Source of the DNA: a virus
DNA length: 64,000 bases
IMG/VR virus record: IMGVR_UViG_3300020438_004021
Coordinates: 32,001-96,000 of that record
Direction: 5' to 3' (one strand)
Shown: piece by piece, positions 1-64,000 of the stretch
Layout: every line of letters begins with the position of its first letter
Position numbering within the stretch: position 1 is the first letter of the stretch
Notes under the pieces: generated by a model
Database searches by the model: none
What the model saw: only the letters and a program-made list of their open reading frames with translations
What the model was told of the DNA's origin: nothing
Position numbers and translations under genes: made by a program

Positions 1-1
1 T

Positions 2-853
2 ACTAATAATGGTACTCCTCCTAAGACTCTCAATATCTGCCTTGCCGGAACAGGTGTTGGTAAGTCTCTCTACATGTGCCACCATGCCAGTAATTGTCTA
101 ACTCAGGGTAAAAATGTCCTTTATATCACATGCGAGATGGCAGAAGAGAGAATCGCGGAGAGAATCGATGCTAACTTGATGGATATCACAATGGACGAGT
201 TGAGAGATTTGCCCAAGACAATGTATGAAAAGAAGATTGATGCTGTGACTAAGGGGATGAGCGGTAAGTTAATCATTAAAGAGTACCCGACTGCCACTGC
301 GAATGTCAATCACTTCCGTGCCTTGTTGGAGGAATTGAGTATGAAGAAGAAATTTAAACCCGATATCATCTTCATCGACTATCTAAATATTTGTTCAGCC
401 GCAAGATTCACAAATGCTGCTAATGTCAACTCCTATATGTATGTGAAAGCAATTGCAGAGGAGTTAAGAGGTCTCGCAGTAGAACACGAAGTTCCCATCT
501 TCTCTGCCACCCAGACCAATAGAACTGGGTTTTCAAGCACGGATGTGGGTCTGGAAGACACATCGGAGTCTTTCGGTCTTCCTGCGACAGCGGACTTCAT
601 GTTCGCTTTGATTTCGACAGATGAGCTGGATTCAATGAATCAAATAATGGTAAAGCAATTGAAGAACCGATATAACGACCTTGTTTCTAACCGTAAATTC
701 ATTATCGGTGTCAATAGAGCAAAGATGAAGTTGTACGATGTGAACAGTCTAGAGCAAGAAGACTTGGTATGTTCTGGACAGTCTACATATAGTAGGGATG
801 ACCTTGATTCTAAGGTGAAGAAAGGTAAAGTATTTTCTGATTGGAATATTTAG
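2..853 (+). CDS. gp41: T4 gp41-like replicative helicase (5' truncated by window)
   Basis: Frame open from position 2 with Walker A LAGTGVGKS; IFIDYLN, SATQTNR and SESFGLPATADFMFAL motifs of DnaB/gp41. Confidence 0.95.
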   Translation, partial: TNNGTPPKTLNICLAGTGVGKSLYMCHHASNCLTQGKNVLYITCEMAEERIAERIDANLMDITMDELRDLPKTMYEKKIDAVTKGMSGKLIIKEYPTATANVNHFRALLEELSMKKKFKPDIIFIDYLNICSAARFTNAANVNSYMYVKAIAEELRGLAVEHEVPIFSATQTNRTGFSSTDVGLEDTSESFGLPATADFMFALISTDELDSMNQIMVKQLKNRYNDLVSNRKFIIGVNRAKMKLYDVNSLEQEDLVCSGQSTYSRDDLDSKVKKGKVFSDWNI

Positions 854-875
854 AGATGTTTTTGGGAGAATTAAA

Positions 876-1037
876 ATGGATAAGAACATCGGTTATAGTA
901 AGAAAGAACTAGAAGAGTGGAAGAAGTGGGCTGAAGAGTATGATAGCAGTGCTGGAGAGAAAGGTACTGACGAATTGATTAAGAACTATAAATCAAATAC
1001 ACCGGGTGAAACTGCTGACAATGAGCGTACTGACTGA
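876..1037 (+). CDS. Small hypothetical protein (53 aa)
   Basis: GGAG SD before ATG 876; MDKNIGYSKKELEEWKKW...GTDELIKNYKSNTPGE; fills the gap between gp41 and gp61. Confidence 0.6.
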   Translation: MDKNIGYSKKELEEWKKWAEEYDSSAGEKGTDELIKNYKSNTPGETADNERTD

Positions 1038-2097
1038 CAAAAAATTCATTAATATCATATCTTCAGAGTTGAACAAATTCAAGTGGAAGAAAGACAATCT
1101 CGCCATTTGTAGATGTCCAATTTGTGGAGATTCCAAGAAGAACCCCAATAAATGCAGGGGTTACTTCTATCAGAAACACGGCAGGTACTTCTACAAGTGT
1201 CATAACTGTGGCTATTGGTCGAATATATATAATTTTCTTAAGGAGGTCTCTCCTAGTCTATGCAAGGAGTACTCCTTAGAGAATTTCAAGAATGGTATGA
1301 GCAATACCAAACGAAACAATAGCAAGAAGAATGACAAAAGTAGAGAGGAAAGTATGCTGAACATTAATTTTGGTAGGACTCCCAAAAGACCGAGAGATGG
1401 ATATAAAATCCTCGAAGGGTTGGAATGCCTCAAAGACTTGCCGGAAGAACACGAGGCAGCAAAATTCGCTAACCTCAGGATAATACCTAAGCAACATTGG
1501 AACCTTCTGTATTATACGGAAGACTTCGGTTCTTTGATGAGGAAGTTGGACCCTACTTGCCTTCCTGTGGGCAAAGAGTCGAGATTGGTGATACCGTTCT
1601 TCAACAAGAAGGGAGATGTGGTTGCTGTTCAGGGAAGAGCATTGAATATGAATGCCGAACACAATGCTAGGTCTACTGTTAAGTACATAACCGTTAAGGT
1701 GGATAAAAGCATAGACAGGTTGTGGTATGGTCTATGGAGATGTGACCCCAAGAAGACAGTGTATGTGGTCGAGGGACCGATCGACAGTCTCTTCATTCCT
1801 AACTCCATCGCCATGGTGGGGGCAGGAGCAATCAATAATATGCCTAGCAGATTGGTTGACAGCAATATGGTGTTTGCCCTAGATAATGAACCCAGAAATA
1901 AGCAGATAGTGCAATACAATGAAGAACTGGTCAGACAAGGCAAGAAAGTCTGCGTATGGCCTAAGGGTATAGAAGAAAAAGATATTAATGACATGTCCTA
2001 TAGTATTTCTACCAAGAAAATTAAGAAAATTATGGACGAGAATTCTTTCAGTGGACTTGAAGCAACCGCTAGGTTGAGGGAGTGGAAAAAAGTATGA
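1021..2097 (+). CDS. gp61: T4 gp61-like DNA primase
   Basis: Zn finger CPICGDS...YKCHNC, RLVIPFF, TOPRIM VVEGPIDSLF and DNEPRN. Confidence 0.95.
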   Translation: MSVLTDKKFINIISSELNKFKWKKDNLAICRCPICGDSKKNPNKCRGYFYQKHGRYFYKCHNCGYWSNIYNFLKEVSPSLCKEYSLENFKNGMSNTKRNNSKKNDKSREESMLNINFGRTPKRPRDGYKILEGLECLKDLPEEHEAAKFANLRIIPKQHWNLLYYTEDFGSLMRKLDPTCLPVGKESRLVIPFFNKKGDVVAVQGRALNMNAEHNARSTVKYITVKVDKSIDRLWYGLWRCDPKKTVYVVEGPIDSLFIPNSIAMVGAGAINNMPSRLVDSNMVFALDNEPRNKQIVQYNEELVRQGKKVCVWPKGIEEKDINDMSYSISTKKIKKIMDENSFSGLEATARLREWKKV

Positions 2098-3179
2098 GTT
2101 ATAATTGCAAACTAGAATATCTTTGGTTAGATGGTTACAAGACCTCCAATTTGAGAAGCAAGACAAAATATGTCAACCTTCCTGCTGAGTCTGGAGTACT
2201 AAGTATAGATGACATCCCAGAGTGGGGATTTGATGGTTCCAGTACTGAGCAGGCAGACGGGGATAACAGCGATTGCATCCTGAGACCCGTTTCCCTCTTT
2301 AATAATACTGTAGACGCTATTGCGGGTACTAACTCCTATATTGTGATGTGTGAGGTGTTCAACACTGATGGTACACCCCACAAGTCCAATACAAGAGCAC
2401 TTCTCCGTTCCTACATTGAAGATGGAGAGGACAAAGAAATTACTGATGGGATGTGGTTCGGCATAGAACAAGAGTACACCATCATGGACCCTAAGAGCGG
2501 AAGACCTCTCGGATGGCCCGAATCAAGATTTGAATACCCTGCTCCTCAAGGTAGATATTATTGTGGGGTGGGTGGTGATGTTGTCAAGATGAGACAATTG
2601 GTACATGAACATGCCATGTGTTGCATTACCGCAGGAATCCCACTATGTGGTACTAACGCAGAAGTCATGTTGGGTCAATGGGAATATCAAGTAGGACCAC
2701 AGTCTGCACTTAAGATATGTGACTCCCTTTGGGTAGCAAGATACATGCTTGAAGTCCTAGCAGAAACGCAGGATGTTTACATTAGTTTGGACCCCAAGTT
2801 GATCACTGGTGATTGGAACGGTTCAGGTGCTCATATTAACTTTTCCACATCTTATATGAGAGATCAGGGTGGTGAAGAGTACATAGAGAACATTTGCAAG
2901 TCACTAGGTGAGAAGCACGATTGGCACATTGCTAATTACGGAGATGGAAACGAAGACAGATTGACTGGTTCCCATGAAACACAGCACATAAGCAAGTTCT
3001 CATATGGAGACTCTGACAGAAGTGCTAGTATTAGAGTGCCTTCTTCTACGGCATCCAATAAGAAAGGGTATCTTGAAGACAGAAGACCTGCCTCTAACAT
3101 GGATCCCTATAGAGCGGTTAGATGTCTGGTAAGTACCATAAGTGTGGTAGATGCAGAACACCAGTGGCAGACTGTTTGA
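2094..3179 (+). CDS. glnA: Glutamine synthetase (GSII-type)
   Basis: EYLWLDG, WGFDGSST, FGIEQEY, NAEVMLGQWEYQVG, WNGSGAHINFS, RLTGSHET, YLEDRRPASNMDPY. Confidence 0.95.
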   Translation: MSYNCKLEYLWLDGYKTSNLRSKTKYVNLPAESGVLSIDDIPEWGFDGSSTEQADGDNSDCILRPVSLFNNTVDAIAGTNSYIVMCEVFNTDGTPHKSNTRALLRSYIEDGEDKEITDGMWFGIEQEYTIMDPKSGRPLGWPESRFEYPAPQGRYYCGVGGDVVKMRQLVHEHAMCCITAGIPLCGTNAEVMLGQWEYQVGPQSALKICDSLWVARYMLEVLAETQDVYISLDPKLITGDWNGSGAHINFSTSYMRDQGGEEYIENICKSLGEKHDWHIANYGDGNEDRLTGSHETQHISKFSYGDSDRSASIRVPSSTASNKKGYLEDRRPASNMDPYRAVRCLVSTISVVDAEHQWQTV

Positions 3180-3943
3180 TGAATAAAGAAGACGTTCTAG
3201 ATAATGGTTCAGTGCAATATGTAGACCATATGGGGTCTGACTTAACGATAGTTAATTCTGCACGTGTCTCATTCGATAGCGAGTCTGACTGGGTGGTTGA
3301 TGAGGAGGTAGAAAGTAGACTCAAGAGAACTAATTCTACCTTCAGACCCTCAGACATTTACAAATTATCAGACAGAGATGCTAAACTGATTAAATACCTT
3401 GCTAGACACAATCACTGGACTCCTTTTGCCCATCCTCAAATCACTCTTAGGATTAAAGCACCGGTGAGCATAAGGACTCAATTTTTCAAACATAAACAAG
3501 GATTCGTTGAAAACGAGATATCCAGACGATACGTGGATTTCGAACCAGAGTTCTACATCCCCAAGTTCAGGAAAAGACCTGAGAAGGGAATGAAGCAGGG
3601 GAGTGATGGTTGGTTGGAATGCGTAGACGGTGGTGGTGAGACCTCAGGTGGATTTGCTACCCACCATCTTTATGAGAAATATGAGGGTCTGATGAGGAAT
3701 GCATTGAATGTTTATGATGAATTAATCGCTTCTAATGTAGCACCAGAACAGGCAAGATTCGCACTTCCCCAGTCAATGTATACTGAATGGTATTGGACTG
3801 GTTCACTAGCAGCCTATGCTAGGTTCTATAAGCAAAGAATTGACGACCACGCACAGTGGGAAATACAACAATACGCCGAGAAAATTGGTAATATTATCAG
3901 ACCTCTCTTCCCAAATTCTTGGTCAGAGATTGCGTCCAGTTGA
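3179..3943 (+). CDS. thyX: Flavin-dependent thymidylate synthase
   Basis: IVNSARVSF, HWTPFAH, NEISRRY, APEQARFALPQ, HAQWEIQ. Confidence 0.93.
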   Translation: MNKEDVLDNGSVQYVDHMGSDLTIVNSARVSFDSESDWVVDEEVESRLKRTNSTFRPSDIYKLSDRDAKLIKYLARHNHWTPFAHPQITLRIKAPVSIRTQFFKHKQGFVENEISRRYVDFEPEFYIPKFRKRPEKGMKQGSDGWLECVDGGGETSGGFATHHLYEKYEGLMRNALNVYDELIASNVAPEQARFALPQSMYTEWYWTGSLAAYARFYKQRIDDHAQWEIQQYAEKIGNIIRPLFPNSWSEIASS

Positions 3944-3999
3944 TAAAACGTATAGATATAAATGCGTCTTCAAGGAATAAAATGAAAGGACAACAGTAG

Positions 4000-5937
4000 A
4001 TGATAGAATTACCAACACCATATCAACAGTTTATCCACCTCTCTAGATACAGTAGATGGTTAGATGAAGAAGGAAGAAGAGAGACTTGGGAGGAAACTGT
4101 TGATAGGTATATCGGTTTCTTTAGAGAACACCTAGAGAAGACTTTAGGTTATAAGATGAGTAAAAATACAGAGAAGACTATGAGAGATTCTATCTTGAAT
4201 CTAGAAGTCATGCCTTCAATGCGTTGTTTGATGACTGCTGGTGAGGCACTTAAGAAAGACGCAGTAGCTGGGTACAATTGTTCATACCTGGCAATCGATA
4301 GGGTGAGAGCATTTGATGAAGTCCTTTATGCCCTCATGTGTGGCACAGGTGTTGGTTTTTCAGTGGAGAGAGAGTATGTATCTAAACTACCCACTATTGC
4401 AGAAGAATTTGAAGAATCAGATTCTACTCTTGTTGTTCAAGATTCTAGAATTGGTTGGTGTAAGGCATATCGGGAGCTTGTATCTCTACTCATTACAGGT
4501 CGTGTACCAAAATGGGACATGTCACGTGTTCGTCCTGCCGGGTCGAGACTTAAGACTTTCGGCGGTAGAAGCTCCGGACCGGAGAGTCTATCTGATTTAT
4601 TTCAATTCACAGTCGAGGTCTTTAAAAAGGCTTCTGGAAGAAAACTTACCACCATTGAATGCCACGATCTCGTATGCAAGATTGCAGAAATTGTTGTAGT
4701 CGGTGGTGTAAGAAGGTCCGCACTCCTCAGTCTTTCCTCCCTGACAGACGAGAGAATGAGAGATGCCAAGCAGGGACAATGGTGGGTGATTGAACCACAA
4801 CGTGCGTTATCCAACAATTCGGTATGCTATAAAGAAAAACCTGAAATCGGGACCTTCATAGAAGAGTGGTTAGCACTATATAAATCGAAGTCTGGTGAAA
4901 GAGGTATCTTCAACAGAGCATCAGCACAAAAGACTGTATCTCAGATACAAGGTGGAAGAAGGGAATCTAACCATGACTTTGGGACGAATCCTTGCTCTGA
5001 AATCATACTTAGAGACAGAGAGTTTTGTAATCTGTCTGAGGTTGTCGCTAGACATGATGATACCATAGAGACTCTTAAGCAGAAGGTAAGGTTAGCATCC
5101 ATTATAGGAACTTGGCAATCGACCCTTACAGACTTCAGATACCTATCAGCAGAATGGAAGAACAATTGTGAGGAAGAAAGACTGCTTGGTGTCTCCATAA
5201 CGGGCATTATGGACTCTGCTCTCTTAAATGGAGATAAGAAGTCGGTATCAGCACTACCTGCTCTTCTGGAAGAACTCAGAGATATCGCTGTTAAGACCAA
5301 TAAAGAGTGGGCATCCAGACTGGGAATTAACCCATCAGCAGCCATCACATGTGTTAAACCGTCTGGTACTGTTTCACAGCTTGTCGATTCTGCCTCTGGT
5401 ATTCATGCTAGACATAACCCTTATTATGTAAGGACCGTCCGTGCCAATACCAAAGACCCTCTATGCAAGTTCATGATAGAAAAGGGGTTCCCACATGAGC
5501 CTTGCCACATGAAGTCTGACACCACTATGGTATTTTCATTCCCAGTAGAGTCTCCCAAAAGAGCAATTTTCAGACAAGATATGTCCGCTATCGAGCAGTT
5601 GGACCTTTGGATGATATATCAGAAGCACTGGTGTGAGCATAAGCCGAGTGTTACTATCTCAGTCCAAGAGGGTGAATGGTTGGACGTTGGTACTTGGGTT
5701 TACAATAACTTCGATGATGTGTGTGGAGTATCTTTCTTGCCATTCAGCGACCACTCATATAAGCAAGCACCCTATCAGGACTGCACCAAAGAAGAGTACA
5801 AGCAGCTCCTTAAGCAGATGCCAAAAGATGTGGACTGGGATGAACTGACTGCATATGAGAAGGAAGACAACACGGCTGGCAGTCAAACACTAGCCTGTTC
5901 TGGCACTTCCTGCGAGGTAGTTGACCTAACCTCATAA
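4000..5937 (+). CDS. nrdJ: Class II (adenosylcobalamin-dependent) ribonucleotide reductase
   Basis: RRETWEETVDRY, GTNPCSEI, FCNLSEV, TCVKPSGT, EHKPSVT, C-terminal ACSGTSCE. Confidence 0.93.
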   Translation: MIELPTPYQQFIHLSRYSRWLDEEGRRETWEETVDRYIGFFREHLEKTLGYKMSKNTEKTMRDSILNLEVMPSMRCLMTAGEALKKDAVAGYNCSYLAIDRVRAFDEVLYALMCGTGVGFSVEREYVSKLPTIAEEFEESDSTLVVQDSRIGWCKAYRELVSLLITGRVPKWDMSRVRPAGSRLKTFGGRSSGPESLSDLFQFTVEVFKKASGRKLTTIECHDLVCKIAEIVVVGGVRRSALLSLSSLTDERMRDAKQGQWWVIEPQRALSNNSVCYKEKPEIGTFIEEWLALYKSKSGERGIFNRASAQKTVSQIQGGRRESNHDFGTNPCSEIILRDREFCNLSEVVARHDDTIETLKQKVRLASIIGTWQSTLTDFRYLSAEWKNNCEEERLLGVSITGIMDSALLNGDKKSVSALPALLEELRDIAVKTNKEWASRLGINPSAAITCVKPSGTVSQLVDSASGIHARHNPYYVRTVRANTKDPLCKFMIEKGFPHEPCHMKSDTTMVFSFPVESPKRAIFRQDMSAIEQLDLWMIYQKHWCEHKPSVTISVQEGEWLDVGTWVYNNFDDVCGVSFLPFSDHSYKQAPYQDCTKEEYKQLLKQMPKDVDWDELTAYEKEDNTAGSQTLACSGTSCEVVDLTS

Positions 5938-5941
5938 ATTT

Positions 5942-5949
5942 TATAAATA
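5942..5949 (+). promoter_or_regulatory. T4-type late promoter TATAAATA
   Basis: Exact gp55 consensus in the intergenic gap upstream of the small ORF and porin. Confidence 0.6.
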
Positions 5950-6051
5950 TTCGCTTACGGGTTAATTTTACCCTAGGGGACACGTTGTCCCCACCATTTT
6001 TAAATGGGGACTGGAGTTGGTCCCTATTGCTCAAACACAAGGAGAAATCTT

Positions 6052-6249
6052 ATGAGCACCAAGTCTAAAGAGTCTTGCCCCGCGATGGGATGCAGCGACG
6101 CAGTTACTCGTACCTTAGGTAAGGTCGGAGTTTGTCGTAGCATGCTAATCACATTAGCACTACTTCCATACTCATGGAACGGTGTAGTATGGATTGCTGA
6201 TGCACTTCATTCACTTTGGAATGCTGCCACTAACGCAGTTGGAACCTGA
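6052..6249 (+). CDS. Small membrane-associated hypothetical protein
   Basis: AAGGAG SD before ATG 6052; Cys-containing N-terminus and hydrophobic C-terminal half. Confidence 0.65.
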   Translation: MSTKSKESCPAMGCSDAVTRTLGKVGVCRSMLITLALLPYSWNGVVWIADALHSLWNAATNAVGT

Positions 6250-6279
6250 ATCGCTTAAGCGATTCAAGGAGATAATCCT

Positions 6280-7449
6280 ATGAATATTTCAAAGAAAAAA
6301 TGGATGATGTACGGTGGTATTGCCGCTGCTATTCTAATCGCTTCGGTCGCGGTTGCTGATGGACCTTCATATGAAGACCTTCAGGCCCGTCTAGACGCAG
6401 CAGAGGCAAAGATCGCACAAATTGATTCCGACCGTGCTCCAAGCTGGTTGGAAAGCAGACGTAGTGAAGAAGTTCAATCGCTAGTGCAAGATGTCCTTGC
6501 CGATGCAGAAGCACGAACGATGATGCAGGGAGACAATTCCCCAATCACCGTCAATCTTCATGGATTTGCCATTACTCGTTGGGATTATAACAACGGTGGT
6601 GGTGTGGCAAGAAATAATGAATTCAGCATTCCATATGCTCGACTTGAAGTCTCAGGAGATATCCTAGACAAGGTTGGGTACTATGTCAGTGGTGAATATA
6701 GTGATTACACGAATGGCAGCATGGATCTTGTCGATGCCTACCTCACAATGGATGTGGGTCTGGGAGTAGACATGAAGGCTGGTCAGTTCGTGACTGCATT
6801 CTACCGAGGTTTCACTGATTCACCATTGGATCAGATCGCGGGAGAGTACAGCATTCTTGCTACCACTTTTGGTCAAGGACGATCGCAGGGTCTTCAATTC
6901 GCCAAGGATTTTGGTTGGTTGAATCTCTCTGCCTCTTATAACGACGGTTTCGATACCAGCAATTCCTTCATTGTGGACAACGACTACGGTGTCAGTGTTC
7001 GTGGTGACGTGGATTTTGGTGCTGGATTCCGTGCAGGTGCAGCATACGCCTATCAGTCAGAACTTGAAGATTACGGTACTTACACCGTGGACTTCGGGTA
7101 TTCTACCGATAAGCTAGATGCACAGGTCTCATGGGTTTCTGCCGACTATGCTGTCGGTGGGTACGGTGACAATTATGGTTTTAATGCCAGTGTTGCCTAT
7201 CGTTGTGCCGCCGACTTTACTGGTTTCGTTAATTATCAATGGGGCAAACTAGGGTTTGCTTCTGAAGATCTTAACGTGCTGGAAATCGGTGCTAACTACG
7301 ATATCAACGAATACGTTCGTTGGACCACCACCTTGGGTTATGCATTTGATGCCGTAGCCCCAGAGTGGAATACCGCTCGTTCTGGATGGAACAGCGGTTC
7401 GGAGAATGGTCAGTATCTACTGCGTACACAGCTTAGTGTAAGCTTCTGA
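6280..7449 (+). CDS. Outer-membrane beta-barrel porin (OprO/P-like) with N-terminal coiled coil
   Basis: Signal peptide, coiled coil LQARLDAAEAKIAQ, alternating beta-strand pattern, VDAY...KAGQF, C-terminal Phe (QLSVSF). Confidence 0.8.
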   Translation: MNISKKKWMMYGGIAAAILIASVAVADGPSYEDLQARLDAAEAKIAQIDSDRAPSWLESRRSEEVQSLVQDVLADAEARTMMQGDNSPITVNLHGFAITRWDYNNGGGVARNNEFSIPYARLEVSGDILDKVGYYVSGEYSDYTNGSMDLVDAYLTMDVGLGVDMKAGQFVTAFYRGFTDSPLDQIAGEYSILATTFGQGRSQGLQFAKDFGWLNLSASYNDGFDTSNSFIVDNDYGVSVRGDVDFGAGFRAGAAYAYQSELEDYGTYTVDFGYSTDKLDAQVSWVSADYAVGGYGDNYGFNASVAYRCAADFTGFVNYQWGKLGFASEDLNVLEIGANYDINEYVRWTTTLGYAFDAVAPEWNTARSGWNSGSENGQYLLRTQLSVSF

Positions 7450-7483
7450 TCTGTACGAGGGTCCCGCCCCTCGACACTTCACA

Positions 7484-7520
7484 GGAAAGGCCCTACCCTT
7501 CGGGGTGGGGTCTTTCTTTA
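7484..7520 (+). terminator. Intrinsic terminator with cUUCGg loop
   Basis: GGAAAGGCCCTACCC-TTCG-GGGTGGGGTCTTTCT followed by T-rich tract after the porin. Confidence 0.8.
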
Positions 7521-7636
7521 TATACCCCCTTCCTGATATCAGAAAGGCATATACCACCCCTTGTATATCCCTCCAGAAACCATATACAACCGGTTGTATA
7601 TGACTAAAATATGTCAGGAGAATATCGGGAAGGTAC
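7521..7636. repeat. Palindromic operator-like array (motifs A-B-B-half A)
   Basis: CCTTCCTGATATCAGAAAGG, CATATACCACCCCTTGTATAT, perfect palindrome CATATACAACCGGTTGTATATG, ATATCGGGAAGG; same motifs at 40657-40781, 47470-47523 and 18146-18167. Confidence 0.75.
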
Positions 7637-7665
7637 TTGACAGAAGAACTCCGGTATGATCTAAT
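7637..7665 (+). promoter_or_regulatory. Sigma70-type early promoter
   Basis: TTGACA-17 nt-TCTAAT with extended -10 TG; near-identical copy at 40819. Confidence 0.85.
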
Positions 7666-7671
7666 GGGAGT

Positions 7672-9993
7672 ATGGAAAAAACCTTGAACCGTACAAACCG
7701 TGACTCTAAAGATATCCTCGCTCGCCTACTGGCAGCCGAGAATATCGATGTCGAGCACCAACCAGTACCCACTGCGTACTTCGATACAGTCAGCCGTCGA
7801 CTGGTCCTTCCTCTCTGGGAGAACATGTCGAATGACCTGTATGACATGCTCGTGGGTCACGAAGTTGGACACGCACTATTCACCCCAACTGGCAATGACA
7901 AGACCAAGGCCGCAATCAAGCACATCGATGCTGATGCACCTGAAGGTCGAATCATGAATTACCTGAACGTCGCCGAAGATGTCCGCATCGAGAAGGCAAT
8001 CAAGGACAAGTTCCCTGGTCTCCGTCGCAATTTCACCAAGGCATACAAAGACCTTGCTGAACGTGACTTCTTCGGTATCGCAGGTAAAGACCACAACGAC
8101 ATGTCGTTCATCGACCGAGTGAATATCTACTTCAAAATCGGCATGCACGTCGATGTTACCTTTTCTCCTGAAGAGCAGGTAATCGTTGACATGGTTGATG
8201 CTGCTTATGACTGGGATTCGATGGTCGAAGCTGCAAAAGCGATGTATGGTCTTGCCAAGGAGCAGAAGAAGCAAGAGCAAGAGACCAAGATGGCAATGCC
8301 CGATGGGGATGGTGAATTCCAAGCACCTGCTGATGGTGAAGGCGATGCCGAAGGTCAATCAATGGGCATGGGTTCTGATGATGACAATCAGGACGAAGGC
8401 GAGCAGGAAGGTGCTTCTATGGGTGGTGATGACGAGCAGGGCGACGACTCTGCTGATTCCACCAGTGGTGGTGGTGAAGATTCTGGCGAATCAATGGAAG
8501 ACGATACCGATGATGGTGAGTCTGCTGATAGTCAGTCATCCACCAATGCAGATTCTGCCCAGAGCGGTGGAACTCAGCACGCCGACCAGATGATTGACGA
8601 GTCCGAGCTTCCTGATGACTGTGAAACGCAGAAGTCGATGAATCAGCAGTTGCAAGACAACTGCACGAACGCCGACCAGTACGACCAGAAGCGTCGTTCA
8701 TATGTCACCATGCCTAAGTCAAATACGGATAAGGTCATCGTTCCCGTCACACAGGTGATGGATGATTTTCGTCAGTATATTGTAACCTGCAATAGAGAAG
8801 ACACGAAGAACGGTGCTTATGGTGTCTTCACCAATTTCCAGAAGGAAATGTCAAAGACCGTAAATAAGATGGCACAGCAGTTTGAGATGAAGAAGTCTGC
8901 CGACCAGTACAAGCGTCGCAGCATCTCCGACTCTGGTATCATCGATACCATCAAGATGATTAACTACCGTTGGTCTGATGATATCTTCCTCAAGAACACG
9001 ACCATTCCTGGTGCCAAGAGCCATGGTCTGGTCATGTTCATTGACTGGAGCGGTTCCATGGCAGACCGAATGGCAGACACCATGAAGCAGCTGATGACTC
9101 TCGTCCTCTTCTGCAAGAAGGTCAATATCCCTTACGATGTTTATGCCTTCACTGGTTCATACAAGGAAGACGAAGTCGACGCAGGCAAGAACTACAAGGT
9201 GGGCGATGCTCAACTCGGTCAGTTCCGTCTTCTCAATCTCGTTTCCTCTTCGATGAAGAATCGTGACTGGACCGAGATGATGACCTATGTGACCATGCTT
9301 GCTAACAGTTTCGTGCATACGTACTACAGCACCTCCTCTGGTCGCTCCGAGTCCAGAGACACCATCCTAGACCCACAATACGGAGTGCGTCCTCGTGGTT
9401 ACAGCCTGGGTATGACTCCTCTCGATGACTGCATTGTCGCTGCTTCTGAAATCGTGAAGACTTTCAAGCAGAACCACAAGCTGCAGATTGTGAACGCAGT
9501 CTTCATGACTGATGGTCATACTTCGATGTCCCCACTCGGTGATGGTTGGAGAGGCAGCATCGTGTGGACCGGTGATAAGTTTGAGCAGGAACGTGATGTA
9601 AAAACAGTCTTGAAGGGTCGCAACGGCAAGATTTACAATGACCACAAGAGCACGACCGACAATCTGCTCGAATGGTTTACCGACAAGACCGGCATTCCTG
9701 CGATTGGTATCTTCCTCTGTGATGCACGTGACCTTTACTACAGCAACTTCGACGACAAGCAGATGGAAGAATTCAAGACCAAGAAATGCCTTGAAGTCGG
9801 TAAGCATGGTGGTTATAGCAACTACTACGTGATTGACACCAAGACCAAGAAGTTCAAGGGTGTTGATGACCTGAATGACAATGCAAGTGCGATTGCAGTT
9901 AGGAACGCATTCGTTCGTGAGTCCAAGATTCGCAAGACTCAACAGCAAATCATGAACAAGTTCGTTGACAAGATTTCGATGGAGACAGTATGA
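7672..9993 (+). CDS. CobT-like protein: HExxH metallopeptidase-like N-terminus, acidic linker, VWA domain
   Basis: TAYFD...RRLVLPLW, GHEVGHALFTP, NVAEDVRIE, MIDAS DWSGSM, TPL, MTDG. Confidence 0.85.
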   Translation: MEKTLNRTNRDSKDILARLLAAENIDVEHQPVPTAYFDTVSRRLVLPLWENMSNDLYDMLVGHEVGHALFTPTGNDKTKAAIKHIDADAPEGRIMNYLNVAEDVRIEKAIKDKFPGLRRNFTKAYKDLAERDFFGIAGKDHNDMSFIDRVNIYFKIGMHVDVTFSPEEQVIVDMVDAAYDWDSMVEAAKAMYGLAKEQKKQEQETKMAMPDGDGEFQAPADGEGDAEGQSMGMGSDDDNQDEGEQEGASMGGDDEQGDDSADSTSGGGEDSGESMEDDTDDGESADSQSSTNADSAQSGGTQHADQMIDESELPDDCETQKSMNQQLQDNCTNADQYDQKRRSYVTMPKSNTDKVIVPVTQVMDDFRQYIVTCNREDTKNGAYGVFTNFQKEMSKTVNKMAQQFEMKKSADQYKRRSISDSGIIDTIKMINYRWSDDIFLKNTTIPGAKSHGLVMFIDWSGSMADRMADTMKQLMTLVLFCKKVNIPYDVYAFTGSYKEDEVDAGKNYKVGDAQLGQFRLLNLVSSSMKNRDWTEMMTYVTMLANSFVHTYYSTSSGRSESRDTILDPQYGVRPRGYSLGMTPLDDCIVAASEIVKTFKQNHKLQIVNAVFMTDGHTSMSPLGDGWRGSIVWTGDKFEQERDVKTVLKGRNGKIYNDHKSTTDNLLEWFTDKTGIPAIGIFLCDARDLYYSNFDDKQMEEFKTKKCLEVGKHGGYSNYYVIDTKTKKFKGVDDLNDNASAIAVRNAFVRESKIRKTQQQIMNKFVDKISMETV

Positions 9994-10484
9994 ACATCTT
10001 CTTTGTACACAAAGACCCCAGAACATCTGCACGGATGCTTTGCGACAAGCACATCTGCAAGATGATTCTGGAGTCTGTGCAAATGCTCTGCACCGCATGG
10101 TCCGAAGAGGAAGCACCAAAGACTTGTGGTGCTAGCCATGTGAATCATCCTTGCTCACGTTGGGCGAGGGAGACATCAGGCAACTACAACTGGTTGTCTG
10201 AACACGTGCTAGAGTTGAGCAAGGAGTACACCAAGAGGTATGGCAAGGTACATGCATGGCAAGGTGCGGTAGACTGGTTGAACGAAAACAATCCTTTTAT
10301 CACACACAACAAACCTTGCAGACCGATGACCACGAAACCACAGTGTATGCCCGCCTATTGCAAAGTTGACGGTGACTCCATTCAGGCATACCGCAACTAT
10401 TACATTAACGAAAAATCGTACATGGCAAAGTGGAAGAACAGCACCACACCCAAATGGTACGAACAAGCCTTGGAGACAGTTTGA
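9990..10484 (+). CDS. Pyrimidine-dimer DNA glycosylase-like protein
   Basis: MNIFFV...CDKHICKMILESVQMLCTA...NHPCSRWAR...YTKRYGKVH...AYRNYY. Confidence 0.85.
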   Translation: MNIFFVHKDPRTSARMLCDKHICKMILESVQMLCTAWSEEEAPKTCGASHVNHPCSRWARETSGNYNWLSEHVLELSKEYTKRYGKVHAWQGAVDWLNENNPFITHNKPCRPMTTKPQCMPAYCKVDGDSIQAYRNYYINEKSYMAKWKNSTTPKWYEQALETV

Positions 10485-10951
10485 TGAACAATTACAAAGT
10501 CATAGTTTTTTCCATAATGACTTGGTTTGCCTCAGCCTCCGCCGCTCACGCGGTGGGGGCAGGCGACTCCGAACAAGACCTTCGTAGACTGCTAGACGCA
10601 ATCTGCGAAGTAGAGTCCGGTTGTGACCCCTCAGCTATTGGTGATGGTGGAAATGCTATTGGACCCTACCAGATTTGGAAGAGCTATTGGATTGATGCCT
10701 GTAATTACAGCAAAAGTGATGACCTCAGTCTTGACGATGGTTATAAGAGTTGTATAGATAAGGAATACGCAGAGAAGGTAGTGATAACCTACTGGAAGCG
10801 TTATGCTAACGAGAGACGGCTTAAACGAGTACCTACCCTAGAAGACAGAGCACGCATGCATAATGGTGGACCTCGTGCGGTCTGGGCAAAGGGCAAGAAG
10901 AAGCGAAATCTCGATATCTATTGGAACAAAGTCAAGGAGGCAATGAAATGA
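10484..10951 (+). CDS. Lysozyme-like (destabilase/transglycosylase-like) protein with N-terminal hydrophobic signal
   Basis: AICEVES, AIGDGGNAIGPYQIWKSYWIDA, ARMHNGGP. Confidence 0.75.
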   Translation: MNNYKVIVFSIMTWFASASAAHAVGAGDSEQDLRRLLDAICEVESGCDPSAIGDGGNAIGPYQIWKSYWIDACNYSKSDDLSLDDGYKSCIDKEYAEKVVITYWKRYANERRLKRVPTLEDRARMHNGGPRAVWAKGKKKRNLDIYWNKVKEAMK

Positions 10952-11175
10952 GCGAAAAATACGACCCATTGTATAATCCTAATCCCAAGTGGATGAAGGA
11001 AGCAAAATCTGCCGGTAAGGGAGATAGAATGCGACCAGTTAACATGGACAAGTACCGTGATAACTACGATGCCATCTTTGCCAAGAAGAATGAAGAAAAG
11101 AAGGATGAAGGCAAAGAAGATGACAGCAAGAAGAAGAAGCACGTCGTTAAGCGGCAGAAAGGTAAGAAGAAATGA
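10948..11175 (+). CDS. Small basic hypothetical protein
   Basis: GGAGG SD; GKGDRMRPVNMDKYRDNYDAIF, Lys-rich tail. Confidence 0.65.
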   Translation: MSEKYDPLYNPNPKWMKEAKSAGKGDRMRPVNMDKYRDNYDAIFAKKNEEKKDEGKEDDSKKKKHVVKRQKGKKK

Positions 11176-11336
11176 GTTATATAGACGGAACCCCCCTAGG
11201 TAATCTAATTGACCGATGTGCAGATGGGTGGGCAAACATCCTAGGGTTCACCCAAAAGGGCAAGAACACCAAGAAGAAGATAGTGGTCAAGAAGAAAGTA
11301 GTACGCAAGAAAAAGGTAGGCAAAACAAATGAGTGA
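11172..11336 (+). CDS. Small basic hypothetical protein (54 aa)
   Basis: ATGA overlap with upstream stop; MSYIDGTPLGNLIDRCADGWANILGF...KKK. Confidence 0.5.
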   Translation: MSYIDGTPLGNLIDRCADGWANILGFTQKGKNTKKKIVVKKKVVRKKKVGKTNE

Positions 11337-11673
11337 AGTCAAAATCGTTAGACTAGTAACCCAAGAAGATATTATCTGCAAGTACGAGTATGAAGATGGT
11401 ATGCACATCATGAAGACACCCTGCATCATCGTAATCACACCTCAAGGTTATGGTGCGATGCCTTGGATGCCATTCGCGGAGCAGAAGGATGGACTGAAGA
11501 TATCTGACTCCCAAGTTATGATGGTGGTTGACCCAATCAAGGATATGTACAATCAGTACCAATCCTCTTTCGGAAGTGGTATCGTCGTCCCTGAAAAGCA
11601 AGGGATGCTTAACACAGTCGGTGCGGGAGTAGAAGCACCAATGGGACCAATCGGCATCGTTGGGGGAGATTGA
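11329..11673 (+). CDS. T4-like phage hypothetical protein
   Basis: VKIVRLVTQEDII...MPWMPFAE...YNQYQSSFGSGIVVP pattern typical of T4-like phages. Confidence 0.7.
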   Translation: MSEVKIVRLVTQEDIICKYEYEDGMHIMKTPCIIVITPQGYGAMPWMPFAEQKDGLKISDSQVMMVVDPIKDMYNQYQSSFGSGIVVPEKQGMLNTVGAGVEAPMGPIGIVGGD

Positions 11674-11677
11674 TAAG

Positions 11678-11815
11678 ATGGCAAGAAAAAATAGCGTTTA
11701 TGACCCAGCAACATCAAACCGAATCAAGGTAGGTTCACCTCGTAAGAGCAAACCCAATAAGGGTAACGCACCTGCCAGAACCGCTAGATCAGGCAGCGGA
11801 AGAAAAATCAGGTAG
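11678..11815 (+). CDS. Small Arg/Lys-rich hypothetical protein (45 aa)
   Basis: MARKNSVYDPATSNRIKVGSPRKSKPNKG...; fills the gap before the tRNA. Confidence 0.5.
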   Translation: MARKNSVYDPATSNRIKVGSPRKSKPNKGNAPARTARSGSGRKIR

Positions 11816-11830
11816 ACCCTGACTAACTTC

Positions 11831-11904
11831 GCTCCTGTAGCTCAGTTGGATAGAGCAGCGGACTTCTAATCCGCAGGTCACACGTTCGAGTCGTGTCGGG
11901 AGTG
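11831..11904 (+). tRNA. tRNA-Arg(TCT)
   Basis: Cloverleaf GCTCCTG/CGGGAGT, anticodon arm GCGGA-CTTCTAA-TCCGC, T-loop TTCGAGT; CCA not encoded. Confidence 0.95.
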
Positions 11905-11910
11905 CTTATT

Positions 11911-12891
11911 ATGATGAAAAGACACCAGATTAAAATCGGCAATTCGCTTAGTGTCCTGAAGGAAATGGATGATAAAAGTGTGGACTGTGTTGTAACCTCC
12001 CCACCTTATTGGGGATTGCGTGATTATGGTGGTCAAGAAGAACAACTGGGTGCTGAAGGCACACCGCAAGAATTCGTTGACAATATGGTATCCATCTTTA
12101 GTCAAGTACATAGAGTCCTTAAGGACGAAGGGACTGTCTGGTTGAACCTTGGCGACAGTTATTATAACTACAGACCTGGTGCAGGTCAGACACTAATCAA
12201 GCAGACAATCGCTAACAGCGACCAAGACCTTCCCCAAGAGTGTGCTAGGAGAGGGAACAAGATTAAGGGTCTCAAAGAGAAGAGTCTAGTTGGGATTCCT
12301 TGGAGGGTAGCACTTGCTTTGCAGGAAGATGGATGGATTCTGAGACAGGATATCATCTGGCACAAACCCAATCCGATGCCCGAATCCGTAAAAGACAGAT
12401 GTACCAAGGCACACGAATATATCTTTCTCCTAACCAAGAATAAGAAGTATTACTACGACAATGAAGCAATCCTAGAGCCGATCTCTGAGATATCAATAAA
12501 GAGAGCGGAGTATGGTTGGGATTGCGACAGACCTTCAACCAAGAATGCATCAATGGGAGGCGAGGGTATCCACGTCGAAAAGATGGGGACCAGATTCGTT
12601 AATCCCAAGGGCAAGAACAAACGGTCTGTCTGGACGGTAAACACAGCGAGTTATAAAGATGCTCATTTTGCGGTTTACCCCACCAAACTGATTGAACCTT
12701 GCATCTTAGCAGGATGCCCTGAAGGTGGAACCGTTCTGGACCCATTCTCGGGAAGCGGAACAACGGGTATCGTTGCCCTTAACAACGGACGAAAATACAC
12801 CGGAATCGAGTTGAATCCTGAATACGCAGAACTATCGGAAAAGAGAATAGCAGAAGAATGTCCCAACAACCTAACGGAGCTTATGCAATGA
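11911..12891 (+). CDS. Beta-class N4-cytosine/N6-adenine DNA methyltransferase
   Basis: Motif IV TSPPYW N-terminal, motif I VLDPFSGSGTT C-terminal, HFAVYP. Confidence 0.9.
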   Translation: MMKRHQIKIGNSLSVLKEMDDKSVDCVVTSPPYWGLRDYGGQEEQLGAEGTPQEFVDNMVSIFSQVHRVLKDEGTVWLNLGDSYYNYRPGAGQTLIKQTIANSDQDLPQECARRGNKIKGLKEKSLVGIPWRVALALQEDGWILRQDIIWHKPNPMPESVKDRCTKAHEYIFLLTKNKKYYYDNEAILEPISEISIKRAEYGWDCDRPSTKNASMGGEGIHVEKMGTRFVNPKGKNKRSVWTVNTASYKDAHFAVYPTKLIEPCILAGCPEGGTVLDPFSGSGTTGIVALNNGRKYTGIELNPEYAELSEKRIAEECPNNLTELMQ

Positions 12892-13973
12892 GAACAGCAA
12901 TCACATTTGATGACGTTTTAATCGTCCCACAATACAGCGAAGTGACACCAGACATGGTGTCGACCAAGACCACCTTGGTGAAAGGAATCGAACTGGACAT
13001 CCCAATTATGTCCGCACCGATGGATTCGGTGACAGAGGTCGAAATGGCAACAGCGATGGCTGAAGAAGGTGGTATAGGCATCCTACACAAGAATATGGGT
13101 CATGATGAGCAGATACGTCAGGCCTATGAGATTAAGAAGTGGGGTCATAAGTTGGGTGTTGCTCTTAGCCCAACCAAGTACACCGATAGGATGGTTGAGG
13201 AACTGGTTGATGCCGGTATCGACGTGTTCGTCCTTGACAGTGCACATGGTCATTCTAAGAACGTGATGGATGCAACTGAGCGACTTAAGAAGCTCACCGA
13301 TATCCCTGTCATTGTAGGAAACATCGCAACCGCAGAAGCCGCTATAGAACTCTACAATGCTGGTGCTGATGCCCTAAAGGTGGGTATCGGTCCTGGTTCC
13401 ATTTGTACGACGAGAATCGTAGCGGGTGTGGGTGTCCCCCAAATCACCGCTATTCAGGATGTTGCCAGTGCCAATGGAGGCAAACTCGACATCCCCATCA
13501 TTGCAGACGGTGGTATCCGGTACAGTGGTGATATCGCTAAAGCTATCATGGCAGGTGCGAGTTGCGTGATGCTAGGTTCCCTCCTTGCAGGACATGATGA
13601 AGTCCCCAACTACCAAGGTGTCATCATTGACGGCAAGCGGTATGTCCCTTACCGTGGGATGGGAAGCGAAGGAGCGATGGGTGACGGTTCTGGAGACAGG
13701 TACAGTCAAGACGGCTCAGATAAGTTCGTCCCTGAGGGCATCGAGGGTTGCGTCCCTTATAAGGGTGCAGTTGCAGACACTATCTACCAGATGGTCGGCG
13801 GTCTAAAGTCAGCAATGGGTTATGTCGGTGCTGCAACGATTGAAGACCTGATTAAGCAGGGCGAAAGTTATTATCACATGGAAGGGTTCGTAGGGGTAAG
13901 TCCTAACTCCCTGCGAGAGAACCACCCACACGATGTCCATATCACCAAGGAAGCACCCAACTATGCGATTTGA
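12888..13973 (+). CDS. guaB: IMP dehydrogenase (CBS-less; GuaB/GuaC family)
   Basis: [62 protein letters not shown]. Confidence 0.9.
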
Positions 13974-14967
13974 TAAGATGCCAAAAGCGGAGCTGCACCT
14001 TCATATCGAAGGCACTCTCGAACCCGAGTTGATGTTCGAACTGGCAGACAGGAACGGGATGAAGATTCCCTACAAGACAGTCGAAGAAGTACGAAGTGCT
14101 TATGAATTCGACAGTCTTCAGTCATTTCTAGACATCTACTATGAAGGTGCTAAGGTCCTGAGGACTGAGCAAGACTTCTACGATTTGACTTGGGCATACC
14201 TGATGAAGTGCAAAGAGCAAAGAATCGTGCATACTGAAATCTTTTTTGACCCCCAAACGCACACCCACAGGGGCGTGGATTTTGGGACAGTTATTAACGG
14301 AATCAGCAACGCACTTCTAGACGCAGAAGCAGAATTCGGAATCACTTCTCTCATATTCATGTGCTTTTTGCGACACCTAACCGAGACATCTGCCTTCGAA
14401 ACCCTAGAGATGGCAATGCCTTATCAAAACAAGATTTATGGTGTTGGTCTCGACTCTTCAGAGGTTGGCAATCCGCCCTCTCGATTTAAAAAGGTGTTCG
14501 CAGAAGCGGCTGAACGTGGATTTGAGGTGGTATGCCATGCAGGAGAAGAAGGACCACCTGAGTACATTTGGGAGGCATTAGAACTAGGTGCTTCTAGAAT
14601 CGACCACGGTGTCCGTTGCCTTGAATCCTCCACCATAACAAACGAGCTGGTAGATAGGCAAATTCCTCTTACGGTCTGCCCTCTTTCTAACGTCAAACTC
14701 AAGGTCTTTGACACCCTCAAGGGTCATAATCTCAAGAAGATGATGGACAGAGGTCTTTTCGTTACGATTAACTCAGATGACCCAGCCTATTTTGGTGGTT
14801 ATCTCAACGAGAACTATGAGCAGTGCATGAAGGAGCTTAATCTGAGCGAGAACGATATGACCGTCCTCCTCAGCAATTCTTTCTTAGCATCTTATCTTTC
14901 CCCACTAGAGAAGGGACGATACATTGAGAAGATTGAAAAATGCATGCACATAGAGAAGGCGGTGTAG
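13963..14967 (+). CDS. add: Adenine/adenosine deaminase
   Basis: PKAELHLHIEGTLEP, EIFFDPQTH, HAGEEG, RIDHGVR, CPLSN, NSDDPAYFGGY. Confidence 0.92.
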   Translation: MRFDKMPKAELHLHIEGTLEPELMFELADRNGMKIPYKTVEEVRSAYEFDSLQSFLDIYYEGAKVLRTEQDFYDLTWAYLMKCKEQRIVHTEIFFDPQTHTHRGVDFGTVINGISNALLDAEAEFGITSLIFMCFLRHLTETSAFETLEMAMPYQNKIYGVGLDSSEVGNPPSRFKKVFAEAAERGFEVVCHAGEEGPPEYIWEALELGASRIDHGVRCLESSTITNELVDRQIPLTVCPLSNVKLKVFDTLKGHNLKKMMDRGLFVTINSDDPAYFGGYLNENYEQCMKELNLSENDMTVLLSNSFLASYLSPLEKGRYIEKIEKCMHIEKAV

Positions 14968-14968
14968 T

Positions 14969-15352
14969 GTGTCCATCTCGGTTGAGAACAGACTTCTGAA
15001 GTATGCAAGAATAGCACTCCCGATATCTTCTGAAGTGCCTCGTTCAAAGAAGCATGTGAGTCTCATAACCACCAGAAAAGGAACCATACTGGCACACGGA
15101 ACGAACCAATTCCGCACACACCCTCTGGCAAAGCAGTATGGTTATCGATATGACGAAGTGCATTCTGAACTGGATGCCCTTTTGAGGCTACCAAAGGGAG
15201 CAGATAGGAACGACCTCGTTCTTCTCAACTTCCGATTCAACAGATTTGGAGACATGAGGATTAGCAAGCCGTGCTGTCTTTGTCTCCCTTGGTGTCGGGC
15301 AGTGTTCAGTGACATCTTTTACAGCACGGACGAAGGAATTATTAAATTATGA
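14969..15352 (+). CDS. Zinc-dependent cytidine-deaminase-superfamily protein
   Basis: HSE and PCCLC (HxE...PCxxC) zinc motifs. Confidence 0.8.
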   Translation: MSISVENRLLKYARIALPISSEVPRSKKHVSLITTRKGTILAHGTNQFRTHPLAKQYGYRYDEVHSELDALLRLPKGADRNDLVLLNFRFNRFGDMRISKPCCLCLPWCRAVFSDIFYSTDEGIIKL

Positions 15353-15519
15353 TGGAAGCATTGATTAAAATACTACCGCTGATTTCAGCCGTCCTCTACT
15401 TCATCGTGGGGGTCAGTTACGGTTTCAAGAGGGAATGGGCATGGTGTCTAGTATGGATTTCTTATTCTCTTTCTAATGTGGGTCTTGTGCTTGCAGCCAT
15501 GGGGAGCAAATCAGGATGA
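15349..15519 (+). CDS. Small two-TM membrane protein
   Basis: ATGA overlaps on both sides; hydrophobic LPLISAVLYFIVG...WAWCLVWISYSLSNVGLVLAA. Confidence 0.55.
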   Translation: MMEALIKILPLISAVLYFIVGVSYGFKREWAWCLVWISYSLSNVGLVLAAMGSKSG

Positions 15520-15878
15520 AAATCGACATTTGGACGGATTCGGGACTCCCTAGTCACCTTGAGGCGATAATAGACACAACCATCAAGTGGTGCGTCAGAT
15601 ATTTTGACTTGAAGAACAAAAAGAAGCTATCCTTCACCGTTAAAGTCAACTCAAGGAAGAACTGCTGGGGTTATTGCCTCCAAGGTGACGAAGACCACTC
15701 TTATGAGATTTACGTCGCGGACAACCAGACAATTAGAGACTTCCTAGCCACGTTGACTCACGAGATGGTGCACGTCAAGCAATGGGAAACCGGCTGTTGG
15801 GTTGGAGAAGGAGAAAAAGAAGCAGAGAAGCTCCAATACCTGCTTGCTGATGAGATTTGGAAACAAGGACTGATTTAA
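15516..15878 (+). CDS. Small HExxH metallopeptidase-like protein
   Basis: TLTHEMVHVKQ...EKEA. Confidence 0.7.
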   Translation: MKIDIWTDSGLPSHLEAIIDTTIKWCVRYFDLKNKKKLSFTVKVNSRKNCWGYCLQGDEDHSYEIYVADNQTIRDFLATLTHEMVHVKQWETGCWVGEGEKEAEKLQYLLADEIWKQGLI

Positions 15879-15893
15879 TAAAAAAAATGATAG

Positions 15894-15966
15894 GCGAGTG
15901 TAGCCCAACGGCAGAGGCAGTGGACTTAAAATCCATACAGTGTGGGTTCGAATCCCACCACTCGTA
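15894..15966 (+). tRNA. tRNA-Leu(TAA) with short variable loop
   Basis: GCGAGTG/CACTCGT acceptor, GTGGA-CTTAAAA-TCCAT anticodon arm, GTGGG-TTCGAAT-CCCAC. Confidence 0.9.
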
Positions 15967-15985
15967 TTCTCATGAGGAAAAAGAA

Positions 15986-16885
15986 ATGAATTTATCTAAC
16001 TGTTTATTGTCTGTAGTAGTAACGTCTGCGTCTGTATTGGCAAATGGGACCGTTAAAATAGACGGATCTTCCACTGCATACCCCATCACTGAGGCAGTTG
16101 CAGAAGAGTATGCTGAGGTAGCACCCAAGGTTAGGGTGACAGTGGGTGTGTCTGGTACTGGTGGTGGTTTTAAAAGGCTTATTGCTAATGAGACTGATAT
16201 TTCCAATGCTTCTCGTCCTATTAAAGAAAAAGAAAGAGAAGCATGCAAAGAAGCAGGGATCGAGTTCCTAGAACTGCCCGTGGCATATGATGGTCTAACC
16301 ATTGTTGTTAATAAAAAGAACACATGGGTAGACAGTCTAACAATGCACGAATTGAATGCTATCTTCGAAGGTGGTCTAAAGAAATGGTCAGATGTTAGAC
16401 CAGAATGGCCCGACAGCGATATTAATATCTTCTCTCCAGGCACCGACTCTGGTACTTTTGACTACTTTAAGGAGGTAGTCATCGGCAAGACTGGATCAAT
16501 GAGATCAGACATGTCTGTTAGCGAGGACGACAACGTATTGGTCAAAGGTGTTGCTGGGAGCACTAATGCTCTTGGATTCTTTGGTTGTGCTTATTACTAT
16601 GAAAATGCTGACAAGTTGAAGGTTGTCCCCATTGTAAATCCTAAGAATGGCAAGAAAGTCATCCCTTCAAGAAAGAATATCGAGTCTGGTGCTTATTACC
16701 CTTTCAGTAGGCCTTTGTTCATATACGTCAACAAGGCATCTATGAGGAAGCAGTCAGTCAGATCATTCGTAATATTTTATCTAGATAAGTGTCCCAAGCT
16801 ATCTGTTGAAGTGGGTTATGTGCAACTACCTCCCGAAAAGATGAAAGAGGTTAAGGCGAAGGTCAGAAAAAAGGATAAAAAATGA
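15986..16885 (+). CDS. pstS: Phosphate ABC transporter substrate-binding protein
   Basis: IDGSSTAYP, SGTGGGFK, DISNASR, DSGTFDYF, SEDDN, YPFSRPLFIY. Confidence 0.93.
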   Translation: MNLSNCLLSVVVTSASVLANGTVKIDGSSTAYPITEAVAEEYAEVAPKVRVTVGVSGTGGGFKRLIANETDISNASRPIKEKEREACKEAGIEFLELPVAYDGLTIVVNKKNTWVDSLTMHELNAIFEGGLKKWSDVRPEWPDSDINIFSPGTDSGTFDYFKEVVIGKTGSMRSDMSVSEDDNVLVKGVAGSTNALGFFGCAYYYENADKLKVVPIVNPKNGKKVIPSRKNIESGAYYPFSRPLFIYVNKASMRKQSVRSFVIFYLDKCPKLSVEVGYVQLPPEKMKEVKAKVRKKDKK

Positions 16886-17142
16886 AGAAAAAAAGAAATA
16901 AAATCGTCCTTGAAATCACATTAGAGAGTGAAGCAGCCGTTAGTGAATTTAAAAGTAACCACAATGACACGATGGACCTATGCCCAATTGAAGAAATGAC
17001 AATGATAGCCGGACAGTTGAGACTGCCTTGGATGTGCAAAGGAATAAAAAAAGTAAAATGGAAAGAAAAAAGCGAAGATAGGTCTTACGAATATGACGTG
17101 TACCGCTTGCAATATGACTACAGTGACGTTGGACAAAAATAA
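16882..17142 (+). CDS. Hypothetical protein
   Basis: ATGA overlap with pstS stop. Confidence 0.55.
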   Translation: MKKKRNKIVLEITLESEAAVSEFKSNHNDTMDLCPIEEMTMIAGQLRLPWMCKGIKKVKWKEKSEDRSYEYDVYRLQYDYSDVGQK

Positions 17143-17328
17143 AAAGAACATTTTTTGATATATTCAAACCGCATTCCCAGTATTGGAAATAAAAGCCGTC
17201 ACAATGATAATGAAAGCCGTGTCAAGTCGACGTATACCCCCCTCCCATATCGTATAAATACACCGTGAGTTGCCATTTTGGGACTCATATCAAACAAACG
17301 TGTCTTGCTTTTATAAGGAGAAACAGTT

Positions 17329-17850
17329 ATGGACATGTACAATTTATCTTTCCCTCGTGACTTTGGTATCGGATTTGATGATGTATTCACTAGGATGCAT
17401 CGTCTAATGTCATCTGAGGAAAATAACAACAACGTTACAAAATTTCCACCATACAACATCATCAACGAATCTGATACCGAAAGTATCGTTGAGATGGCTG
17501 TTGCCGGGTTCTCATCTGATGAACTCGACATTACGGTAGAAAATAATGTGCTCAAAATTGTCGGTAAGAGAGATGTTAAGCTGGATGATGCAAAGTACCA
17601 GCATAAGGGCATCGCATACCGCAATTTTGAGCGTAATTTTGCTTTAAGTGATTATATTGAGGTCAATGGAGCCAGTTGTGCCGAGGGAATTCTTAGAGTC
17701 TACCTAGAAAAGGTAGTCCCAGAGGATATGAAGCCCCGTAAGATTAACATTGTTAATGATAGACAACTACTGGTAGAGGACCAAAAACATCAGAACGTGC
17801 CCTATGATAATCAGGGTTCAATTGATGTTCCTTACGACCCCAGTAAATAA
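17329..17850 (+). CDS. hsp20: Small heat shock protein (Hsp20/IbpA-like)
   Basis: FPPYNII, EMAVAGF, HKGIAYRNFERNF, GILRVYL...PRKINI; TATAAATA at 17253 upstream. Confidence 0.93.
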   Translation: MDMYNLSFPRDFGIGFDDVFTRMHRLMSSEENNNNVTKFPPYNIINESDTESIVEMAVAGFSSDELDITVENNVLKIVGKRDVKLDDAKYQHKGIAYRNFERNFALSDYIEVNGASCAEGILRVYLEKVVPEDMKPRKINIVNDRQLLVEDQKHQNVPYDNQGSIDVPYDPSK

Positions 17851-18303
17851 TCGACTTAATCTCTTCCTTTAAAAAGTAACACCCAGTATGCTCTTAATAA
17901 GGCTGCTGGGTGTTGCTGTATTTGCTACCAGACTGCCAATTGATTCAACGGCTGCTCGTAGGCCCGTTATTATTTTAATGGAAGAAAAAAAAAGAAAAAA
18001 GAAAACAGACGGTCTATACACACCTTTGGAGTATGGATGTATATCTGTGTGTCTCCAAAAAGAAAATAGGGGGGGGGATATTTCGGACAAAATAGGTATA
18101 TGGTCGGGGAAAGGGGGGAAGGTAACCGTTTTTATTGTGCAAACACCCTTCCCGATATCAGGAAGGGCATATATGGGGGGGGATATCGCGGCTGAGAAAT
18201 ATATATGGTCGGGAAAAAGGGGGAGAGGGGACTCTCTTATAAATACTGTGTACGTTTTTTTTTATGAAATGTGTTCTTTTTTACAAGTAGAGGATAATAA
18301 ACT

Positions 18304-18630
18304 ATGGTTGACATTCAAAAACAGCTTTACATGAACAACATTAGGGGTGCCAACAATAATGCCCAACCTGTTGACGGTGAGAAGACACCTCCACCACCAC
18401 CAGAGGTAGTACCCGTTGCTACACCACCCGAAGCATCTACAGATGGTAGCATCCCTCCCGCAGGTGATGTAACTACTGCAGATGGCAATATAGTACAGGA
18501 CGTTACGCAAGGCACAGATGACCCTGCTCCACAGAGTCCTTTCTTGGATGCTGTGATGAGAGAGCTGTCTAAGCACTCAGGTTTGGACACTACTCCAATT
18601 GTTGAGCCACCTGCTTCAGAAACTGACTGA
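18304..18630 (+). CDS. Pro/acidic low-complexity hypothetical protein
   Basis: GAGG SD; TATAAATA at 18238-18245 upstream. Confidence 0.65.
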   Translation: MVDIQKQLYMNNIRGANNNAQPVDGEKTPPPPPEVVPVATPPEASTDGSIPPAGDVTTADGNIVQDVTQGTDDPAPQSPFLDAVMRELSKHSGLDTTPIVEPPASETD

Positions 18631-18710
18631 ATTTATAAATACTGTAGACCAAATAAAGGTATATAATACGAAAATGAACGCAAATCATTCGAACGATAAT
18701 GCAAATAATA

Positions 18711-18877
18711 GAAAAGACGGTGCAGTTCCTGCCTCACATTTCAGGACTGCACCGTCTTTTCGTATGAATTTTTCTTACGGTCCGAGCAAGATAGGCAGTG
18801 CGCCAGTCGTTATGCCATTCATGCAAGGTGGGGGTGTATCAGACCTCCACTAAGGAACTTCGCTACCTTTGGACCGT
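18711..18877 (+). ncRNA. Candidate structured non-coding RNA(s)
   Basis: 20-bp hairpin 18711-18761; multi-stem domain closed by ACGGTCCGA/TTGGACCGT (18777-18877); TATAAATA at 18634. Confidence 0.4.
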
Positions 18878-18887
18878 CATTCATAGT

Positions 18888-18926
18888 AGGCAACCCTCTG
18901 AGTATTTCAGGGGGTTGTCTTTTTTT
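18888..18926 (+). terminator. Intrinsic terminator
   Basis: AGGCAACCCTCTGA-GTATT-TCAGGGGGTTGTCT followed by T-run. Confidence 0.8.
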
Positions 18927-19001
18927 ATATATAAGAGGTAGCACTGTCCGTGTATATGGATATTTTTCCGAAAAATTCGGCCTCAGAGCGAAAGAGAGAC
19001 G

Positions 19002-19799
19002 ATGAAATCATTTAAACAATACATCAAAGAAGAACCGATGGGTATGAAAGGACTATTCGAAACACCTACCGGTGACGTGCTAATCGCAGAAGAACTGCAA
19101 ACGAAAGAAATCGACCCCAAGGAATTCCCAAAATCAATGAATTCTAGACTAGCAGCAATATATGCTAGAAAAGGTGAGATGGATGGGAAGCACTCAGACG
19201 ATGTGGTGAAGACCAAAAAAGCAACTTGGGCGGCTAGAAAGTTAAAACCCTCACAGTCTGCTATCTACCTCGGCAAAGCACTGGGTATGGCAGTCGGTGG
19301 TGTGAAGGGTGGGGACTTGGGTTCGATCGTTTCTAGCGATAACCACATCCTCGACGGACATCACAGATGGGCAGCCACAATGCTCTCAGAACCCACCGCG
19401 AAAATAATGGGCATATCAGCAGATTTAGGAATTGGTGACCTAGTTCCCGTATTGCGTTCCCTAGGAGATGCTTACGGTAATCAGAGAAGAGGTGAACCAA
19501 CTGGTGGTGATGTCAACATCTACAGGGCAAAAATGAAAGATGCTATGGATGCCCTAATGAACGGCACTAATATGAACCCCAAATTCTACGATAGAGAGAA
19601 ATCCATCGCTTGGTTAGAGTCAATTGGTGGTGAAGAAGAACTAGCAAACAGACTATCCGCACTACAGGATAGGACCCCACCCAGAGGTGCACCACCTAGA
19701 ATAGAGATGCCCGTCATTGATGCAGATAAAGGTCAAGAGAAAAAAGCGGCTAATGCATTGAAGCAAGGGCAACTAGATGTTAGAGCACCTTACGCATGA
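19002..19799 (+). CDS. ParB/Srx-like domain protein with capsid-targeting-like N-terminus
   Basis: MKSFKQYIKEE; LKPSQ...IVSSDNHILDGHHRWAA. Confidence 0.75.
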   Translation: MKSFKQYIKEEPMGMKGLFETPTGDVLIAEELQTKEIDPKEFPKSMNSRLAAIYARKGEMDGKHSDDVVKTKKATWAARKLKPSQSAIYLGKALGMAVGGVKGGDLGSIVSSDNHILDGHHRWAATMLSEPTAKIMGISADLGIGDLVPVLRSLGDAYGNQRRGEPTGGDVNIYRAKMKDAMDALMNGTNMNPKFYDREKSIAWLESIGGEEELANRLSALQDRTPPRGAPPRIEMPVIDADKGQEKKAANALKQGQLDVRAPYA

Positions 19800-20506
19800 A
19801 AACATTCTCCCAATACATTTCGTTCATTTCAGAAGACAGCAATTTCAATATAGCTGTCGATGAGATAAAATATGGGTCTCCTACTGAAGAACAGAGAGAG
19901 AGGATGAATAGACCTCTGAATTATTTCTCTTCCGACGTTTTAGACTTGATAACTATGGGTGGTCCACCCAGCAATAGTAGCGATCTTACCCAGAAAGAGA
20001 TATTTTATCTTCTGAAACTGATTGATAATAGGACCGAGGAGGATGCTGAGAAGTTTAATAAATATGATGAACACTTCTCCCCCTACTTCATCAATTATGC
20101 CAAGGATAACGACTTGGAATTCGATGAAGAAGAGATTAGAGACATAAGAAGAGAGGCTGCCAACGTTATGCTCATTTCTAAGTTCCATTTCAACAGACCC
20201 AGACCACACCAGTTGGGTGTAGTGCTAGGAACAGAGATTAGAAGCATGAATACGGAGTCTGGACACACACCAGCATACCCGAGTGGACATGCAGCCCAAT
20301 CCAGACTCATTGCATTGGTGTTATCAGACAAAAACCCTGACCACCAAGAGCAGTTAATGAAACTAGCAGATGATATAGCACTATCTAGGGAACTAGGTGG
20401 TGTACACTACCCCTCGGACAATGACTTCGGCAAGAAGGTCGGAGACATGTTATATAGCAACCTGATGAGAGAAGAATATCCAATGTCTATGGATGGAGAC
20501 GACTAA
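19796..20506 (+). CDS. PAP2-family acid phosphatase with capsid-targeting-like N-terminus
   Basis: KFHFNRPRP, PAYPSGHA, SRELGGVHYPSD; starts MKTFSQYISFISE. Confidence 0.85.
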   Translation: MKTFSQYISFISEDSNFNIAVDEIKYGSPTEEQRERMNRPLNYFSSDVLDLITMGGPPSNSSDLTQKEIFYLLKLIDNRTEEDAEKFNKYDEHFSPYFINYAKDNDLEFDEEEIRDIRREAANVMLISKFHFNRPRPHQLGVVLGTEIRSMNTESGHTPAYPSGHAAQSRLIALVLSDKNPDHQEQLMKLADDIALSRELGGVHYPSDNDFGKKVGDMLYSNLMREEYPMSMDGDD

Positions 20507-23500
20507 TGAATAAATTTAAACGTTTGATACTAGAGAGCAAACCCACTTTGAACTCTAGTGCTGATAGTGGTTCCGCCGCAATATTGACTCCAACCACCGT
20601 CAGTTCCGGCAAAATCGCTTTCTACCCCAATCCAGTCGGTATATGGAATTCCCTCCTAACCAGAGACATCAGAGGTATAGTTAAACCTGCATCTAAGAAA
20701 GATGCAGTTAGGAACCTTAAGTCTCTAATCGGTCAGGCTAGAGCAGAAGAACTATATAAAGACTTCGAAGATTACACCAGTCTACTTTTCAATAAGAGAG
20801 AAGCAGGTCTCGCTGCGACGATATATGATGCAGAGGCTACCTTAGAGAAAAGCAAAAATACTAAACCTTTCACCGAGTTTGAGTTGACCGGTGACATCTT
20901 ACTTTCTATGCTGCACGGTACTGATATTGGATTCAGATCAGATGACGATGGTGATGAGGGAGAAGATGAGAAAGAAGAAGATAAGCCCTACACACAGGAC
21001 CCAAAAGATCCTCTCCGATTTACTGATCCCGCTGGAAACGACTACTACGATTTAGATGGAGACGGTGTTCCAGATATGATTTGGAACGGGACAGAATGGG
21101 TTCCTCTACCAGATGGTGGTGGTTTTTGGGATGAAGACCCATCAGACGAAGGTGAAGACGAGGATGAAGACCCATCAGACGAAGGTGAAGACGAGGATGA
21201 AGACGAGGACGAGGATGAAGAAGATGAGGATGAGGATGAAGAAGATAAAGAAGAGCGGAAAGACGTATGGCCCGAAGAATGGCCTGGTGGTTGGGATAAC
21301 GTGCCCGATGATTTGAAACCAATCCTAATCAAACCATATATGGACGATGATGGCAAATTCACTGACCCAGAAAATCCACCTCCGATTCTAGAAGATGACG
21401 ATACGCAGGATGTACCTGGAAGTGGAACTCCAATTTGGAATCCAGAACTGAAAGAATGGGGGTGGTACGAAGTACCACCGGGTAAATGGTTTCCGTGTGA
21501 ACCCGAGGACTTCGGTCTTAATCCAGACCACCCATACCACCCAGACTACGATGATACTAGGGCAGCATCAGGACAGGGTGATGACAACCTTCCCGACGAC
21601 CTTCCGGACTTCCCCGAAGAGGATATGTATCAGAATATTCAGGATGATGGAACCTGGACTTCCGGTGGTTATACCTGGCAGGTAGGAGAAAATGGCGAAT
21701 TGATGGTTCTAATCGATGGTAGATGGATAGTCAGAGCAGATAAACTAGACACTGACCCTGATGAAGAAGGTGATGATGTTCCACCTTTAGATGACAATTT
21801 AATTCATCCCGGTTATTTTGACCAAATTATTCCAGGTGCTGGTGAACCCGGTTATTATAGTGATTCCACTCCTGATGACATTGCTGATATTCTATATCAT
21901 ATCATCGACAAGTATAATAAAGAGCAGCAACAACACTATCCGGATATTCACCAAAGGATACCAGGCGAGAACGAGCAGAAGCCTGCTTGGTTGGAAGACC
22001 CAATCCAACACCCTAATTATCAAAAACCAGGACGTCGTCCTGGTCGTATGAGAAAACCAGACTTCCAGATGGGGGGAGCGAAGAATATAGGTTTAGACGG
22101 CATTATAAAGATGTTGCCGAATATGGACCCACCACTAGCAAGGATGGTCAGGAATATACTTTCTGCGATGGAACAAATGGGACAGATGCGTGATGGAGAC
22201 ACTACAGGGGATAAACCAAAGCCTTGTGCTTTCCCTCCTTGTGCGGGAGACCCTCAACGTCCCGGAGACGACCCTAAAGACCAGATAGATTACACCGACG
22301 ATTTTCCTATTGATGATGACGACGACGGGGATGACGACGACGGGGATGATGAAGGAGAGACTGTAGGAGATGAACCAATACCATGTGCTTTCCCTCCTTG
22401 TGAGACTCGTCCTGAGGATGACCCGACAGACCAGATAGACAGTGAAGATGATTTCCCTATCGATGACGATGATGACGATGATGACGATGATGATGATGGT
22501 TTAAACGACTACTCAGGTCCGGCATCTATCTCTAATATACCATCATATGTCAAACCTAAACTGCCTAATCTGCAATGGAATAACTTCACAGATGATAACG
22601 GTGAGGTTGAAGACCCATATTTATGGCAAAGACCGGTGGGTGTCAGTGGAGGCTCCGTTAATTCTCCTGCCTTAGATTATTATAGCCCCTTCATTGATAA
22701 GATGGGATGGGTCAACGAATCTTTCAATAGAAGACTGAATGAGAGAGTAAGCAGAGAAGATATGGACCACGGAAAGTCTTCTAAACTTGCTAAGGGTTGG
22801 GTGCATCCTTCAGGCAAGATATATGTTTGGAAAAATTTGAAACCATATCATGTACAATATATTGCCACCAAACCTGGTAAATTTGGACTCAAAGAAGACG
22901 ATATTTATAACCATTTGCTACAAAGATACACAGAGTATGGTGTCAACCAACCTCAAAATAGTGCTATGTCAGATGTCGAAAAATTAAAAGATGGAACCGT
23001 TGACATCGATAGAAAAGTAGAGTTAATGGCGATTAAAAAGGGCTGGTGCAGATTTGTACTCGACGACGGTTGGGGAAGCCTTAGGGGTATGAAGAACAAA
23101 GATATGCATAAATGTGCCAAGATCCTGTTTAGCAAGATGGAAAGTAAGTTTACCAGAAGTTTCGGACTAGAGTTAAACAAGATAGATTCCAAGCTTGGAG
23201 ATTATGACTATAGAAAACATACAACTCTTGGTTTTGATATGTTCAGGGAATGGATAGGTGGAAGACAACCAGACCCTGCAAGTGTTAAAGTTAGAAAGCA
23301 TACCGAGATAGGCAAAACTATGAAGATGTTTAGAGGTCATGACTATGATGAACCAGTTAAAATATACAGCGATTGGCAACCACCTTCGTTCAAAGATTGG
23401 TTGAAAGAATCCGTGGAAATGGAAGACGGAAAGTATATTACTGTGAAGCAATTTAACTCTGAGGATGCAGCTATGGCATCTATAGAGAATGCAGAAGGTC

Positions 23501-24180
23501 TTATTGACCACATGAAGATTATGGATTCTGTGTATGCTATGGTGTTCGATAATGAAGACCACAAAGAGAAGTTCGTGAAAGATTATGAATTTAATCTTAT
23601 GGGGGAATCAACCATATATGATTCCAACTCAATTAGTGAGAAGAGCAGTAGAGCAGAAATAGAGGGTGCTATGGAATGGTGGCATGGTGAAATCCTTGCT
23701 TCCAGTAAGAGAGAAAGAGCAGCCATGGGATATAGTAGACCCGAGAACATCAGGGAACTGATTAGAAGACCTATTCCTATGCTCAAATATCATATCAAGA
23801 TGTATAATGCTTACCTAGACGAATATGGTCCTTTCGATGAAGTCCCGTCCAGACTAGAAGAGGGATGTGGGTGTGGTTGTGAAGAATGCAAAGGTTCTGA
23901 ATTAGAAGAGGCAGAGTACAAAGGCAAAAAGGTCACATTAAATAAACCTTTTAGAACACCAGGCGAATCTAAGAAATTCGCAGTTTATGCCAAGAATGAA
24001 AAAGGAACTGTTGTTATTGTGAGGTTCGGGGACCCTAATATGGAGATAAAAAGGGATGACCCAAAAAGGTTAAAGGCATACCGATCTAGAATGGGGTGCG
24101 ATACCGATCCGGGACCTAAATGGAAAGCAAACTATTGGTCTTGCTATCAATGGAGAGCAGGAGCAAAGGTAGACGATTGA
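20506..24180 (+). CDS. Large acidic, modular putative internal head protein (1224 aa)
   Basis: MNKFKRLILE; Asp/Glu/Pro-rich middle; C-terminal module EAEYKGKKVTLNKPFR...RFGDPNMEIKRDDP...YWSC seen in T4-like phages. Confidence 0.75.
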   Translation: MNKFKRLILESKPTLNSSADSGSAAILTPTTVSSGKIAFYPNPVGIWNSLLTRDIRGIVKPASKKDAVRNLKSLIGQARAEELYKDFEDYTSLLFNKREAGLAATIYDAEATLEKSKNTKPFTEFELTGDILLSMLHGTDIGFRSDDDGDEGEDEKEEDKPYTQDPKDPLRFTDPAGNDYYDLDGDGVPDMIWNGTEWVPLPDGGGFWDEDPSDEGEDEDEDPSDEGEDEDEDEDEDEEDEDEDEEDKEERKDVWPEEWPGGWDNVPDDLKPILIKPYMDDDGKFTDPENPPPILEDDDTQDVPGSGTPIWNPELKEWGWYEVPPGKWFPCEPEDFGLNPDHPYHPDYDDTRAASGQGDDNLPDDLPDFPEEDMYQNIQDDGTWTSGGYTWQVGENGELMVLIDGRWIVRADKLDTDPDEEGDDVPPLDDNLIHPGYFDQIIPGAGEPGYYSDSTPDDIADILYHIIDKYNKEQQQHYPDIHQRIPGENEQKPAWLEDPIQHPNYQKPGRRPGRMRKPDFQMGGAKNIGLDGIIKMLPNMDPPLARMVRNILSAMEQMGQMRDGDTTGDKPKPCAFPPCAGDPQRPGDDPKDQIDYTDDFPIDDDDDGDDDDGDDEGETVGDEPIPCAFPPCETRPEDDPTDQIDSEDDFPIDDDDDDDDDDDDGLNDYSGPASISNIPSYVKPKLPNLQWNNFTDDNGEVEDPYLWQRPVGVSGGSVNSPALDYYSPFIDKMGWVNESFNRRLNERVSREDMDHGKSSKLAKGWVHPSGKIYVWKNLKPYHVQYIATKPGKFGLKEDDIYNHLLQRYTEYGVNQPQNSAMSDVEKLKDGTVDIDRKVELMAIKKGWCRFVLDDGWGSLRGMKNKDMHKCAKILFSKMESKFTRSFGLELNKIDSKLGDYDYRKHTTLGFDMFREWIGGRQPDPASVKVRKHTEIGKTMKMFRGHDYDEPVKIYSDWQPPSFKDWLKESVEMEDGKYITVKQFNSEDAAMASIENAEGLIDHMKIMDSVYAMVFDNEDHKEKFVKDYEFNLMGESTIYDSNSISEKSSRAEIEGAMEWWHGEILASSKRERAAMGYSRPENIRELIRRPIPMLKYHIKMYNAYLDEYGPFDEVPSRLEEGCGCGCEECKGSELEEAEYKGKKVTLNKPFRTPGESKKFAVYAKNEKGTVVIVRFGDPNMEIKRDDPKRLKAYRSRMGCDTDPGPKWKANYWSCYQWRAGAKVDD
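21130..21195 (+). repeat. 33-bp tandem duplication (DEDPSDEGEDE x2) followed by a GAY/GAR run
   Basis: GATGAAGACCCATCAGACGAAGGTGAAGACGAG occurs twice back to back. Confidence 0.9.
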
Positions 24181-24226
24181 GGCAGAAATGAAATCTAAAA
24201 AAAATAAATAATCTGGAGATAATAAT

Positions 24227-25594
24227 ATGAAATCATTTAAACAGTTTACTTGCCTGACGGAGGCGACTAAGGACGAGAAATCTTTTGTCTCCTATTTGAG
24301 AACTAATGTATTCAATAACGATAAAAAATTCGTGGCAAGAAGCAGAAATGGTTATCATGTTAGATTTCCCATAGACGGCAGTGATAGTAAAATCGCCTCG
24401 TTCTGGAAGAAACACGGCATCCTATGCGTACACGATCCAGAGATGGATATAAGCGGTTCATTCAAAGAATATCTCCTAACTGCCACGGACAAAATGCCCG
24501 GTTCTGATGGAAGTTTGACTGGTAAGACACTATGGTATGTCAACAACAGCAGAAAGGCTGCCAGCGGTGGAGAATTGATATTCGGTAATAAAGAGCTGAC
24601 ACCCGACAAAGTTGGTCTTGATGGAAAGACATTGGCATTGAGAGGAATCAAGACAACAATTAAGAAATTTACTGATGGTCTTGACAAAAGGATAGGCAAC
24701 TATCTGTTCTCACTGGTAGACCTAGCAGGTAAGACCAGAGGAGAAGAGTCTAAAATCGATTTCGACATTGGTTTAAAACCAGCAGATCTGAAGGTAGTAT
24801 CTAAAGACTTCGGTGAAACCATAGCAGCAGCCTGGGCACTCAAGTCCAATATAGTAGATGCTAGCAAGATTTACTTCCCAGCAGCGGGCAACGAACCATT
24901 AGTCGACTTTTATGCAGTACCTAAGGGCGGTGGGATGGTGGGTTATTCTGTCAAGTCTGGTGCTGGTGCTGGAACTAGCATTAAGAACATTGCGGAAGAC
25001 TTGGAAAGTAAGGCAGCAGACCCTAAATGGATGAAGTCCTTCAGCAGCACTGAGCAGAGTGTAATTAGACTTGTGGGTCACCTACACAAGACTTCTGCTA
25101 CCCAAGGTGTCATTGATGCAAATATCGCTATGGGGACACCAGGCATCAAAGCACTAGCAGATGCTATGGGTGTAAGAAGACCTCAAAGGAAATCCTTGGG
25201 TGCAATCACTCCAGACCAGATAAATCTCTGGTTACAATCTATTGGTACACTAGAAAAAAGATACGAGGCTGCTAAGAAGCTTTATAAAATCTTCGGCAGT
25301 GAGACCACTTGGGCGATTTGGAAAAGGATAGGCAGGTCTAACTCTCAGGCAGCAGCGATTATTAATCCCCTAGGGTATCATGTTGTCTCACACCTTAATA
25401 AGGCAGGTCAAGACACGCTGAACAAGGCTGTTAAGAAGTTGCAAGTCCTTCAGCTAGATGTAAATGTAACCAGCACCAAACTTACATTCGGTGTTAAGTC
25501 CTTCAAAGATATGGATTTTGAATTCGAATATCACTCTTCAATAAGTGGTGGTACTAGTGTAAGTAACAAACTAGGATTTAAGAAGAAAAGATAA
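24227..25594 (+). CDS. Putative PD-(D/E)xK-like nuclease with capsid-targeting-like N-terminus
   Basis: MKSFKQFTCLTEA; KDFGE...FPAAGNEPLVDF...YSVKSG. Confidence 0.55.
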   Translation: MKSFKQFTCLTEATKDEKSFVSYLRTNVFNNDKKFVARSRNGYHVRFPIDGSDSKIASFWKKHGILCVHDPEMDISGSFKEYLLTATDKMPGSDGSLTGKTLWYVNNSRKAASGGELIFGNKELTPDKVGLDGKTLALRGIKTTIKKFTDGLDKRIGNYLFSLVDLAGKTRGEESKIDFDIGLKPADLKVVSKDFGETIAAAWALKSNIVDASKIYFPAAGNEPLVDFYAVPKGGGMVGYSVKSGAGAGTSIKNIAEDLESKAADPKWMKSFSSTEQSVIRLVGHLHKTSATQGVIDANIAMGTPGIKALADAMGVRRPQRKSLGAITPDQINLWLQSIGTLEKRYEAAKKLYKIFGSETTWAIWKRIGRSNSQAAAIINPLGYHVVSHLNKAGQDTLNKAVKKLQVLQLDVNVTSTKLTFGVKSFKDMDFEFEYHSSISGGTSVSNKLGFKKKR

Positions 25595-26100
25595 TGAAAT
25601 CATTCGAGCAGTACATAGCAGAAGCAAAGAGGTGGACACTTGATAAACTTCAAGTCGGTGATATAGTTACCTATAAAGATGGTTCGCAAGCAGAGGTGAT
25701 GACCCATGAGACCAGTAAGAATAATTCTAACTATTTCGACATTCGTATGAAGGACATAAAGACAGGATACGAATTCGCACATCAAAATAAAAAGCCGGGA
25801 AGAACTACTGGAAGTTCAACAATAACCAAAGTGGTTCGCAATGGTGAAGTATCATCCAGATTAGAAGAGGCAAGAAGATTTACACCATCTGGTACATTCC
25901 AATTTCCTAGTGCAAACCAGGCAAAAGATTTCATGAGTGATATTTCAAGAGAAGGAAGAGGGAATATCCAAACTCAGCACAGATTTGAACAAGGTTACGG
26001 CAGGAAGAATATAATCGATGTAAAATGGTCAGGCACTATGGATAGAGTAGTATATGACGTTCTTAGAAAATATAATGGTCGTGCATGGACTCAAGGGTAG
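25594..26100 (+). CDS. Putative internal head protein, two modules
   Basis: MKSFEQYIAEA closely matches T4 IPII/IPIII MKTYQEFIAE; internal RLEEA. Confidence 0.7.
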   Translation: MKSFEQYIAEAKRWTLDKLQVGDIVTYKDGSQAEVMTHETSKNNSNYFDIRMKDIKTGYEFAHQNKKPGRTTGSSTITKVVRNGEVSSRLEEARRFTPSGTFQFPSANQAKDFMSDISREGRGNIQTQHRFEQGYGRKNIIDVKWSGTMDRVVYDVLRKYNGRAWTQG

Positions 26101-26107
26101 GACCTTA

Positions 26108-27070
26108 ATGAAATCATTCAAGCAATTCATATCAGAGACATACAAAGACTCAGGCATTGGTAAATGGATGAGTCAATCAGCAGGTGGTTCACCTGGTTGG
26201 GATAGATATGGTCTAGACGGTAAGAAAATTGGTAAATGTGGTGATGCCAAAGAGGGTGAGGCATATGCTGCCTGCTTGTCTCCTGCCAAGGCTAAGAAGT
26301 TGGGCAAGAAGGGGATAGCATCTTTTGTGAGAAGAAAGAGGGATGCACAGAAGAAGTCAGGTGATTCTGCCAAAGGCGGAGAAGAGAAAAAAGGTCAGAG
26401 TCCGACATATGTAAAGACTGAAGACTGGTCCGAAAAATACAAAAGAAGCATAGACTGTAATAATCCGAAAGGTTTTTCTCAGAAAGCCCATTGTGCCGGT
26501 AGGAAAAAGAAGAAAAACAACGAAGCAGTCAAGACCAGAATCGATACTGATCTAGAAGTGTTGGTGGTGCAAAACAAAGATGGTGAACCTAATACCTACT
26601 CTTCAATGGAGGATGCCAAGAAGACTGCTAAGAAGATTCAGGGCAAAGTTATTAGAGGAGTGGACGGAGAGATTATGGTTCAGGTCTTAATAGACCCCAG
26701 CATCAGAAAGCATTTGGATGAGAACAGCAAAAATCCGGGCAAAGAATATTATGAGAGAATGGCAGATAAGTTGAGAAAGGCTGGATATGACCTGAGGAAG
26801 CCTATTAATAGAAAGAAGGCATGGGATGTCATAGGCAGTATGGCAGTAAGCAGACTAGCCGATAAGGGATATATTGATATCGAAGGTGGTGAGGGTAGGC
26901 AAAAGAGAGAATCTGTTTCTGAGTCTGAGAACGAACCAACAAATCCGTCTCTGTGGAAGAAAGCATTATCTAAGGCTAAATCTAAGTTCGATGTCTATCC
27001 TTCAGCATATGCTAGTGCTTGGGCATCCAAGTGGTATAAAGAACAAGGTGGAGGTTGGAGGAAGAAATGA
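26108..27070 (+). CDS. Modular putative internal head protein
   Basis: MKSFKQFISE; modules WSEKYKRSIDCNNPKGFSQKAHC and PTNPSLW...KFDVYPSAYA...GGGWR. Confidence 0.7.
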   Translation: MKSFKQFISETYKDSGIGKWMSQSAGGSPGWDRYGLDGKKIGKCGDAKEGEAYAACLSPAKAKKLGKKGIASFVRRKRDAQKKSGDSAKGGEEKKGQSPTYVKTEDWSEKYKRSIDCNNPKGFSQKAHCAGRKKKKNNEAVKTRIDTDLEVLVVQNKDGEPNTYSSMEDAKKTAKKIQGKVIRGVDGEIMVQVLIDPSIRKHLDENSKNPGKEYYERMADKLRKAGYDLRKPINRKKAWDVIGSMAVSRLADKGYIDIEGGEGRQKRESVSESENEPTNPSLWKKALSKAKSKFDVYPSAYASAWASKWYKEQGGGWRKK

Positions 27071-27273
27071 AATCATTTAGCGAGTACATATCGGAAAGAT
27101 TGAAGATTAACTACCGAAAAGGCAGGAAGTTGGTTGCTACAAAAGGGAGCAAAGAGGGGGAAACCGGCACTGTAGTGTCGATGGGTCCAAACGCTTCTTT
27201 TGTGAGCATAAAGTTAGATAAGAACGATCAGATAATCCAGCAGAATCCTAAATATTGGGAAGTTATGAAATGA
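27067..27273 (+). CDS. Small putative internal head protein (KOW/SH3-like)
   Basis: MKSFSEYISER; GSKEGETGTVV. Confidence 0.65.
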   Translation: MKSFSEYISERLKINYRKGRKLVATKGSKEGETGTVVSMGPNASFVSIKLDKNDQIIQQNPKYWEVMK

Positions 27274-28481
27274 AGTCTTACAAAGAATTTGTTACTGAAG
27301 GTAAAAATACCCATATGGAGCATCTTGAAGACGAGATGTGGAACGGTGGTTCCGTTGGTGTAAAAAATGCTCTCAACTTTGCCAGAGGTGTAGCCGAGAT
27401 GCTGTCTGGAAGCAGTAGTTCATCAGTTAATATAACAACCAAGTGGGATGGTGCACCCGCAATAATATGCGGCATAAATCCAGAGAATAAAAAATTCTTC
27501 GTGGGTACTAAGAGTGTATTCAACAAGGCAACACCAAAAATCAACTACACTAATTCGGACATAGATAAAAACCACAGTGGGGACTTGGCAAACAAACTGA
27601 AGACAGCATTAAAGCATCTATCCAAGTTAGGCATTAAAAATGTCATACAGGGAGATTTTATGTTCTCTTCTTCAGACTTAGGCAGTATGAAGGTGGATGG
27701 AGAGTCTCATATTACATTCACACCCAACACTATCACCTATGCAGTAAAAGATGGCGGTCCAATAGCAAAAGAAATTAAAAATGCTAAGATAGGGATAGTG
27801 TTTCATACCGAGTATAAAGGTAGAAAGATGTCAGAGATGACAGCATCTTTCAACCCTAATATTAAGAGATTAAGCAAGAACAAGAACGTATGGTTTAGAG
27901 ATGCAGATTATAAAGATGAGAGTGGTTCATCTACACTTACGAGTTCTGAACTCAGCTCCATAATGAAAGACATTAAATCTGCGGAGAGTAATATGTCTTC
28001 TAAAGTCTCTAAGATAATAGATGAGGTTATGTCCAACAGGAACATAATATCGCATATAAAAACATATACCAACTCTCAGATTAGGGGAGGTTCTTCCAAG
28101 GTAGACACTAAAGGTGTGGTGGGTCACATAAAAAACAAATTCCAAGATGCTATCTCCAAACTCAAGACTGATTCTGGTAAAGAGAGGAAGAAGGCGGCTA
28201 TGGATGAACTGGTTAAATACCTAGAGTCCATAAAGACGGAACTGGATTCAGCATTCGTACTTTATGGTCTGATTAGCGATATGAAGATAAAACTAATCAG
28301 GAAGTTAGAGAAAATAAAAGGCATCGGAACCTTTGTAAGGACCGATGACGGTTTCAAGGCAACCGCTCCTGAAGGATTTGTAGCAGTAGACAAGATTTCA
28401 AGCAGAGCACTGAAGCTGGTAGATAGATTAGAGTTTAGCAGGTCTAACTTCACTGTGGCGAAGAACTGGGTTAGCGGCTAG
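27270..28481 (+). CDS. Conserved T4-like protein (DUF6267-like, ligase-type KxDG motif)
   Basis: MKSYKEFVTEG; NTHMEHLED, TTKWDGAPAI, FFVGTKSVFN, PEGFVA, KLVDRLEFSRSNF. Confidence 0.8.
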   Translation: MKSYKEFVTEGKNTHMEHLEDEMWNGGSVGVKNALNFARGVAEMLSGSSSSSVNITTKWDGAPAIICGINPENKKFFVGTKSVFNKATPKINYTNSDIDKNHSGDLANKLKTALKHLSKLGIKNVIQGDFMFSSSDLGSMKVDGESHITFTPNTITYAVKDGGPIAKEIKNAKIGIVFHTEYKGRKMSEMTASFNPNIKRLSKNKNVWFRDADYKDESGSSTLTSSELSSIMKDIKSAESNMSSKVSKIIDEVMSNRNIISHIKTYTNSQIRGGSSKVDTKGVVGHIKNKFQDAISKLKTDSGKERKKAAMDELVKYLESIKTELDSAFVLYGLISDMKIKLIRKLEKIKGIGTFVRTDDGFKATAPEGFVAVDKISSRALKLVDRLEFSRSNFTVAKNWVSG

Positions 28482-28511
28482 TTATAAATAATATATTGCT
28501 AGGAGACAACA

Positions 28512-29018
28512 ATGCCAACATTAAATTTGACAACACACTTTACGGTTACAATGGATGATGATGATAACCACATCATCTCCGGTGGAAGCACCAGTGCAGC
28601 AGATTCAATTACCGTAAACTACTATTATGATAAAAGATTCGAGATTGCCAACGGTGCTACCGCAGAAGTATTCAATGATGAACTTCTGGCAGATCCTCAG
28701 TTCTTATATCTAGAATCCAATGCCAGTCCAGTAGAAATTCAACTTATGTGTAGTCAGGCGGGAACGACCAGTGGTGAAAACATAGAAAATGCTTTTTGTC
28801 ACACCCTAAAGGCAGGTATACCATACATTTTGGCATCTACTTCTTGTAGACATCAAGGAGACATGGGTGCTTCTGGAGAGTCAGCAGGTATTGTTAAATA
28901 TCTTGGCGAGGTAGATGACTGGGTTAACCAGTGGGGCACTGGTGGCACACTAGACAGGATAGAGGTTTATAACCCATCAGGGGGAACCGCAAAGGTTAGA
29001 GTTTTCACAGCTAAATAA
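28512..29018 (+). CDS. Hypothetical late (virion?) protein
   Basis: TATAAATA at 28483-28490 and AGGAG SD. Confidence 0.7.
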   Translation: MPTLNLTTHFTVTMDDDDNHIISGGSTSAADSITVNYYYDKRFEIANGATAEVFNDELLADPQFLYLESNASPVEIQLMCSQAGTTSGENIENAFCHTLKAGIPYILASTSCRHQGDMGASGESAGIVKYLGEVDDWVNQWGTGGTLDRIEVYNPSGGTAKVRVFTAK

Positions 29019-29044
29019 AAATATCATTTTAAGGAGATAAAGAA

Positions 29045-29248
29045 ATGGCTTCAAAGTTTTGGATAGCACACAACGAAGATGCAAGGGCTGCTCAGAATAG
29101 AGCATCATATGTCGCTGAGAACGGCGGTCAGTGGGTGAATCGTGGTGGTACACGAGGATGGCATCACACAAGTGGTGAACCAAAGGCTGCACCTGTTGCC
29201 AAAGAGGCAAAGGTCAAAAAAGCATTTAAGTTTAATAAAAAGAAATAA
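29045..29248 (+). CDS. Small basic hypothetical protein
   Basis: AAGGAG SD. Confidence 0.65.
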   Translation: MASKFWIAHNEDARAAQNRASYVAENGGQWVNRGGTRGWHHTSGEPKAAPVAKEAKVKKAFKFNKKK

Positions 29249-29271
29249 TATTTATCTAAAAGGAGATTGAT

Positions 29272-29385
29272 ATGGACTCGATTTTAGGAACAATTTGGTT
29301 TTCGGTAATAGTTTTTGTGGCAGGTGCTTTAGTCGGTACACCACTTTGGAATTGGGCTAAGGGTTACCTACCTTGGAACAAGTGA
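29272..29385 (+). CDS. Small single-TM protein (37 aa)
   Basis: AAGGAG SD; MDSILGTIWFSVIVFVAGALVGTPLWNWAKGYLPWNK. Confidence 0.6.
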   Translation: MDSILGTIWFSVIVFVAGALVGTPLWNWAKGYLPWNK

Positions 29386-29389
29386 TATT

Positions 29390-31540
29390 TTGAATAGATA
29401 CACCCTTCCAACCAAGTCTAGGTTAAATGAGCAGGACGGTAAGGGGATAGTATTTACCTTTGGTAGATTCAATCCTCCACATACTGGTCATGAGTTGCTA
29501 ATTAATAAAGTTATGCAGGTATCCAAGAGAAAAGGGTATGATCATGGCATTTATGTTAGCACATCTCAGGGAGACGAGAGGAACCCAATACCATACGACG
29601 AGAAGGTTAGACTCCTAAGAGCAGCATTCAAGAAGAGTAATGTCGCGAAGGATAAAACCTTGAAGAATCCATTCTATGTCGCCAAAGAACTTAGCGACAA
29701 AGGATATAAGAATGTGATATTAGTGGTTGGTGGAGATAGGGTCAAAGAATTAGAAAGAAGCATGAAAAAATATGTGAACCACAGCGACCCCAATAAATCT
29801 TGGAACTTCGACTCATTTGAGGTGGTCAGTGCTGGCAGAAGAGATGCAGACGCAGATGATGTGAGCGGTATGTCTGCTTCTAAGATGAGAAAGTCGGCTA
29901 CTTCTGGAGACTTTGACACTTTCAAAAGAGGTGCACCCTCCGGAATGAAATCTAGGGACGTAAAGAAGATGTATACCTCAATTAGAAAGACGTCTGGAAT
30001 TAAAGAAGAAATTCAATCATTATTCGATGCCCTCAATCTTCTAGAAACTAGTAGGGATGACATAATGTCATTGGGTGAAGATACTTTGTCGGTAGAGGCC
30101 TTTAATTTCTTGCTAGAGCAGGACGAAGAGGATGACTCTCCTCAAGATACCCCCACTCTTGTGGTGCTATCTAAATTCGAAGAATCAGATGAATACAGCG
30201 ACACTGTAAGCAAAATAGATAAAGCATGTGACTCTTTGGACATATCATTCTTCGCTGTGTCTGTGGATGATGCCTTCATAGTAGATGAGGAAGTCTCAGA
30301 CGATGAGCTTATAATCCATAACTACGACGGAGAGAACAATAAGATAACTCTGAACACAGACAACACAGTCTGCTGGCCTAGAGGTGGGGTAATGTCTCAC
30401 CAATCTGGGATGGGTCTTCTTAGCACACTACAAGACTCTGGAGTTTTCTGTGTCAATAAGTTAAGCACGATGGAATTATGCAGGAACAAATTTGCTACCT
30501 CTACAATGTTAGACAGGAACAACATACCATCCCCAAGGACCGCACTGGTCACCAACGAAGATGCTGTGGATATTGCACTAGAGAATATAGGTGGAGAGTT
30601 CCCAGTGGTCATCAAGACCATCACTGGTGCTGAAGGAATAGGGGTATCCATTGTTGAGTCATATAAATCTCTTAAGAGTGTTTTACAGTCTCTATGGAAA
30701 TTCGATGCTGAAGTAATCATACAAGAATATATGGAAATAGAGTATGATGTCAGGACCATAGTACTAGATGGAAAAATCATAGCATGTATGAAGAGGTTGA
30801 AGGGGGATGGAGATTTCAGAACAAATAAGGCACTTGGAAATGAAACCGAACCGTATGATTTATCGGAAGAAGAAAAATCATTAGTACTAAAGACTGCCAA
30901 ATTAGTGGGTGGTTTTCTATCAGGTGTAGACCATGTTACTGTCGATGGAGAGCATATGGTGCTAGAGGTGAATACATCGCCGGGTAGCGGTGCTCAGAAG
31001 TACACAATGTATGATGAAGAAGGGGAACCATACATAGGTGTCGGACAAGATATAGTGAATGTGGTAGTAGGACACATAACGGATAAAAACAACTGGGTTT
31101 ATTCTACCAAAGAGATAGGTGAACTTGAGAAAATATATATCTATGGTGTTGGAGAACTCATATCTAAAGCCGATACTGGCAATGGAAGTTACAATTCACT
31201 TCATGCCGAAGAAATAACAATAGAAGACGATGTAGTAAGCTTCTTCACCGAGAATGATACAGAGATGGTTCTACCTCTAATCGATATGGTAACCATCAAT
31301 ATGGGGGGCGATACTGAAGAAAGACCAGTAGTCCCTCTAGACTTCAAGATGGGGGACAAGGAATATAAGTCTATACCCTTCTCTCTAACAGATAGAGACG
31401 ATATGGACTACCCCGTGTTACTGGGAAAAGAATTCTTACAAAAGGCTAGGTTCTCGGTTAACGTATCTAAGAAGTATGAACTGACAGAAGAACCGTTTTG
31501 CGACTGGTTTGCATGGCAGAAAAGAAACTTAAGCCCTTAG
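29390..31540 (+). CDS. Fusion: cytidylyltransferase-like + RimK-type ATP-grasp ligase + retropepsin-like protease
   Basis: FTFGRFNPPHTGH...MSASKMR; NKF...PVVIK...GIGV...QEY...FRTN...GVD...EVNTSPG; KADTGNGS...ERPVV...FSLTDR...YPVLLG. Confidence 0.85.
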   Translation: MNRYTLPTKSRLNEQDGKGIVFTFGRFNPPHTGHELLINKVMQVSKRKGYDHGIYVSTSQGDERNPIPYDEKVRLLRAAFKKSNVAKDKTLKNPFYVAKELSDKGYKNVILVVGGDRVKELERSMKKYVNHSDPNKSWNFDSFEVVSAGRRDADADDVSGMSASKMRKSATSGDFDTFKRGAPSGMKSRDVKKMYTSIRKTSGIKEEIQSLFDALNLLETSRDDIMSLGEDTLSVEAFNFLLEQDEEDDSPQDTPTLVVLSKFEESDEYSDTVSKIDKACDSLDISFFAVSVDDAFIVDEEVSDDELIIHNYDGENNKITLNTDNTVCWPRGGVMSHQSGMGLLSTLQDSGVFCVNKLSTMELCRNKFATSTMLDRNNIPSPRTALVTNEDAVDIALENIGGEFPVVIKTITGAEGIGVSIVESYKSLKSVLQSLWKFDAEVIIQEYMEIEYDVRTIVLDGKIIACMKRLKGDGDFRTNKALGNETEPYDLSEEEKSLVLKTAKLVGGFLSGVDHVTVDGEHMVLEVNTSPGSGAQKYTMYDEEGEPYIGVGQDIVNVVVGHITDKNNWVYSTKEIGELEKIYIYGVGELISKADTGNGSYNSLHAEEITIEDDVVSFFTENDTEMVLPLIDMVTINMGGDTEERPVVPLDFKMGDKEYKSIPFSLTDRDDMDYPVLLGKEFLQKARFSVNVSKKYELTEEPFCDWFAWQKRNLSP

Positions 31541-31582
31541 AGATATAAATAATTTCAGAACCTTTCCTCAAAGAGAACAGAT

Positions 31583-32035
31583 ATGGAGAAGAAAATGAAA
31601 ACTTTCAATGAACTAAAAGAATCGATAGCGGCTGTAGTGCCTAGAGCATATCATGCCATGACAGCAGTGCCTCAAGAGACAGACAAGAATTTCTCTGACA
31701 CTAGAGACCCCGAGATAGTAGATAGGATTAATGTTGCACTATCGCACATCAATAAACTGCCTACCTCGGACCCTCGTTCTAGAATTAACGAGATTAAGGT
31801 GATTTTGAGTCACGCGGGTATAGATTTCGACCATACTAGTGTGCAGTTCCAAGAAGGTGTACCAATGGCAGTGCCAGTGAAGAAATTCGGCGGTCGCATC
31901 GGAATGACACCAGAAGACGGATACATCAACGACGATGGCTTTGGTGGGATGCCCCACCAGCTTACCTTTAACTGGTCCAAGAGCAGTGGTTCTTGGATGC
32001 TGAATTCGGAGCTCTCGAGAGCGAATATGATGTGA
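31583..32035 (+). CDS. Hypothetical late protein
   Basis: TATAAATA 31544-31551; MKTFNELKES; KFGGRIG. Confidence 0.65.
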   Translation: MEKKMKTFNELKESIAAVVPRAYHAMTAVPQETDKNFSDTRDPEIVDRINVALSHINKLPTSDPRSRINEIKVILSHAGIDFDHTSVQFQEGVPMAVPVKKFGGRIGMTPEDGYINDDGFGGMPHQLTFNWSKSSGSWMLNSELSRANMM

Positions 32036-32054
32036 TAACGTGAGACTTTTAATT

Positions 32055-32450
32055 ATGAAGAAAAATATTGGTTTGAATTCAAACAACTATATGATGTATG
32101 CTATGAAGCACTACGAGAATCCTCAGTGTTTAGACATAGAAGAATTCTATAGTGATTTGAGCAGGATAAAGTACCTAAAGAGGCTGTTGAGAAGGTATAC
32201 TGCTACTGGAGAACTGAAGGAAAGGTTGATATTAAACCACATTATAGTTCTTTACAATGTGTTCGGTATTGTACCAGCAACCAGACTGTTATTCTTCAGG
32301 ATGGGGGATGAATTCCACTCCGTTCTAAAGACCTTCCTAGTTTACCTAAGTGTTTTCCCCGAAGGCGATAATGAGATAGAGATTTTAGAGGCCGACTTAT
32401 TGTCGATACCGTTAGATAAAGGAATCACTGAGATACTCAGGAAGATATAA
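32055..32450 (+). CDS. Conserved T4-like hypothetical protein
   Basis: YAMKHYENPQC..EEFYSDLSRIKYLKRL...LKERLILNHIIVLYNVFG. Confidence 0.8.
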   Translation: MKKNIGLNSNNYMMYAMKHYENPQCLDIEEFYSDLSRIKYLKRLLRRYTATGELKERLILNHIIVLYNVFGIVPATRLLFFRMGDEFHSVLKTFLVYLSVFPEGDNEIEILEADLLSIPLDKGITEILRKI

Positions 32451-32452
32451 AA

Positions 32453-33019
32453 ATGGCAGGAGCATTCGACATATTTGTGGCATATAAGTTTATTAGGATA
32501 CTAACCACTCCTTATAAGAAGACTGATGCTTATAAATTGGGAATCATTGACGATAAGGGCAACCTACTCAAGAAGAGGAAAGAACTGAATACTGGTGCTG
32601 AGAAGAAAGCATACACTATCATCCATACGTTAGTCTGGAACTTGAAAAGGCTGCTAGACAAAATACCGGCTACTAAGACTAGACTGGGTTCATTCGCCGT
32701 AGCACTATGGTTATTGAAAGAGAAATTGAAGGATGGTATTAAAGAATCAGTCTTAGAAGAGTGTTTCCTATCTAGTGTGGGGATAGAAGACCTAAAAGAA
32801 TCAAAAGAATATCAGAAGACATTAGAGGCAGGACTTTTCATATCCAAGGACAGTCTGCCAATAATGTATGATTTTATAAATACCAGAGATAACATAGTGC
32901 TTGAGGAATCTAAGCCGGTCGGTTTCATGTTGAATCAACCAATATATGCAGGTTCCCATGCCCTAACAGGTAGAAAGGTTTATTTTTCCTATGAAGACGT
33001 TTTCAGAATTAGTAAATAG
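32453..33019 (+). CDS. Conserved T4-like hypothetical protein
   Basis: YKFIRILTTPY..TDAYKLGIIDDKG...HTLVWNLKRLL...SFAVALWLLKE. Confidence 0.8.
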   Translation: MAGAFDIFVAYKFIRILTTPYKKTDAYKLGIIDDKGNLLKKRKELNTGAEKKAYTIIHTLVWNLKRLLDKIPATKTRLGSFAVALWLLKEKLKDGIKESVLEECFLSSVGIEDLKESKEYQKTLEAGLFISKDSLPIMYDFINTRDNIVLEESKPVGFMLNQPIYAGSHALTGRKVYFSYEDVFRISK

Positions 33020-35675
33020 TTTACAAGAAGAGAAATCAAACCTCATAGAGTCCAAAATCTCTGCGGTTGACAGTAGTATCCTCACACCTACCTCCACCAA
33101 GGCGGATGCAGTCGCATTGACTGCTAATCCTCTAGGAATATTCGGTGGATTGGTAACTAGAGACGGAAGACTCACCAAACCCATGAATAAGAGAGACCTA
33201 ACAAGGTCAATCTGGTCACAGAATGCACAGGCTGCTGCCGAGAGTTTTTATGATAACCTAGATGACTATTGGTCAGATATGCTTTATTCAAGGAATTCAG
33301 CTGCATATGACCAGACAATATATGATGCTAAGCAGACAATCAATAAGTCTAGACAAAGCAGACCATACACCGAACTGGAATATAAGGGTGAGGTAGAAGA
33401 CCTAGACAACCCTTATAACAGAGGGCAGAGGGCAGGAAATGTAGACGACCTAGAAGGTAGTAGTCAATTCCACCAGTTGCCTAGAGAGATGCCTTATCAG
33501 CCTTCTGGTCCCATGCATTACTATCCCCAAAGACCACCGGTAGATGACCCCGGTCTGTTTCCAGATGACCCTTATGACTCATACCCACCAGGTATAGAGA
33601 CTGACCAGTTCAGCCCTATGCAGTTCCCTAACCCAATGAATAGGCGAGAGACTGACCCAATGCAGCCGAACATACCACCGGTTGTTTTACCACCTTCATT
33701 GCAACCACCTATTGGAATGCCTGGTAACCCTAATCAGGGTCCACCTCAGCTTAAGCCTATGAATAGGAGAGAGACATACCCTGGTCCTTATAATAAGTCT
33801 ACTAGAAGTTCTAGAAGACAAGAACTACTCAATCCTATGAACAGACGACAGACCTATCCGCCTGTTCAGGATATTAAACCAATCAAATTCCCTGATGACG
33901 TCATACCTGGACAGCAGTTGGATAAACCAGTTTCTGTTCCAGCTCCACAAGATAACCCATATCAATATTTCTTAGACCCGAGAAGTCCAGAGAATATGAA
34001 ACCTTATGGACACCCGAGACCTCACGTGGACCCCGACGTAGACCCCGACACACCTGGTCATCAGGTACCTGGTCTACCTCAATGGTTAACACCACCAGAA
34101 GGACCGAGTCATCAGCAAAAGGTAGACAAACTTCAGCAACTTATTGATATATTGCGCCGAGATGGAGAACCAGAGGATGTGCAAAGAGACATCGGGTATC
34201 CACCTTTAATGACTCCAGGCAATGTAGAGGGTTTACCTTCATATGTCGATGGTGAACCAACTGGTGTGCCTCAACCCCGTCATCCCTACAATAAACTCAT
34301 ACCGGGTAATCTAGATGGTTCTCCACTTCATCCCGAAGACTTAGAACCCGGCGGACCTCTGGATAAGTGGTGGCACAATAAATTCCGACAAGATAGGCAA
34401 CAAGTTCAGCAGCAACAGTTGCAAGACTTGCAGCAAGAATTAATACCATTGCTTCAGCAAAATCCTGAATTGTACCAACCTTGGATGATGCAGGGTTTCG
34501 ATGATCGATCTCAAGCTGGTTTCGATGATAACAGAGCACCAGATGACCAGTTTAAACCTCAACTACCGAAGTGGACAGACCCACCGATGGGACCAGAGAA
34601 ACCAAAGGGTCCTGGAAGACTTCCTTTGTCTCCTTCAATTCTACCCAGAGATGATTCTGGAAATCCTCAAGGACCACGTGATTTTGATCATGGTCTGCGT
34701 GACCCGATGGATAATGACCCGACCCTACCCCCTGTCACACCTCAGGATAAGTTAGACTGGTTGGATTACCTCGAAGATTTCTACGATTATTATGGTAAAC
34801 CTCCTAGAAACCAGAGGTCACAAGACGGAAGAGGCGACATTAATCAACCAATTAATTGGTATGATTTGCAGGACCCATCTGAAGTACCAGACGGTGTGAT
34901 GGTAGACAAACCAAATGTTTCCGTTCCTGGCATACAACCAGCAGACCCTCCAGTACCAGTACCTGGTCCATTCGTTCAACAGGACGGTGGTGGAGATGAG
35001 GATGACGGTGGTGACGAAGATCCCATCAGCATTACACCAAGTCTATACCCATATAGACCTAGACCACAACCTGGACCAGTCATAGACACTGACGACGATG
35101 AAGAAGGTGGTGACGATGATGACGATACCGGTGAAGGTGATAGCAGCAGCGAGTTTGATACCGGTGCTTACACCAAGGAACCATACAGACCTAAGGCAGA
35201 CCTTCAGACTGGCATCTTCACCGATCCTGACGATGACGATGACGATGACGATGATGGTGGAACAGGTTTCGATACTGGAGACTATACTAAACTGACACCC
35301 AAGGTAGACCTTCAAATCGGAGTATTTACAGATACAGACGACGATGATGAAGATGAAGGTTATCGTCCTGACATCTATCCTAAGGGCATAACATATGGAA
35401 TGCCACCTGAGCATGCTAAGCACTACTCTGGATTCTTGAATAAAATGGGATGGATGAACGAGGCAAAAGTCTCTAGGGCATGGAGAGATGCCGGAATGCC
35501 TGCTGGTGACGCACGTTCTAGTGATGACAAACCCCTGATGAAGTGGTTAACCGACCTAGAGAAGGAACTGAAGAAAAAAGGTAAGTCATATGATGATGTG
35601 GATGCAGACAATGCAATCCAGATGTATTATCGAAAGAAGAGACCAAACGCAGCTGCTAGGGAGTTAACCAAATGA
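32991..35675 (+). CDS. Pro/Asp-rich modular putative internal head protein, paralog of 20506-24180
   Basis: MKTFSELVNSLQEE; shared ILTPT/NPxGI/IYDA/PYTELE N-domain and KMGWMNE motif. Confidence 0.75.
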   Translation: MKTFSELVNSLQEEKSNLIESKISAVDSSILTPTSTKADAVALTANPLGIFGGLVTRDGRLTKPMNKRDLTRSIWSQNAQAAAESFYDNLDDYWSDMLYSRNSAAYDQTIYDAKQTINKSRQSRPYTELEYKGEVEDLDNPYNRGQRAGNVDDLEGSSQFHQLPREMPYQPSGPMHYYPQRPPVDDPGLFPDDPYDSYPPGIETDQFSPMQFPNPMNRRETDPMQPNIPPVVLPPSLQPPIGMPGNPNQGPPQLKPMNRRETYPGPYNKSTRSSRRQELLNPMNRRQTYPPVQDIKPIKFPDDVIPGQQLDKPVSVPAPQDNPYQYFLDPRSPENMKPYGHPRPHVDPDVDPDTPGHQVPGLPQWLTPPEGPSHQQKVDKLQQLIDILRRDGEPEDVQRDIGYPPLMTPGNVEGLPSYVDGEPTGVPQPRHPYNKLIPGNLDGSPLHPEDLEPGGPLDKWWHNKFRQDRQQVQQQQLQDLQQELIPLLQQNPELYQPWMMQGFDDRSQAGFDDNRAPDDQFKPQLPKWTDPPMGPEKPKGPGRLPLSPSILPRDDSGNPQGPRDFDHGLRDPMDNDPTLPPVTPQDKLDWLDYLEDFYDYYGKPPRNQRSQDGRGDINQPINWYDLQDPSEVPDGVMVDKPNVSVPGIQPADPPVPVPGPFVQQDGGGDEDDGGDEDPISITPSLYPYRPRPQPGPVIDTDDDEEGGDDDDDTGEGDSSSEFDTGAYTKEPYRPKADLQTGIFTDPDDDDDDDDDGGTGFDTGDYTKLTPKVDLQIGVFTDTDDDDEDEGYRPDIYPKGITYGMPPEHAKHYSGFLNKMGWMNEAKVSRAWRDAGMPAGDARSSDDKPLMKWLTDLEKELKKKGKSYDDVDADNAIQMYYRKKRPNAAARELTK

Positions 35676-37315
35676 AGAGAAGGAATTTCAAACTAGAAGA
35701 CTGGTCTGTTATCAATGAGTCTGAGACTATTCATTGGAACAAACTCAAGGACCATGAGAAGAAAGAAATGCTTAGAAGTGTTAGACTTCCCTCGGCACTT
35801 GTTAAAGACAAGTGGAATAGTCTTGATTTTCGTGCTAAAGAGATGATGGGGAAGTTCATCAGTCAGACCACTAGCGGTGAGTTTAGACTTGCTGAAGAAG
35901 AGTTAACTCCAACGCAGAAGAAGAAAATGGAGAAAATTGTTCTCTCTATGAAGGATAAAGAAGACGAGTTCAAAGAGAGATATGGTGATGAGTGGAAGAG
36001 TGTAATGTATGCCACTGCTACCAAGATGGCAAAGGAGTCTACCACCAGTGAAGGTTGGAAGAGCGATGCCCAGAGAAAGGCAGCTTTCGCTAGCGGTTAT
36101 AAGGCGAAAGGCAAGAAAAACAAGAAGAAAGAAGAATCCACCGAATTAGATGAGGCTATGGATCACAACAGACGGCATAAAGAGGCACTTAAACTCATTA
36201 AGATGATTGGTGGTGAGAACTGGATAGACTCTTTCGGTGATATGGTAAAGAATAAACCGAATCCTAAGACAGATATGAATGATTCTAAACCTGTTGACTA
36301 TATGCAAGACAGGGGCAGGGGAGAATGGGACATCGCGGTTAGAGCAGACGGTTCTGTTGAGTACAACCACCTTGGAAGGGCTGGTAAATCCAATAGCATT
36401 GCAGGTTTTAAGAAGCATTTTTCAATCTTCAAAGAATCCATTGAAATGTATGAGGTTACTAGGACTGCTTTAGACAGAGAATTTCAAAAGGTGACTCGTT
36501 CTGGAAAAATGGACACAATGGCTGCAACTCGCCATATCGAGAAGAAATTCGGTATCAAGGATGTGAAATTACAGAAAGATAGGAACGGCAAGACACATGT
36601 GATATCTTTCAATCAACTTTCAGAGGCACGTAGTAGGAGTGGTCGAGGAGTTCCAGCACCTCTCCCCAAGGCAACCAATTTCGCTATACGGATGCCCATC
36701 AAAGATAAGAAGCATGACACTGAGCTTGCAAAAATTGTTGGTGTTGAGACAAACAGTAAAGGTATGGTTCAGAGTGGACAAAAGCAAGGGGACACATACG
36801 TCTTCTACTTCAAGAATGCTAGAGATAGAACCAAATTCAGAAACAAATATTTAAGAAATGAAGATATCGCTAACACCACAGCAGGTGTAGCGGGTCTGAC
36901 ACCAGACACAATGGGTATGCCTGTAAGCAGAATGAAGAAGAAGAAGAAGAGAAGAGAAATCGAACCTATGCTCACTACTGAATCCAGAAAGAGGGTAGAG
37001 AAGGCAATCAAGGCGATGAACTCCTCGGACAGTAAAGAGTTTAAAAGTGAAATAGATGGCATGCCAGTATTCAGAGTCAGCGAGGCTGAATTCGCTAGAT
37101 GTAAGGGTAAGAAGGCTAAGGGTGAAAGATGGGGTAAATTCTTCGAGGGGGACTCACCCAACTATTCTAGTATAAGAAAATATGCTAAGAAGAACCCGAA
37201 TAACCCACTTTTAGTTCAGAATAATGTGACCGGAGAAATGACCATATTCAGAAGAAAAATGAATGATGGTAGACTCAAACACAACAAGAAAAAGAAGATG
37301 TTAGGCGGCTACTGA
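35672..37315 (+). CDS. Modular basic putative internal head protein
   Basis: Modules such as FKERYGDEWKSVMYATATKMAK and WKSDAQRKAAFASGYKAKGKK separated by (L/I)xE motifs. Confidence 0.7.
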   Translation: MKRRNFKLEDWSVINESETIHWNKLKDHEKKEMLRSVRLPSALVKDKWNSLDFRAKEMMGKFISQTTSGEFRLAEEELTPTQKKKMEKIVLSMKDKEDEFKERYGDEWKSVMYATATKMAKESTTSEGWKSDAQRKAAFASGYKAKGKKNKKKEESTELDEAMDHNRRHKEALKLIKMIGGENWIDSFGDMVKNKPNPKTDMNDSKPVDYMQDRGRGEWDIAVRADGSVEYNHLGRAGKSNSIAGFKKHFSIFKESIEMYEVTRTALDREFQKVTRSGKMDTMAATRHIEKKFGIKDVKLQKDRNGKTHVISFNQLSEARSRSGRGVPAPLPKATNFAIRMPIKDKKHDTELAKIVGVETNSKGMVQSGQKQGDTYVFYFKNARDRTKFRNKYLRNEDIANTTAGVAGLTPDTMGMPVSRMKKKKKRREIEPMLTTESRKRVEKAIKAMNSSDSKEFKSEIDGMPVFRVSEAEFARCKGKKAKGERWGKFFEGDSPNYSSIRKYAKKNPNNPLLVQNNVTGEMTIFRRKMNDGRLKHNKKKKMLGGY

Positions 37316-37387
37316 TGAAGATTCTGGTCATGACAATATTAATGACTTTGTCTATTAGTAGCGAATTGACTGCATCGGAGATTAATT

Positions 37388-38305
37388 ATGAAATCAACAA
37401 CGGTAACAATCATATTATTTTTGCTATCATACACGATGGGATGCGAGACTCTGAAGGAGATAAATTCCCATCCGGAAAACACAGCATCAACCATAGTGGA
37501 CAGTGTGAGAGAGCAAAAAGAGCAGACGGACGAGATAACAGAGGCATCGAAAGAGATGGGTGGAAGTCTAGAAAAGATAGACAGTCACGCAGATTCGATT
37601 TTGGACGAGATAGCACTTGTCCCAGAGGACCCGAGTTACAACATAGACCCCACATTAAACTCGATAGAGAACTCAGCAGAGTCGATAAAAGAAGAGATAG
37701 ATTTTGCACAGAGGGAGCAGGTGAGGATAGACGAGGCATTAGAGGACCTAGAGTCCGCAAATGCAAGGGTATCCGCTGCCGTAGGTCAAATAGAGCAGTT
37801 AGAAGACCTAGTAGCAGACTACGAACAGTCCGATAGGGAAGTTCGTAAAGAAGCACTAGAGAACTTACATAGCTTCATCACTTTATTCTTCGTGATAGGC
37901 TTCGGTATGCTCATAGGTGGTGCATTTCTAACATTTTGGGTAAATAGCAAACTGGGTGGGGTAATTCTAGCGATAGGTGTCCTCACTGTAGGGTTTGCAG
38001 CCGCCTCACAATATTACCTTGAAGAAATAGCAGTAGTCGGTCTTGTCGTGTTAGTAATAGGATTCTTAGCATCTCTAGGTGTAGTAGGATGGATGTTGGT
38101 CGATGGTAGAAATGATAAGAAGGCTATTGCTGAAATAGTAGAGCTTATCGAAGAGACTAAAGACCATCTGACACTAGAAGAAAGACAAGAAATCTTCGGT
38201 AGAGATGGTTTCGCATCTAGAATGACTAGCGACCTTACTAAGAAGATTATTGCTCAGGTAAAAATTAAGAACGGATTCAAGAACCTATCTAGGAAGAAGG
38301 TCTAG
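37388..38305 (+). CDS. Putative lipoprotein with long coiled coil and C-terminal TM helices
   Basis: GGAG SD; MKSTTVTIILFLLSYTMGC lipobox-like; heptad region; about three hydrophobic segments. Confidence 0.65.
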   Translation: MKSTTVTIILFLLSYTMGCETLKEINSHPENTASTIVDSVREQKEQTDEITEASKEMGGSLEKIDSHADSILDEIALVPEDPSYNIDPTLNSIENSAESIKEEIDFAQREQVRIDEALEDLESANARVSAAVGQIEQLEDLVADYEQSDREVRKEALENLHSFITLFFVIGFGMLIGGAFLTFWVNSKLGGVILAIGVLTVGFAAASQYYLEEIAVVGLVVLVIGFLASLGVVGWMLVDGRNDKKAIAEIVELIEETKDHLTLEERQEIFGRDGFASRMTSDLTKKIIAQVKIKNGFKNLSRKKV

Positions 38306-38848
38306 GGTCTCGAAATAGAGGTACTTACAGATGAAGTAGGCATCCACGATATCGCTGACTGGATTCCCCACTTTTTCCCTTCTGGGTGTCATCTCTTCGT
38401 GAAGATTTATTCCGGTTTCTTTAAACCAGGCATCATGCATTTTATCTTTGGTTGCACTACCGCTTCCTGTAGCAAACTTCTTAACTTGAGGTGGTGTCAC
38501 GGTATCGAATTTGGTATTAGAACCCCAAAGTTTATGCTTCAATATGCCAGTATTCTCAGCAACGTCGAATACTCTACCGGTTGCTGCAAAAGCATAACCT
38601 TCCAACATAACGTGGTCGAATGACATTATCCTCTTCATCGCCCAATGGGAAATCATATCAAATCTTTCCTCTTGGCATTTATATTCTTTCAATAAGGACC
38701 CATGTATCATGCCACTAAGGTGTTTACATGCTAGCCTTTTGGTCTTAGTTAAAAAATAAAAACTGCAGTTGTTGAAATCCCAGCGCTCACCAATGTGAGT
38801 ACACAATGCTGGACTGGTCATGCTGTAATCTATGCCTGCTATTCTCAT
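38285..38848 (-). CDS. RuvC-like RNase H-fold nuclease/resolvase
   Basis: IAGIDYSMTSP, LEGYAF, AENTGILK, VKKFATGSGSATK, SDIVDAY. Confidence 0.8.
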   Translation of the reverse strand: MRIAGIDYSMTSPALCTHIGERWDFNNCSFYFLTKTKRLACKHLSGMIHGSLLKEYKCQEERFDMISHWAMKRIMSFDHVMLEGYAFAATGRVFDVAENTGILKHKLWGSNTKFDTVTPPQVKKFATGSGSATKDKMHDAWFKETGINLHEEMTPRREKVGNPVSDIVDAYFICKYLYFETLDLLPR

Positions 38849-38953
38849 ACTTTTATTTATTAAGATAAGACAATTTTTCCAATTATTAAACCAGTGCAGA
38901 ACCCCATGATTATAACTACGATTCCGGCTGGAGTTTGTGATAATTGTATCTTT

Positions 38954-39712
38954 CTATCTAACCATTCTTTCAATTTTGCGTTCACTGTCAATTTCCTCTC
39001 TAATCCAATTATAGACGACATCCACTCTTATAGCGGAGTTTTCATATATCATATCTCTATACATGCTGAAGGTCGAGATTATTCCTACCACTACGAACCT
39101 GTTATCGATTAGCATGAATACCGGACCACCAGAATCACCAAACCATACAGAACCTCCCATCGGAAGCATCTTCATTCCAGTGGGTTCGCTCTCTAGAGTT
39201 CCATAATAGAATAGTGTATTCAACTCGCTTCTCTTTTTAAATCCTCTAGAGTATCCAACTGATATCACCGGTGTGCCTTTTCTGACATCTAATAGTGGTT
39301 TAGAATTGATTCCAGATGGGAATATTCCACGAACGTAGGTATCTAGAACGATGACTGCCACATCATATCCCACCTTCATGTCAGCATTGTACTGCGGATG
39401 TTTGGTAGCACATTTGATGCTATACATTTCGTCACCAAATTGTACATAGGACTCGTCATTGGAAATGCAATGAGCAGCCGTAAGCACTATATCTTGCTCG
39501 ATAAGGACTACCGAGCATTTGGGTCTCATGTCTCCAGATAGAAGTCTGCCTACCGATGGATAGTCATCTTCCGTTATGGTTATAAAACCTTCTATACTCG
39601 GAACTATTTCTTTTTTAGGGGGTGGACTCTCTGCACTGGGTTTCACCGTTTTGGCAGCGCATCCCGTAAAGCATAATAAAAGGGCTGATAGATAAACTAT
39701 CTTTCTTAACAT
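38954..39712 (-). CDS. Trypsin-like serine protease, lipoprotein signal
   Basis: FTGC lipobox; LTAAHC, DVAV, GDSGGP triad; minus-strand TATAAATA at 39721-39728. Confidence 0.88.
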   Translation of the reverse strand: MLRKIVYLSALLLCFTGCAAKTVKPSAESPPPKKEIVPSIEGFITITEDDYPSVGRLLSGDMRPKCSVVLIEQDIVLTAAHCISNDESYVQFGDEMYSIKCATKHPQYNADMKVGYDVAVIVLDTYVRGIFPSGINSKPLLDVRKGTPVISVGYSRGFKKRSELNTLFYYGTLESEPTGMKMLPMGGSVWFGDSGGPVFMLIDNRFVVVGIISTFSMYRDMIYENSAIRVDVVYNWIREEIDSERKIERMVR

Positions 39713-39719
39713 GTCCTCT

Positions 39720-40619
39720 TTATTTATAAGAAAAAACGGCTTCCGTGGAAGTTAGGTCGTCTACCTCTTCCTTCCTAAGTCTTCTTCCTACTATCCAAAA
39801 CAACGTCTTCTCCTTGGAGACATCGATATTTTCCCTCATCCATTTATGTGCTTTTCCTTCATAGATGTCGTCTATGAGTTCTCCGTTCACTTCTTCCCAT
39901 ATGGATTTAGAGTAGGCATCCTTAGTCAGGTGTATCTCATACTCTGGGAATTCCAGCACCTCTTGGGGAAAATTCTCATACCTAAACCTGTCTAAGTGTT
40001 GATTAATTGACTTGGTCCTATCGCAGAAGGCTATACCTATGACCCTCTTGACCTTTTTATTAAACTTATGTAGACCCCTGATAATGCCCGCGAACTGGAT
40101 TCCACTACCAACAGGTATTACTAGGTTGTCTAGTTCGTCTGGGATATTTTCTACCTGGTTGGTGACCCCATCGAATATAGCCTCTGGGTTACTCTCGAGG
40201 CTGATCGCGAACTTGATTAATTTATAATTATTATTCGCTATAATCTTCTTCTTAGCACCTGCGTCTATTGCGGTAGTCATACCGTGACCGGCTACGATTC
40301 GTATTTCCGAACCATAGTGCCTGGTCAACCGCATAATATGATGTTTATATAGGGTGTCTTCTTTACAACCACCGACGGCTACTACACACTTAATCCCATA
40401 CTCTTTCGCTACTTTTGCTATAATGGCACTTTGTGGGCTATGGACCGAACTTGCGGTTACAACCCCACCATTGTGGTTCTCGATTATGTCATCTCTGATT
40501 TCATCGAATAGTTGTACTGCCTGCCTTACCTTACCACCATTGATATGGTTGATTCCGTATGGGGCATATAAATCATCCCTCTTGTAGTATACGTCGCCAT
40601 GTTTTTGGATAGGGGTCAT
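39720..40619 (-). CDS. PLP-dependent enzyme (ACC deaminase/D-cysteine desulfhydrase fold)
   Basis: TPIQ...KRDDL...GGKVRQ, SPQ, IPVGSG, IYEGKA, LFWIVG. Confidence 0.8.
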   Translation of the reverse strand: MTPIQKHGDVYYKRDDLYAPYGINHINGGKVRQAVQLFDEIRDDIIENHNGGVVTASSVHSPQSAIIAKVAKEYGIKCVVAVGGCKEDTLYKHHIMRLTRHYGSEIRIVAGHGMTTAIDAGAKKKIIANNNYKLIKFAISLESNPEAIFDGVTNQVENIPDELDNLVIPVGSGIQFAGIIRGLHKFNKKVKRVIGIAFCDRTKSINQHLDRFRYENFPQEVLEFPEYEIHLTKDAYSKSIWEEVNGELIDDIYEGKAHKWMRENIDVSKEKTLFWIVGRRLRKEEVDDLTSTEAVFSYK

Positions 40620-40656
40620 CATCTTGAGTATTTATTCTGGATGCCCAAAAGGTACA

Positions 40657-40781
40657 ATACCCCCCTTCCTGATATCACGAGGGCATATACCACTCCTTGT
40701 ATATGCCCCCAAGGATATACCACCCATTGTATATGCCCTTCTCGGGTATCTCTGAACCCCCTTCCTGATATCAGGAAGGGG
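40657..40781. repeat. Palindromic operator-like array (A-B-B-A)
   Basis: CCCTTCCTGATATCACGAGGG, two ATATACCACnCnTTGTATAT, perfect 24-bp palindrome CCCCTTCCTGATATCAGGAAGGGG (40758-40781). Confidence 0.8.
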
Positions 40782-40818
40782 TATGACGATCGTATGTCAG
40801 CTGGCATCAATAAAGGGC

Positions 40819-40847
40819 TTGACAGAAGAGCTCCGGTATGATCTAAT
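40819..40847 (+). promoter_or_regulatory. Sigma70-type early promoter
   Basis: TTGACAGAAGAGCTCCGGTATGATCTAAT, one mismatch to the promoter at 7637. Confidence 0.85.
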
Positions 40848-40906
40848 GGGGGTTCAGGAATTGGGGAAAGACCCCCTTTGAAACCACCATACGGAGACCC
40901 AAAAAT

Positions 40907-42289
40907 ATGGCAACCAAGCAATCGAGACAAAATAGAGCTGACTTCATCAAAGCGATGAAGGAGGCAGGACTTACTTCACCTGTCACCCGTGAACAGGTCA
41001 GGGAAGTCTGCGATTCCACGGGCATCTATGCGGTTCCGCCATCATGGATTACGTACGATGCTTCCCGCAAGACCGGTGCTCTCGGCGAGTACCACATCCC
41101 AGAACTCTCCGAAGGTGCTACCACAACCGCACCCGCCAAGGAGGCAGCACCCATGACTGCTACTATCGTCACCAATAAGGTGAAAACCGCTGATGTCTGC
41201 GATACCACTATGGCACTCGCAATGACTGGTGGTGAGAGCGAGACTCTCGTCCCAGAGCGAATCAGCACTTACGTTCCTTGGGGTCACTTCAAGGACATCG
41301 AGCAAATCATTCGTGCGAAGATGTTCTACCCTTGCTTCATCACTGGTCTGTCCGGCAACGGCAAGACCACGATGGTTGACCAGGTTTGTGCGAAGCTCAA
41401 GCGAGAGCTGTTCCGCATCAACATCACTACTCAGACCGATGAGGACGATTTGCTTGGTGGTTTCCGTCTCATCAACGGTGAGACCAAGTGGTGTGATGGT
41501 CCTGTCGTGAAGGCGATGAAGCAGGGTGGAATTCTTCTCCTCGACGAAATCGACCTTGCGTCACATGCAATCATGTGCCTGCAGCCGGTTCTGGAAGGCA
41601 AGGGTGTCTTCCTCAAGAAGATTGGTCAATGGGTCAAGCCCGCAGCCGGTTTCCAGATTTTCGCTACTGCCAATACCAAGGGTAAGGGCAGCGATGATGG
41701 TCGGTTCATCGGGACCAACGTTCTCAATGAGGCATTCCTCGACCGATTCTCAGTTTGCTTTGAGCAGGCATACGCTCCCAAGAAGGTGGAGCAGAAGATT
41801 CTCACCAAGGCGATGCAATCGCTCGACTGCGAGGACAAGGACTTCACCAAGAAGCTGGTTGACTGGGCAGACATGATTCGTAAGTGCTTCTACGAGGATG
41901 CGGTTGATGAAATCATCACCACACGCCGTCTGGTCAACGTTGCTACGGCATTCTCCATCTTTGGTGACCGTGCCAAGGCAGTTGAGATGGCAGTCACCCG
42001 ATTCGATGACTCCACCAAGGAGGCCTTCCTCACGATGTACGGCAAGATTGATGCCGACACCATCGTGGGCGAGGAGGAGATGGAGGTGGTCGACTACGAA
42101 ACCGCAGAACGTTTCGACATTGACGTGTCTTTTGACGACAAGGACGAAGCGAAGAGACTGGGTGCTAGGTGGGACGTTCCCAAGAAGCAGTGGTATGTCG
42201 AAGGCGACAAGTACCGCAAGAATCCCGAAAGATGGGTAAGATGGAATCCGGTAGCCGTTTCTACCTCCTCCACTCCCGCACCGTTTTGA
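40907..42289 (+). CDS. MoxR/CobS-like AAA+ ATPase with C-terminal DUF5710-like domain
   Basis: GLSGNGKT, ETD-like QTDEDDLLGG, LLLDEID, ATANTKG, NEAFLDRF, TTRRL; tail VSFDDKDEAKRLGARWD...WYV. Confidence 0.9.
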   Translation: MATKQSRQNRADFIKAMKEAGLTSPVTREQVREVCDSTGIYAVPPSWITYDASRKTGALGEYHIPELSEGATTTAPAKEAAPMTATIVTNKVKTADVCDTTMALAMTGGESETLVPERISTYVPWGHFKDIEQIIRAKMFYPCFITGLSGNGKTTMVDQVCAKLKRELFRINITTQTDEDDLLGGFRLINGETKWCDGPVVKAMKQGGILLLDEIDLASHAIMCLQPVLEGKGVFLKKIGQWVKPAAGFQIFATANTKGKGSDDGRFIGTNVLNEAFLDRFSVCFEQAYAPKKVEQKILTKAMQSLDCEDKDFTKKLVDWADMIRKCFYEDAVDEIITTRRLVNVATAFSIFGDRAKAVEMAVTRFDDSTKEAFLTMYGKIDADTIVGEEEMEVVDYETAERFDIDVSFDDKDEAKRLGARWDVPKKQWYVEGDKYRKNPERWVRWNPVAVSTSSTPAPF

Positions 42290-42297
42290 ACGAAGCC

Positions 42298-42326
42298 TTG
42301 ACAGAAGTAAGGAGCCATGATCTAAT
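42298..42326 (+). promoter_or_regulatory. Sigma70-type early promoter
   Basis: TTGACA-17 nt-TCTAAT with TG extension. Confidence 0.8.
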
Positions 42327-42333
42327 GGGTGCT

Positions 42334-42471
42334 ATGAAAGAATTTTTGATGTGGTGTGAGGATAAAGGCTACTATGAGTGGTCTGACCTCAAAGACGACT
42401 ACGAGTGGGTCGGAGGTAAGACTCATTCAGAAGCAATGAGTGAATGGATGAAAGAGGAGGTTGGAGGATGA
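42334..42471 (+). CDS. Small hypothetical protein (possibly leaderless)
   Basis: ATG 7 nt after the -10 box; MKEFLMWCEDKGYYEW. Confidence 0.55.
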   Translation: MKEFLMWCEDKGYYEWSDLKDDYEWVGGKTHSEAMSEWMKEEVGG

Positions 42472-42722
42472 TAGTGCTTGATGATTTTGATACCCAAATC
42501 CAGTGCGAGGATTATTGGTATGATGACTACGATGGCATCCCCACAGATGACATCATCGATGACGATGATGAGGACGTTCTCGATGATACTGATGAACACG
42601 ACGCTGTTTGGGATGACGATGATGAAGATGGCTTCGTAAGCACTCTGATTGACGGAAATGGGATTACCGCCGAAGGTTATAACTACCTTCATGAACTTGA
42701 TACCAATGGTTACTTTGTTTGA
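42468..42722 (+). CDS. Highly acidic small protein
   Basis: GGAGG SD; very Asp/Glu-rich with no Lys/Arg from the 42468 start. Confidence 0.6.
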   Translation: MIVLDDFDTQIQCEDYWYDDYDGIPTDDIIDDDDEDVLDDTDEHDAVWDDDDEDGFVSTLIDGNGITAEGYNYLHELDTNGYFV

Positions 42723-42736
42723 AGGAGAAAATCAAA

Positions 42737-43060
42737 ATGAATAGTAACACACCTAACCCAGAATGGGCATATGACAACCTCACCGAATCACAGAAGCGTT
42801 ATGTGGAAATGATTCTTACACACGGACCAGACCTAGGTGTAGACTGCACCAAGGGTTCATTTTGTCGTGCCGAGCTGCGAGCGGTATCTCGCTCGTTTAA
42901 GACAAATGATGACATTCCTAACTGGATTGTTAAGACCAAGGAACGCAGAGCAGATGTGGGTGTCTATTACGTGCCTGAAGTTGCAGAGCACCAAACCCAT
43001 GTCCTAGGTGAGCAACCATCAGATGTCGAGGTTGAGACAATGGAAGAAGTAGCCGTCTAG
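42737..43060 (+). CDS. Hypothetical protein resembling the N-domain of the MoxR ATPase
   Basis: AAGGAG SD; RAEL...PNWIVK..RR..GVYYVPE versus REQV...PSWITY..RK..GEYHIPE. Confidence 0.65.
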   Translation: MNSNTPNPEWAYDNLTESQKRYVEMILTHGPDLGVDCTKGSFCRAELRAVSRSFKTNDDIPNWIVKTKERRADVGVYYVPEVAEHQTHVLGEQPSDVEVETMEEVAV

Positions 43061-43072
43061 TACGGTGGTTAA

Positions 43073-43145
43073 AGGCTGGTAGCTCAGCGGTTAGAGCACC
43101 CGACTCATAATCGGTTAGTCGTCGGTTCGAATCCGACCCAGCCTA
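43073..43145 (+). tRNA. tRNA with CAT anticodon, probably tRNA-Ile2 (lysidine)
   Basis: AGGCTGG/CCAGCCT acceptor; CGACTCATAATCG anticodon arm as in E. coli ileX; TTCGAAT T-loop. Confidence 0.85.
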
Positions 43146-43158
43146 TTTGGAGAACAAA

Positions 43159-43344
43159 ATGGAAATCACACAAGAGCAGGCAAATAAGTTTTTGAACTGG
43201 TTACGAGAAAGTGGTAAGACTAACATGTTTGGTGCTACCCCCTACCTGCAGAAAAAGTTTAAAATCAACAGGTATGATGCACAAAGGTTTCTTATCAACT
43301 GGATGGACATGGACAATTTCGACAAGGACAAGACCCAAGGATGA
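43159..43344 (+). CDS. Small hypothetical protein
   Basis: FLNWLRESGKTNMFGATPYL motif; GGAG SD. Confidence 0.7.
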   Translation: MEITQEQANKFLNWLRESGKTNMFGATPYLQKKFKINRYDAQRFLINWMDMDNFDKDKTQG

Positions 43345-43694
43345 ACACAGACCACCCATATTCCAACCATGCTGGTCATAAGGTATGGTCCCTGATTAAG
43401 GATGGGGCCGTTTATGTTTTCAGACAGTATTATGAAGGTGGAAAGATTGAGATATGTGAGCCGGATGGTGAGGTACTCAAATTGACTGCTGAGCATGCTA
43501 GGGTGGTCTGGGAAACCCTAATCAGCTACGGATTCGTGGTCCAGAATGCATGCCATCACTGGGGTATGGATGAATTCAACAAGATGAAGAGAGAAGAAGA
43601 AATGAAATCTGTCTACCAACTTGGTAATAGGAAAGACAGAAGGAAAAAAGAATGGTTCGACAAGGTACTCAAAAATTATGCACTGGAGGCATGA
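43341..43694 (+). CDS. Hypothetical protein
   Basis: Tightly packed co-directional ORF, ATGA overlap. Confidence 0.6.
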   Translation: MNTDHPYSNHAGHKVWSLIKDGAVYVFRQYYEGGKIEICEPDGEVLKLTAEHARVVWETLISYGFVVQNACHHWGMDEFNKMKREEEMKSVYQLGNRKDRRKKEWFDKVLKNYALEA

Positions 43695-43695
43695 A

Positions 43696-43959
43696 ATGAA
43701 CGACAACCACCCCACAACTACTTTTGTCCTTAGTGACGCAATCGATGCACTTCGTACCTCTGAGGAGAGGATGCAGGACCCCTTTGCACCAATCGAGCAG
43801 ATGGTCGGAATGTTGCAGGCAACTCTGGCAATCATCATGAGGCTTACCAGCAGTTACGACGAGTCGAACTTCACTGGTGAAGAGATTGATTTGGTACACA
43901 GGGTAACTACATTGGCATCTGAAATCACGAACGAAATGTTCACCGGAGAGAACCCATGA
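43696..43959 (+). CDS. Hypothetical protein
   Basis: GGAGG SD, packed ORF. Confidence 0.55.
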   Translation: MNDNHPTTTFVLSDAIDALRTSEERMQDPFAPIEQMVGMLQATLAIIMRLTSSYDESNFTGEEIDLVHRVTTLASEITNEMFTGENP

Positions 43960-44231
43960 ATAAATCGATAATCGAAATTGAATACGATGAGTCCTACAAC
44001 ACAGAGAAGAAAAGAGTCGTGGACCCAAAGAACAGTAAGAGATGGCATTATAAAGACATAAAGGTTGACGATCCCAAGGCATGGGAAATCATCACAGTGG
44101 AAAATAATGTGACCTTGGTTCCCGGTTACCGGCTCAATAAGAAGCAAGTAGAGGTACTTTGTAAGAACACTAGGTATGACGTGAGAATTGGGATGCCGGG
44201 TCAGTTTCGTGTCAGCAATAGCAGGTATTGA
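43956..44231 (+). CDS. Hypothetical protein
   Basis: ATGA overlap, GGAG SD. Confidence 0.6.
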   Translation: MNKSIIEIEYDESYNTEKKRVVDPKNSKRWHYKDIKVDDPKAWEIITVENNVTLVPGYRLNKKQVEVLCKNTRYDVRIGMPGQFRVSNSRY

Positions 44232-44233
44232 TT

Positions 44234-44548
44234 ATGAAAATCATCGTTGAAGAAGAGTATGGTTATCGTTACTGGGTGTGGGAGCTTAAGGCATCCTCTA
44301 GGGTTGGTGTTGAAAGACACTTTAGTAAGACGACAGGTGCATCGGGAGACGATTATTGGTATTGTACTGGAAAACCAGAGGACCACTTCACAATCGGCGA
44401 GTGGAAGCAGGTGGAGTTTCCAGAATACAAGGTCATGGTTGATAAAGATGATTATGATGCGGCTGCTCACATTCATCAGAACGATGACAGTTGGATTAGT
44501 TTTAGGGACGACCCAGTACACTGTATAGACACAGGAGAGGACGTTTAA
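44234..44548 (+). CDS. Hypothetical protein
   Basis: Packed ORF MKIIVEEEYGYRYWVW. Confidence 0.6.
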   Translation: MKIIVEEEYGYRYWVWELKASSRVGVERHFSKTTGASGDDYWYCTGKPEDHFTIGEWKQVEFPEYKVMVDKDDYDAAAHIHQNDDSWISFRDDPVHCIDTGEDV

Positions 44549-45129
44549 TGGCATTTAAAGTATTTGACGATTTCATCGATGAAGGATACCGAGACTTAGT
44601 AGAGAATATGATGCTTAACACGCACTGGATGTATCAAAAGCATATGGATTATGACAATGATAAGGTTCTGGTAGATGGTGCTGACTCCTATTCTCAGTTT
44701 TCAAGTGTCATTTTTCACCACGGTTCCGTTAGTAACAACCACCTTCATGGCATCTTACTTCCAATGGTTAGTAAGGTGATTAATGAAGAGCTTAAAGGTT
44801 ACGACCTAGCGAGGTCCAGAGCGATACTTCAGGTTCCTAATGTAGCGAGACCCGAAATGTATGTGCCTCACATAGACTTCGATAGTAGATACATTATGAG
44901 CGTAATTTATTATGCTTGTGACTCTGACGGGGATACCGTACTCTTCGAAGAATCTGGATTTGACGTTAGTATGGAGGATAGAGGAGAACATAGTTTCAAA
45001 GAGGTGGATAGGGTCTCCCCCAAGAAGGGCAGACTGGTGATTTTTCCCTCAGACGAGTACCATTGTGGTTCTCCTCCCTCCAAGTCCAACAGAATGTTGG
45101 TTAATTTTAATTTTGAAAGGAATGCATGA
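44548..45129 (+). CDS. 2OG-Fe(II) oxygenase
   Basis: PHID...IYYACDSDGDT...VSPKKGRLVIF...YHCGS...RMLVNFN. Confidence 0.85.
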   Translation: MAFKVFDDFIDEGYRDLVENMMLNTHWMYQKHMDYDNDKVLVDGADSYSQFSSVIFHHGSVSNNHLHGILLPMVSKVINEELKGYDLARSRAILQVPNVARPEMYVPHIDFDSRYIMSVIYYACDSDGDTVLFEESGFDVSMEDRGEHSFKEVDRVSPKKGRLVIFPSDEYHCGSPPSKSNRMLVNFNFERNA

Positions 45130-45458
45130 TGGCTGGACACGCAATTTTCGTATTTAATAACAATGAGCAGAGAGAAAAATTCTTCTCTCACAGTATCCTC
45201 GAGAAGCATTCTGTCAATGAGGACACGATGGATACCGATGCTAACTGCAGAATTCGCATACCTACTGGTAACTGGAGGACTAGCGACAACCCGCTCAAGG
45301 TTCAGAAGCGGCTGCTCGAGGTAGCAGATGTGGCTAAGACGTTCGGTGCTGAATGCCATTTGGACTGTGGTGGTGATAATATGACCGACTGCAATAACCA
45401 TGAGGTGAGCTGCGGACGGCTATGCGACTTCTGCATGTTTGAGGAAAATAGGGGTTGA
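45126..45458 (+). CDS. Hypothetical Cys-rich protein
   Basis: ATGA overlap; C-terminal Cys cluster. Confidence 0.55.
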   Translation: MMAGHAIFVFNNNEQREKFFSHSILEKHSVNEDTMDTDANCRIRIPTGNWRTSDNPLKVQKRLLEVADVAKTFGAECHLDCGGDNMTDCNNHEVSCGRLCDFCMFEENRG

Positions 45459-45483
45459 CAGAAGAAAGAAGCCATGGTATAAT
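45455..45483 (+). promoter_or_regulatory. Sigma70-type early promoter
   Basis: TTGACA-17 nt-TATAAT with TG extension (perfect consensus). Confidence 0.85.
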
Positions 45484-45509
45484 GGGTTTTCAACAGTGAA
45501 GGAAAAACG

Positions 45510-45857
45510 ATGACAGTACAGACTAAAGAATACAAAAAAGAAGTCCGAATGGCTGGTCCCACCAGACTTCTGGACATGGATGAAACGACAATCTCAGACA
45601 TTTATAGTTGTCTGAACGAAGGAATTTGTGAAATCAAGTACACTGGTCCTGATGGAGAAGAGGAAATCAGGTCATGCACTCTAAGAGGTTCATGGGTTCA
45701 GAATGACATGAAGAATGACTGGGTTGACCATGAGTATGAAAAAGGAATCATGGTAGTCTGGGATATGAGCGGAGATGAATGGAGAGGTGGGTCTTGGACT
45801 CAGATTCCAATCGACCGAATCACTTTCGTTGAGCAGCTTACTGGAGTACACAGATGA
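45510..45857 (+). CDS. WYL_2/Sm-like SH3-fold phage protein
   Basis: LNEGICEIKYTGPDGEEEIRSCTL...VVWDM...WTQIPIDRITFV. Confidence 0.6.
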   Translation: MTVQTKEYKKEVRMAGPTRLLDMDETTISDIYSCLNEGICEIKYTGPDGEEEIRSCTLRGSWVQNDMKNDWVDHEYEKGIMVVWDMSGDEWRGGSWTQIPIDRITFVEQLTGVHR

Positions 45858-46069
45858 GTTTTGATTACCAAGTTGGAGACAAAGCAGTTGACAAGCAGTC
45901 CATGAGAATGGGTACAATCATTGATTTGGTTGAAGAGTTTAATGAATCTGGCGAAAGCACATATAACGCCGCCAAGATTGATTTTGGAGACGGTACTACA
46001 GAATGGGTGAATGGTGAAAATATGACCAAACTGCTTCTAGAAGATTGTACGGATGCCCCCTCGTCATAA
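45854..46069 (+). CDS. Small SH3-like hypothetical protein
   Basis: YQVGDKAVD...GTII...KIDFGDGTTEWV. Confidence 0.6.
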   Translation: MSFDYQVGDKAVDKQSMRMGTIIDLVEEFNESGESTYNAAKIDFGDGTTEWVNGENMTKLLLEDCTDAPSS

Positions 46070-46105
46070 ATAAGGTAGATAAGAACCTCGAAAAAGGAGG
46101 TCACG

Positions 46106-46324
46106 ATGCCTAACGAGAGGAAAAAGAAGAAAGTCTGGACAGAACCAGAGGACAAATCGCAGTGGTTACTAGATTTGATTGATGCCGGAGAATCGGTGGT
46201 AGTTGGATATGAGAAATACTTGATGAATAAACTTGACTACAACCAGCTGGCACAACTCATGCTTCAACTGCGTGAGCTGCTTCCGATGTCCCTTGAGGAC
46301 AAAATGGAAAAAGACCCAGAGTGA
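46106..46324 (+). CDS. Hypothetical protein
   Basis: AAGGAGG SD. Confidence 0.65.
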   Translation: MPNERKKKKVWTEPEDKSQWLLDLIDAGESVVVGYEKYLMNKLDYNQLAQLMLQLRELLPMSLEDKMEKDPE

Positions 46325-46338
46325 ACTTCGTAATGCAT

Positions 46339-46411
46339 GGGAGTGTAGCTCAGTCGGTAGAGCATCGGTCTTTTAAACCGGTGGTCGTGGGTTCGAGTCC
46401 CACCGCTCCCA
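46339..46411 (+). tRNA. tRNA-Lys(TTT)
   Basis: GGGAGTG/CGCTCCC acceptor, TCGGT-CTTTTAA-ACCGG, GTGGG-TTCGAGT-CCCAC. Confidence 0.93.
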
Positions 46412-46432
46412 CTTGGGATTGACAATGAATAC

Positions 46433-46461
46433 TTGACAGGATAAATAACCTGTGATCTAAT
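46433..46461 (+). promoter_or_regulatory. Sigma70-type early promoter
   Basis: TTGACA-17 nt-TCTAAT with TG extension. Confidence 0.75.
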
Positions 46462-46552
46462 GGAATTTGTGAAAGCATCAATAGGACCTAACCCGATGGG
46501 GTATGAGATGCGTGAATGTGAAATCGTCGGGAATTTTAAGGAGAATGTCATT

Positions 46553-46825
46553 ATGATGACAAAGATCTCAAAGCGTCGTAAGGTTATGAACTTCCTCAGC
46601 AACTCTGACAAGGGACTAACCGAGAGCGAAGCCCGCTCAATGTTTGGTGTCAATGCACTGCCTTCAGTGATCAGCAGCATCAAGAAGCAGGTCGAATGCA
46701 ATGGTAATTGGGAAATCGTCAAGGAGCGTACGCCTCGTAACAAGGTTCGCTATTTCATGAACGATACCCACCCAGGCACTCGCTCCTACGGTTTCAACCG
46801 TGACGGCAGTCGCTACGCTATCTGA
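46553..46825 (+). CDS. Putative winged-HTH DNA-binding protein
   Basis: AAGGAG SD; SKRRKVMNFL...LTESEARSMFGV..LPSVISSIK; CGT-rich codon usage. Confidence 0.6.
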   Translation: MMTKISKRRKVMNFLSNSDKGLTESEARSMFGVNALPSVISSIKKQVECNGNWEIVKERTPRNKVRYFMNDTHPGTRSYGFNRDGSRYAI

Positions 46826-46941
46826 TTCCTAACGGAATCGCCCCCTACAATTCAAGTCTTTTGATGGGTTCACTCCCATTGAAAGACATTCTTGACAAGT
46901 GAATAGAATATAAGTGCATTGGGATTAATTACCTCGATGCC

Positions 46942-47117
46942 GGACGGTGACAGAATATTTTTCGTTACTGAAGATAATGTATGCAATTCCTCGTGGTAAG
47001 GTGCGAATGCTCAAATGAGTGAAGTAGTCTTTGACCAAGACAGTTGCAGTGCGAGTAGGAAATAACCAAACTAGGTAACTCCGAAAGTTGTGGGTATAGT
47101 TGAGTCCCATCCGTCCA
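46942..47117 (+). ncRNA. Candidate ~175-nt multi-branched structured RNA
   Basis: Ends pair (GGACGG/CCGTCC); inner TGCAATT/AGTTGCA stem enclosing hairpins; terminal GTGGG/CCCAT stem. Confidence 0.5.
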
Positions 47118-47125
47118 TGAATAAC

Positions 47126-47208
47126 GTCTCAGAAGAGGTGGTTCGAGTCCACCCATTAGGGCTGCAGTCAGACCCTGTAGTGTATGTCAGAGTTCAGCAC
47201 GCTGAGAC
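47126..47208 (+). ncRNA. Circularly permuted tRNA-like RNA (YrlA-like T-AS-D order)
   Basis: GTCTCAG/CTGAGAC stem enclosing T-arm GGTGG-TTCGAGT-CCACC, closed acceptor-like hairpin, TA, D-arm GTGT...GCAC, G. Confidence 0.6.
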
Positions 47209-47386
47209 AGGATTTTCCGAGGTTGTGTGGGGTGGAGCAGGGTGGTTGACTTTCTAGTTTGACAGCTCCCCCACACAACCTTTTAATCTACCGTTCTAAA
47301 GGAGACCTGCTATGGAGACCTAGGATTTTATTAATAAGATAGGATTTTAATATTATAGCACGTCAATTGACAGACTCAAAACAGCA

Positions 47387-47434
47387 ACCGAACGAAGTTA
47401 ACTGGTCTTCCTATCGTTCGGTATTAAAGACCAG
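47387..47434 (+). ncRNA. H-type pseudoknot
   Basis: Stem 1 ACCGAACGA/TCGTTCGGT (9 bp); stem 2 CTGGTCTT/AAGACCAG (8 bp). Confidence 0.6.
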
Positions 47435-47441
47435 CGTTCTG

Positions 47442-47467
47442 ACCCCGTACGATAACGGGGTTTTTTC
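47442..47467 (+). terminator. Intrinsic terminator
   Basis: ACCCCGT-ACGATA-ACGGGGT followed by T-run. Confidence 0.8.
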
Positions 47468-47469
47468 AT

Positions 47470-47555
47470 ATACCCCCTCCTGATATCTAGAAAACGCTAT
47501 ATCCCCTCCTGATATCGAGAAGGTACTTGACAGGAGGTCAAAGCCATGATCTAAT
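47470..47555 (+). promoter_or_regulatory. Two GATATC-centred motif A copies plus early promoter
   Basis: CCCCCTCCTGATATC and CCCCTCCTGATATCGAGAAGG directly before TTGACA(47527)-17 nt-TCTAAT(47550). Confidence 0.8.
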
Positions 47556-47578
47556 GGGTGGAGTAAAAGGAGATATGG

Positions 47579-47770
47579 ATGGCAAAACGAGTATGGGACA
47601 GATTTGACGAAGAAGCCGAGAGAGAAGGAGCCGCCTTCACCAAGCAGGTAGTCACCCAAATTATAAAAGGTGGGGGTCGTGAAGGCAAGAAAATCCGAAA
47701 GCAGAGAAGCGGCATCCAAGCTGCTCTTAACCGTTCTGAAATGCGTATTATGAGGAAATATCTAGTATGA
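47579..47770 (+). CDS. Small basic hypothetical protein
   Basis: AAGGAG SD downstream of an early promoter. Confidence 0.65.
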   Translation: MAKRVWDRFDEEAEREGAAFTKQVVTQIIKGGGREGKKIRKQRSGIQAALNRSEMRIMRKYLV

Positions 47771-47982
47771 GTAAGTCTTGCCTAGACTGTGGAACCAATA
47801 TTCCAGAAGCACGTTTGAGTGCAGTACCCGACACAGACTACTGCGTGGGTTGTGTCGACAAGAATTCAAAGCCGGTTGTAGCCAGGTTGATTTTCAATCA
47901 CAAGACAGCTGGTGAAGTATTCATCGCCAAGGGAAAAGAGAATGTGAGAATCCTAGAGAGGGAGTACTCAAGGGGCAGGTAA
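47767..47982 (+). CDS. DksA/TraR C4 zinc-finger protein
   Basis: CLDCGTNIPEARLSAVPDTDYCVGC. Confidence 0.8.
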   Translation: MSKSCLDCGTNIPEARLSAVPDTDYCVGCVDKNSKPVVARLIFNHKTAGEVFIAKGKENVRILEREYSRGR

Positions 47983-48014
47983 TATTCTTATAAATAATTT
48001 CAGAGGGACTCCCA

Positions 48015-48278
48015 ATGAAGATTGTGAAAGTGACATGGATAGATGCTGAAGAATATGGTGAAATTGGTTGGAATTCTCTTAAATCGATGAAAACCTATGC
48101 CAAGAAGCCATGCCCCACTATGACTAGTGTTGGGCATGTTCTGTATGAAGACGATAATCACATATCACTAATCAGTACCGTTGGTGAAAAAGAGTCCAGC
48201 AGTGTAGACAAAATTCCCAAGAGTTTCATTAATAAGATAGAAGAACTTACTGAAAAGGTGAATGAAAAAGATGCCTAG
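48015..48278 (+). CDS. Hypothetical phage protein
   Basis: VKVTWIDA...SVGHV...IPKSFI pattern; TATAAATA at 47989-47996. Confidence 0.7.
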   Translation: MKIVKVTWIDAEEYGEIGWNSLKSMKTYAKKPCPTMTSVGHVLYEDDNHISLISTVGEKESSSVDKIPKSFINKIEELTEKVNEKDA

Positions 48279-48564
48279 TTATGAATACGCCTGCAAAGAA
48301 TGTAAAGAAGTTTGGGAAGAAGTCAGAAAAATATCTGATTGTATGATACCCACTAACAAGAAGTGCCCACACTGTGGTGCTAAAAGAGGCAGCATCTACC
48401 GTCACTTCAGTTCTGCACCATCAATGAAGATGGATGCCAATATGGATTTAACAAAACCACACAACCATGGTGGATTCCAAGATGCGATGAGGAGAGTCGC
48501 GAATGCACCTGGTGTTAAAGGTACAAAATATGCGGACAAAATCAATGAAAAGCATATTAGTTGA
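48271..48564 (+). CDS. FmdB-family zinc-ribbon protein
   Basis: MPSYEYACKEC...CPHCG. Confidence 0.8.
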   Translation: MPSYEYACKECKEVWEEVRKISDCMIPTNKKCPHCGAKRGSIYRHFSSAPSMKMDANMDLTKPHNHGGFQDAMRRVANAPGVKGTKYADKINEKHIS

Positions 48565-48635
48565 CAATATCATCAGCAACCGATAAATACAAGTACACAA
48601 CCAACCAAAACGTTTTATTATGAAGGAGTTTCGTT

Positions 48636-49709
48636 ATGATTGAGTCTGGTAAGGTGAATTTTCTTATTGATGGACAGTGGGGAAGCACTGGCAAGGGCAA
48701 ACTTGCCGGTTACATGTATAGCAGATTTAAGAATCTGAACATGGCAATCAGTGATAATATGCCAAATGCGGGGCATACCTTTACACGCGATGGTAAGAAC
48801 TTCATCTTTAAGGCCCTTCCTACCGGAGTTTTGTTCGATGAAGTGACATCTTTAATCGGTCCACAGGCAGTGATGGGTGAAGAGCAGTTCCAATATGAAA
48901 TGGAGATGGTGAAGAACGAAATAGGTCACTATCCCAAGGTAATCATCCACCCAATGGCAACCGTTGTAACCGCCAGTGACAAAGATGCTGAAGCAGGAAT
49001 CGTCAGCAAAATGGCAAGTACGGGTCAGGGTTCTTGTTCCGCTACCGTTAAGAAGATGTGGAGACGAGGAGAGGCAAACCTCGCCAAGAACAGCAAGGTG
49101 TTTGATGAATTCGTCGGTGATACCCATTCCTTCCTTCATGAAGGACTTAAGAAGGGTGGTGCTGCACTTTCGGAAGGTAGTCAAGGTTTTGACCTTTCAA
49201 TGAATTGCGGACATGCCTACCCACACACGACGTCACGCGATTGCTTGATCGGGAGAATGATGGACAATGCAGGATGCCCAGTCAAGTCTGTAGGTAGCAT
49301 AATCGCTTGTCTAAGGACACTGCCAATTCGCGTTGGAAGCACTGAGAACACGAGCGGTCCTTACTACGACGACCAGAATGAAATCGACTGGAAGACGGTA
49401 TCCGATATGTGTGGTCATGATGTAGAAGAAAGAACTACAGTGACCCAGAGAGTTCGTAGAGTATTTACATTCTCGGAAGAACAGACTAGGAAGTTCTGCG
49501 AATTTGTTCGTCCGGATTATGCATTCCTTAACTTCGTTAACTACTATAAGGAAGAGGGAGACCGACTCAATGCTGTCTCTGAAGTAGCGACAATTCTGGG
49601 TGAGTACGGTTGCGACCTTACACTACTAGGTACTGGTGCTGGACTAGACGATATGGAAATGACCAGCAACGAGCAAATCCTAGGCAAGCAGGAAACACTT
49701 TTTGCATGA
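48636..49709 (+). CDS. purZ: PurZ-type 2-amino-deoxyadenylosuccinate synthetase (PurA family)
   Basis: GQWGSTGKG (Ser replaces PurA Asp), NAGHT, EGSQGFDLS, YPHTTSRDC, RTLPIRV, SGPYYDDQNEIDW, ERTTVTQRVRRVFTFS, FLNFVNY; 357 aa. Confidence 0.82.
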   Translation: MIESGKVNFLIDGQWGSTGKGKLAGYMYSRFKNLNMAISDNMPNAGHTFTRDGKNFIFKALPTGVLFDEVTSLIGPQAVMGEEQFQYEMEMVKNEIGHYPKVIIHPMATVVTASDKDAEAGIVSKMASTGQGSCSATVKKMWRRGEANLAKNSKVFDEFVGDTHSFLHEGLKKGGAALSEGSQGFDLSMNCGHAYPHTTSRDCLIGRMMDNAGCPVKSVGSIIACLRTLPIRVGSTENTSGPYYDDQNEIDWKTVSDMCGHDVEERTTVTQRVRRVFTFSEEQTRKFCEFVRPDYAFLNFVNYYKEEGDRLNAVSEVATILGEYGCDLTLLGTGAGLDDMEMTSNEQILGKQETLFA

Positions 49710-50260
49710 TTCAGCACTGCGTAATAGGACAGGCTGGTAGTGGTAAGTCCACATTCATAGAGAAGAAATTCCCTAGGGACGAACACATCTTCTTTGATAC
49801 GGGTAGCATGCTTAGAAGCATGTTTACCTGTCTCAAGGGGGAACAGACTAGCAAGAACGTTTGGGATTTTGCAAATCCGTTGGTATATAGTGTTTACAAG
49901 CAGTGCTGCACTGTTTCAGAGAACACCGGTTATGAGTTCATAACTGACGGTTTCCCTAGGAACTCATCTCAAGTTAAGAATATGCATATGTTTTTGACTT
50001 CTCTACCCCATAGCAATTCTATCATATTCCATATGCTGGACATTTCAGAAGAAGAGCAGATTAGGAGGATAGAGAAGAGAAATGGAAAGATGAGCGACTA
50101 TCATATTGATAGGATATCACAGTCTAGGAGAGACTTCGAGTCTGTATTGGATGAACTAGACAGGATTATGAGTAGCAGCACTGCGAACAGAACCTTAATA
50201 GAGATAAAGTGGTATAAGCAAGAAGATGGTGATTTCGTTCTGGACAGAAGTTATAAATAG
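49706..50260 (+). CDS. Adenylate-kinase-like NMP kinase
   Basis: GQAGSGKST, DTGSMLR, ITDGFPRNSSQ; ATGA overlap with the purZ stop. Confidence 0.82.
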   Translation: MIQHCVIGQAGSGKSTFIEKKFPRDEHIFFDTGSMLRSMFTCLKGEQTSKNVWDFANPLVYSVYKQCCTVSENTGYEFITDGFPRNSSQVKNMHMFLTSLPHSNSIIFHMLDISEEEQIRRIEKRNGKMSDYHIDRISQSRRDFESVLDELDRIMSSSTANRTLIEIKWYKQEDGDFVLDRSYK

Positions 50261-50275
50261 TCAGGAGATTTACCT

Positions 50276-50827
50276 ATGGCATCATTCAACTATGAAATTC
50301 CAGACGAATACTTAGAAAATGCATCCGACTTCGGGTTTACTACGGTAGACTCCGATGCTGTAGAACAACAAGAAAGAGATGTAGCCGAAGAAGTAGCGGG
50401 TGAAATATCATCAAATCTTATTGGTCAGATTAGCACCAAGATTAGCGGTCTAGAAGGAAAAATCAATTCTGTCCTTCTTAAAATGCAAGATGAAACAGAT
50501 GAAGACAATGTAGCAGGTGAAATAAATCTGGTTAGGATAGAAGAGAAGATAGATAAGATTCTTGCTATGGAAAATGAAGAACTTGCCAGTAGCATACAAG
50601 CACAAGGTGAGAGCATCCGTGCAGTCATAGATGAAGTAGAAGAGAGAAAAAGCACACTAGAAGACCAATACCTAGATAAAATGAAGGAAATTGAAAAACT
50701 GGTCTTACCTCTATTGGTTAATCTGACCAAGAATCCAGAAAGAGAGTACCTCTTCTGGCCTGATAGGTCTGAAAAAGTCAATAAGCAGATAGGAAAAGTC
50801 CTTTCTATTACAAGAAATGCCGAATAA
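50276..50827 (+). CDS. Acidic coiled-coil hypothetical protein
   Basis: DFGFTTVD...PLLVNLTKNPEREYLFWPDR T4-like pattern; TATAAATA at 50252-50259. Confidence 0.75.
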   Translation: MASFNYEIPDEYLENASDFGFTTVDSDAVEQQERDVAEEVAGEISSNLIGQISTKISGLEGKINSVLLKMQDETDEDNVAGEINLVRIEEKIDKILAMENEELASSIQAQGESIRAVIDEVEERKSTLEDQYLDKMKEIEKLVLPLLVNLTKNPEREYLFWPDRSEKVNKQIGKVLSITRNAE

Positions 50828-51497
50828 AAAATTCACCCATCTATCCAATAAGATAACCGAGGATATAGATGCCGTCACCAACAAGGACGGTTCTAGATTC
50901 TACCAAGCACCCAATGGTGAGAAATACCCCAGTGTCACCACAGTCACTGGTTGGGAGAAGAAGGCTTTCTTCGCTGAATGGAGGAGGAAGAACCCCAAGG
51001 AATCTAAAAGGGTTCTGTCCGTAGGAACCAGTATGCACCAGGTAGTAGAAGATTTCTTAGATAATAAAGAAACCTACCTCGATGGTGCATCTCAATCTGC
51101 CATTAATCTTTTTCAGTACATGAAGCCTGTCCTGATAGAGAAGATAGATAATATCAAAGCACAAGAAGTCGCCCTATGGAGTAGTTTATTGGGGTTGGCA
51201 GGAAGGGTGGATTGTGTTGCTGAATATGATGGTAAGTTGTCCATCATAGATTTTAAGAGCAGCAGAAGAGAGAAGAAAGAAGAATATATAGGCAACTACT
51301 TCGCTCAGGCTACCGCATATGCCATAATGTGGAAAGAGTTAACTGGTGAGCAAATAGACCAGATAGTTATACTGATATCTTGTGAAGATGGTAGTGTCCA
51401 GCAATTCATAGATAAACCAGTAAATCACGTAAAAACGCTCAAAGAGATGATAGACAAGTACTATCAGAGTCAGGCACTATCGGAGTATTTAGGTTAA
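50817..51497 (+). CDS. PD-(D/E)xK exonuclease (T4-like)
   Basis: YPSVTTV, GTSMH, LAGRVDC...IIDFKSS, YFAQATAYA. Confidence 0.88.
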   Translation: MPNKKFTHLSNKITEDIDAVTNKDGSRFYQAPNGEKYPSVTTVTGWEKKAFFAEWRRKNPKESKRVLSVGTSMHQVVEDFLDNKETYLDGASQSAINLFQYMKPVLIEKIDNIKAQEVALWSSLLGLAGRVDCVAEYDGKLSIIDFKSSRREKKEEYIGNYFAQATAYAIMWKELTGEQIDQIVILISCEDGSVQQFIDKPVNHVKTLKEMIDKYYQSQALSEYLG

Positions 51498-52714
51498 GAC
51501 CTAGGGACGGTTCTCTTAAAAGTGACATCGATACACGGTCTAAAGTCTACACGACTATCATTCACCGAATATATCTCCATCATGTGTCTCCAATGGGTGT
51601 AATACCCATCTAGAGAACCTTGACCATCTACATGCTCGGTATTGGTATCATCGTTGCCAATGAACACCATTCTCAGATCTCCCGTTCTGCTATCTATGCA
51701 ATCCTGAACGAGAGAAGTAACATCCACCTTGACCTCAGGGACCGCAGGTATCGTTCCTAGAGAACCTGCGATTCTCACCCTAGCACCACCTACTGATGGT
51801 TTTATCCCTATCATGGCTCCGGTTGTGATTCCACCACCAGTATCTAATGTAACACCCGTTTCATCACCAGTTCGTCCTGCATCGTCGTCAGGACCTATAG
51901 TAACCCCATTGCTGGTATCGTCGTCAGGTTGGTCTGGGAGTTCGTTTCCATCCCCAAATGGTTTCACACCTAACCAACAATGTCCCAATGGGCTGGCATT
52001 CGTTATGTCGGCTGAATTGGTAGCACCAGAAGAATCTCCACCGCTTGAACCCCAATAGGCATCAGCAGTTGGAGCACCTTTGAAATGATACCAACCCATA
52101 GTATCCATAGAACCAGCAGTCCACCCATTGCTAGCGCCTTGAACGTTAGCATTCCTAGTACCTCTATAAATGCAATATATTCTGTCTGCTATTGCATAAG
52201 TAGCACCACCATCATAGAAGGGTACGTGGTGACCCCATACTTTATGGATTTTAAGACTTAATGTAGCACTAACGATGGTATCTCCACCTGTCAGTCCATA
52301 AGTTCCACCACCACCAGGATCTGTTGGGTCGTTTGGATTACCTGGTGGACCCCAGTCGCTGACATTGGTGTACCAAAAAATTCTAGCAGCTGGAGTTGCT
52401 AATTCATAAGCATCACCGAATTCTTGTTCTCCCCACATATCTTTGGTCATATAATATCTGGCAGCCGCTCCCAGTTGGAGAATGGCATCAGAACTAGCAC
52501 CCAATGCTGTCCTATGTAGGTGGAAATCGTTGAAGTAAGTCTGAGATGTGGGTCCAGTAGCACCATCAATTATTTGTATATCTCGAACATAGGTGTCTTC
52601 GTTAGGGTAAAGTCTCACCTTAGCGGTTACTTCAGTCCCACCGTCACCACCATCATCTGGTTTGTTGACTTCAGCCTGTCTTCTTTTAGTTAATCTGTGC
52701 CTTGCTCGACTCAT
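51494..52714 (-). CDS. Hypothetical Gly/Asp/Thr-rich virion or carbohydrate-binding-like protein
   Basis: EDTYV...IVSATLSL...DVTSLVQD...RPCIDVTF resembles DNRLRE-type domains. Confidence 0.55.
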   Translation of the reverse strand: MSRARHRLTKRRQAEVNKPDDGGDGGTEVTAKVRLYPNEDTYVRDIQIIDGATGPTSQTYFNDFHLHRTALGASSDAILQLGAAARYYMTKDMWGEQEFGDAYELATPAARIFWYTNVSDWGPPGNPNDPTDPGGGGTYGLTGGDTIVSATLSLKIHKVWGHHVPFYDGGATYAIADRIYCIYRGTRNANVQGASNGWTAGSMDTMGWYHFKGAPTADAYWGSSGGDSSGATNSADITNASPLGHCWLGVKPFGDGNELPDQPDDDTSNGVTIGPDDDAGRTGDETGVTLDTGGGITTGAMIGIKPSVGGARVRIAGSLGTIPAVPEVKVDVTSLVQDCIDSRTGDLRMVFIGNDDTNTEHVDGQGSLDGYYTHWRHMMEIYSVNDSRVDFRPCIDVTFKRTVPRS

Positions 52715-52739
52715 ATTTCACATACCTCATGGGTTATTA

Positions 52740-53537
52740 TCATGTACCAACTATTCTAATGTCCGCAGTGCCGGTCCCTGTGCAGGTTGCTCTAATTCCG
52801 TTAGAGTTGGATGCCTCGATAAAGAGACTATCAAATGCTTGTAGAGCATACCCATTATTGGCACTAGTGATTCCGGTGTCGAATGTACACCCAATGAATG
52901 CAGTAGCAGGACCGAAGTTAGTGATTCTGAATCCTGTGGCAAATGTCCTTGCGGGCAATGTTTGCTGTGCCACTGCTGTAGAACCTGTTGATTTCTGTGC
53001 GAAAAGGAAACCGGTAGTGAAACCGGTGCTGTTACTTGGGTGTGTAGAAGGTATTGCTACTGTAAGAACGTCAACGTCACCGATATTATTAGTACTGGCG
53101 GCTAGTTTAACATCACCAGTGATCTGGGCAGTGATTCCTAGCAGTCCACTTGATGCCACGGAGATGGTAGCACCATCTGCAAACCCTTTAACAGTGCTGA
53201 CAAAATCTAGAGTACCACCCACCACCTTGTCGAGAGTGCCACCACCAATAGTCACATTCGATACATCGAACGATGCACCACCAGTAATTAGGACTTGTAC
53301 GGGGAGTGTACCTGAGGTGTTACCCGCTACTGGTATGGAACCAAATCCGGCTGCATTGGTATGCATGATTGGGACAGGGGCTGCATTGGTCATCAAGGAG
53401 TCAACGCCATCGCCTCCGGTGTTGATCTTAATTTCTTGAAAATGCCCTACATTATCCCCACCATAGTCAGTCGCCAAGGTTGCTCCGACAGGACTTGTCG
53501 ATGTAATTTGAATATTATCAGATGTTAGTTGTGCCAT
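52740..53537 (-). CDS. Putative virion structural/fibre protein
   Basis: Gly/Thr/Ala-rich beta content; TNNIGDVDVL. Confidence 0.6.
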   Translation of the reverse strand: MAQLTSDNIQITSTSPVGATLATDYGGDNVGHFQEIKINTGGDGVDSLMTNAAPVPIMHTNAAGFGSIPVAGNTSGTLPVQVLITGGASFDVSNVTIGGGTLDKVVGGTLDFVSTVKGFADGATISVASSGLLGITAQITGDVKLAASTNNIGDVDVLTVAIPSTHPSNSTGFTTGFLFAQKSTGSTAVAQQTLPARTFATGFRITNFGPATAFIGCTFDTGITSANNGYALQAFDSLFIEASNSNGIRATCTGTGTADIRIVGT

Positions 53538-53629
53538 TATCAGTACTCTCCAGATTTATATAAGTGTTGACAGGTATTACCCACTAATTATATATAAGAT
53601 GAAAGCAGTGGACGAAAAAGGGGCTTATC

Positions 53630-53851
53630 TTGATTGAGGATGGTATTGATTTTTGTAAGGACGTTGAAAAACTGATTTTGAACGACACCTTTGACAATTA
53701 TATTGATGCTGTCCTGCATCTTTGTGATGATAAAGGGATTGAGCCGTTCGTCGCAGCCAGGATGCTAAGCAAACCGATAAAAGAGAAAATAAAAAAGGAG
53801 GGGCAGGAGATAAATCTGCTCCCCAGAAAAACACGGCTACCAATAAAATAA
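53630..53851 (+). CDS. gp33: T4 gp33-like late transcription coactivator
   Basis: YIDAVLHLC...LSKPIKEKIKKEG..INLLP...LPI; lies before gp32. Confidence 0.8.
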   Translation: MIEDGIDFCKDVEKLILNDTFDNYIDAVLHLCDDKGIEPFVAARMLSKPIKEKIKKEGQEINLLPRKTRLPIK

Positions 53852-53855
53852 TATA

Positions 53856-53884
53856 TTGACAAGAGAATACCCATGTGGTATAAT
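53856..53884 (+). promoter_or_regulatory. Sigma70-type promoter for gp32
   Basis: TTGACA-17 nt-TATAAT with TG extension. Confidence 0.85.
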
Positions 53885-53929
53885 GGAATTTGAAACGAAA
53901 CGCAGTAATACAATACAAGGAGAAATATT

Positions 53930-54832
53930 ATGAGTTTCAGTAGTATGAAAAAGTCTTCGGGAGACAACACGAAGCTGTTGGATGAATTGAGTAAGATTTC
54001 ATCTGGAGACAAGGCAAGTTATAAAGACGATAGATTCTGGAAGCCTGAACGAGACAAGTCCGATAACGGGTTTGCCGTAATTCGGTTCCTTCCTCCAGTA
54101 GAAGGTGAGGATTCACCTTGGGTTCGAATGTTCTCACATGGATTTAAGGGTCGAGGTGGTTGGTACATCGAGAATTGCCCAACTACAATCGGTCGCAAGT
54201 GTCCTTTGTGTGAGGCAAACAGCGAACTATGGAACAGTGGACTTGAGACCGATAAGGATGTAGCAAGAAACCGCAAGCGAAGACTTAACTACATCTCAAA
54301 TATTCTGGTGGTAAGTGACCCCAAGAATCCAGACAACGAAGGTAAGGTCTTCCTCTACAAGTTCGGCAAGAAGATTTTTGATAAGATTATGGAATCTCTT
54401 CAACCAGAATTTCAAGATGAAGAGGCGATTAACCCATTCGACTTCTGGAAGGGTGCTAACTTCAAGTTGAAGGTCCGTAAGGTAGCAGGATTCATCAACT
54501 ATGATAAGAGCGAATTTGACATTCAGTCTGAGATGTTCGATGGTGATGATGGGAAGCTGGAAGAATTGTGGAAGAGTCAGTACCCTCTTCAACCACTAGT
54601 AGCACCCGACCAGTTCAAGAGTTATGATGAACTGAAGGCACGTCTGATGCAGGTACTTGGTGGTGGTAACTCTAATATCGCTACCTCTGCTGATGAGGTC
54701 ACCAACGAAGATGTAAAGAAGGTCGCCGAAGAGCAGTTTGGTACTAATAAAGAAGAGACTGTTTCTTCTAGTGAACCAAAAGAAGAGACCGATGCACTAG
54801 CATACTTTGAGAAACTAGCACAAGAGGATTGA
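53930..54832 (+). CDS. gp32: T4 gp32-like single-stranded DNA-binding protein
   Basis: DDRFWK, AVIRFLP, WYIENCPTT, FGKKIFDKI, FDFWKGANFKLK, NYDKSEF, acidic tail. Confidence 0.95.
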   Translation: MSFSSMKKSSGDNTKLLDELSKISSGDKASYKDDRFWKPERDKSDNGFAVIRFLPPVEGEDSPWVRMFSHGFKGRGGWYIENCPTTIGRKCPLCEANSELWNSGLETDKDVARNRKRRLNYISNILVVSDPKNPDNEGKVFLYKFGKKIFDKIMESLQPEFQDEEAINPFDFWKGANFKLKVRKVAGFINYDKSEFDIQSEMFDGDDGKLEELWKSQYPLQPLVAPDQFKSYDELKARLMQVLGGGNSNIATSADEVTNEDVKKVAEEQFGTNKEETVSSSEPKEETDALAYFEKLAQED

Positions 54833-54862
54833 TTATTCTTTAGTATTTTGTTATGCCTCTTG

Positions 54863-54900
54863 TTGGGGGTGGGTACTTTGAAAAAGGTGTCCACCCCCAA
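54863..54900. terminator. Hairpin between convergent genes
   Basis: TTGGGGGTGGGTAC...GTGTCCACCCCCAA. Confidence 0.65.
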
Positions 54901-54908
54901 TGCTTATA

Positions 54909-56441
54909 TCAGGCGATAATTGGGAAGGGTTTGAGGAATGAAGGGTCTTGTAATACCATAGGTGGTGCTGTGAAGGTATTATTCTCGTTGTTAATGAAGG
55001 TGTTGACGCTATTTGAAGATGGAGCGGGTGGACCAACAAAACTTGGTTGGTTGGCATAACCTTGTGTAGCATCTGCTTTCTGTTGTTGATCTCTAAGGTC
55101 CGTCCCACTTTGGGCGGGTCTCCTAGCGGCTAGCATCGCTTCTCTTTCGGCCCTCATTGAATCTCTTGCTGCTTTTCTAAGTTGCCTTTCTTTCTCTCTT
55201 GCTTGCTTTCTAGCCTCCATCTCCTCTAGTTGTTGCTTCTCTAGATCAGCATCTTCTTTTTCCAATCTTGCTGTTCTCTCTTTTCTGATCCTTCTCAACT
55301 CATCCAGACCAGCCTGTTGTTCTGCAGCAAAATCGTCTCCTACTAAGAAGTCTCCTAGGGTGGTTGAGTTAATGTAGTTAGTAATTCCGACTTGAATTTC
55401 TGCTATTTTCTCTACTAAGAAATAACCGAAATCCATGAAGAGTCTACCGAACCCCTTGGCGAATCCTATTAATGTGTTCCCCACTGCAACACCCAGTTCA
55501 AATATTACTGAACCGATTGTCTTACCTAAGTCGACCACGAAATCCAGCATGTTCCCAATCAGACCTGACTCGCCTTCTCCAGAGAACCAGCTTATCACAC
55601 CGTCTATCATATCTCTGATTGCGTTAGGTAACGTGAACTGGAAGAAGAATGATAGATTATCTCCAAGGATTCCTATATAGTAGGGTACATTGGTGGCAAT
55701 CCAGTCTATCGCCATTCCACCATACTCAACTATGCCGTTTAAGATTCTACTCATATTCTCTTGGAATCCAGCCCTTATGTCAATCAGACCAAATGTAAGA
55801 GAAGAGACGAAACCGTCTAAGAATGCTAGAAGTACTTCAGATATAGTACCTCCTGACTCATATTCACGGAAGGCTGCTATTCCACCCTCGATTGCACCTA
55901 TTAGTAGTGTCAGAGGGAAGAATACCTTACCAAATATCTTGCCAACGGTCTTGAACACACCCAACACTTTGCCAAATATTGGGAATACAGCAGTTAATCC
56001 TGCTACCAGTTTACCAGGTCCCTTTATTATCTTACCTATGAAACCAAATATCTGACTGAATACAGGAATCTTATTGCCTATCTGCGTGATTAGACCAATC
56101 ACTTTAGCAATACCAGGAACCTTCATGAATGCACCTATCGCTGGACCCACGAATCCGGCAATTAGTGCTGCACCCATTGCAGGCAGTGCTAGCAGTGCGG
56201 CTGCTATCCCCTTAGCAAGTGTGCTCGGTTTCACTTTCATCATACTCTTAGGGGCAGACAAGATACCTGTCATCTTGGAAAAGAGACTGGAGAAGAAAGC
56301 ATTTTGCTCTCTTTGATTTTCTTTGTCTTTGAGCTTATCTTCTTTGCCTTGTTCCTTAATGGCATCTGTTACCTCGGCGTTCCCTTTTTGGATCGCCCAA
56401 GCAAGTTTCATTACTTCTGATTTTAAGCCTTTTTCTGCCAT
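54909..56441 (-). CDS. Tape-measure/gp29-like baseplate hub protein
   Basis: Gly/aromatic amphipathic helices, charged coiled coil, N-rich C-terminus; position after gp26/gp51. Confidence 0.65.
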   Translation of the reverse strand: MAEKGLKSEVMKLAWAIQKGNAEVTDAIKEQGKEDKLKDKENQREQNAFFSSLFSKMTGILSAPKSMMKVKPSTLAKGIAAALLALPAMGAALIAGFVGPAIGAFMKVPGIAKVIGLITQIGNKIPVFSQIFGFIGKIIKGPGKLVAGLTAVFPIFGKVLGVFKTVGKIFGKVFFPLTLLIGAIEGGIAAFREYESGGTISEVLLAFLDGFVSSLTFGLIDIRAGFQENMSRILNGIVEYGGMAIDWIATNVPYYIGILGDNLSFFFQFTLPNAIRDMIDGVISWFSGEGESGLIGNMLDFVVDLGKTIGSVIFELGVAVGNTLIGFAKGFGRLFMDFGYFLVEKIAEIQVGITNYINSTTLGDFLVGDDFAAEQQAGLDELRRIRKERTARLEKEDADLEKQQLEEMEARKQAREKERQLRKAARDSMRAEREAMLAARRPAQSGTDLRDQQQKADATQGYANQPSFVGPPAPSSNSVNTFINNENNTFTAPPMVLQDPSFLKPFPIIA

Positions 56442-56442
56442 T

Positions 56443-56580
56443 TTACATTCCTATTTTGCTTTTCGCTAATCTCTCGTTTTCCTCTTGGATATGATTGCTC
56501 AATAAAGTTATATATATTTGTCTTTCCCAAGGTATCATATTTTCTATCTCTGTAATAGAATACTTATGATGTTGTGCCAT
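56443..56580 (-). CDS. gp51: gp51-like baseplate hub assembly chaperone (probably the C-terminal part of a frameshift product)
   Basis: MAQHHKYSITEIENMIPWERQIYITLL; frame stays open upstream to the gp26 slippery site. Confidence 0.75.
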   Translation of the reverse strand: MAQHHKYSITEIENMIPWERQIYITLLSNHIQEENERLAKSKIGM

Positions 56581-56627
56581 TGCAAAATTGGTCTGATAGA
56601 ACCCTATCAAGGTGTCATGGAAAAGAC

Positions 56628-57338
56628 TTACACGAAAAAATCCTGAATCGACTCCAACACCAACTCATTTCTGGTATCGCATTTACCACAAGTAAATGAT
56701 GCGTCATGCTTCATTGAAGGCATGGTCTCGAAGAATTTCTGAATCTTCAAAAATTGGTCTTGATTAAGACTTTCAACGAATTCATTTAAGTCTGAGTCTG
56801 AATAATCTTTCGCATTATATACTTTATCGGAGTCATATATCTTATCGATGCAAGAGTTTACCAACCTAACGGGGTCTTTTGTTATGACTTCTCTGGTGGA
56901 TTCATCAATAGTCATTCCGAAGGTAGGATATTTCATAACCACACCTATTTCTTCCGTAAGTTGTATCTTGCTGTCATGATCATCTACCATGTTCATTTTG
57001 ACACTTTCTATGTCTATATTCAGGGTATAATCATTTTTGCAATTCTTACATGGCATCACTACCTTGATGGTCTCACCTATAGACTTAGCCCTAAGGTTGA
57101 GGAATAGGTATTCTACATCAAAAGTGGGTAGGTCTTTAACCCTAGTACCATCTCTGAAGTCTACACAGTCTTCTAATATGCTACTAATCGCATTGGTCAT
57201 CTGACTTTCATTGCCAGACTCCACTGCCATCAGCAGGATTTTCTCTTCTTTCACCAGAAACGGTCTATACTTTACTTCCATATTATTAGATGGTAGTTTC
57301 AAAGTATATTCTGGTGTTGCTAGTTTAGGTAATGCCAT
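56628..57338 (-). CDS. gp26: gp26-like baseplate hub subunit/chaperone
   Basis: MALPKLATPEY, YRPFLVKEEKILLMA, FDVEYLFLNLRAKSIGE, KFFETMP, ends QDFFV. Confidence 0.88.
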   Translation of the reverse strand: MALPKLATPEYTLKLPSNNMEVKYRPFLVKEEKILLMAVESGNESQMTNAISSILEDCVDFRDGTRVKDLPTFDVEYLFLNLRAKSIGETIKVVMPCKNCKNDYTLNIDIESVKMNMVDDHDSKIQLTEEIGVVMKYPTFGMTIDESTREVITKDPVRLVNSCIDKIYDSDKVYNAKDYSDSDLNEFVESLNQDQFLKIQKFFETMPSMKHDASFTCGKCDTRNELVLESIQDFFV

Positions 57339-57364
57339 TCAATTCATCTCCTTATAATAAATCA

Positions 57365-58120
57365 TCACGAGAACCAATTACTGAAGTTGCCAAGATTCAC
57401 CTTGGTAACCTTCTTATTCACCACTGCTCCAGCGTCTGCGAATCTCTCTATGACCTGAGAGTAGTTAAACGGATTTCCATATTTTCCACCCAATATTCCG
57501 ACATCATTTATGAGAGAGCCTGCGCTGTCATCAAATTCTCTCACCGCATCTATGTCATATAAGAACTCTTCTGCAACTGCCAAACCGAAGTTTACAATCG
57601 TGGGCACATACCTTCTGAATGAGAGTGTCATTGTCTGTTGGGCAACTTCGTTGCCCCCCTGATTGGTGAACTCCACTTCTGATACTGCTTTAGGGAACAC
57701 TTCTTCTAGTCGTATCCTATATATCGGCATGTCGAATTCGTTGAGAACGTACATGAACATGTCACAGGTATAATCTTTGTAATATCCTAGCCTCCCAGTT
57801 ATTGGGTCGACTATTGTATCTTGCCAAGTTTCAAATATTCTTCTTTCCCATAAGTCCTTAGCGAGGTAGAAAGATAAGTTCACCTCACCCGAATATAGCG
57901 GTTCATAGGGAATCTCCCTTTGGGGACCGGATGAGTTCCTGTCTGGTGTAGTTGCTATCGATCTACCCGGCAAGGTCATCGAAGTACACATTAGACTCAG
58001 CCTGTTTCCTAGTGCTAAGTCAGCAATACCTAATATACCCGAGAATTCTATTAGATACTTGTTAGGTGCAAAAACACCGAACTTTTTAATATTTGCTATC
58101 ATTCTGTCTATTCTTGGCAT
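57365..58120 (-). CDS. gp54: gp54-like baseplate tail-tube initiator
   Basis: PNKY, LPGRSIAT, FETWQD, YYKDY, EVFPKAV; minus-strand TATAAATA at 58134-58141. Confidence 0.75.
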   Translation of the reverse strand: MPRIDRMIANIKKFGVFAPNKYLIEFSGILGIADLALGNRLSLMCTSMTLPGRSIATTPDRNSSGPQREIPYEPLYSGEVNLSFYLAKDLWERRIFETWQDTIVDPITGRLGYYKDYTCDMFMYVLNEFDMPIYRIRLEEVFPKAVSEVEFTNQGGNEVAQQTMTLSFRRYVPTIVNFGLAVAEEFLYDIDAVREFDDSAGSLINDVGILGGKYGNPFNYSQVIERFADAGAVVNKKVTKVNLGNFSNWFS

Positions 58121-58136
58121 ATCTACCTCTTTTTAT

Positions 58137-58748
58137 TTATATTTTATTTATACTGTCTACCCATACTTTAGTGTCACTAGCACCCACAAAAGATTCTGTT
58201 GGAAGATAAATTGCGGTGGTCCAGTCCGAAGGATTTATGAAAAGCATGTTAGATACTACTCTCTTCCTAAGGTATCTCTTGTAGCATGGTTTGAACCATT
58301 TGAATCTTCTACCTCTGATTAGAATATCATAGGTTACCTTAAATCTGGTGGTCTCATCATATCTATCGTTGTTAGTTATGTCTAAGAGTCTGATTAACAA
58401 CTGCTGCCTGGCAACGTGAGGAAGATAATGCAGGTTGAGGCCATGAATGTATTTTCTGTCCCAGCCTAAAGTTATGACTAGAGGTAGTCTGTCGTAATAA
58501 GGCAGTGTGTTCTTTCCCTTGGGGCTATATGCGAACATATACATCTTGCCAGATTTCCTAGTGGCAGGACCTTCCATTTCACCAAATTCTTTGATACCAA
58601 CTTTACTTTTACCGAAGAGTTCCCCAACTTTATCCCTATACCACTGCCAGGACGACTTCTGTTGGGGGTCTGCTCCTTGGGAAGGCCTTTTATTATCTAA
58701 TAATGCTAGCGATGTTATCCTAGAAATGGGCGATGGTTTCTTTGCCAT
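58137..58748 (-). CDS. gp2: gp2-like DNA end protector
   Basis: GKMYMFAYSPK..LPYYDRLPL, GLNLHYLP, KPCYKRYL, W..AIYLPTESF. Confidence 0.92.
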   Translation of the reverse strand: MAKKPSPISRITSLALLDNKRPSQGADPQQKSSWQWYRDKVGELFGKSKVGIKEFGEMEGPATRKSGKMYMFAYSPKGKNTLPYYDRLPLVITLGWDRKYIHGLNLHYLPHVARQQLLIRLLDITNNDRYDETTRFKVTYDILIRGRRFKWFKPCYKRYLRKRVVSNMLFINPSDWTTAIYLPTESFVGASDTKVWVDSINKI

Positions 58749-59200
58749 TACTTTTTATTTCCCCTCTTGTAAAGGTGGTCTTCTGTCAGTATTTTGAAGT
58801 TCCATCCTTTATTCTCTGCGAATTCTCTAGCCGCTTCCCACTTAGCGGAGTTTACACCCCACCTCATCACTTCGTTGAAATACCTTCTAGTCTTCCTATT
58901 GCCTTTTTTATTCGGTTCCTTACATTGTGCCTTAGGTTTCACCTCTATTAGTGTAACCTCTTTGAAACCTCTCTTGTTTATCGTCTCTACGATGAAATCC
59001 ACATAGTATCTGTGCATCTTATTGTCTTTTGGGGACATATAGGGTATTACCACCTCTTCCGAACCCCAAGAGAGTACAGAATCGTTGTCATCGCAGAATA
59101 CCATGAATCTTCTCTCCCACAGAGAACGATAGATGACCTTGGTCGGGTCTCCTAAATATTTTTTGGGATTCTTCGGTTTGTACTTTCCCTTGTAAGCCAT
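58748..59200 (-). CDS. gp4: gp4-like head completion nuclease
   Basis: YKGKYKPKNPKKY.GDP, YRSLWE, WGSEE, HRYYVDF, IEVKP, NSAKWEAA. Confidence 0.93.
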   Translation of the reverse strand: MAYKGKYKPKNPKKYLGDPTKVIYRSLWERRFMVFCDDNDSVLSWGSEEVVIPYMSPKDNKMHRYYVDFIVETINKRGFKEVTLIEVKPKAQCKEPNKKGNRKTRRYFNEVMRWGVNSAKWEAAREFAENKGWNFKILTEDHLYKRGNKK

Positions 59201-59260
59201 CCCTGTGTAACCTTTATATATAATTATGTATAATTGTCAATAAATATTGGGGAGATAAAA

Positions 59261-60553
59261 ATGTCCGAAACACCAGTAGGAGCAGTTGGTCCGATAAATG
59301 ACGGGGCCGACAGTTCTTCGAACTCAAGAATAGAGAACTTTGTTAACAACATGGGGGATGCAGCCTTCTTTGATGCTTTCCAAAGTTCTGGTAACCTCCA
59401 TAACTTAAAAGGTAACCAAGGAACTAGGATAGTATTCCCAGAGACTATGCATAATGACCCGCAGTTTGGTCATATCATTCATTTTGATATCTTCTACAAG
59501 AAAAGTCCGAAGATGGAAGACGTTACAAATGGTATTAAGAACCTGTTCTCCACCGTAAAGAATAACCTATCTGGTGTGGCAGATGGTGTAGGCAGTGGTC
59601 AAGATATCGGGGAGATTGCCAGTGGTGCTTTACCCGGCGGTGATGCCGTCTCCAACGAGGCAAACAATTTCATCAGTAATGGTTCTGTCAACGATCAGAC
59701 TGATGGTCTGATTGGTGGGTTGCTCCAAGGAGTGCTCGCTAGCACTCTAGGTGGATTCAGTGACATTTTCGGTGGTGGTGGACAGGGATTTGCATTTGAT
59801 ACCAGCGATTTCGGTGCTTTGGGTTCGGTGATATCGAATGACCCGGTGACCCAAGACACCAGACTTGGAAAGGCTACCGAAGAATCTCTAGACAAAATCA
59901 CCTTATATATGCCCAGAGGTTTAAAAAATGTCGACACCCTAAACTATACTGATGTAGATTTTGCACTTATAAAAGGTGCACTAGAGGGAAACTTGGCAGC
60001 ACTACTGCCCGGTATGTCAACCAAAGCTGCTGACTTTGTAGATGGATTAGCAGAAATTGCTGGGACAGAACTAAACACTGGAGAGGCAATCCAAGCGGTC
60101 ACCGGTGCTGTTAGAAATCCTAGGAAAGAGCAATTGTTTGAGAGTGTAGGATTCAGGACTTTCGATTTTACTTTCAACTTGTTCCCTAAATCGGAAAAAG
60201 AGTCGCATGATTTGATGGAGATGGTAAAACTATTCAGATTCCACGCACACCCAGAAATAGTGCCCAATCAGGCATTTTATAACTTTCCATCAGAATTCCA
60301 AATCACATACATCGACCTCAGTTATAGAAATAACAATCCGTTCATTAATGGTCAAGTGGATGGAGTGGTTGCCAAAGAGAACCAGTGGTTGACTAAGGTG
60401 GGGAGATGTGCACTAACTAATATCGCAGTGGATTATTTCCCACAAGACAGCATGTCTACATTCGGTGATGGTGCACCCACTTCCATCAATCTGACTCTGA
60501 CCTTCACAGAGATGCAAACAATCAGCAGAAATCATGTCAAACAAGGATATTGA
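59261..60553 (+). CDS. gp48: gp48-like baseplate tail-tube cap
   Basis: ITLYMP, NPRKEQLFESVGFRTFDFTF..FPKSEKE, CALTNIAVDY, LTLTFTE. Confidence 0.85.
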   Translation: MSETPVGAVGPINDGADSSSNSRIENFVNNMGDAAFFDAFQSSGNLHNLKGNQGTRIVFPETMHNDPQFGHIIHFDIFYKKSPKMEDVTNGIKNLFSTVKNNLSGVADGVGSGQDIGEIASGALPGGDAVSNEANNFISNGSVNDQTDGLIGGLLQGVLASTLGGFSDIFGGGGQGFAFDTSDFGALGSVISNDPVTQDTRLGKATEESLDKITLYMPRGLKNVDTLNYTDVDFALIKGALEGNLAALLPGMSTKAADFVDGLAEIAGTELNTGEAIQAVTGAVRNPRKEQLFESVGFRTFDFTFNLFPKSEKESHDLMEMVKLFRFHAHPEIVPNQAFYNFPSEFQITYIDLSYRNNNPFINGQVDGVVAKENQWLTKVGRCALTNIAVDYFPQDSMSTFGDGAPTSINLTLTFTEMQTISRNHVKQGY

Positions 60554-60556
60554 TAA

Positions 60557-61471
60557 ATGTCATATTTCAAAAGATTCCCTAGAATTAAATACTCGTTTGA
60601 CAGTGGAAAGACTAATAAAATCGCTGTAGACATCCTAAGAAGAATAGGATTTAGAGACGAAGCACAAAAAGAGAAGGGACTCCTGATTGACTATATTGTC
60701 AAAGACGGAGATACCCCAGAGAATCTCGCTGACAAAATGTATGGTGACCCAGAATTCCACTGGGTGATATTGCTTTTCAATAATATTATCAATCCATATC
60801 ACGACTGGCCCTTATCTACTAGAAAATTTGAGTCTTTCATTAAAAAGAGGTATCCTGGACAGGCATTCTTCCTGGTAGGAGATGGCGACGAGCAGTTTCC
60901 TAGTTTCAACTTCAATAGGAATGAGACTCTGCTGACAATCACCGGCAACACATTTGATGATGTGTCAAATGTGTCATACGGTTCAACCAACGCAGCCCTA
61001 ATACACAAGTGGGATAAAAATCTTGCCAAGTTAGAACTTACTGGGGTATCTGGTGACTACTCTACCGGAGATTTTGTAGTAGTAATAGGAACTTCTGGAG
61101 ATGGAAGTACATTCAACAAGACTGCTAGGATTAACAAGATAGTGTCATTAAATTATGAATCAGTGCACCACTTCGAGAATCCAATCGACCAGACGATACT
61201 GAATGCATTTGGAGCACCCCCAACCGGAGGCACTGGAGAGCAAAAGGTATTGGGTTCTACTGGCAATTACGACGGTGGAACTACATTGGGTATATCTTGG
61301 GAGAATACCATATTACAGAACTATATCGTGGACGCAGATAGTACCTACGTTAAGACTAATCAAGATTTTGAGAACGAAGAGAACGAGAAGAAGAGGAGTA
61401 TTAAACTTCTAAGACCAGAATTTCTGCAGAGAGTCGTAGAAGAATTTGACAAATTAGTCAGGGGTGTTTGA
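60557..61471 (+). CDS. gp53: gp53-like baseplate wedge protein
   Basis: YFKRFP, DGDTPENLADKMYGD..FHWVILLFN, WPLS, ENEKKRSIKLLRP. Confidence 0.9.
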   Translation: MSYFKRFPRIKYSFDSGKTNKIAVDILRRIGFRDEAQKEKGLLIDYIVKDGDTPENLADKMYGDPEFHWVILLFNNIINPYHDWPLSTRKFESFIKKRYPGQAFFLVGDGDEQFPSFNFNRNETLLTITGNTFDDVSNVSYGSTNAALIHKWDKNLAKLELTGVSGDYSTGDFVVVIGTSGDGSTFNKTARINKIVSLNYESVHHFENPIDQTILNAFGAPPTGGTGEQKVLGSTGNYDGGTTLGISWENTILQNYIVDADSTYVKTNQDFENEENEKKRSIKLLRPEFLQRVVEEFDKLVRGV

Positions 61472-62898
61472 TGAGCGTTCCAGAGATAGACAAGTACAAG
61501 AGACTGAATGACGTAGACGTGTCTAGGGTAGATTTGATATCAGACTCTGGTGGTGTTCTAGACATTAAAGATTTATGCACACACGTTACCATCTATGAAG
61601 ATATGTTCTCACCTACTGGGTTTATGTCTGGGTATATTTACATGTCAGATGCTGTTAACCTCAAATCTCACTTCCCCATAAGTGGACATGAGACCATTCA
61701 CCTTGTTTATAGAACGCCCGGCATGGATGCCGAATATTTAGATCTAAAATTTGATGTCTACTCTATGACTGATAGAACCAAGTCTACTAACGAGAGAAAT
61801 GAGATGTATAGACTGAATTTCATCTCAAAGAAGCATAGAATTAACTGCCAACAGAGGATAAGTAAGAAGTATAAAGGTTTCATATCTGATATAGTGAGAC
61901 TCATCATTGAAGACTATTTTCCGGAAGACACCAAATATTTAATCGAACCCACTCAGGAAGAAATCGATGTGGTAATCCCCAATCTTAAACCTGTTGAGGC
62001 GATTAAATGGTTGGCATCTATGTGCAAGACCAAGCAAGGTCAAAACAACCCTAATTACGTATTTTTCGAGTCTTTTGACCGTCTCAATTTCGTGTCGATG
62101 GGTTCTATGTCAAAAGCACCTGTTAGCAGGCAATACAGCATGTCCCCGACAGGAGTTAGAACTGATGATTTCAAAGACATCTTTAAACAATTCTTGAATG
62201 TACAAGACTTCGCGATATCTAGAGAGTTCAACAGGCATGAAGAATTCGAGGCTGGGTTATTTACTTCCCGACTCTACACTCACGATATAACTACTAAGGA
62301 GTGGGGCATTAAGGTATATAACTACATGTCTGGTTTCTTGAATGACGACCATCTAGAGGAAAATCCGATTGTGCCAAAGGCTAGCAAGTATCTTCTGTCA
62401 ACCAACGGTCCAAGTTATTTCAGACCCAAGCAAAAATTTGGGAACTCCCAACCTTTGGTAGTAGGTGGTGACTCTGCCTCCGAGTGGGAAGGTAAATTAG
62501 AAGAAGGTGAATCTTTCATTCCTAACCAGAACAAACCAGAAGAACATTTCCTTCAGAGGAAATCATCTGTGGGTTCATACAATAATAGGGTGATAAAGGT
62601 AAGAGTAGCGGGAGATTCTAGACTGAGGGCTGGTACGGTCTCAGGAATAAAGATACCGTCCAATGAGCCTCTTGATGATGCAGCCGACAATTGGTTCGAT
62701 AAGTACACTAGTGGCAGGCATATAATTTCTAGGGTTAGACATTCTATTGATAATGTATCGGGTGGTGACTATACTTGTATGGTAGAACTTGCTAGCGACT
62801 CATTGGCAGAACAATACCCAGATAAGAAGACATTTTCTGGTAGTGATACGACCAATAAAGAAGAAGGTTTTGGAACGGAGCAATTAAATGATGGATGA
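61471..62898 (+). CDS. gp27-like baseplate hub protein
   Basis: IYEDMFS...SG...D, PISGHE, VIPNLKP..AIKWL, YVFFES, VAGDSRLRAG, SGRHIISRVRH; lies between gp53 and gp5. Confidence 0.75.
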   Translation: MSVPEIDKYKRLNDVDVSRVDLISDSGGVLDIKDLCTHVTIYEDMFSPTGFMSGYIYMSDAVNLKSHFPISGHETIHLVYRTPGMDAEYLDLKFDVYSMTDRTKSTNERNEMYRLNFISKKHRINCQQRISKKYKGFISDIVRLIIEDYFPEDTKYLIEPTQEEIDVVIPNLKPVEAIKWLASMCKTKQGQNNPNYVFFESFDRLNFVSMGSMSKAPVSRQYSMSPTGVRTDDFKDIFKQFLNVQDFAISREFNRHEEFEAGLFTSRLYTHDITTKEWGIKVYNYMSGFLNDDHLEENPIVPKASKYLLSTNGPSYFRPKQKFGNSQPLVVGGDSASEWEGKLEEGESFIPNQNKPEEHFLQRKSSVGSYNNRVIKVRVAGDSRLRAGTVSGIKIPSNEPLDDAADNWFDKYTSGRHIISRVRHSIDNVSGGDYTCMVELASDSLAEQYPDKKTFSGSDTTNKEEGFGTEQLNDG

Positions 62899-63841
62899 TA
62901 AACTGACCGCTGATATGGATTTTGTTTGGTTTCAAGGTGTCGTAGAAAACCGAGATGACCCTCTGCAATTGGGTAGATGTAAAGTCAGATGCTTGGGTTT
63001 TCACACACACAACAACACTCAACTGAAGACAGAAGAGTTGCCTTGGGCGCACCCATTGCAACCGATTACCTCTGCTGCTATGAGTGGAATCGGTCAGACA
63101 CCCACCGGTCCGGTTTTGGGTACTTGGGTGTTCGGATTTTTCAGGGATGGCAGGAGTGCACAACAACCAGTTATAGTAGGAACTATGGGTGGTATCCCCA
63201 CCGAAAGACCTCCCCAAGAAGTAGGATTCAGTGACCCAACAGGGGTCTACCCGAAAGAAGAGTATATTGGAGAGGCTGACACAAATAGACTAGCAAGAGG
63301 TGTTACTATGGACACCATCGTGCAGAAGAAGTTAGAAAATATAGACGAGATGGAGTTAGCAACAAGCATAGATGGGTCTGACACAGTTAGGGAACCTGAG
63401 ACTAAATATTCTGCTCAGTATCCACTAAATAAGGTAACCGAGTCAGAATCCGGTCACATAATTGAGATTGATGATACCGAAGGCGCAGAAAGAATTCATG
63501 TTTATCACAAGTCAGGTACTTTCCTAGAAGTACACCCAGGAGGAGATATTGTGGTTAAAATAGGTGGTGGTTCAGGAGGATTTTTGACTTTTGGGGCAAA
63601 AGATAGTAATATCAACCTTAAGGGTGATTTTAATATAACGGTAGAGGGAGATTCTAGCATCTACACCAAGGGAGATGCTACCGTTAAGACAGATGGTGAT
63701 TTTAAACATAACGTCACAAATGGAGACTACGAAGTGAATGTGAAAGGTGAAATTAGACTCAACGCAGGCGAGGGAGGGTCATCTATTAAGATGGATGGAA
63801 CTTCAATTAGGGAGAACTCTGGTAGCATATACCTGAACTGA
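62888..63841 (+). CDS. gp5: gp5-like baseplate hub/spike protein without lysozyme domain
   Basis: WFQGVVENRDDPLQLGRCKVRC, LPWA, WVFGFFRDG, YPLNKVTESESGH..EIDDT.GAERIH, beta-helix repeats. Confidence 0.9.
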   Translation: MMDDKLTADMDFVWFQGVVENRDDPLQLGRCKVRCLGFHTHNNTQLKTEELPWAHPLQPITSAAMSGIGQTPTGPVLGTWVFGFFRDGRSAQQPVIVGTMGGIPTERPPQEVGFSDPTGVYPKEEYIGEADTNRLARGVTMDTIVQKKLENIDEMELATSIDGSDTVREPETKYSAQYPLNKVTESESGHIIEIDDTEGAERIHVYHKSGTFLEVHPGGDIVVKIGGGSGGFLTFGAKDSNINLKGDFNITVEGDSSIYTKGDATVKTDGDFKHNVTNGDYEVNVKGEIRLNAGEGGSSIKMDGTSIRENSGSIYLN

Positions 63842-63844
63842 TTA

Positions 63845-64000
63845 TGGCAGATATTAACAAAATATTTAACTATCTGAAGAGGCAAGGTGTCAATCTGACA
63901 ACCGGAAGTGCACCTTTGTCTACGGGTAATCCGTCTTTTAAGAATTCTCTGCTTCTTTATGCGGATGAAAATGGAGAATTCCTAACACCACTAATGGTTA
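63845..64000 (+). CDS. Hypothetical protein (3' truncated)
   Basis: ATG 3 nt after the gp5 stop; open to the window end. Confidence 0.5.

Follow-up and report, generated by a model that had tools for sequence, protein, structure and literature searches.

A guaB gene, an adenosine/adenine deaminase-family (add-family) gene and a small zinc deaminase gene standing in a row on the same viral DNA as a PurZ gene raise the question of whether a phage can reroute purines towards the guanine nucleotides from which 2-aminoadenine (Z) DNA is made. The initial annotation of the window, by which we mean the whole 64,000-nt stretch of viral DNA analysed here, proposed that these three genes divert purines from adenine to guanine to feed PurZ, and that they might replace or supplement DatZ and MazZ. 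The overlapping guaB and add-family genes, with an HxE/PCxxC deaminase 1 nt further on, are present as described on the plus strand at 12888-15352, Pfam and NCBIfam both support IMPDH and A_deaminase, and PurZ lies in the same window (Table 1). The source is a closed 136,240-bp (136-kb) marine phage genome with 42.7% GC (57% A+T), T4-like replication genes and a T4-like myovirus backbone; the contig closes on itself, since its first 115 nt recur at its end (a 116-nt alignment that includes one gap). Also encoded in this genome are a type II glutamine synthetase (GSII), Hsp20, a phosphate porin and PstS.

Table 1. Coordinates of the features discussed, as positions in the 64,000-nt window.
Feature	Position	Strand	Evidence or remark
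Predicted type II glutamine synthetase (GlnII-like)	2082..3179	+	NF041605 411 bits over 3-329/333, below cut-off 500
ThyX thymidylate synthase, likely consumer of dUMP from the 127-aa deaminase	3122..3943	+	PF02511 160.6 bits
N6/N4 DNA methyltransferase	11893..12891	+	PF01555 195.5 bits; upstream neighbour of guaB
Predicted IMP dehydrogenase GuaB without CBS/Bateman domain	12888..13973	+	PF00478 420 bits over 1-345/345
Predicted type-2 adenine deaminase (A_deaminase family, Pa0148-like)	13933..14967	+	PF00962 295 bits; NF006850 525 bits, cut-off 419
Putative 127-aa zinc deaminase, cytidine-deaminase fold, dCMP-deaminase-like	14969..15352	+	HSE and PCxxC motifs; AF2 pLDDT 85.5
PurZ (succino-amino-deoxyadenylate synthase), phiVC8 type	48636..49709	+	best solved match phiVC8 PurZ 6fm1, E 7e-55
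ADK-like nucleoside-monophosphate kinase, candidate dZMP/dGMP kinase	49706..50260	+	PF00406 32.3 bits, cut-off 26.8

The first gene, which runs from an ATG at 12888, the start Met also used in relatives, to a stop at 13971-13973, is predicted from its sequence to encode a true IMP dehydrogenase. The IMPDH model TIGR01302 scored 392.9 bits in two stretches, kept under its equivalog cut-off of 481.5 by the absence of the CBS part, and the best solved-structure matches were all IMPDH, with an end-to-end alignment to the 363-aa chain 4q32 (E 2e-121). Chain 1vrd, a full-length enzyme of 494 aa, aligned in two pieces, its residues ~121-226 being left out. A GSICTTR Cys loop is present; the 11-letter segment around it (GSICTT, with the catalytic Cys) aligns to IMPDH chains and is invariant in 4 phage copies. 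The flap Arg-Tyr dyad of IMPDH activates water, and the phage flap GDRYSQDG aligns to SDRYFQNG of 4q32. The initial annotation had asked whether the enzyme might instead be a GMP reductase, a reading with which its Pfam family and its short, CBS-less, GuaC-like length would agree. GMP reductase models reached only 165-184 bits (classic GuaC-type) and 201 bits (GuaB1-type), however, and the DRY motif and the C-terminus are both present, while the GMP reductases of relatives lack the DRY motif, 5 flap residues and the C-terminal ~45 residues. Together with the structural matches, this makes a GMP reductase hardly credible.

Compared to bacterial GuaB (4q32, 1vrd and others), the phage protein shares the full catalytic barrel, the Cys loop, the flap Arg-Tyr and the C-terminal segment, but carries a short KKWGHKLG linker where the CBS/Bateman pair, a regulatory and not a catalytic feature, would stand; PF00571 (CBS) gave no match in it. 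IMPDH without the Bateman domain stays active and loses nucleotide control, so the phage enzyme, being without that domain, should escape control by adenine and guanine nucleotides. Identity to cellular enzymes was 55-61%. Nine of the best 10 matches in a set of 5.8 billion proteins were 351-365 aa long without PF00571; the named cellular IMPDH matches were 484-515 aa with PF00571, the exception being a 357-aa protein that lacks PF00571 and carries a Bacteroidales MAG label. The CBS-less form thus marks a clade of phage-like IMPDH sequences from metagenomes, most of them unnamed. In the cultured-phage collection, no match to the CBS-less IMPDH both spanned its full length and exceeded 40% identity. 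Cultured-phage matches above 50% identity covered residues ~98-371 only and lay mostly on unannotated fragments (three annotated as IMPDH, one of them with a CBS domain), and we read them as bacterial-type genes.

The second gene was assigned as a type-2 adenine deaminase closest to Pa0148, which would be a free-base enzyme, and the initial proposal of an adenine deaminase agrees with an NF006850 score well above its cut-off (Table 1). Its best solved relatives were 3ou8/3pan/3pao (E 6e-119) and then 3rys (E 7e-108), with 400 bits for 3ou8 and 364 for 3rys, against at most 124 bits and only about 1e-30 to 1e-35 for true adenosine deaminases. The protein aligns with the Pa0148 and AAur1117 type-2 enzymes (3ou8, 3pao, 3rys) along the whole barrel, metal-binding motifs included, and differs from them in being phage-encoded and translationally overlapped with guaB, by 41 nt from the ATG at 13933 or by 11 nt from an alternative ATG at 13963 (stop TAG 14965-14967). 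PHROGs gave no match to it, and tblastn found none among genuine cultured phages, the 8 matches being bacterial-like or metagenomic records; a single-protein scan of viral contigs without a match was a miss of the search pattern, as homologues exist. The jumbo phage G064 has an A_deaminase of generic type, 27% identical, which lends weak independent support.

Pa0148-type enzymes reportedly act on free adenine and not on nucleotides, and are said to take N6-methyladenine and 2,6-diaminopurine as well. The deaminase might then chiefly clear or salvage such modified free bases, with IMPDH secondary. A fungal adenine deaminase of the A_deaminase family is reported to turn 2,6-diaminopurine into guanine nearly as well as it uses adenine (86.5% relative activity; PMC6281700), and a DNA methyltransferase gene lies directly upstream in the window, its TGA stop overlapping the guaB ATG as ATGA. 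This arrangement is not kept in relatives, however, where guaB has no adjoining methyltransferase and, in L009, a different gene upstream; ade is found only together with guaB, a gene unneeded for turning Z base into guanine, and one type of relative (G003, below) has no ade. A main role in modified-base clearance is therefore improbable. The initial annotation had also held that efficient destruction of diaminopurine would speak against its proposal, which does not follow, because the deaminase should turn free Z base into guanine and so feed the same pool.

The third ORF, counted as part of the block in the initial annotation, did not hold its place there. It starts at GTG 14969, one base past the ade stop, and gave no match in direct Pfam, NCBIfam and PHROG searches, nor with Foldseek on its model at E<=0.001. 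Both motifs, H65-S-E67 and P101-C-C-L-C105, show no variation across alignments of 18 and of 69 family members (in the 69, residues H65, E67, P101, C102 and C105), and 46/69 members match PF00383 (best E 2.5e-11), although the window protein itself matches no family. Structural matches to the CDA fold had Z scores of 8.2-10.5 that did not favour any one of the cytidine, blasticidin, guanine, tRNA and RibD deaminases, and VIA-align did not separate CDA subfamilies. Against solved structures, the protein alone gave E 1.5 and an 18-sequence profile E 0.085; only the 69-sequence profile was significant, its five best matches being dCMP or dCMP/dCTP deaminases (E 5.7e-8, 4p9c, to 7e-4). The protein shares the CDA fold, HxE and PCxxC with the phage dCMP deaminases of cyanophage S-TIM5 (4p9c), which is similar in size, and T4 (1vq2), but has HSE rather than HAE and an extra invariant His29, and is too divergent for a direct PF00383 match. 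Homologues occur in 23/31 related records, only one of which (G001) has guaB-ade; one PurZ+IMPDH genome is without it, and in the closest relative it sits on the upstream side of the pair, separated from it by 1.4 kb and two other genes. These results indicate that the third ORF is a lineage core gene that is only a neighbour of guaB-ade in the window, encoding a putative dCMP-deaminase-like pyrimidine enzyme unrelated to the purine pair, whose product most likely feeds ThyX with dUMP.

The P-loop of the phage PurZ, DGQWGSTGKG, has GSTGKG in place of GDEGKG, so that PurA Asp13 becomes Ser, the change used as the PurZ criterion in PMC12884076. S14, T262, F295 and Y298 are kept, as are W252, Y244 and P233 (phiVC8 numbering, hand-read alignment, offset 20), and F12 is W, with reference to the signature-residue list in a bioRxiv preprint (10.1101/2025.10.22.683976). 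The second solved match was S-2L PurZ, 7odx. The NCBIfam PurZ model NF038379 scored 211.7 bits, below its cut-off of 300, and PurA models at most 137. The neighbouring kinase also matches adk and UMP-CMP kinase models weakly, and a kinase of this kind adjoins PurZ in 7/7 relatives with downstream sequence. After it comes a 183-aa ORF (50276-50827), which we rejected as a hidden dATPase: it is acidic and coiled-coil-like and has no enzyme match. An adenylosuccinate lyase gene, purB, lies between gp47-like and gp46-like genes; the co-occurrence of PurB and the kinase had gone unseen in the initial annotation. G001 and G003 also have GSII, which is an insertion between primase and ThyX; in G014, which has no GSII, the homologues of those two genes are directly adjacent.

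Among lineage contigs of at least 126 kb (the window's genome G000, G001 and G003), 3/3 have PurZ, IMPDH, GSII and PurB, in keeping with the initial guess of a phage glutamine synthetase at work beside PurZ and IMPDH, and 2/3 have ade. The purine genes occupy four separate loci in all three: PurB; GSII; guaB with or without ade; and PurZ with the kinase. The guaB gene overlaps or abuts ade in 5 genotypes (the window, L009, L010, L037 and L112) whose DNA identity is no more than 66-82%, and the pair moves as a unit, because it is located elsewhere in the closest relative. The deaminase gene is dispensable, because in the G003 type (3 genotypes: L034=L042, L113, L114) no ade accompanies the IMPDH gene at the two loci with following sequence, the 1.6-kb L114 being too short to tell. 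The expected association of guaB and add with purZ therefore stands within the lineage and does not extend beyond it: IMPDH occurs in 2/49 PurZ-homologue records, both of this lineage, in 0/38 distant records and in 0/9 records at least 90% complete. With the guaB-PurZ link limited to one lineage, shared ancestry could explain it. Scanning metagenomes with the IMPDH alignment yielded chiefly bacterial genes that include the CBS part, and no further long phage contig, so the co-occurrence is a matter of three large genomes.

Taken together, these observations suggest that guaB-ade is a two-gene purine-rerouting cassette in a T4-like lineage that produces or attempts to produce Z-DNA, a reading to which we give a probability of roughly 0.55. 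The deaminase would convert free adenine, released by turnover of host nucleic acids and nucleotides, to hypoxanthine; host HPRT would convert this to IMP, which phage IMPDH would commit to XMP, and host GuaA would make GMP with glutamine that phage GSII could supply. The phage class II RNR would then yield deoxyguanine nucleotides, and PurZ, phage PurB and the PurZ-linked kinase would take dGMP to dZ nucleotides. Such a flux from A to G would be needed because, if A is fully replaced, all purines derive from guanine nucleotides. Phage genes for a phosphoribosyltransferase or GMP synthase were not found, and the route would rely on the host for these steps; a phage source of free adenine (NDT/DmtZ) was likewise not found in the genome. 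The adenine-to-guanine part of the initial proposal is thus supported by genomic context, within this one lineage. Like the enzymes of the known pathways, PurZ/DatZ/MazZ (S-2L, phiVC8) and PurZ0/DutZ/DmtZ/DUF5664 (Ghobes, Wayne), the phage PurZ has Ser in place of Asp and keeps the signature residues for ATP and dGMP; its genome differs from these in its T4-like myovirus backbone, in having PurB and the kinase, which are host steps in the literature covered here, and in the upstream IMPDH, adenine deaminase and GSII. Work on Z genomes, in siphoviruses and podoviruses, has centred on PurZ, the pool cleaners (DatZ, MazZ, DutZ, DmtZ) and DpoZ, assigning the steps before dGMP and after PurZ to the host, and the main text of two recent Z-phage papers does not mention guaB-ade-type genes.

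The initial annotation saw no datZ- or mazZ-like gene, and the same is true of the complete 136,240-bp sequence within the range of families covered: HD, YfbR-like, MazG, DUF550, DUF5664 and NDT gave 0 matches at E<=1, with Pfam models PF01966, PF12917, PF03819, PF04447 and PF18909 covered and no positive control above cut-off for DUF550. HD, MazG and DUF550 also had no match in 8 lineage PurZ records, and HD is present in 9/49 PurZ records, all distant. Six families unmatched in a closed genome would leave room for the three-gene block to take the place of DatZ/MazZ, draining dATP while supplying dGMP. The closest characterised relatives of the deaminase reportedly act on free adenine, however, and the block could not stand in for DatZ/MazZ because a free-base enzyme cannot hydrolyse dATP; the third gene is dCMP-deaminase-like and unlinked to the pair. 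A more plausible candidate dNTPase is dut (26323-26916 in genome coordinates), because in PurZ0 phages dATP and dGTP are substrates of Dut-like enzymes (PMC12884076). We considered dut a candidate DutZ analogue; its score clears the dUTPase cut-off of NCBIfam, and one relative in which PurZ was not found has a homologue of it. Replacement of DatZ/MazZ by the block is accordingly very improbable.

Nine related records carry a paralogue 37-45% identical to GuaB, with no PurZ, IMPDH-type guaB, ade or PurB in any; the one paralogue scored was a GMP reductase (NF003470 487 bits, cut-off 397). GMP reductases, also annotated in XacN1, Cr30 and phage G, belong to the same superfamily and likewise serve phage purine interconversion, in the opposite direction, GMP to IMP. 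None was found in a PurZ genome or on a record with PurZ. The nine contigs are 11-67-kb fragments, none more than 30% complete, and only distantly related (about 25-79% protein identity), so their genomes may yet have PurZ and the contrast with PurZ genomes may stem from different hosts. We tentatively entertain, at less than even odds, a broader reading in which the lineage builds Z-DNA without a DatZ/MazZ-type dNTPase, through a scattered kit (adenine deaminase, Bateman-less IMPDH, GSII, PurZ, PurB, NMP kinase) that turns host adenine into guanine and then Z nucleotides, while distant ordinary-DNA relatives with GMP reductase push purines the opposite way; the direction of interconversion would then track DNA chemistry. 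Large T4-like phages may, on this evidence, have another solution, a supply-side adenine-to-guanine rewiring with phage PurB and kinase and with none of the dATPase families searched for. If true, a wider set of genes would predict Z-DNA in metagenomes, and a naturally unregulated IMPDH with a compact gene set would be available for engineering Z-DNA production; the rule of guaB and ade with PurZ, and guaC with normal DNA, is testable.

These genes could instead be generic purine-salvage and nutrient genes unrelated to Z, boosting GTP and recovering nitrogen in a nutrient-poor marine host, with adenine NH3 fixed by GSII and the PurZ link merely inherited. The PstS, phosphate porin and GSII genes fit such plain nutrient limitation, and Hsp20 in the same genome can be read likewise; IMPDH is missing from 38/38 distant PurZ records, and phages without PurZ do carry purine interconversion genes (GuaC in relatives, the annotated GMP reductases of cultured jumbo phages, a PurA-like gene in L180). 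We consider this rather unlikely, since an AT-rich phage (57% A+T) whose DNA is of the ordinary kind has a greater need for A than for G, and the enzyme carried by its relatives works from G to A, and since the purine genes of all three large PurZ genomes sit at four separate loci, with insertion evident for GSII.

Searches confirmed three genes at 12888-15352, with the overlap of the first two and the one-base gap as the initial annotation had read them. Preceded by a DNA methyltransferase gene, they form a row of four co-directional genes without spacers, and a consensus scan found no promoter-like or terminator-like site on the + strand within 11893-15352, the overall counts being near those of shuffled sequence. 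The contig that carries them, G000 (136,240 bp, of which the window covers bases 32001-96000; GC content 42.7%), belongs to a T4-like myovirus with homologues of the gp45 clamp, the gp44 loader, RNase H, gp46/47-like proteins, gp5, gp53 and the tail-tube cap. Its first 115 nt reappear at the end (136125-136240) in a 116-nt copy, aligned with a single gap in a T run. The assembly therefore closes on itself, and the genome is probably complete despite the collection label "linear, 75% complete".

Genes of the locus and of the purine and dUTPase functions in G000 (plain coordinates, window; "G000:", whole contig)
Gene	Coordinates	Strand	Remarks
DNA methyltransferase	11893-12891	+	first of four packed genes
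guaB	12888-13973	+	ATGA overlap with upstream methyltransferase gene
ade	13933-14967	+	41-nt overlap with guaB
127-aa ORF	14969-15352	+	GTG start, one base past ade stop
GlnII-type glutamine synthetase (GSII)	2082-3179		between primase and ThyX genes; also in G001, G003
PurZ	48636-49709		
ADK-like NMP kinase	49706-50260		its ATG overlaps PurZ stop
Adenylosuccinate lyase (PurB)	G000:2188-3642		beyond the window, some 30 kb before its first base; solved matches all ADSL
dut	G000:26323-26916 (locus L058, 6323-6916)		197 aa; passes dUTPase cut-off

The first gene is predicted to encode an IMP dehydrogenase that lacks the Bateman domain. Its product matched the entire Pfam IMPDH model at 420 bits and the NCBIfam IMPDH equivalog at 393 bits in two stretches, compared with 165-184 bits for classic GuaC-type and 201 bits for GuaB1-type GMP reductase models of NCBIfam. 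The solved 363-aa IMPDH chain 4q32 aligned end to end (E 2e-121), while the full-length 494-aa chain 1vrd matched in two pieces, with its residues ~121-226 skipped. Its sequence contains both the GSICTTR Cys loop and the DRY flap motif; the GMP reductases of related phages lack this motif as well as the C-terminal ~45 residues. Model scores, the 4q32 alignment, the DRY flap and the C-terminus thus bear out the predicted assignment of the GuaB-like gene to IMPDH rather than GMP reductase. In a set of 5.8 billion proteins, CBS-less proteins of 351-365 aa made up 9 of the 10 best matches and 18 of the 120 listed, almost all of them unnamed metagenomic proteins, and the other 102 were 483-538 aa long with CBS; no bacterial group was prominent, identities being 53-63%. 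IMPDH without the Bateman domain remains active but escapes nucleotide control.

The second gene is assigned by sequence to the type-2 adenine deaminases (NF006850, 525 bits; cut-off 419). Its best solved relatives were the Pseudomonas aeruginosa Pa0148 entries 3ou8, 3pan and 3pao (E 6e-119), followed by 3rys (E 7e-108), all with alignments spanning the barrel, compared with only about 1e-30 to 1e-35 for classical adenosine deaminases. A fungal enzyme, described as an adenine deaminase, is reported to convert 2,6-diaminopurine to guanine at 86.5% relative activity and to leave adenosine and AMP unused (PMC6281700). A distant A_deaminase-family gene, 27% identical to the second gene, lies beside superoxide dismutase in the jumbo phage G064 (395 kb, terminal repeats), which also carries a Ser-type PurZ (GSTGKG), a Lyase_1 gene and HD genes (loci L102, 3001-4110, and L192, 4234-5211).

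The third gene had been counted as a member of the same purine block, a placement that did not hold: it appears to be a dCMP-deaminase-like core gene outside the block. It had no direct match in Pfam, NCBIfam or PHROG. We found 23 related viral loci, 17 of which were aligned with the window protein (L014, L019, L024, L028, L030 and L033 were left out), and HSE and PCxxC were invariant in this alignment. The AlphaFold model (pLDDT 85.5, pTM 0.81) matched only proteins of the cytidine-deaminase fold, with a best Foldseek E of 2e-3 and VIA-align Z scores of 8.2-10.5 that were tied across the subfamilies of the fold. When 1.84 billion representatives were searched with a profile, 2630 proteins matched at E<=1e-3, and a family alignment was built from the window protein and 68 of the 150 listed matches, taking about every second one. 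PF00383 was matched by 46 of these 69 sequences, and the five best solved matches of their profile were dCMP or dCMP/dCTP deaminases (4p9c with E 5.7e-8, followed by 2hvv, 1vq2, 2w4l and 7fh4). PF00383 had no other match anywhere in G000; since the gene is the sole candidate of this type in the genome and ThyX is present, dUMP supply would be its most economical role. In G001, the closest relative and a large PurZ contig of the lineage, the gene (82386-82766) is separated from guaB, which begins at 84190, by a denV-like and a DUF6782-like gene, and it is missing from G003, another large contig of the lineage, which has PurZ and IMPDH. It is present in 23 of 31 related records, only one of which, G001, has guaB-ade.

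The window PurZ is nearest to that of phiVC8 (E 7e-55), has GSTGKG where PurA has GDEGKG, keeps the published PurZ signature residues and reaches 212 bits with NCBIfam's PurZ model, under the cut-off of 300 but well over the PurA models. The pairing of its gene with the downstream NMP kinase gene, a candidate dZMP kinase, is kept in all seven relatives with sequence downstream. PurB (best solved match E 3.6e-113) lies between the gp47-like and gp46-like genes; of the 31 related records, G001 and G003 alone were found to share it. A Lyase_1 gene is present too in G043 and G064, two further large phages with a PurZ homologue. In published Z-phage pathways the PurB and kinase steps are ascribed to the host, in the account of bioRxiv 10.1101/2025.10.22.683976, whereas PurB and an NMP kinase are phage-encoded in this lineage. 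GSII is absent from the viral record G014, whose homologues of primase and ThyX are directly adjacent at the matching position. Family searches found neither a phosphoribosyltransferase nor a GMP synthase encoded in G000.

The guaB and ade genes overlap or abut every time, in five genotypes with DNA identity of only 66-82%. Between G000 and G001 identities are 98% for IMPDH, 66% for ade, 92% for PurZ and 85% for the 127-aa gene, and the pair lies at a different position; these uneven identities and the changed position point to a cassette that is mosaic and mobile, yet retained. The 98% and 66% values fall inside one cassette (G001 locus L009, 10001-12104, against window 12888-14967), and the sequences suggest recent recombination within the pair or at its edge. 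A second IMPDH type of 57-60% identity occurs in G003 (locus L034, identical to L042), L113 and L114; ade is lacking in L034 and L113, the two loci of this type with sequence after IMPDH, the 1.6-kb L114 being too short. PurZ and IMPDH occur together in every lineage contig that reaches 126 kb, three in all. Of the 49 viral records that carry a PurZ homologue, only G001 and G003 have IMPDH; it was found in none of the 38 with a 30-49% identical PurZ and in none of the nine that are at least 90% complete. The expected co-occurrence with purZ was therefore found inside the lineage and not beyond it, and on this comparison the link is real but lineage-bound.

Nine related records, distant relatives with rearranged gene order, carry near the 127-aa gene an IMPDH paralogue of 37-45% identity. 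The one tested, in L028 (2676-3617), is a GMP reductase by NF003470 (487 bits; cut-off 397), and seven others share 54-100% identity with it. In the T4-like contigs L028, L012, L013, L014, L016, L021, L026 and L031, a distance of 0.6-5.5 kb separates the GMP reductase gene from that of the 127-aa deaminase. No PurZ, ade or PurB was found in these nine records, which are fragments of 11-67 kb and at most 30% complete, and no GMP reductase in the PurZ genomes of the lineage. Related contigs without detected PurZ would thus run purines in the reverse direction. On the unrelated phage contig L180 (5182-11023) we observed dut, a PurA-like gene that is short and retains the Asp (GDEGKG), and a member of the IMPDH/GMPR family lacking the DRY flap motif; this set may mirror, in the G-to-A direction, the purine kit of the G000 lineage.

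If A is replaced by Z, every DNA purine would have to come from guanine nucleotides. A degraded host yields roughly equal A and G, and the ribonucleotide pool is adenine-rich. From gene content we infer a route in which phage Ade would convert adenine to hypoxanthine, host HPRT would form IMP, the presumably unregulated phage IMPDH would give XMP, and host GuaA, using glutamine from phage GSII, would give GMP. Phage RNR would then lead to deoxyguanine nucleotides, PurZ would convert dGMP to dSMP, phage PurB dSMP to dZMP and the phage kinase dZMP to dZDP. Such a route would account for A-to-G genes in an AT-rich phage and G-to-A genes in its relatives. In PurZ0 phages a DmtZ enzyme has been shown to free adenine from dAMP (PMC12884076), so that free adenine is plausibly present when a Z-phage infects, although no DmtZ-like gene was found in G000.

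The route leaves the exclusion of dATP from DNA unexplained. The initial annotation had proposed that the block might replace DatZ/MazZ, which is unsupported because an adenine deaminase cannot keep dATP out of DNA. Family searches of G000 matched no NDT/DmtZ, HD, YfbR-like, MazG, DUF550 or DUF5664 gene, and those of eight lineage PurZ records no HD, MazG or DUF550, the DUF550 search having been run without a positive control; HD is present in 9 of the 49 PurZ records, all distant. Dut-like enzymes of PurZ0 phages are described as hydrolysing dATP and dGTP (PMC12884076). The dut product here, a candidate dNTPase, either carries ~80 additional N-terminal residues or has had its start mis-called, and a homologue occurs in a relative where PurZ was not found. 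Together, these comparisons, based on three large genomes of one lineage, partly support a flow from A to G that would feed PurZ: the metabolic core is plausible and strengthened by genes missed initially, while the third gene and the DatZ replacement drop out.

A literature search returned no relevant paper joining PurZ with IMP dehydrogenase or adenine deaminase, or phage aminoadenine with guaB. The terms "IMPDH", "guaB" and "deaminase" are missing from the main text of PMC12884076 (NAR 2026) and of bioRxiv 10.1101/2025.10.22.683976, whose supplements may list such domains. The window also encodes a trypsin-like protease, a PLP-dependent enzyme and a 2OG-Fe(II) oxygenase (38954-40622 on the - strand and 44548-45129), and phosphate-porin-like, PstS-like and Hsp20 genes (6280-7449, 15857-16885 and 17329-17850), auxiliary genes typical of marine phages.

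Follow-up and report, generated by a model that had tools for sequence, protein, structure and literature searches.

A purZ-type gene coupled to an adenylate-kinase-like gene in a T4-like phage: a candidate 2-aminoadenine DNA system

Introduction

In the literature examined, DNA containing 2-aminoadenine (Z) is described only from small sipho- and podoviruses, in which PurB and the kinases are those of the host and dATP is cleared by DatZ/MazZ or by DutZ/DmtZ. The abstract of one account likewise describes the Z phages as Siphoviridae and Podoviridae (PMC8599892). The classical Z-cluster (phiVC8, S-2L and SH-Ab 15497 type) comprises PurZ with DatZ and MazZ/DUF550, usually with DpoZ, in genomes of about 40–48 kb. 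In Arthrobacter phage Wayne and Gordonia phage Ghobes, the variant PurZ0 is found with DutZ, DmtZ, DUF5664 and DpoZ-1 (PMC12884076). The canonical PurA-PurB-Adk branch of purine metabolism has the three protein families and the pathway order found in the phage studied here. A comparable logic is seen in the hydroxymethyl-dC pathway of T4, where gp42 is a dCMP hydroxymethylase, gp1 a dNMP kinase and gp56 a dCTPase.

The locus described here lies in a window of 64,000 nucleotides (positions 32,001 to 96,000 of IMG/VR record IMGVR_UViG_3300020438_004021), belonging to a common marine phage with a genome (G000) of about 136 kb, a T4-type replisome and a family-B polymerase. Its synthetase has the PurZ signature of the classical cluster (S14, T262, F295 and Y298 in phiVC8 numbering) and the same chemistry, from dGMP through dSMP to dZMP, is presumed. 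However, the window phage is without DatZ, MazZ, DUF550 and PolA, and the PurB and kinase steps, assigned to the host in the literature, are phage-encoded here. The PurZ0 systems resemble window-type systems in that a dUTPase-family gene accompanies the synthetase, and many non-T4 loci of the kinase type have the order PolA - purZ - X - dut-like (X being the Adk-fold kinase), which is similar to the PolA - purZ0 - gp51 - ... - NDT-Dut of Wayne. However, Wayne gp51 has no similarity to X, NDT/DmtZ was not found in the window phage, and Wayne PurZ0 carries LTMLD in place of the ATP-type FLNFxNY of the window enzyme and branches outside the group which holds the window protein. Compared with the canonical branch, the window enzyme has other residues at Asp13 and at the GTP motif of PurA, and the kinase falls far under the adk cut-offs. 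The system would follow the T4 pathway in that a T4-like phage modifies a dNMP, a phage-encoded kinase phosphorylates the product and a phage-encoded pyrophosphatase eliminates the canonical dNTP that competes with it; it differs in the base, a purine here, and in the unrelated enzymes, and its exclusion enzyme is a candidate only (an atypical Dut).

Table 1. Features of the locus and of the phage genome discussed in the text (positions in the window unless marked otherwise)
Feature	Position	Strand	Basis
purZ-type succino-amino-deoxyadenylate synthase	48636..49709	+	357 aa; NCBIfam PurZ, PDB, signature residues, trees
Ribosome-binding site AAGGAG	48624..48629	+	6 nt 5' of purZ ATG; read from sequence
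Adk-fold NMP kinase, candidate dZMP kinase	49706..50260	+	184 aa; start overlaps purZ stop (ATGA)
gp61-like primase	1021..2097	+	phrog_47, 257.2 bits
Class II (B12) ribonucleoside-triphosphate reductase	4000..5937	+	RTPR 318.3 bits, cut-off 340 (NCBIfam); Pfam RNR domains
IMP dehydrogenase (IMP to XMP), catalytic domain lacking the CBS insert	12858..13973	+	Pfam IMPDH 420 bits
Adenosine-deaminase-family enzyme (6-aminopurine to 6-oxopurine)	13933..14967	+	NCBIfam NF006850 525 bits, cut-off 419
gp32 single-strand DNA-binding protein	53930..54832	+	phrog_224, 381.6 bits
PurB adenylosuccinate lyase	G000 2188-3642 (outside window)		TIGR00928 331.5 bits, equivalog cut-off 326.2, met

Identity of the purZ Gene Product

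The purZ product was found to match the Pfam Adenylsucc_synt model with 94.8 bits. Its top NCBIfam model was PurZ (NF038379) at 211.7 bits, compared with 137 for the best PurA model, although the PurZ cut-off of 300 was not reached, which counts against the assignment. The crystal chains of phiVC8 PurZ in the PDB matched residues 6-343 (E 6.8e-55), with an identity to phiVC8-type PurZ of 37–39%; the match to E. coli PurA (E about 4e-13) was restricted to the N-terminal ~95 residues.

Three criteria for PurZ were applied at the active site, namely Ser in place of the catalytic Asp, an ATP-type donor site and a dGMP pocket, and each was met. A sequence-only reading of this DNA had noted GSTGKG at residues 16-21 of a protein of 357 aa, and the motif is present as described (G16-S17-T18-G19-K20-G21). 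S17 shares an alignment column with S14 of phiVC8, S23 of S-2L and D14 of Salmonella PurA, and Ser likewise replaces the catalytic Asp in 7/7 aligned clade members and in all 145 metagenomic representatives examined (150 listed, 5 left out for length). Asp13 has been reported in 99% of the PurA group, and Ser in 147/147 phage PurZ (PMC12884076). The signature residues are W15, S17, T267, F300 and Y303, giving W/S/T/F/Y at phiVC8 positions 12/14/262/295/298, where PurA has W/D/G/K/V and Wayne PurZ0 F/S/T/M/Q.

F300 and Y303 lie within FLNFVNY, at which PurA has CLTKLDV and Wayne PurZ0 VLTMLDQ; the corresponding F295 and Y298 of phiVC8 have been given the role of an ATP-type donor site (bioRxiv 10.1101/2025.10.22.683976). 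The earlier claim that FLNF stands for the TKLD of PurA holds as regards the replacement, but the exact column was one off, as N299, F300 and N302 align opposite T331, K332 and D334 of Salmonella PurA. A GTP preference of PurZ0 is stated in the introduction of the same preprint, whereas PMC12884076 states the ATP/GTP preference in the opposite sense. Of the 26 active-site residues of S-2L PurZ given in PMC8342488, the window protein agrees with S-2L or phiVC8 at 20. Those shared include T267-T268-V269-T270, R232 and V233, the last being a Val said there to clash with a ribose 2'-OH. The other six (W15, A127, H197, T198, T236 and A335) deviate and count against PurZ.

Comparison with PurA, PurZ and PurZ0 in a tree had been proposed as a check, and the window protein grouped with PurZ, far from PurA, in both trees built. 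Wayne PurZ0 was basal in the FastTree phylogeny of 160 rows, with the remaining sequences in one group (support 97), and the topology was the same with IQ-TREE (LG+C20, 45 rows; support 96). At these supports Wayne PurZ0 and Salmonella PurA are left outside the group in which the window protein lies. However, the clade of the window protein falls outside the sub-clade of all four PurZ references (phiVC8, S-2L, PMBT28 and an Acinetobacter phage) in both trees, which counts against the assignment. PurA and PurZ0 were each represented by a single sequence, and their join was flagged as long branches meeting. The preference for PurZ over PurA voiced in the sequence-only reading is upheld by the top NCBIfam model, Ser17, F300/Y303, the pocket residues and the trees; as far as can be judged from its sequence, the ORF is a PurZ-type enzyme, neither PurA nor PurZ0, and its activity on dGMP is inferred.

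A Kinase Coupled to purZ

The next gene had been described as an adenylate-kinase-like P-loop protein with DGFPR that overlaps the purZ stop, and this description proved accurate. At the junction TTTGCATGATTCAG the TGA at 49707-49709 overlaps the ATG at 49706-49708, and the product carries the P-loop GQAGSGKST and DGFPR and passes the Pfam ADK cut-off (33.1 bits, cut-off 26.8). With its P-loop, NMP-site GxxLR, DGFPR and fold it meets the criterion for the ADK family; the NCBIfam adk equivalog cut-off is not reached (best 38.6 bits vs. 168). A profile of the kinase family found Aquifex adenylate kinase as its top match in the PDB (E 8.7e-10), and the best Foldseek matches of an AlphaFold2 model (pLDDT 90.2) were short adenylate kinases, at a TM of about 0.6. 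Eight residues (G8, G13, K14, G33, D81, P84, R85 and Q89) are invariant in 13 homologues, with R37 nearly so; Gln89 stands at what we take to be the position of the adenine-reading Gln of adenylate kinase. The gene product is an Adk-family kinase translationally coupled to purZ. Its acceptor substrate is inferred, and it is put forward as a candidate dZMP kinase.

Distribution of the purZ-Kinase Pair

The kinase follows purZ in 10 of 11 close T4-like relatives, the eleventh contig ending inside purZ, and a pairing of this regularity is not due to chance. In a reverse search with the kinase alignment, purZ lay directly upstream in 19/19 IMG/VR loci; a metagenome scan with the alignment, a thin sample, gave the same arrangement in at least 2/2 confirmed loci among the 591 pattern matches listed. 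The recovered kinase homologues were seen solely beside purZ (21/21 loci, IMG/VR and metagenome). A profile scan of 80 IMG/VR purZ loci found the kinase without DatZ/MazZ/DUF550 in 44, DatZ/MazZ/DUF550 without the kinase in 27, neither in seven and both in two (weak 21-bit matches). Among these loci the kinase and DatZ/MazZ/DUF550 hardly ever occur together, and the kinase is a strict partner of purZ across many phage lineages. It often precedes a dUTPase-family ORF, to which it is fused in a single ORF in two loci, and gp32 is syntenic with the pair in related loci. This partnership and near exclusivity, together with the phage PurB described below, had been understated in the sequence-only reading.

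These findings suggest that the purZ-kinase module is a second Z-DNA-building route in phages, undescribed so far. Among GenBank phages (50,697 records) no match was obtained by blastn with the 1.6-kb purZ-kinase stretch, nor by tblastn with the window kinase and the kinase of a PolA-type locus (L059). No published description of the module was found, the supplements of PMC12884076 (Fig. S8-S9, Table S3) and the 116-Pfam-domain figure of the preprint being outside the scope of this search.

Genome Content

The genome is probably complete, since the ends of G000 fall on neighbouring genes within G001, and those of G001 on neighbouring genes within G000. A T4-type replisome of gp41, gp61 and gp32 had been proposed and was recovered as a DnaB_C helicase of gp41 type, the phrog_47 primase and the phrog_224 gp32 (Table 1), with baseplate PHROGs found alongside, so that the genome qualifies as that of a T4-like myovirus by its T4-type replisome and baseplate genes. 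The family-B polymerase (gp43) is about 50% identical to cyanomyovirus gp43, and further T4-type genes include the gp45 clamp, the gp44 loader, RNase H, a UvsX/RecA-like protein and gp46/47-like Rad50/Mre11. In G000, G001 and G002 the PurB gene is flanked by the gp47- and gp46-like genes, and PurZ, PurB and the kinase are conserved in all three.

Other purine genes are also present. The IMP dehydrogenase (NCBIfam 392.9 bits vs. 184 for GMP reductase) has counterparts in G001 (98% identity) and G002 (58%) and is a possible purine funnel towards G, while the adenosine-deaminase-family gene is found in G001 (66%) and is missing from G002. An atypical dUTPase-family gene, at 26323-26916 of G000, adjoins the polymerase gene. 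The search of the rest of the genome for datZ and mazZ, which had also been recommended, was run with Pfam models (HD, HD_3, YfbR-like, MazG, DUF550 and DNA_pol_A) and detected no DatZ, MazZ, DUF550, DpoZ or other PolA in G000; the DUF550 model gave no match in any control genome. Profiles built from 27 classical loci detected no classical Z-cluster genes in G000-G003, so the criterion for such a cluster was not met, and no NDT/DmtZ was detected in G000 with Pfam models. A small ORF at 14969-15352 (HxE/PCxxC) had no family in Pfam or PHROGs.

A methyltransferase ORF (11911-12891) was considered as evidence against Z and dropped either way; it is absent from G001 and G002. Its nearest NCBIfam names are those of adenine methylases, with scores well short of the cut-off in every case, and its motif is TSPPY, which is typical of N4-cytosine enzymes.

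Proposed Pathway and Alternatives

The preferred reading is a self-contained route from dGMP through dSMP and dZMP to dZDP, with Z replacing some or all A. It is considered probable, without being secure. Family membership, active-site residues, gene linkage and genome content are observed here; substrates, kinase acceptor and the presence of Z in the virion are inferred. PurZ would convert dGMP and aspartate to N6-succino-2-amino-dAMP (dSMP) with ATP or dATP as phosphate donor, the phage PurB would release dZMP and the Adk-fold kinase would form dZDP, leaving the last step to dZTP to an assumed host NDP kinase. The T4-type family-B polymerase would then place dZTP opposite T, so that Z would stand in for A in part or throughout. 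The task of DatZ and MazZ/DUF550 would probably be done differently. Candidates for dATP clearance are the atypical dUTPase-family enzyme adjoining the polymerase gene and the adenosine-deaminase and IMPDH pair, which could shift adenine compounds to guanine nucleotides; these roles are inferred. As DatZ, MazZ, DUF550, NDT and PolA were not found, the route of dATP exclusion remains open, and this counts against the proposal.

A broader reading is advanced only tentatively, with confidence short of even. It would hold that an abundant marine T4-like lineage, with a ~136-kb genome and a family-B polymerase, has replaced A by Z in full through a self-contained Z pathway of a second type, made up of PurZ, its own PurB and an Adk-fold kinase dedicated to dZMP. 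The kinase may use dATP as donor, coupling Z synthesis to A depletion, and a modified dUTPase-family enzyme and the deaminase/IMPDH adenine-to-guanine funnel would replace DatZ/MazZ. The purZ-kinase(-dut) core would then define a large uncultured phage family, which would equal the classical cluster in frequency among purZ loci.

It is also conceivable, if unlikely, that a true PurZ does yield Z nucleotides, with the kinase draining dATP/dADP by a reversible NMP-kinase reaction or acting as a broad dNMP kinase like T4 gp1. With Gln89 kept at the presumed adenine-reading position, AMP or dAMP could still be the acceptor, which counts against a dZMP kinase; however, since Z is itself a 6-aminopurine, this residue cannot discriminate between the two. 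A replacement role is consistent with the near exclusivity (44 vs. 27 loci, with two weak overlaps) towards DatZ/MazZ/DUF550, which clear dATP and dGTP, and with the dUTPase-family ORF that often follows the kinase and is twice fused to it, enzymes of that family hydrolysing dATP and dGTP in PurZ0 phages (PMC12884076). Host kinases are moreover described as sufficient for dZMP in known phages (PMC12884076; bioRxiv 10.1101/2025.10.22.683976). However, the start-stop overlap and strict co-occurrence with purZ are explained at least equally well if the two enzymes catalyse successive steps of one pathway.

That dZ nucleotides are made without genome-wide replacement of A, A being substituted only in part or the nucleotide serving some other end, for example to interfere with enzymes or defences of the host, appears improbable. 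Neither a dATP triphosphohydrolase nor a Z-selective PolA was found in the probably complete genome, and in a metaGPA study three of the 17 adenylosuccinate-synthetase proteins on contigs classed as unmodified fell outside the PurA group; against this, 28/29 of those on dZ-enriched contigs clustered with known PurZs (bioRxiv 10.1101/2025.10.22.683976), and the phage devotes genes to PurZ, PurB and a kinase, which are all kept in G000, G001 and G002. In textbook purine metabolism PurA, PurB and Adk lead from IMP through AMP to ADP, which counts against the Z pathway; as auxiliary metabolic genes in a phage with canonical DNA, these genes would sit well with the IMPDH and adenosine deaminase of the same genome and with adenylate kinases being the nearest solved relatives of the kinase. 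This is nevertheless regarded as very improbable given the Asp-to-Ser change throughout the clade members and metagenomic representatives, the PurZ ATP motif in place of the GTP-specificity motif, T267 and V233 as in PurZ, the placement in both trees and the recovery of kinase homologues only beside purZ. Z in the virion and the kinase substrate are not decidable from sequence, so that candidate remains the right term.

If the Z pathway proposed here is correct, the range of Z genomes would include T4-like myoviruses that have a family-B polymerase, and a dedicated kinase would stand at the centre of a second widespread type of pathway. Z-DNA may then be much commoner in marine viromes than is apparent from phages in culture, and its synthesis in cells would gain three new components, namely the kinase, the PurB of the phage and the variant dUTPase. 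The hypothesis is directly testable, because near-identical DNA is present in many public marine and estuarine viromes.

Expression Signals

Scans of the region 47500-51600 for promoters and terminators were at background (nine promoter-like sites vs. 8.2 expected, one terminator-like site vs. 3.1 expected). The kinase was not covered by RNA-library contigs, which is not evidence of absence, and three short pieces from RNA run X19 lay outside purZ and the kinase. Identical contig pieces, which are no proof of transcription since DNA may be present in the libraries, were found in RNA libraries X15 and X16 (one sample) at 48319-48483, 48520-48719 and 48721-48900, the last within purZ.

PurZ identity and phylogeny

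The 357-aa protein encoded by the purZ-type gene was found to match Pfam Adenylsucc_synt (94.8 bits) and PHROG 1211. Its top NCBIfam model was PurZ NF038379 at 211.7 bits, short of the curated cut-off (300), with all PurA models lower and the archaeal type the best of these (137 bits). Among solved structures, the best match was to the phiVC8 PurZ chains (E 6.8e-55, residues 6-343), followed by S-2L PurZ (2.3e-29), Pyrococcus PurA (8e-24) and the 'PurA-like' chain 7vf6 (3.5e-20); E. coli PurA aligned with the N-terminal part only (E about 4e-13). The sequence-only reading had named the protein PurZ rather than PurA, which is supported by the leading model, the closest structure and the serine at phiVC8 position 14. 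It had also described a 357-aa frame overlapping the kinase gene, and both were seen, the stop and start sharing ATGA. An AAGGAG lies 5' of the purZ ATG. Further upstream is an octamer resembling the late-promoter core of T4 and cyanophages, which we take to be TATAAATA.

At phiVC8 positions 12/14/262/295/298 the protein has W/S/T/F/Y, against W/D/G/K/V in Salmonella PurA and F/S/T/M/Q in PurZ0 of Arthrobacter phage Wayne. The accessible part of a metaGPA preprint states that phiVC8 F295 and Y298 contact the adenine ring of ATP and that selectivity is lost in S14D (bioRxiv 10.1101/2025.10.22.683976). Pocket residues of S-2L PurZ are listed in the portion available of PMC8342488, where a Val is described as clashing with the ribose 2'-OH. 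At 20 of 26 such positions the protein carries the S-2L or phiVC8 residue, including V233 (the clashing Val), the TTVT loop, R274, N299, F300 and G334; the six mismatches are W15, A127, H197, T198, T236 and A335. Asp13 is reported for 99% of the PurA group and Ser for 147/147 phage PurZ (PMC12884076, available sections). Judged from its sequence, the protein is a PurZ, not a PurA or PurZ0.

A profile-free search with this protein against 1.84 billion representatives gave 3216 matches at E≤0.001, of which 326 reached E≤1e-30. Of the 150 matches listed, 145 were aligned (five fell outside 300-480 aa); Ser occupies the Asp13 position in 145/145, and the F..Y donor motif is present in most. Trees were rooted with Salmonella PurA (FastTree, 160 rows; IQ-TREE LG+C20, 45 rows). 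Wayne PurZ0 was the first branch and the remainder formed one group (support 97 and 96, respectively), so that the protein groups with PurZ, outside both Wayne PurZ0 and PurA. Within this group its clade falls in a sub-clade (21 rows, support 99; 16 rows, support 99) separate from that of the four PurZ references, phiVC8, S-2L, PMBT28 and an Acinetobacter phage (Bhz20) (33 rows, support 99; 9 rows, support 97), and for this reason it is read as a divergent PurZ that is no close copy of any studied PurZ. The trees contain a single PurA and a single PurZ0, whose join was flagged as long branches meeting.

A PurZ signature was also seen in a 447-aa 'putative adenosuccinate synthetase' of the cultured 168-kb Flavobacterium phage MaF61 (PQ858689.1). 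It carries S, a T262 equivalent and F/Y at the donor site, and its loop following IRxx is enlarged by a long insertion. Homologues occur on jumbo-phage-sized contigs too: on L056 (262,650 bp) purZ is followed by the kinase, and L096 (254,135 bp) carries neither kinase nor DatZ/MazZ.

Features of the window, the full record (G000) and homologous purZ loci (L-numbers)
Feature	Position	Strand	Details
Glutamine-synthetase-like gene	2094-3179		Gln-synt_C 66.5 bits; between primase and ThyX genes
N6_N4 DNA methyltransferase	11911-12891		TSPPY motif
IMPDH catalytic domain, no CBS insert	12858-13973		IMP dehydrogenase 392.9 bits vs GMP reductase 184
Adenosine-deaminase-family protein	13933-14967		525 bits, cut-off 419
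127-aa ORF	14969-15352		GTG start; HSE...PCCLC
675-aa protein	29513-31540		RimK-type ATP-grasp and Zn_protease domains
Late-promoter-like octamer	48582-48589		GATAAATA; ~50 nt 5' of purZ
purZ-type ORF	48636-49709	+	357 aa; N-terminus MIESGKVNFLIDGQWGSTGKGK
Kinase ORF	49706-50260	+	184 aa from ATG 49706; GQAGSGKST and DGFPR
PurB (adenylosuccinate lyase)	G000 2188-3642		TIGR00928 331.5 bits, cut-off 326.2; outside window, ~28-30 kb before the window starts
Sugar-nucleotide and glycosyltransferase cluster	G000 about 13.4-25.7 kb		Outside window
dUTPase-family gene	G000 26323-26916		Outside window; adjoins polymerase gene
MaF61 PurZ-type protein	L038 7986-9329		447 aa
Fused kinase-dUTPase ORFs	L105 11121-12122; L107 11121-12122		Directly after purZ

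The coupled kinase

The adenylate-kinase-like P-loop protein recognized earlier after purZ held up: it passes Pfam ADK (33.1 bits, cut-off 26.8), has the DGFPR motif and gave an AlphaFold2 model (pLDDT 90.2, pTM 0.86) matching short AK1-type adenylate kinases (TM about 0.6). It is far short of the NCBIfam adk cut-offs (38.6 vs 168). The family profile found adenylate kinases first (Aquifex, E 8.7e-10), then UMP/CMP kinases, and G8, G13, K14, G33, D81, P84, R85 and Q89 are common to 13/13 homologues. Q89, four residues past DGFPR, occupies the position of the adenylate kinase Gln that reads the 6-amino purine; such recognition would be compatible with either dZMP or (d)AMP, the acceptor being inferred.

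The kinase is a partner of purZ. It lies directly 3' of purZ in 10 of 11 close relatives (PurZ 66-92% identical, kinase 45-55%), the contig of the eleventh ending within purZ. An IMG/VR search with the 13-kinase alignment found purZ immediately upstream in 19/19 loci, and a metagenome scan with the kinase alignment gave at least two confirmed loci, with purZ upstream in 2/2. When the best 80 of 341 IMG/VR purZ loci were scanned with profiles, 44 carried the kinase without DatZ/MazZ/DUF550, 27 the reverse, seven neither and two both. For two of the seven, no sequence is available beyond the 3' end of purZ, and for a third just 855 nt; the two with both rest on 21-bit matches upstream of purZ. 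The sample is biased to the window's PurZ sub-family, so the 44:27 ratio is no census. The usual order outside the T4-like clade is PolA - purZ - kinase - dUTPase-like; a dut-like ORF was adjacent in 22 loci, and in two loci a single ORF matches both kinase and dUTPase profiles.

Genome context

The full IMG/VR record, of which the window spans bases 32001-96000, is 136,240 bp and 75% complete by CheckV. Two related genomes, G001 (136,012 bp) and G002 (126,210 bp), are circularly permuted relative to it, and since the genes at its two ends are neighbours inside G001, and vice versa, it seems to miss little or nothing. The T4-type replisome proposed previously was recovered as gp32, primase (PHROGs) and a DnaB-type helicase, plus a family-B polymerase ~50% identical to cyanomyovirus gp43. 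Baseplate genes (PHROGs), ThyX, clamp, clamp loader, RNase H, a UvsX-like RecA and a Rad50/Mre11-like pair are further T4-like genes. No HD, HD_3, YfbR-like, MazG, DUF550, NDT or PolA was found in G000, the DUF550 negative being weak because its control gave no signal in any control genome. Profiles from 27 classical Z-cluster loci matched no DatZ, MazZ, DUF550 or PolA in G000 and three related genomes (G001-G003).

The glycosyltransferase cluster (Polysacc_synt_2, HAD, NTP transferase, GT10, DegT aminotransferase, epimerases, methyltransferase, GT2) is common to G002 and mostly missing from G001. The TSPPY methyltransferase, possibly N4-cytosine specific by its motif, is in neither and is probably an accessory gene.

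Purine genes and proposed pathway

In each of G000, G001 and G002, PurB is flanked by gp47-like and gp46-like genes, its identity among them being 47%, far below that of neighbouring genes (61-73%). The PurB step is assigned to the host in the introduction of PMC12884076 and PurB is called bacterial in PMC12783734, as far as the accessible text of each goes; a review, PMC12135143, also matched for PurZ with adenylosuccinate lyase. A class II NTP reductase is also encoded. The 127-aa ORF, starting one base past the deaminase gene, matched no Pfam or PHROG family.

The dUTPase departs from the usual form in G000, G001 and G002, having a ~45-aa insert past motif 1, DYFHEIK at motif 3 and GGLGSTG at motif 5 (DYRGEVK and GGFGSTG in the two best-matching solved dUTPases). 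In PurZ0 phages, Dut-like enzymes have been shown to hydrolyse both dATP and dGTP (PMC12884076), and this Dut could therefore supply the dATP/dGTP pyrophosphatase that is missing, an activity inferred by analogy.

In the most likely route, dGMP from host DNA breakdown or dGTP would be condensed with aspartate by PurZ, phage PurB would free dZMP, the coupled kinase would convert this to dZDP and host NDP kinase to dZTP, and gp43 would build it into DNA. The logic resembles that of the T4 hydroxymethyl-dC pathway, in which a modifying enzyme is combined with a kinase and a dNTPase that the phage itself encodes. An ordinary PurA-PurB-Adk pathway is the weakest reading, since the catalytic and donor-site residues of the 357-aa protein are those of PurZ. 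For the preferred PurZ route, dATP might be excluded by the variant Dut, by a deaminase/IMPDH funnel or by serving as PurZ donor, as stated for S-2L PurZ in the portion seen of PMC8342488.

Literature and occurrence

The word 'kinase' is absent from the main text of PMC12884076 and appears once in the bioRxiv preprint, for host GMP kinase. Supplements aside, nothing on a phage dZMP kinase was found beyond that preprint and nothing on T4-like PurZ phages, the sole PurZ/Myoviridae match concerning a podovirus. Two kinase queries had no tblastn match in 50,697 GenBank phage records (MaF61 included), where the closest PurZ was 39% identical. Near-identical DNA was present in 14 DNA-type runs, seven of them flagged as possible sources and the others from five viral-metagenome studies. 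We conclude that the phage exists and recurs across marine and estuarine viromes; one non-source run has contigs over 46000-49355, 49450-50475 and 50481-53923 with zero differences.
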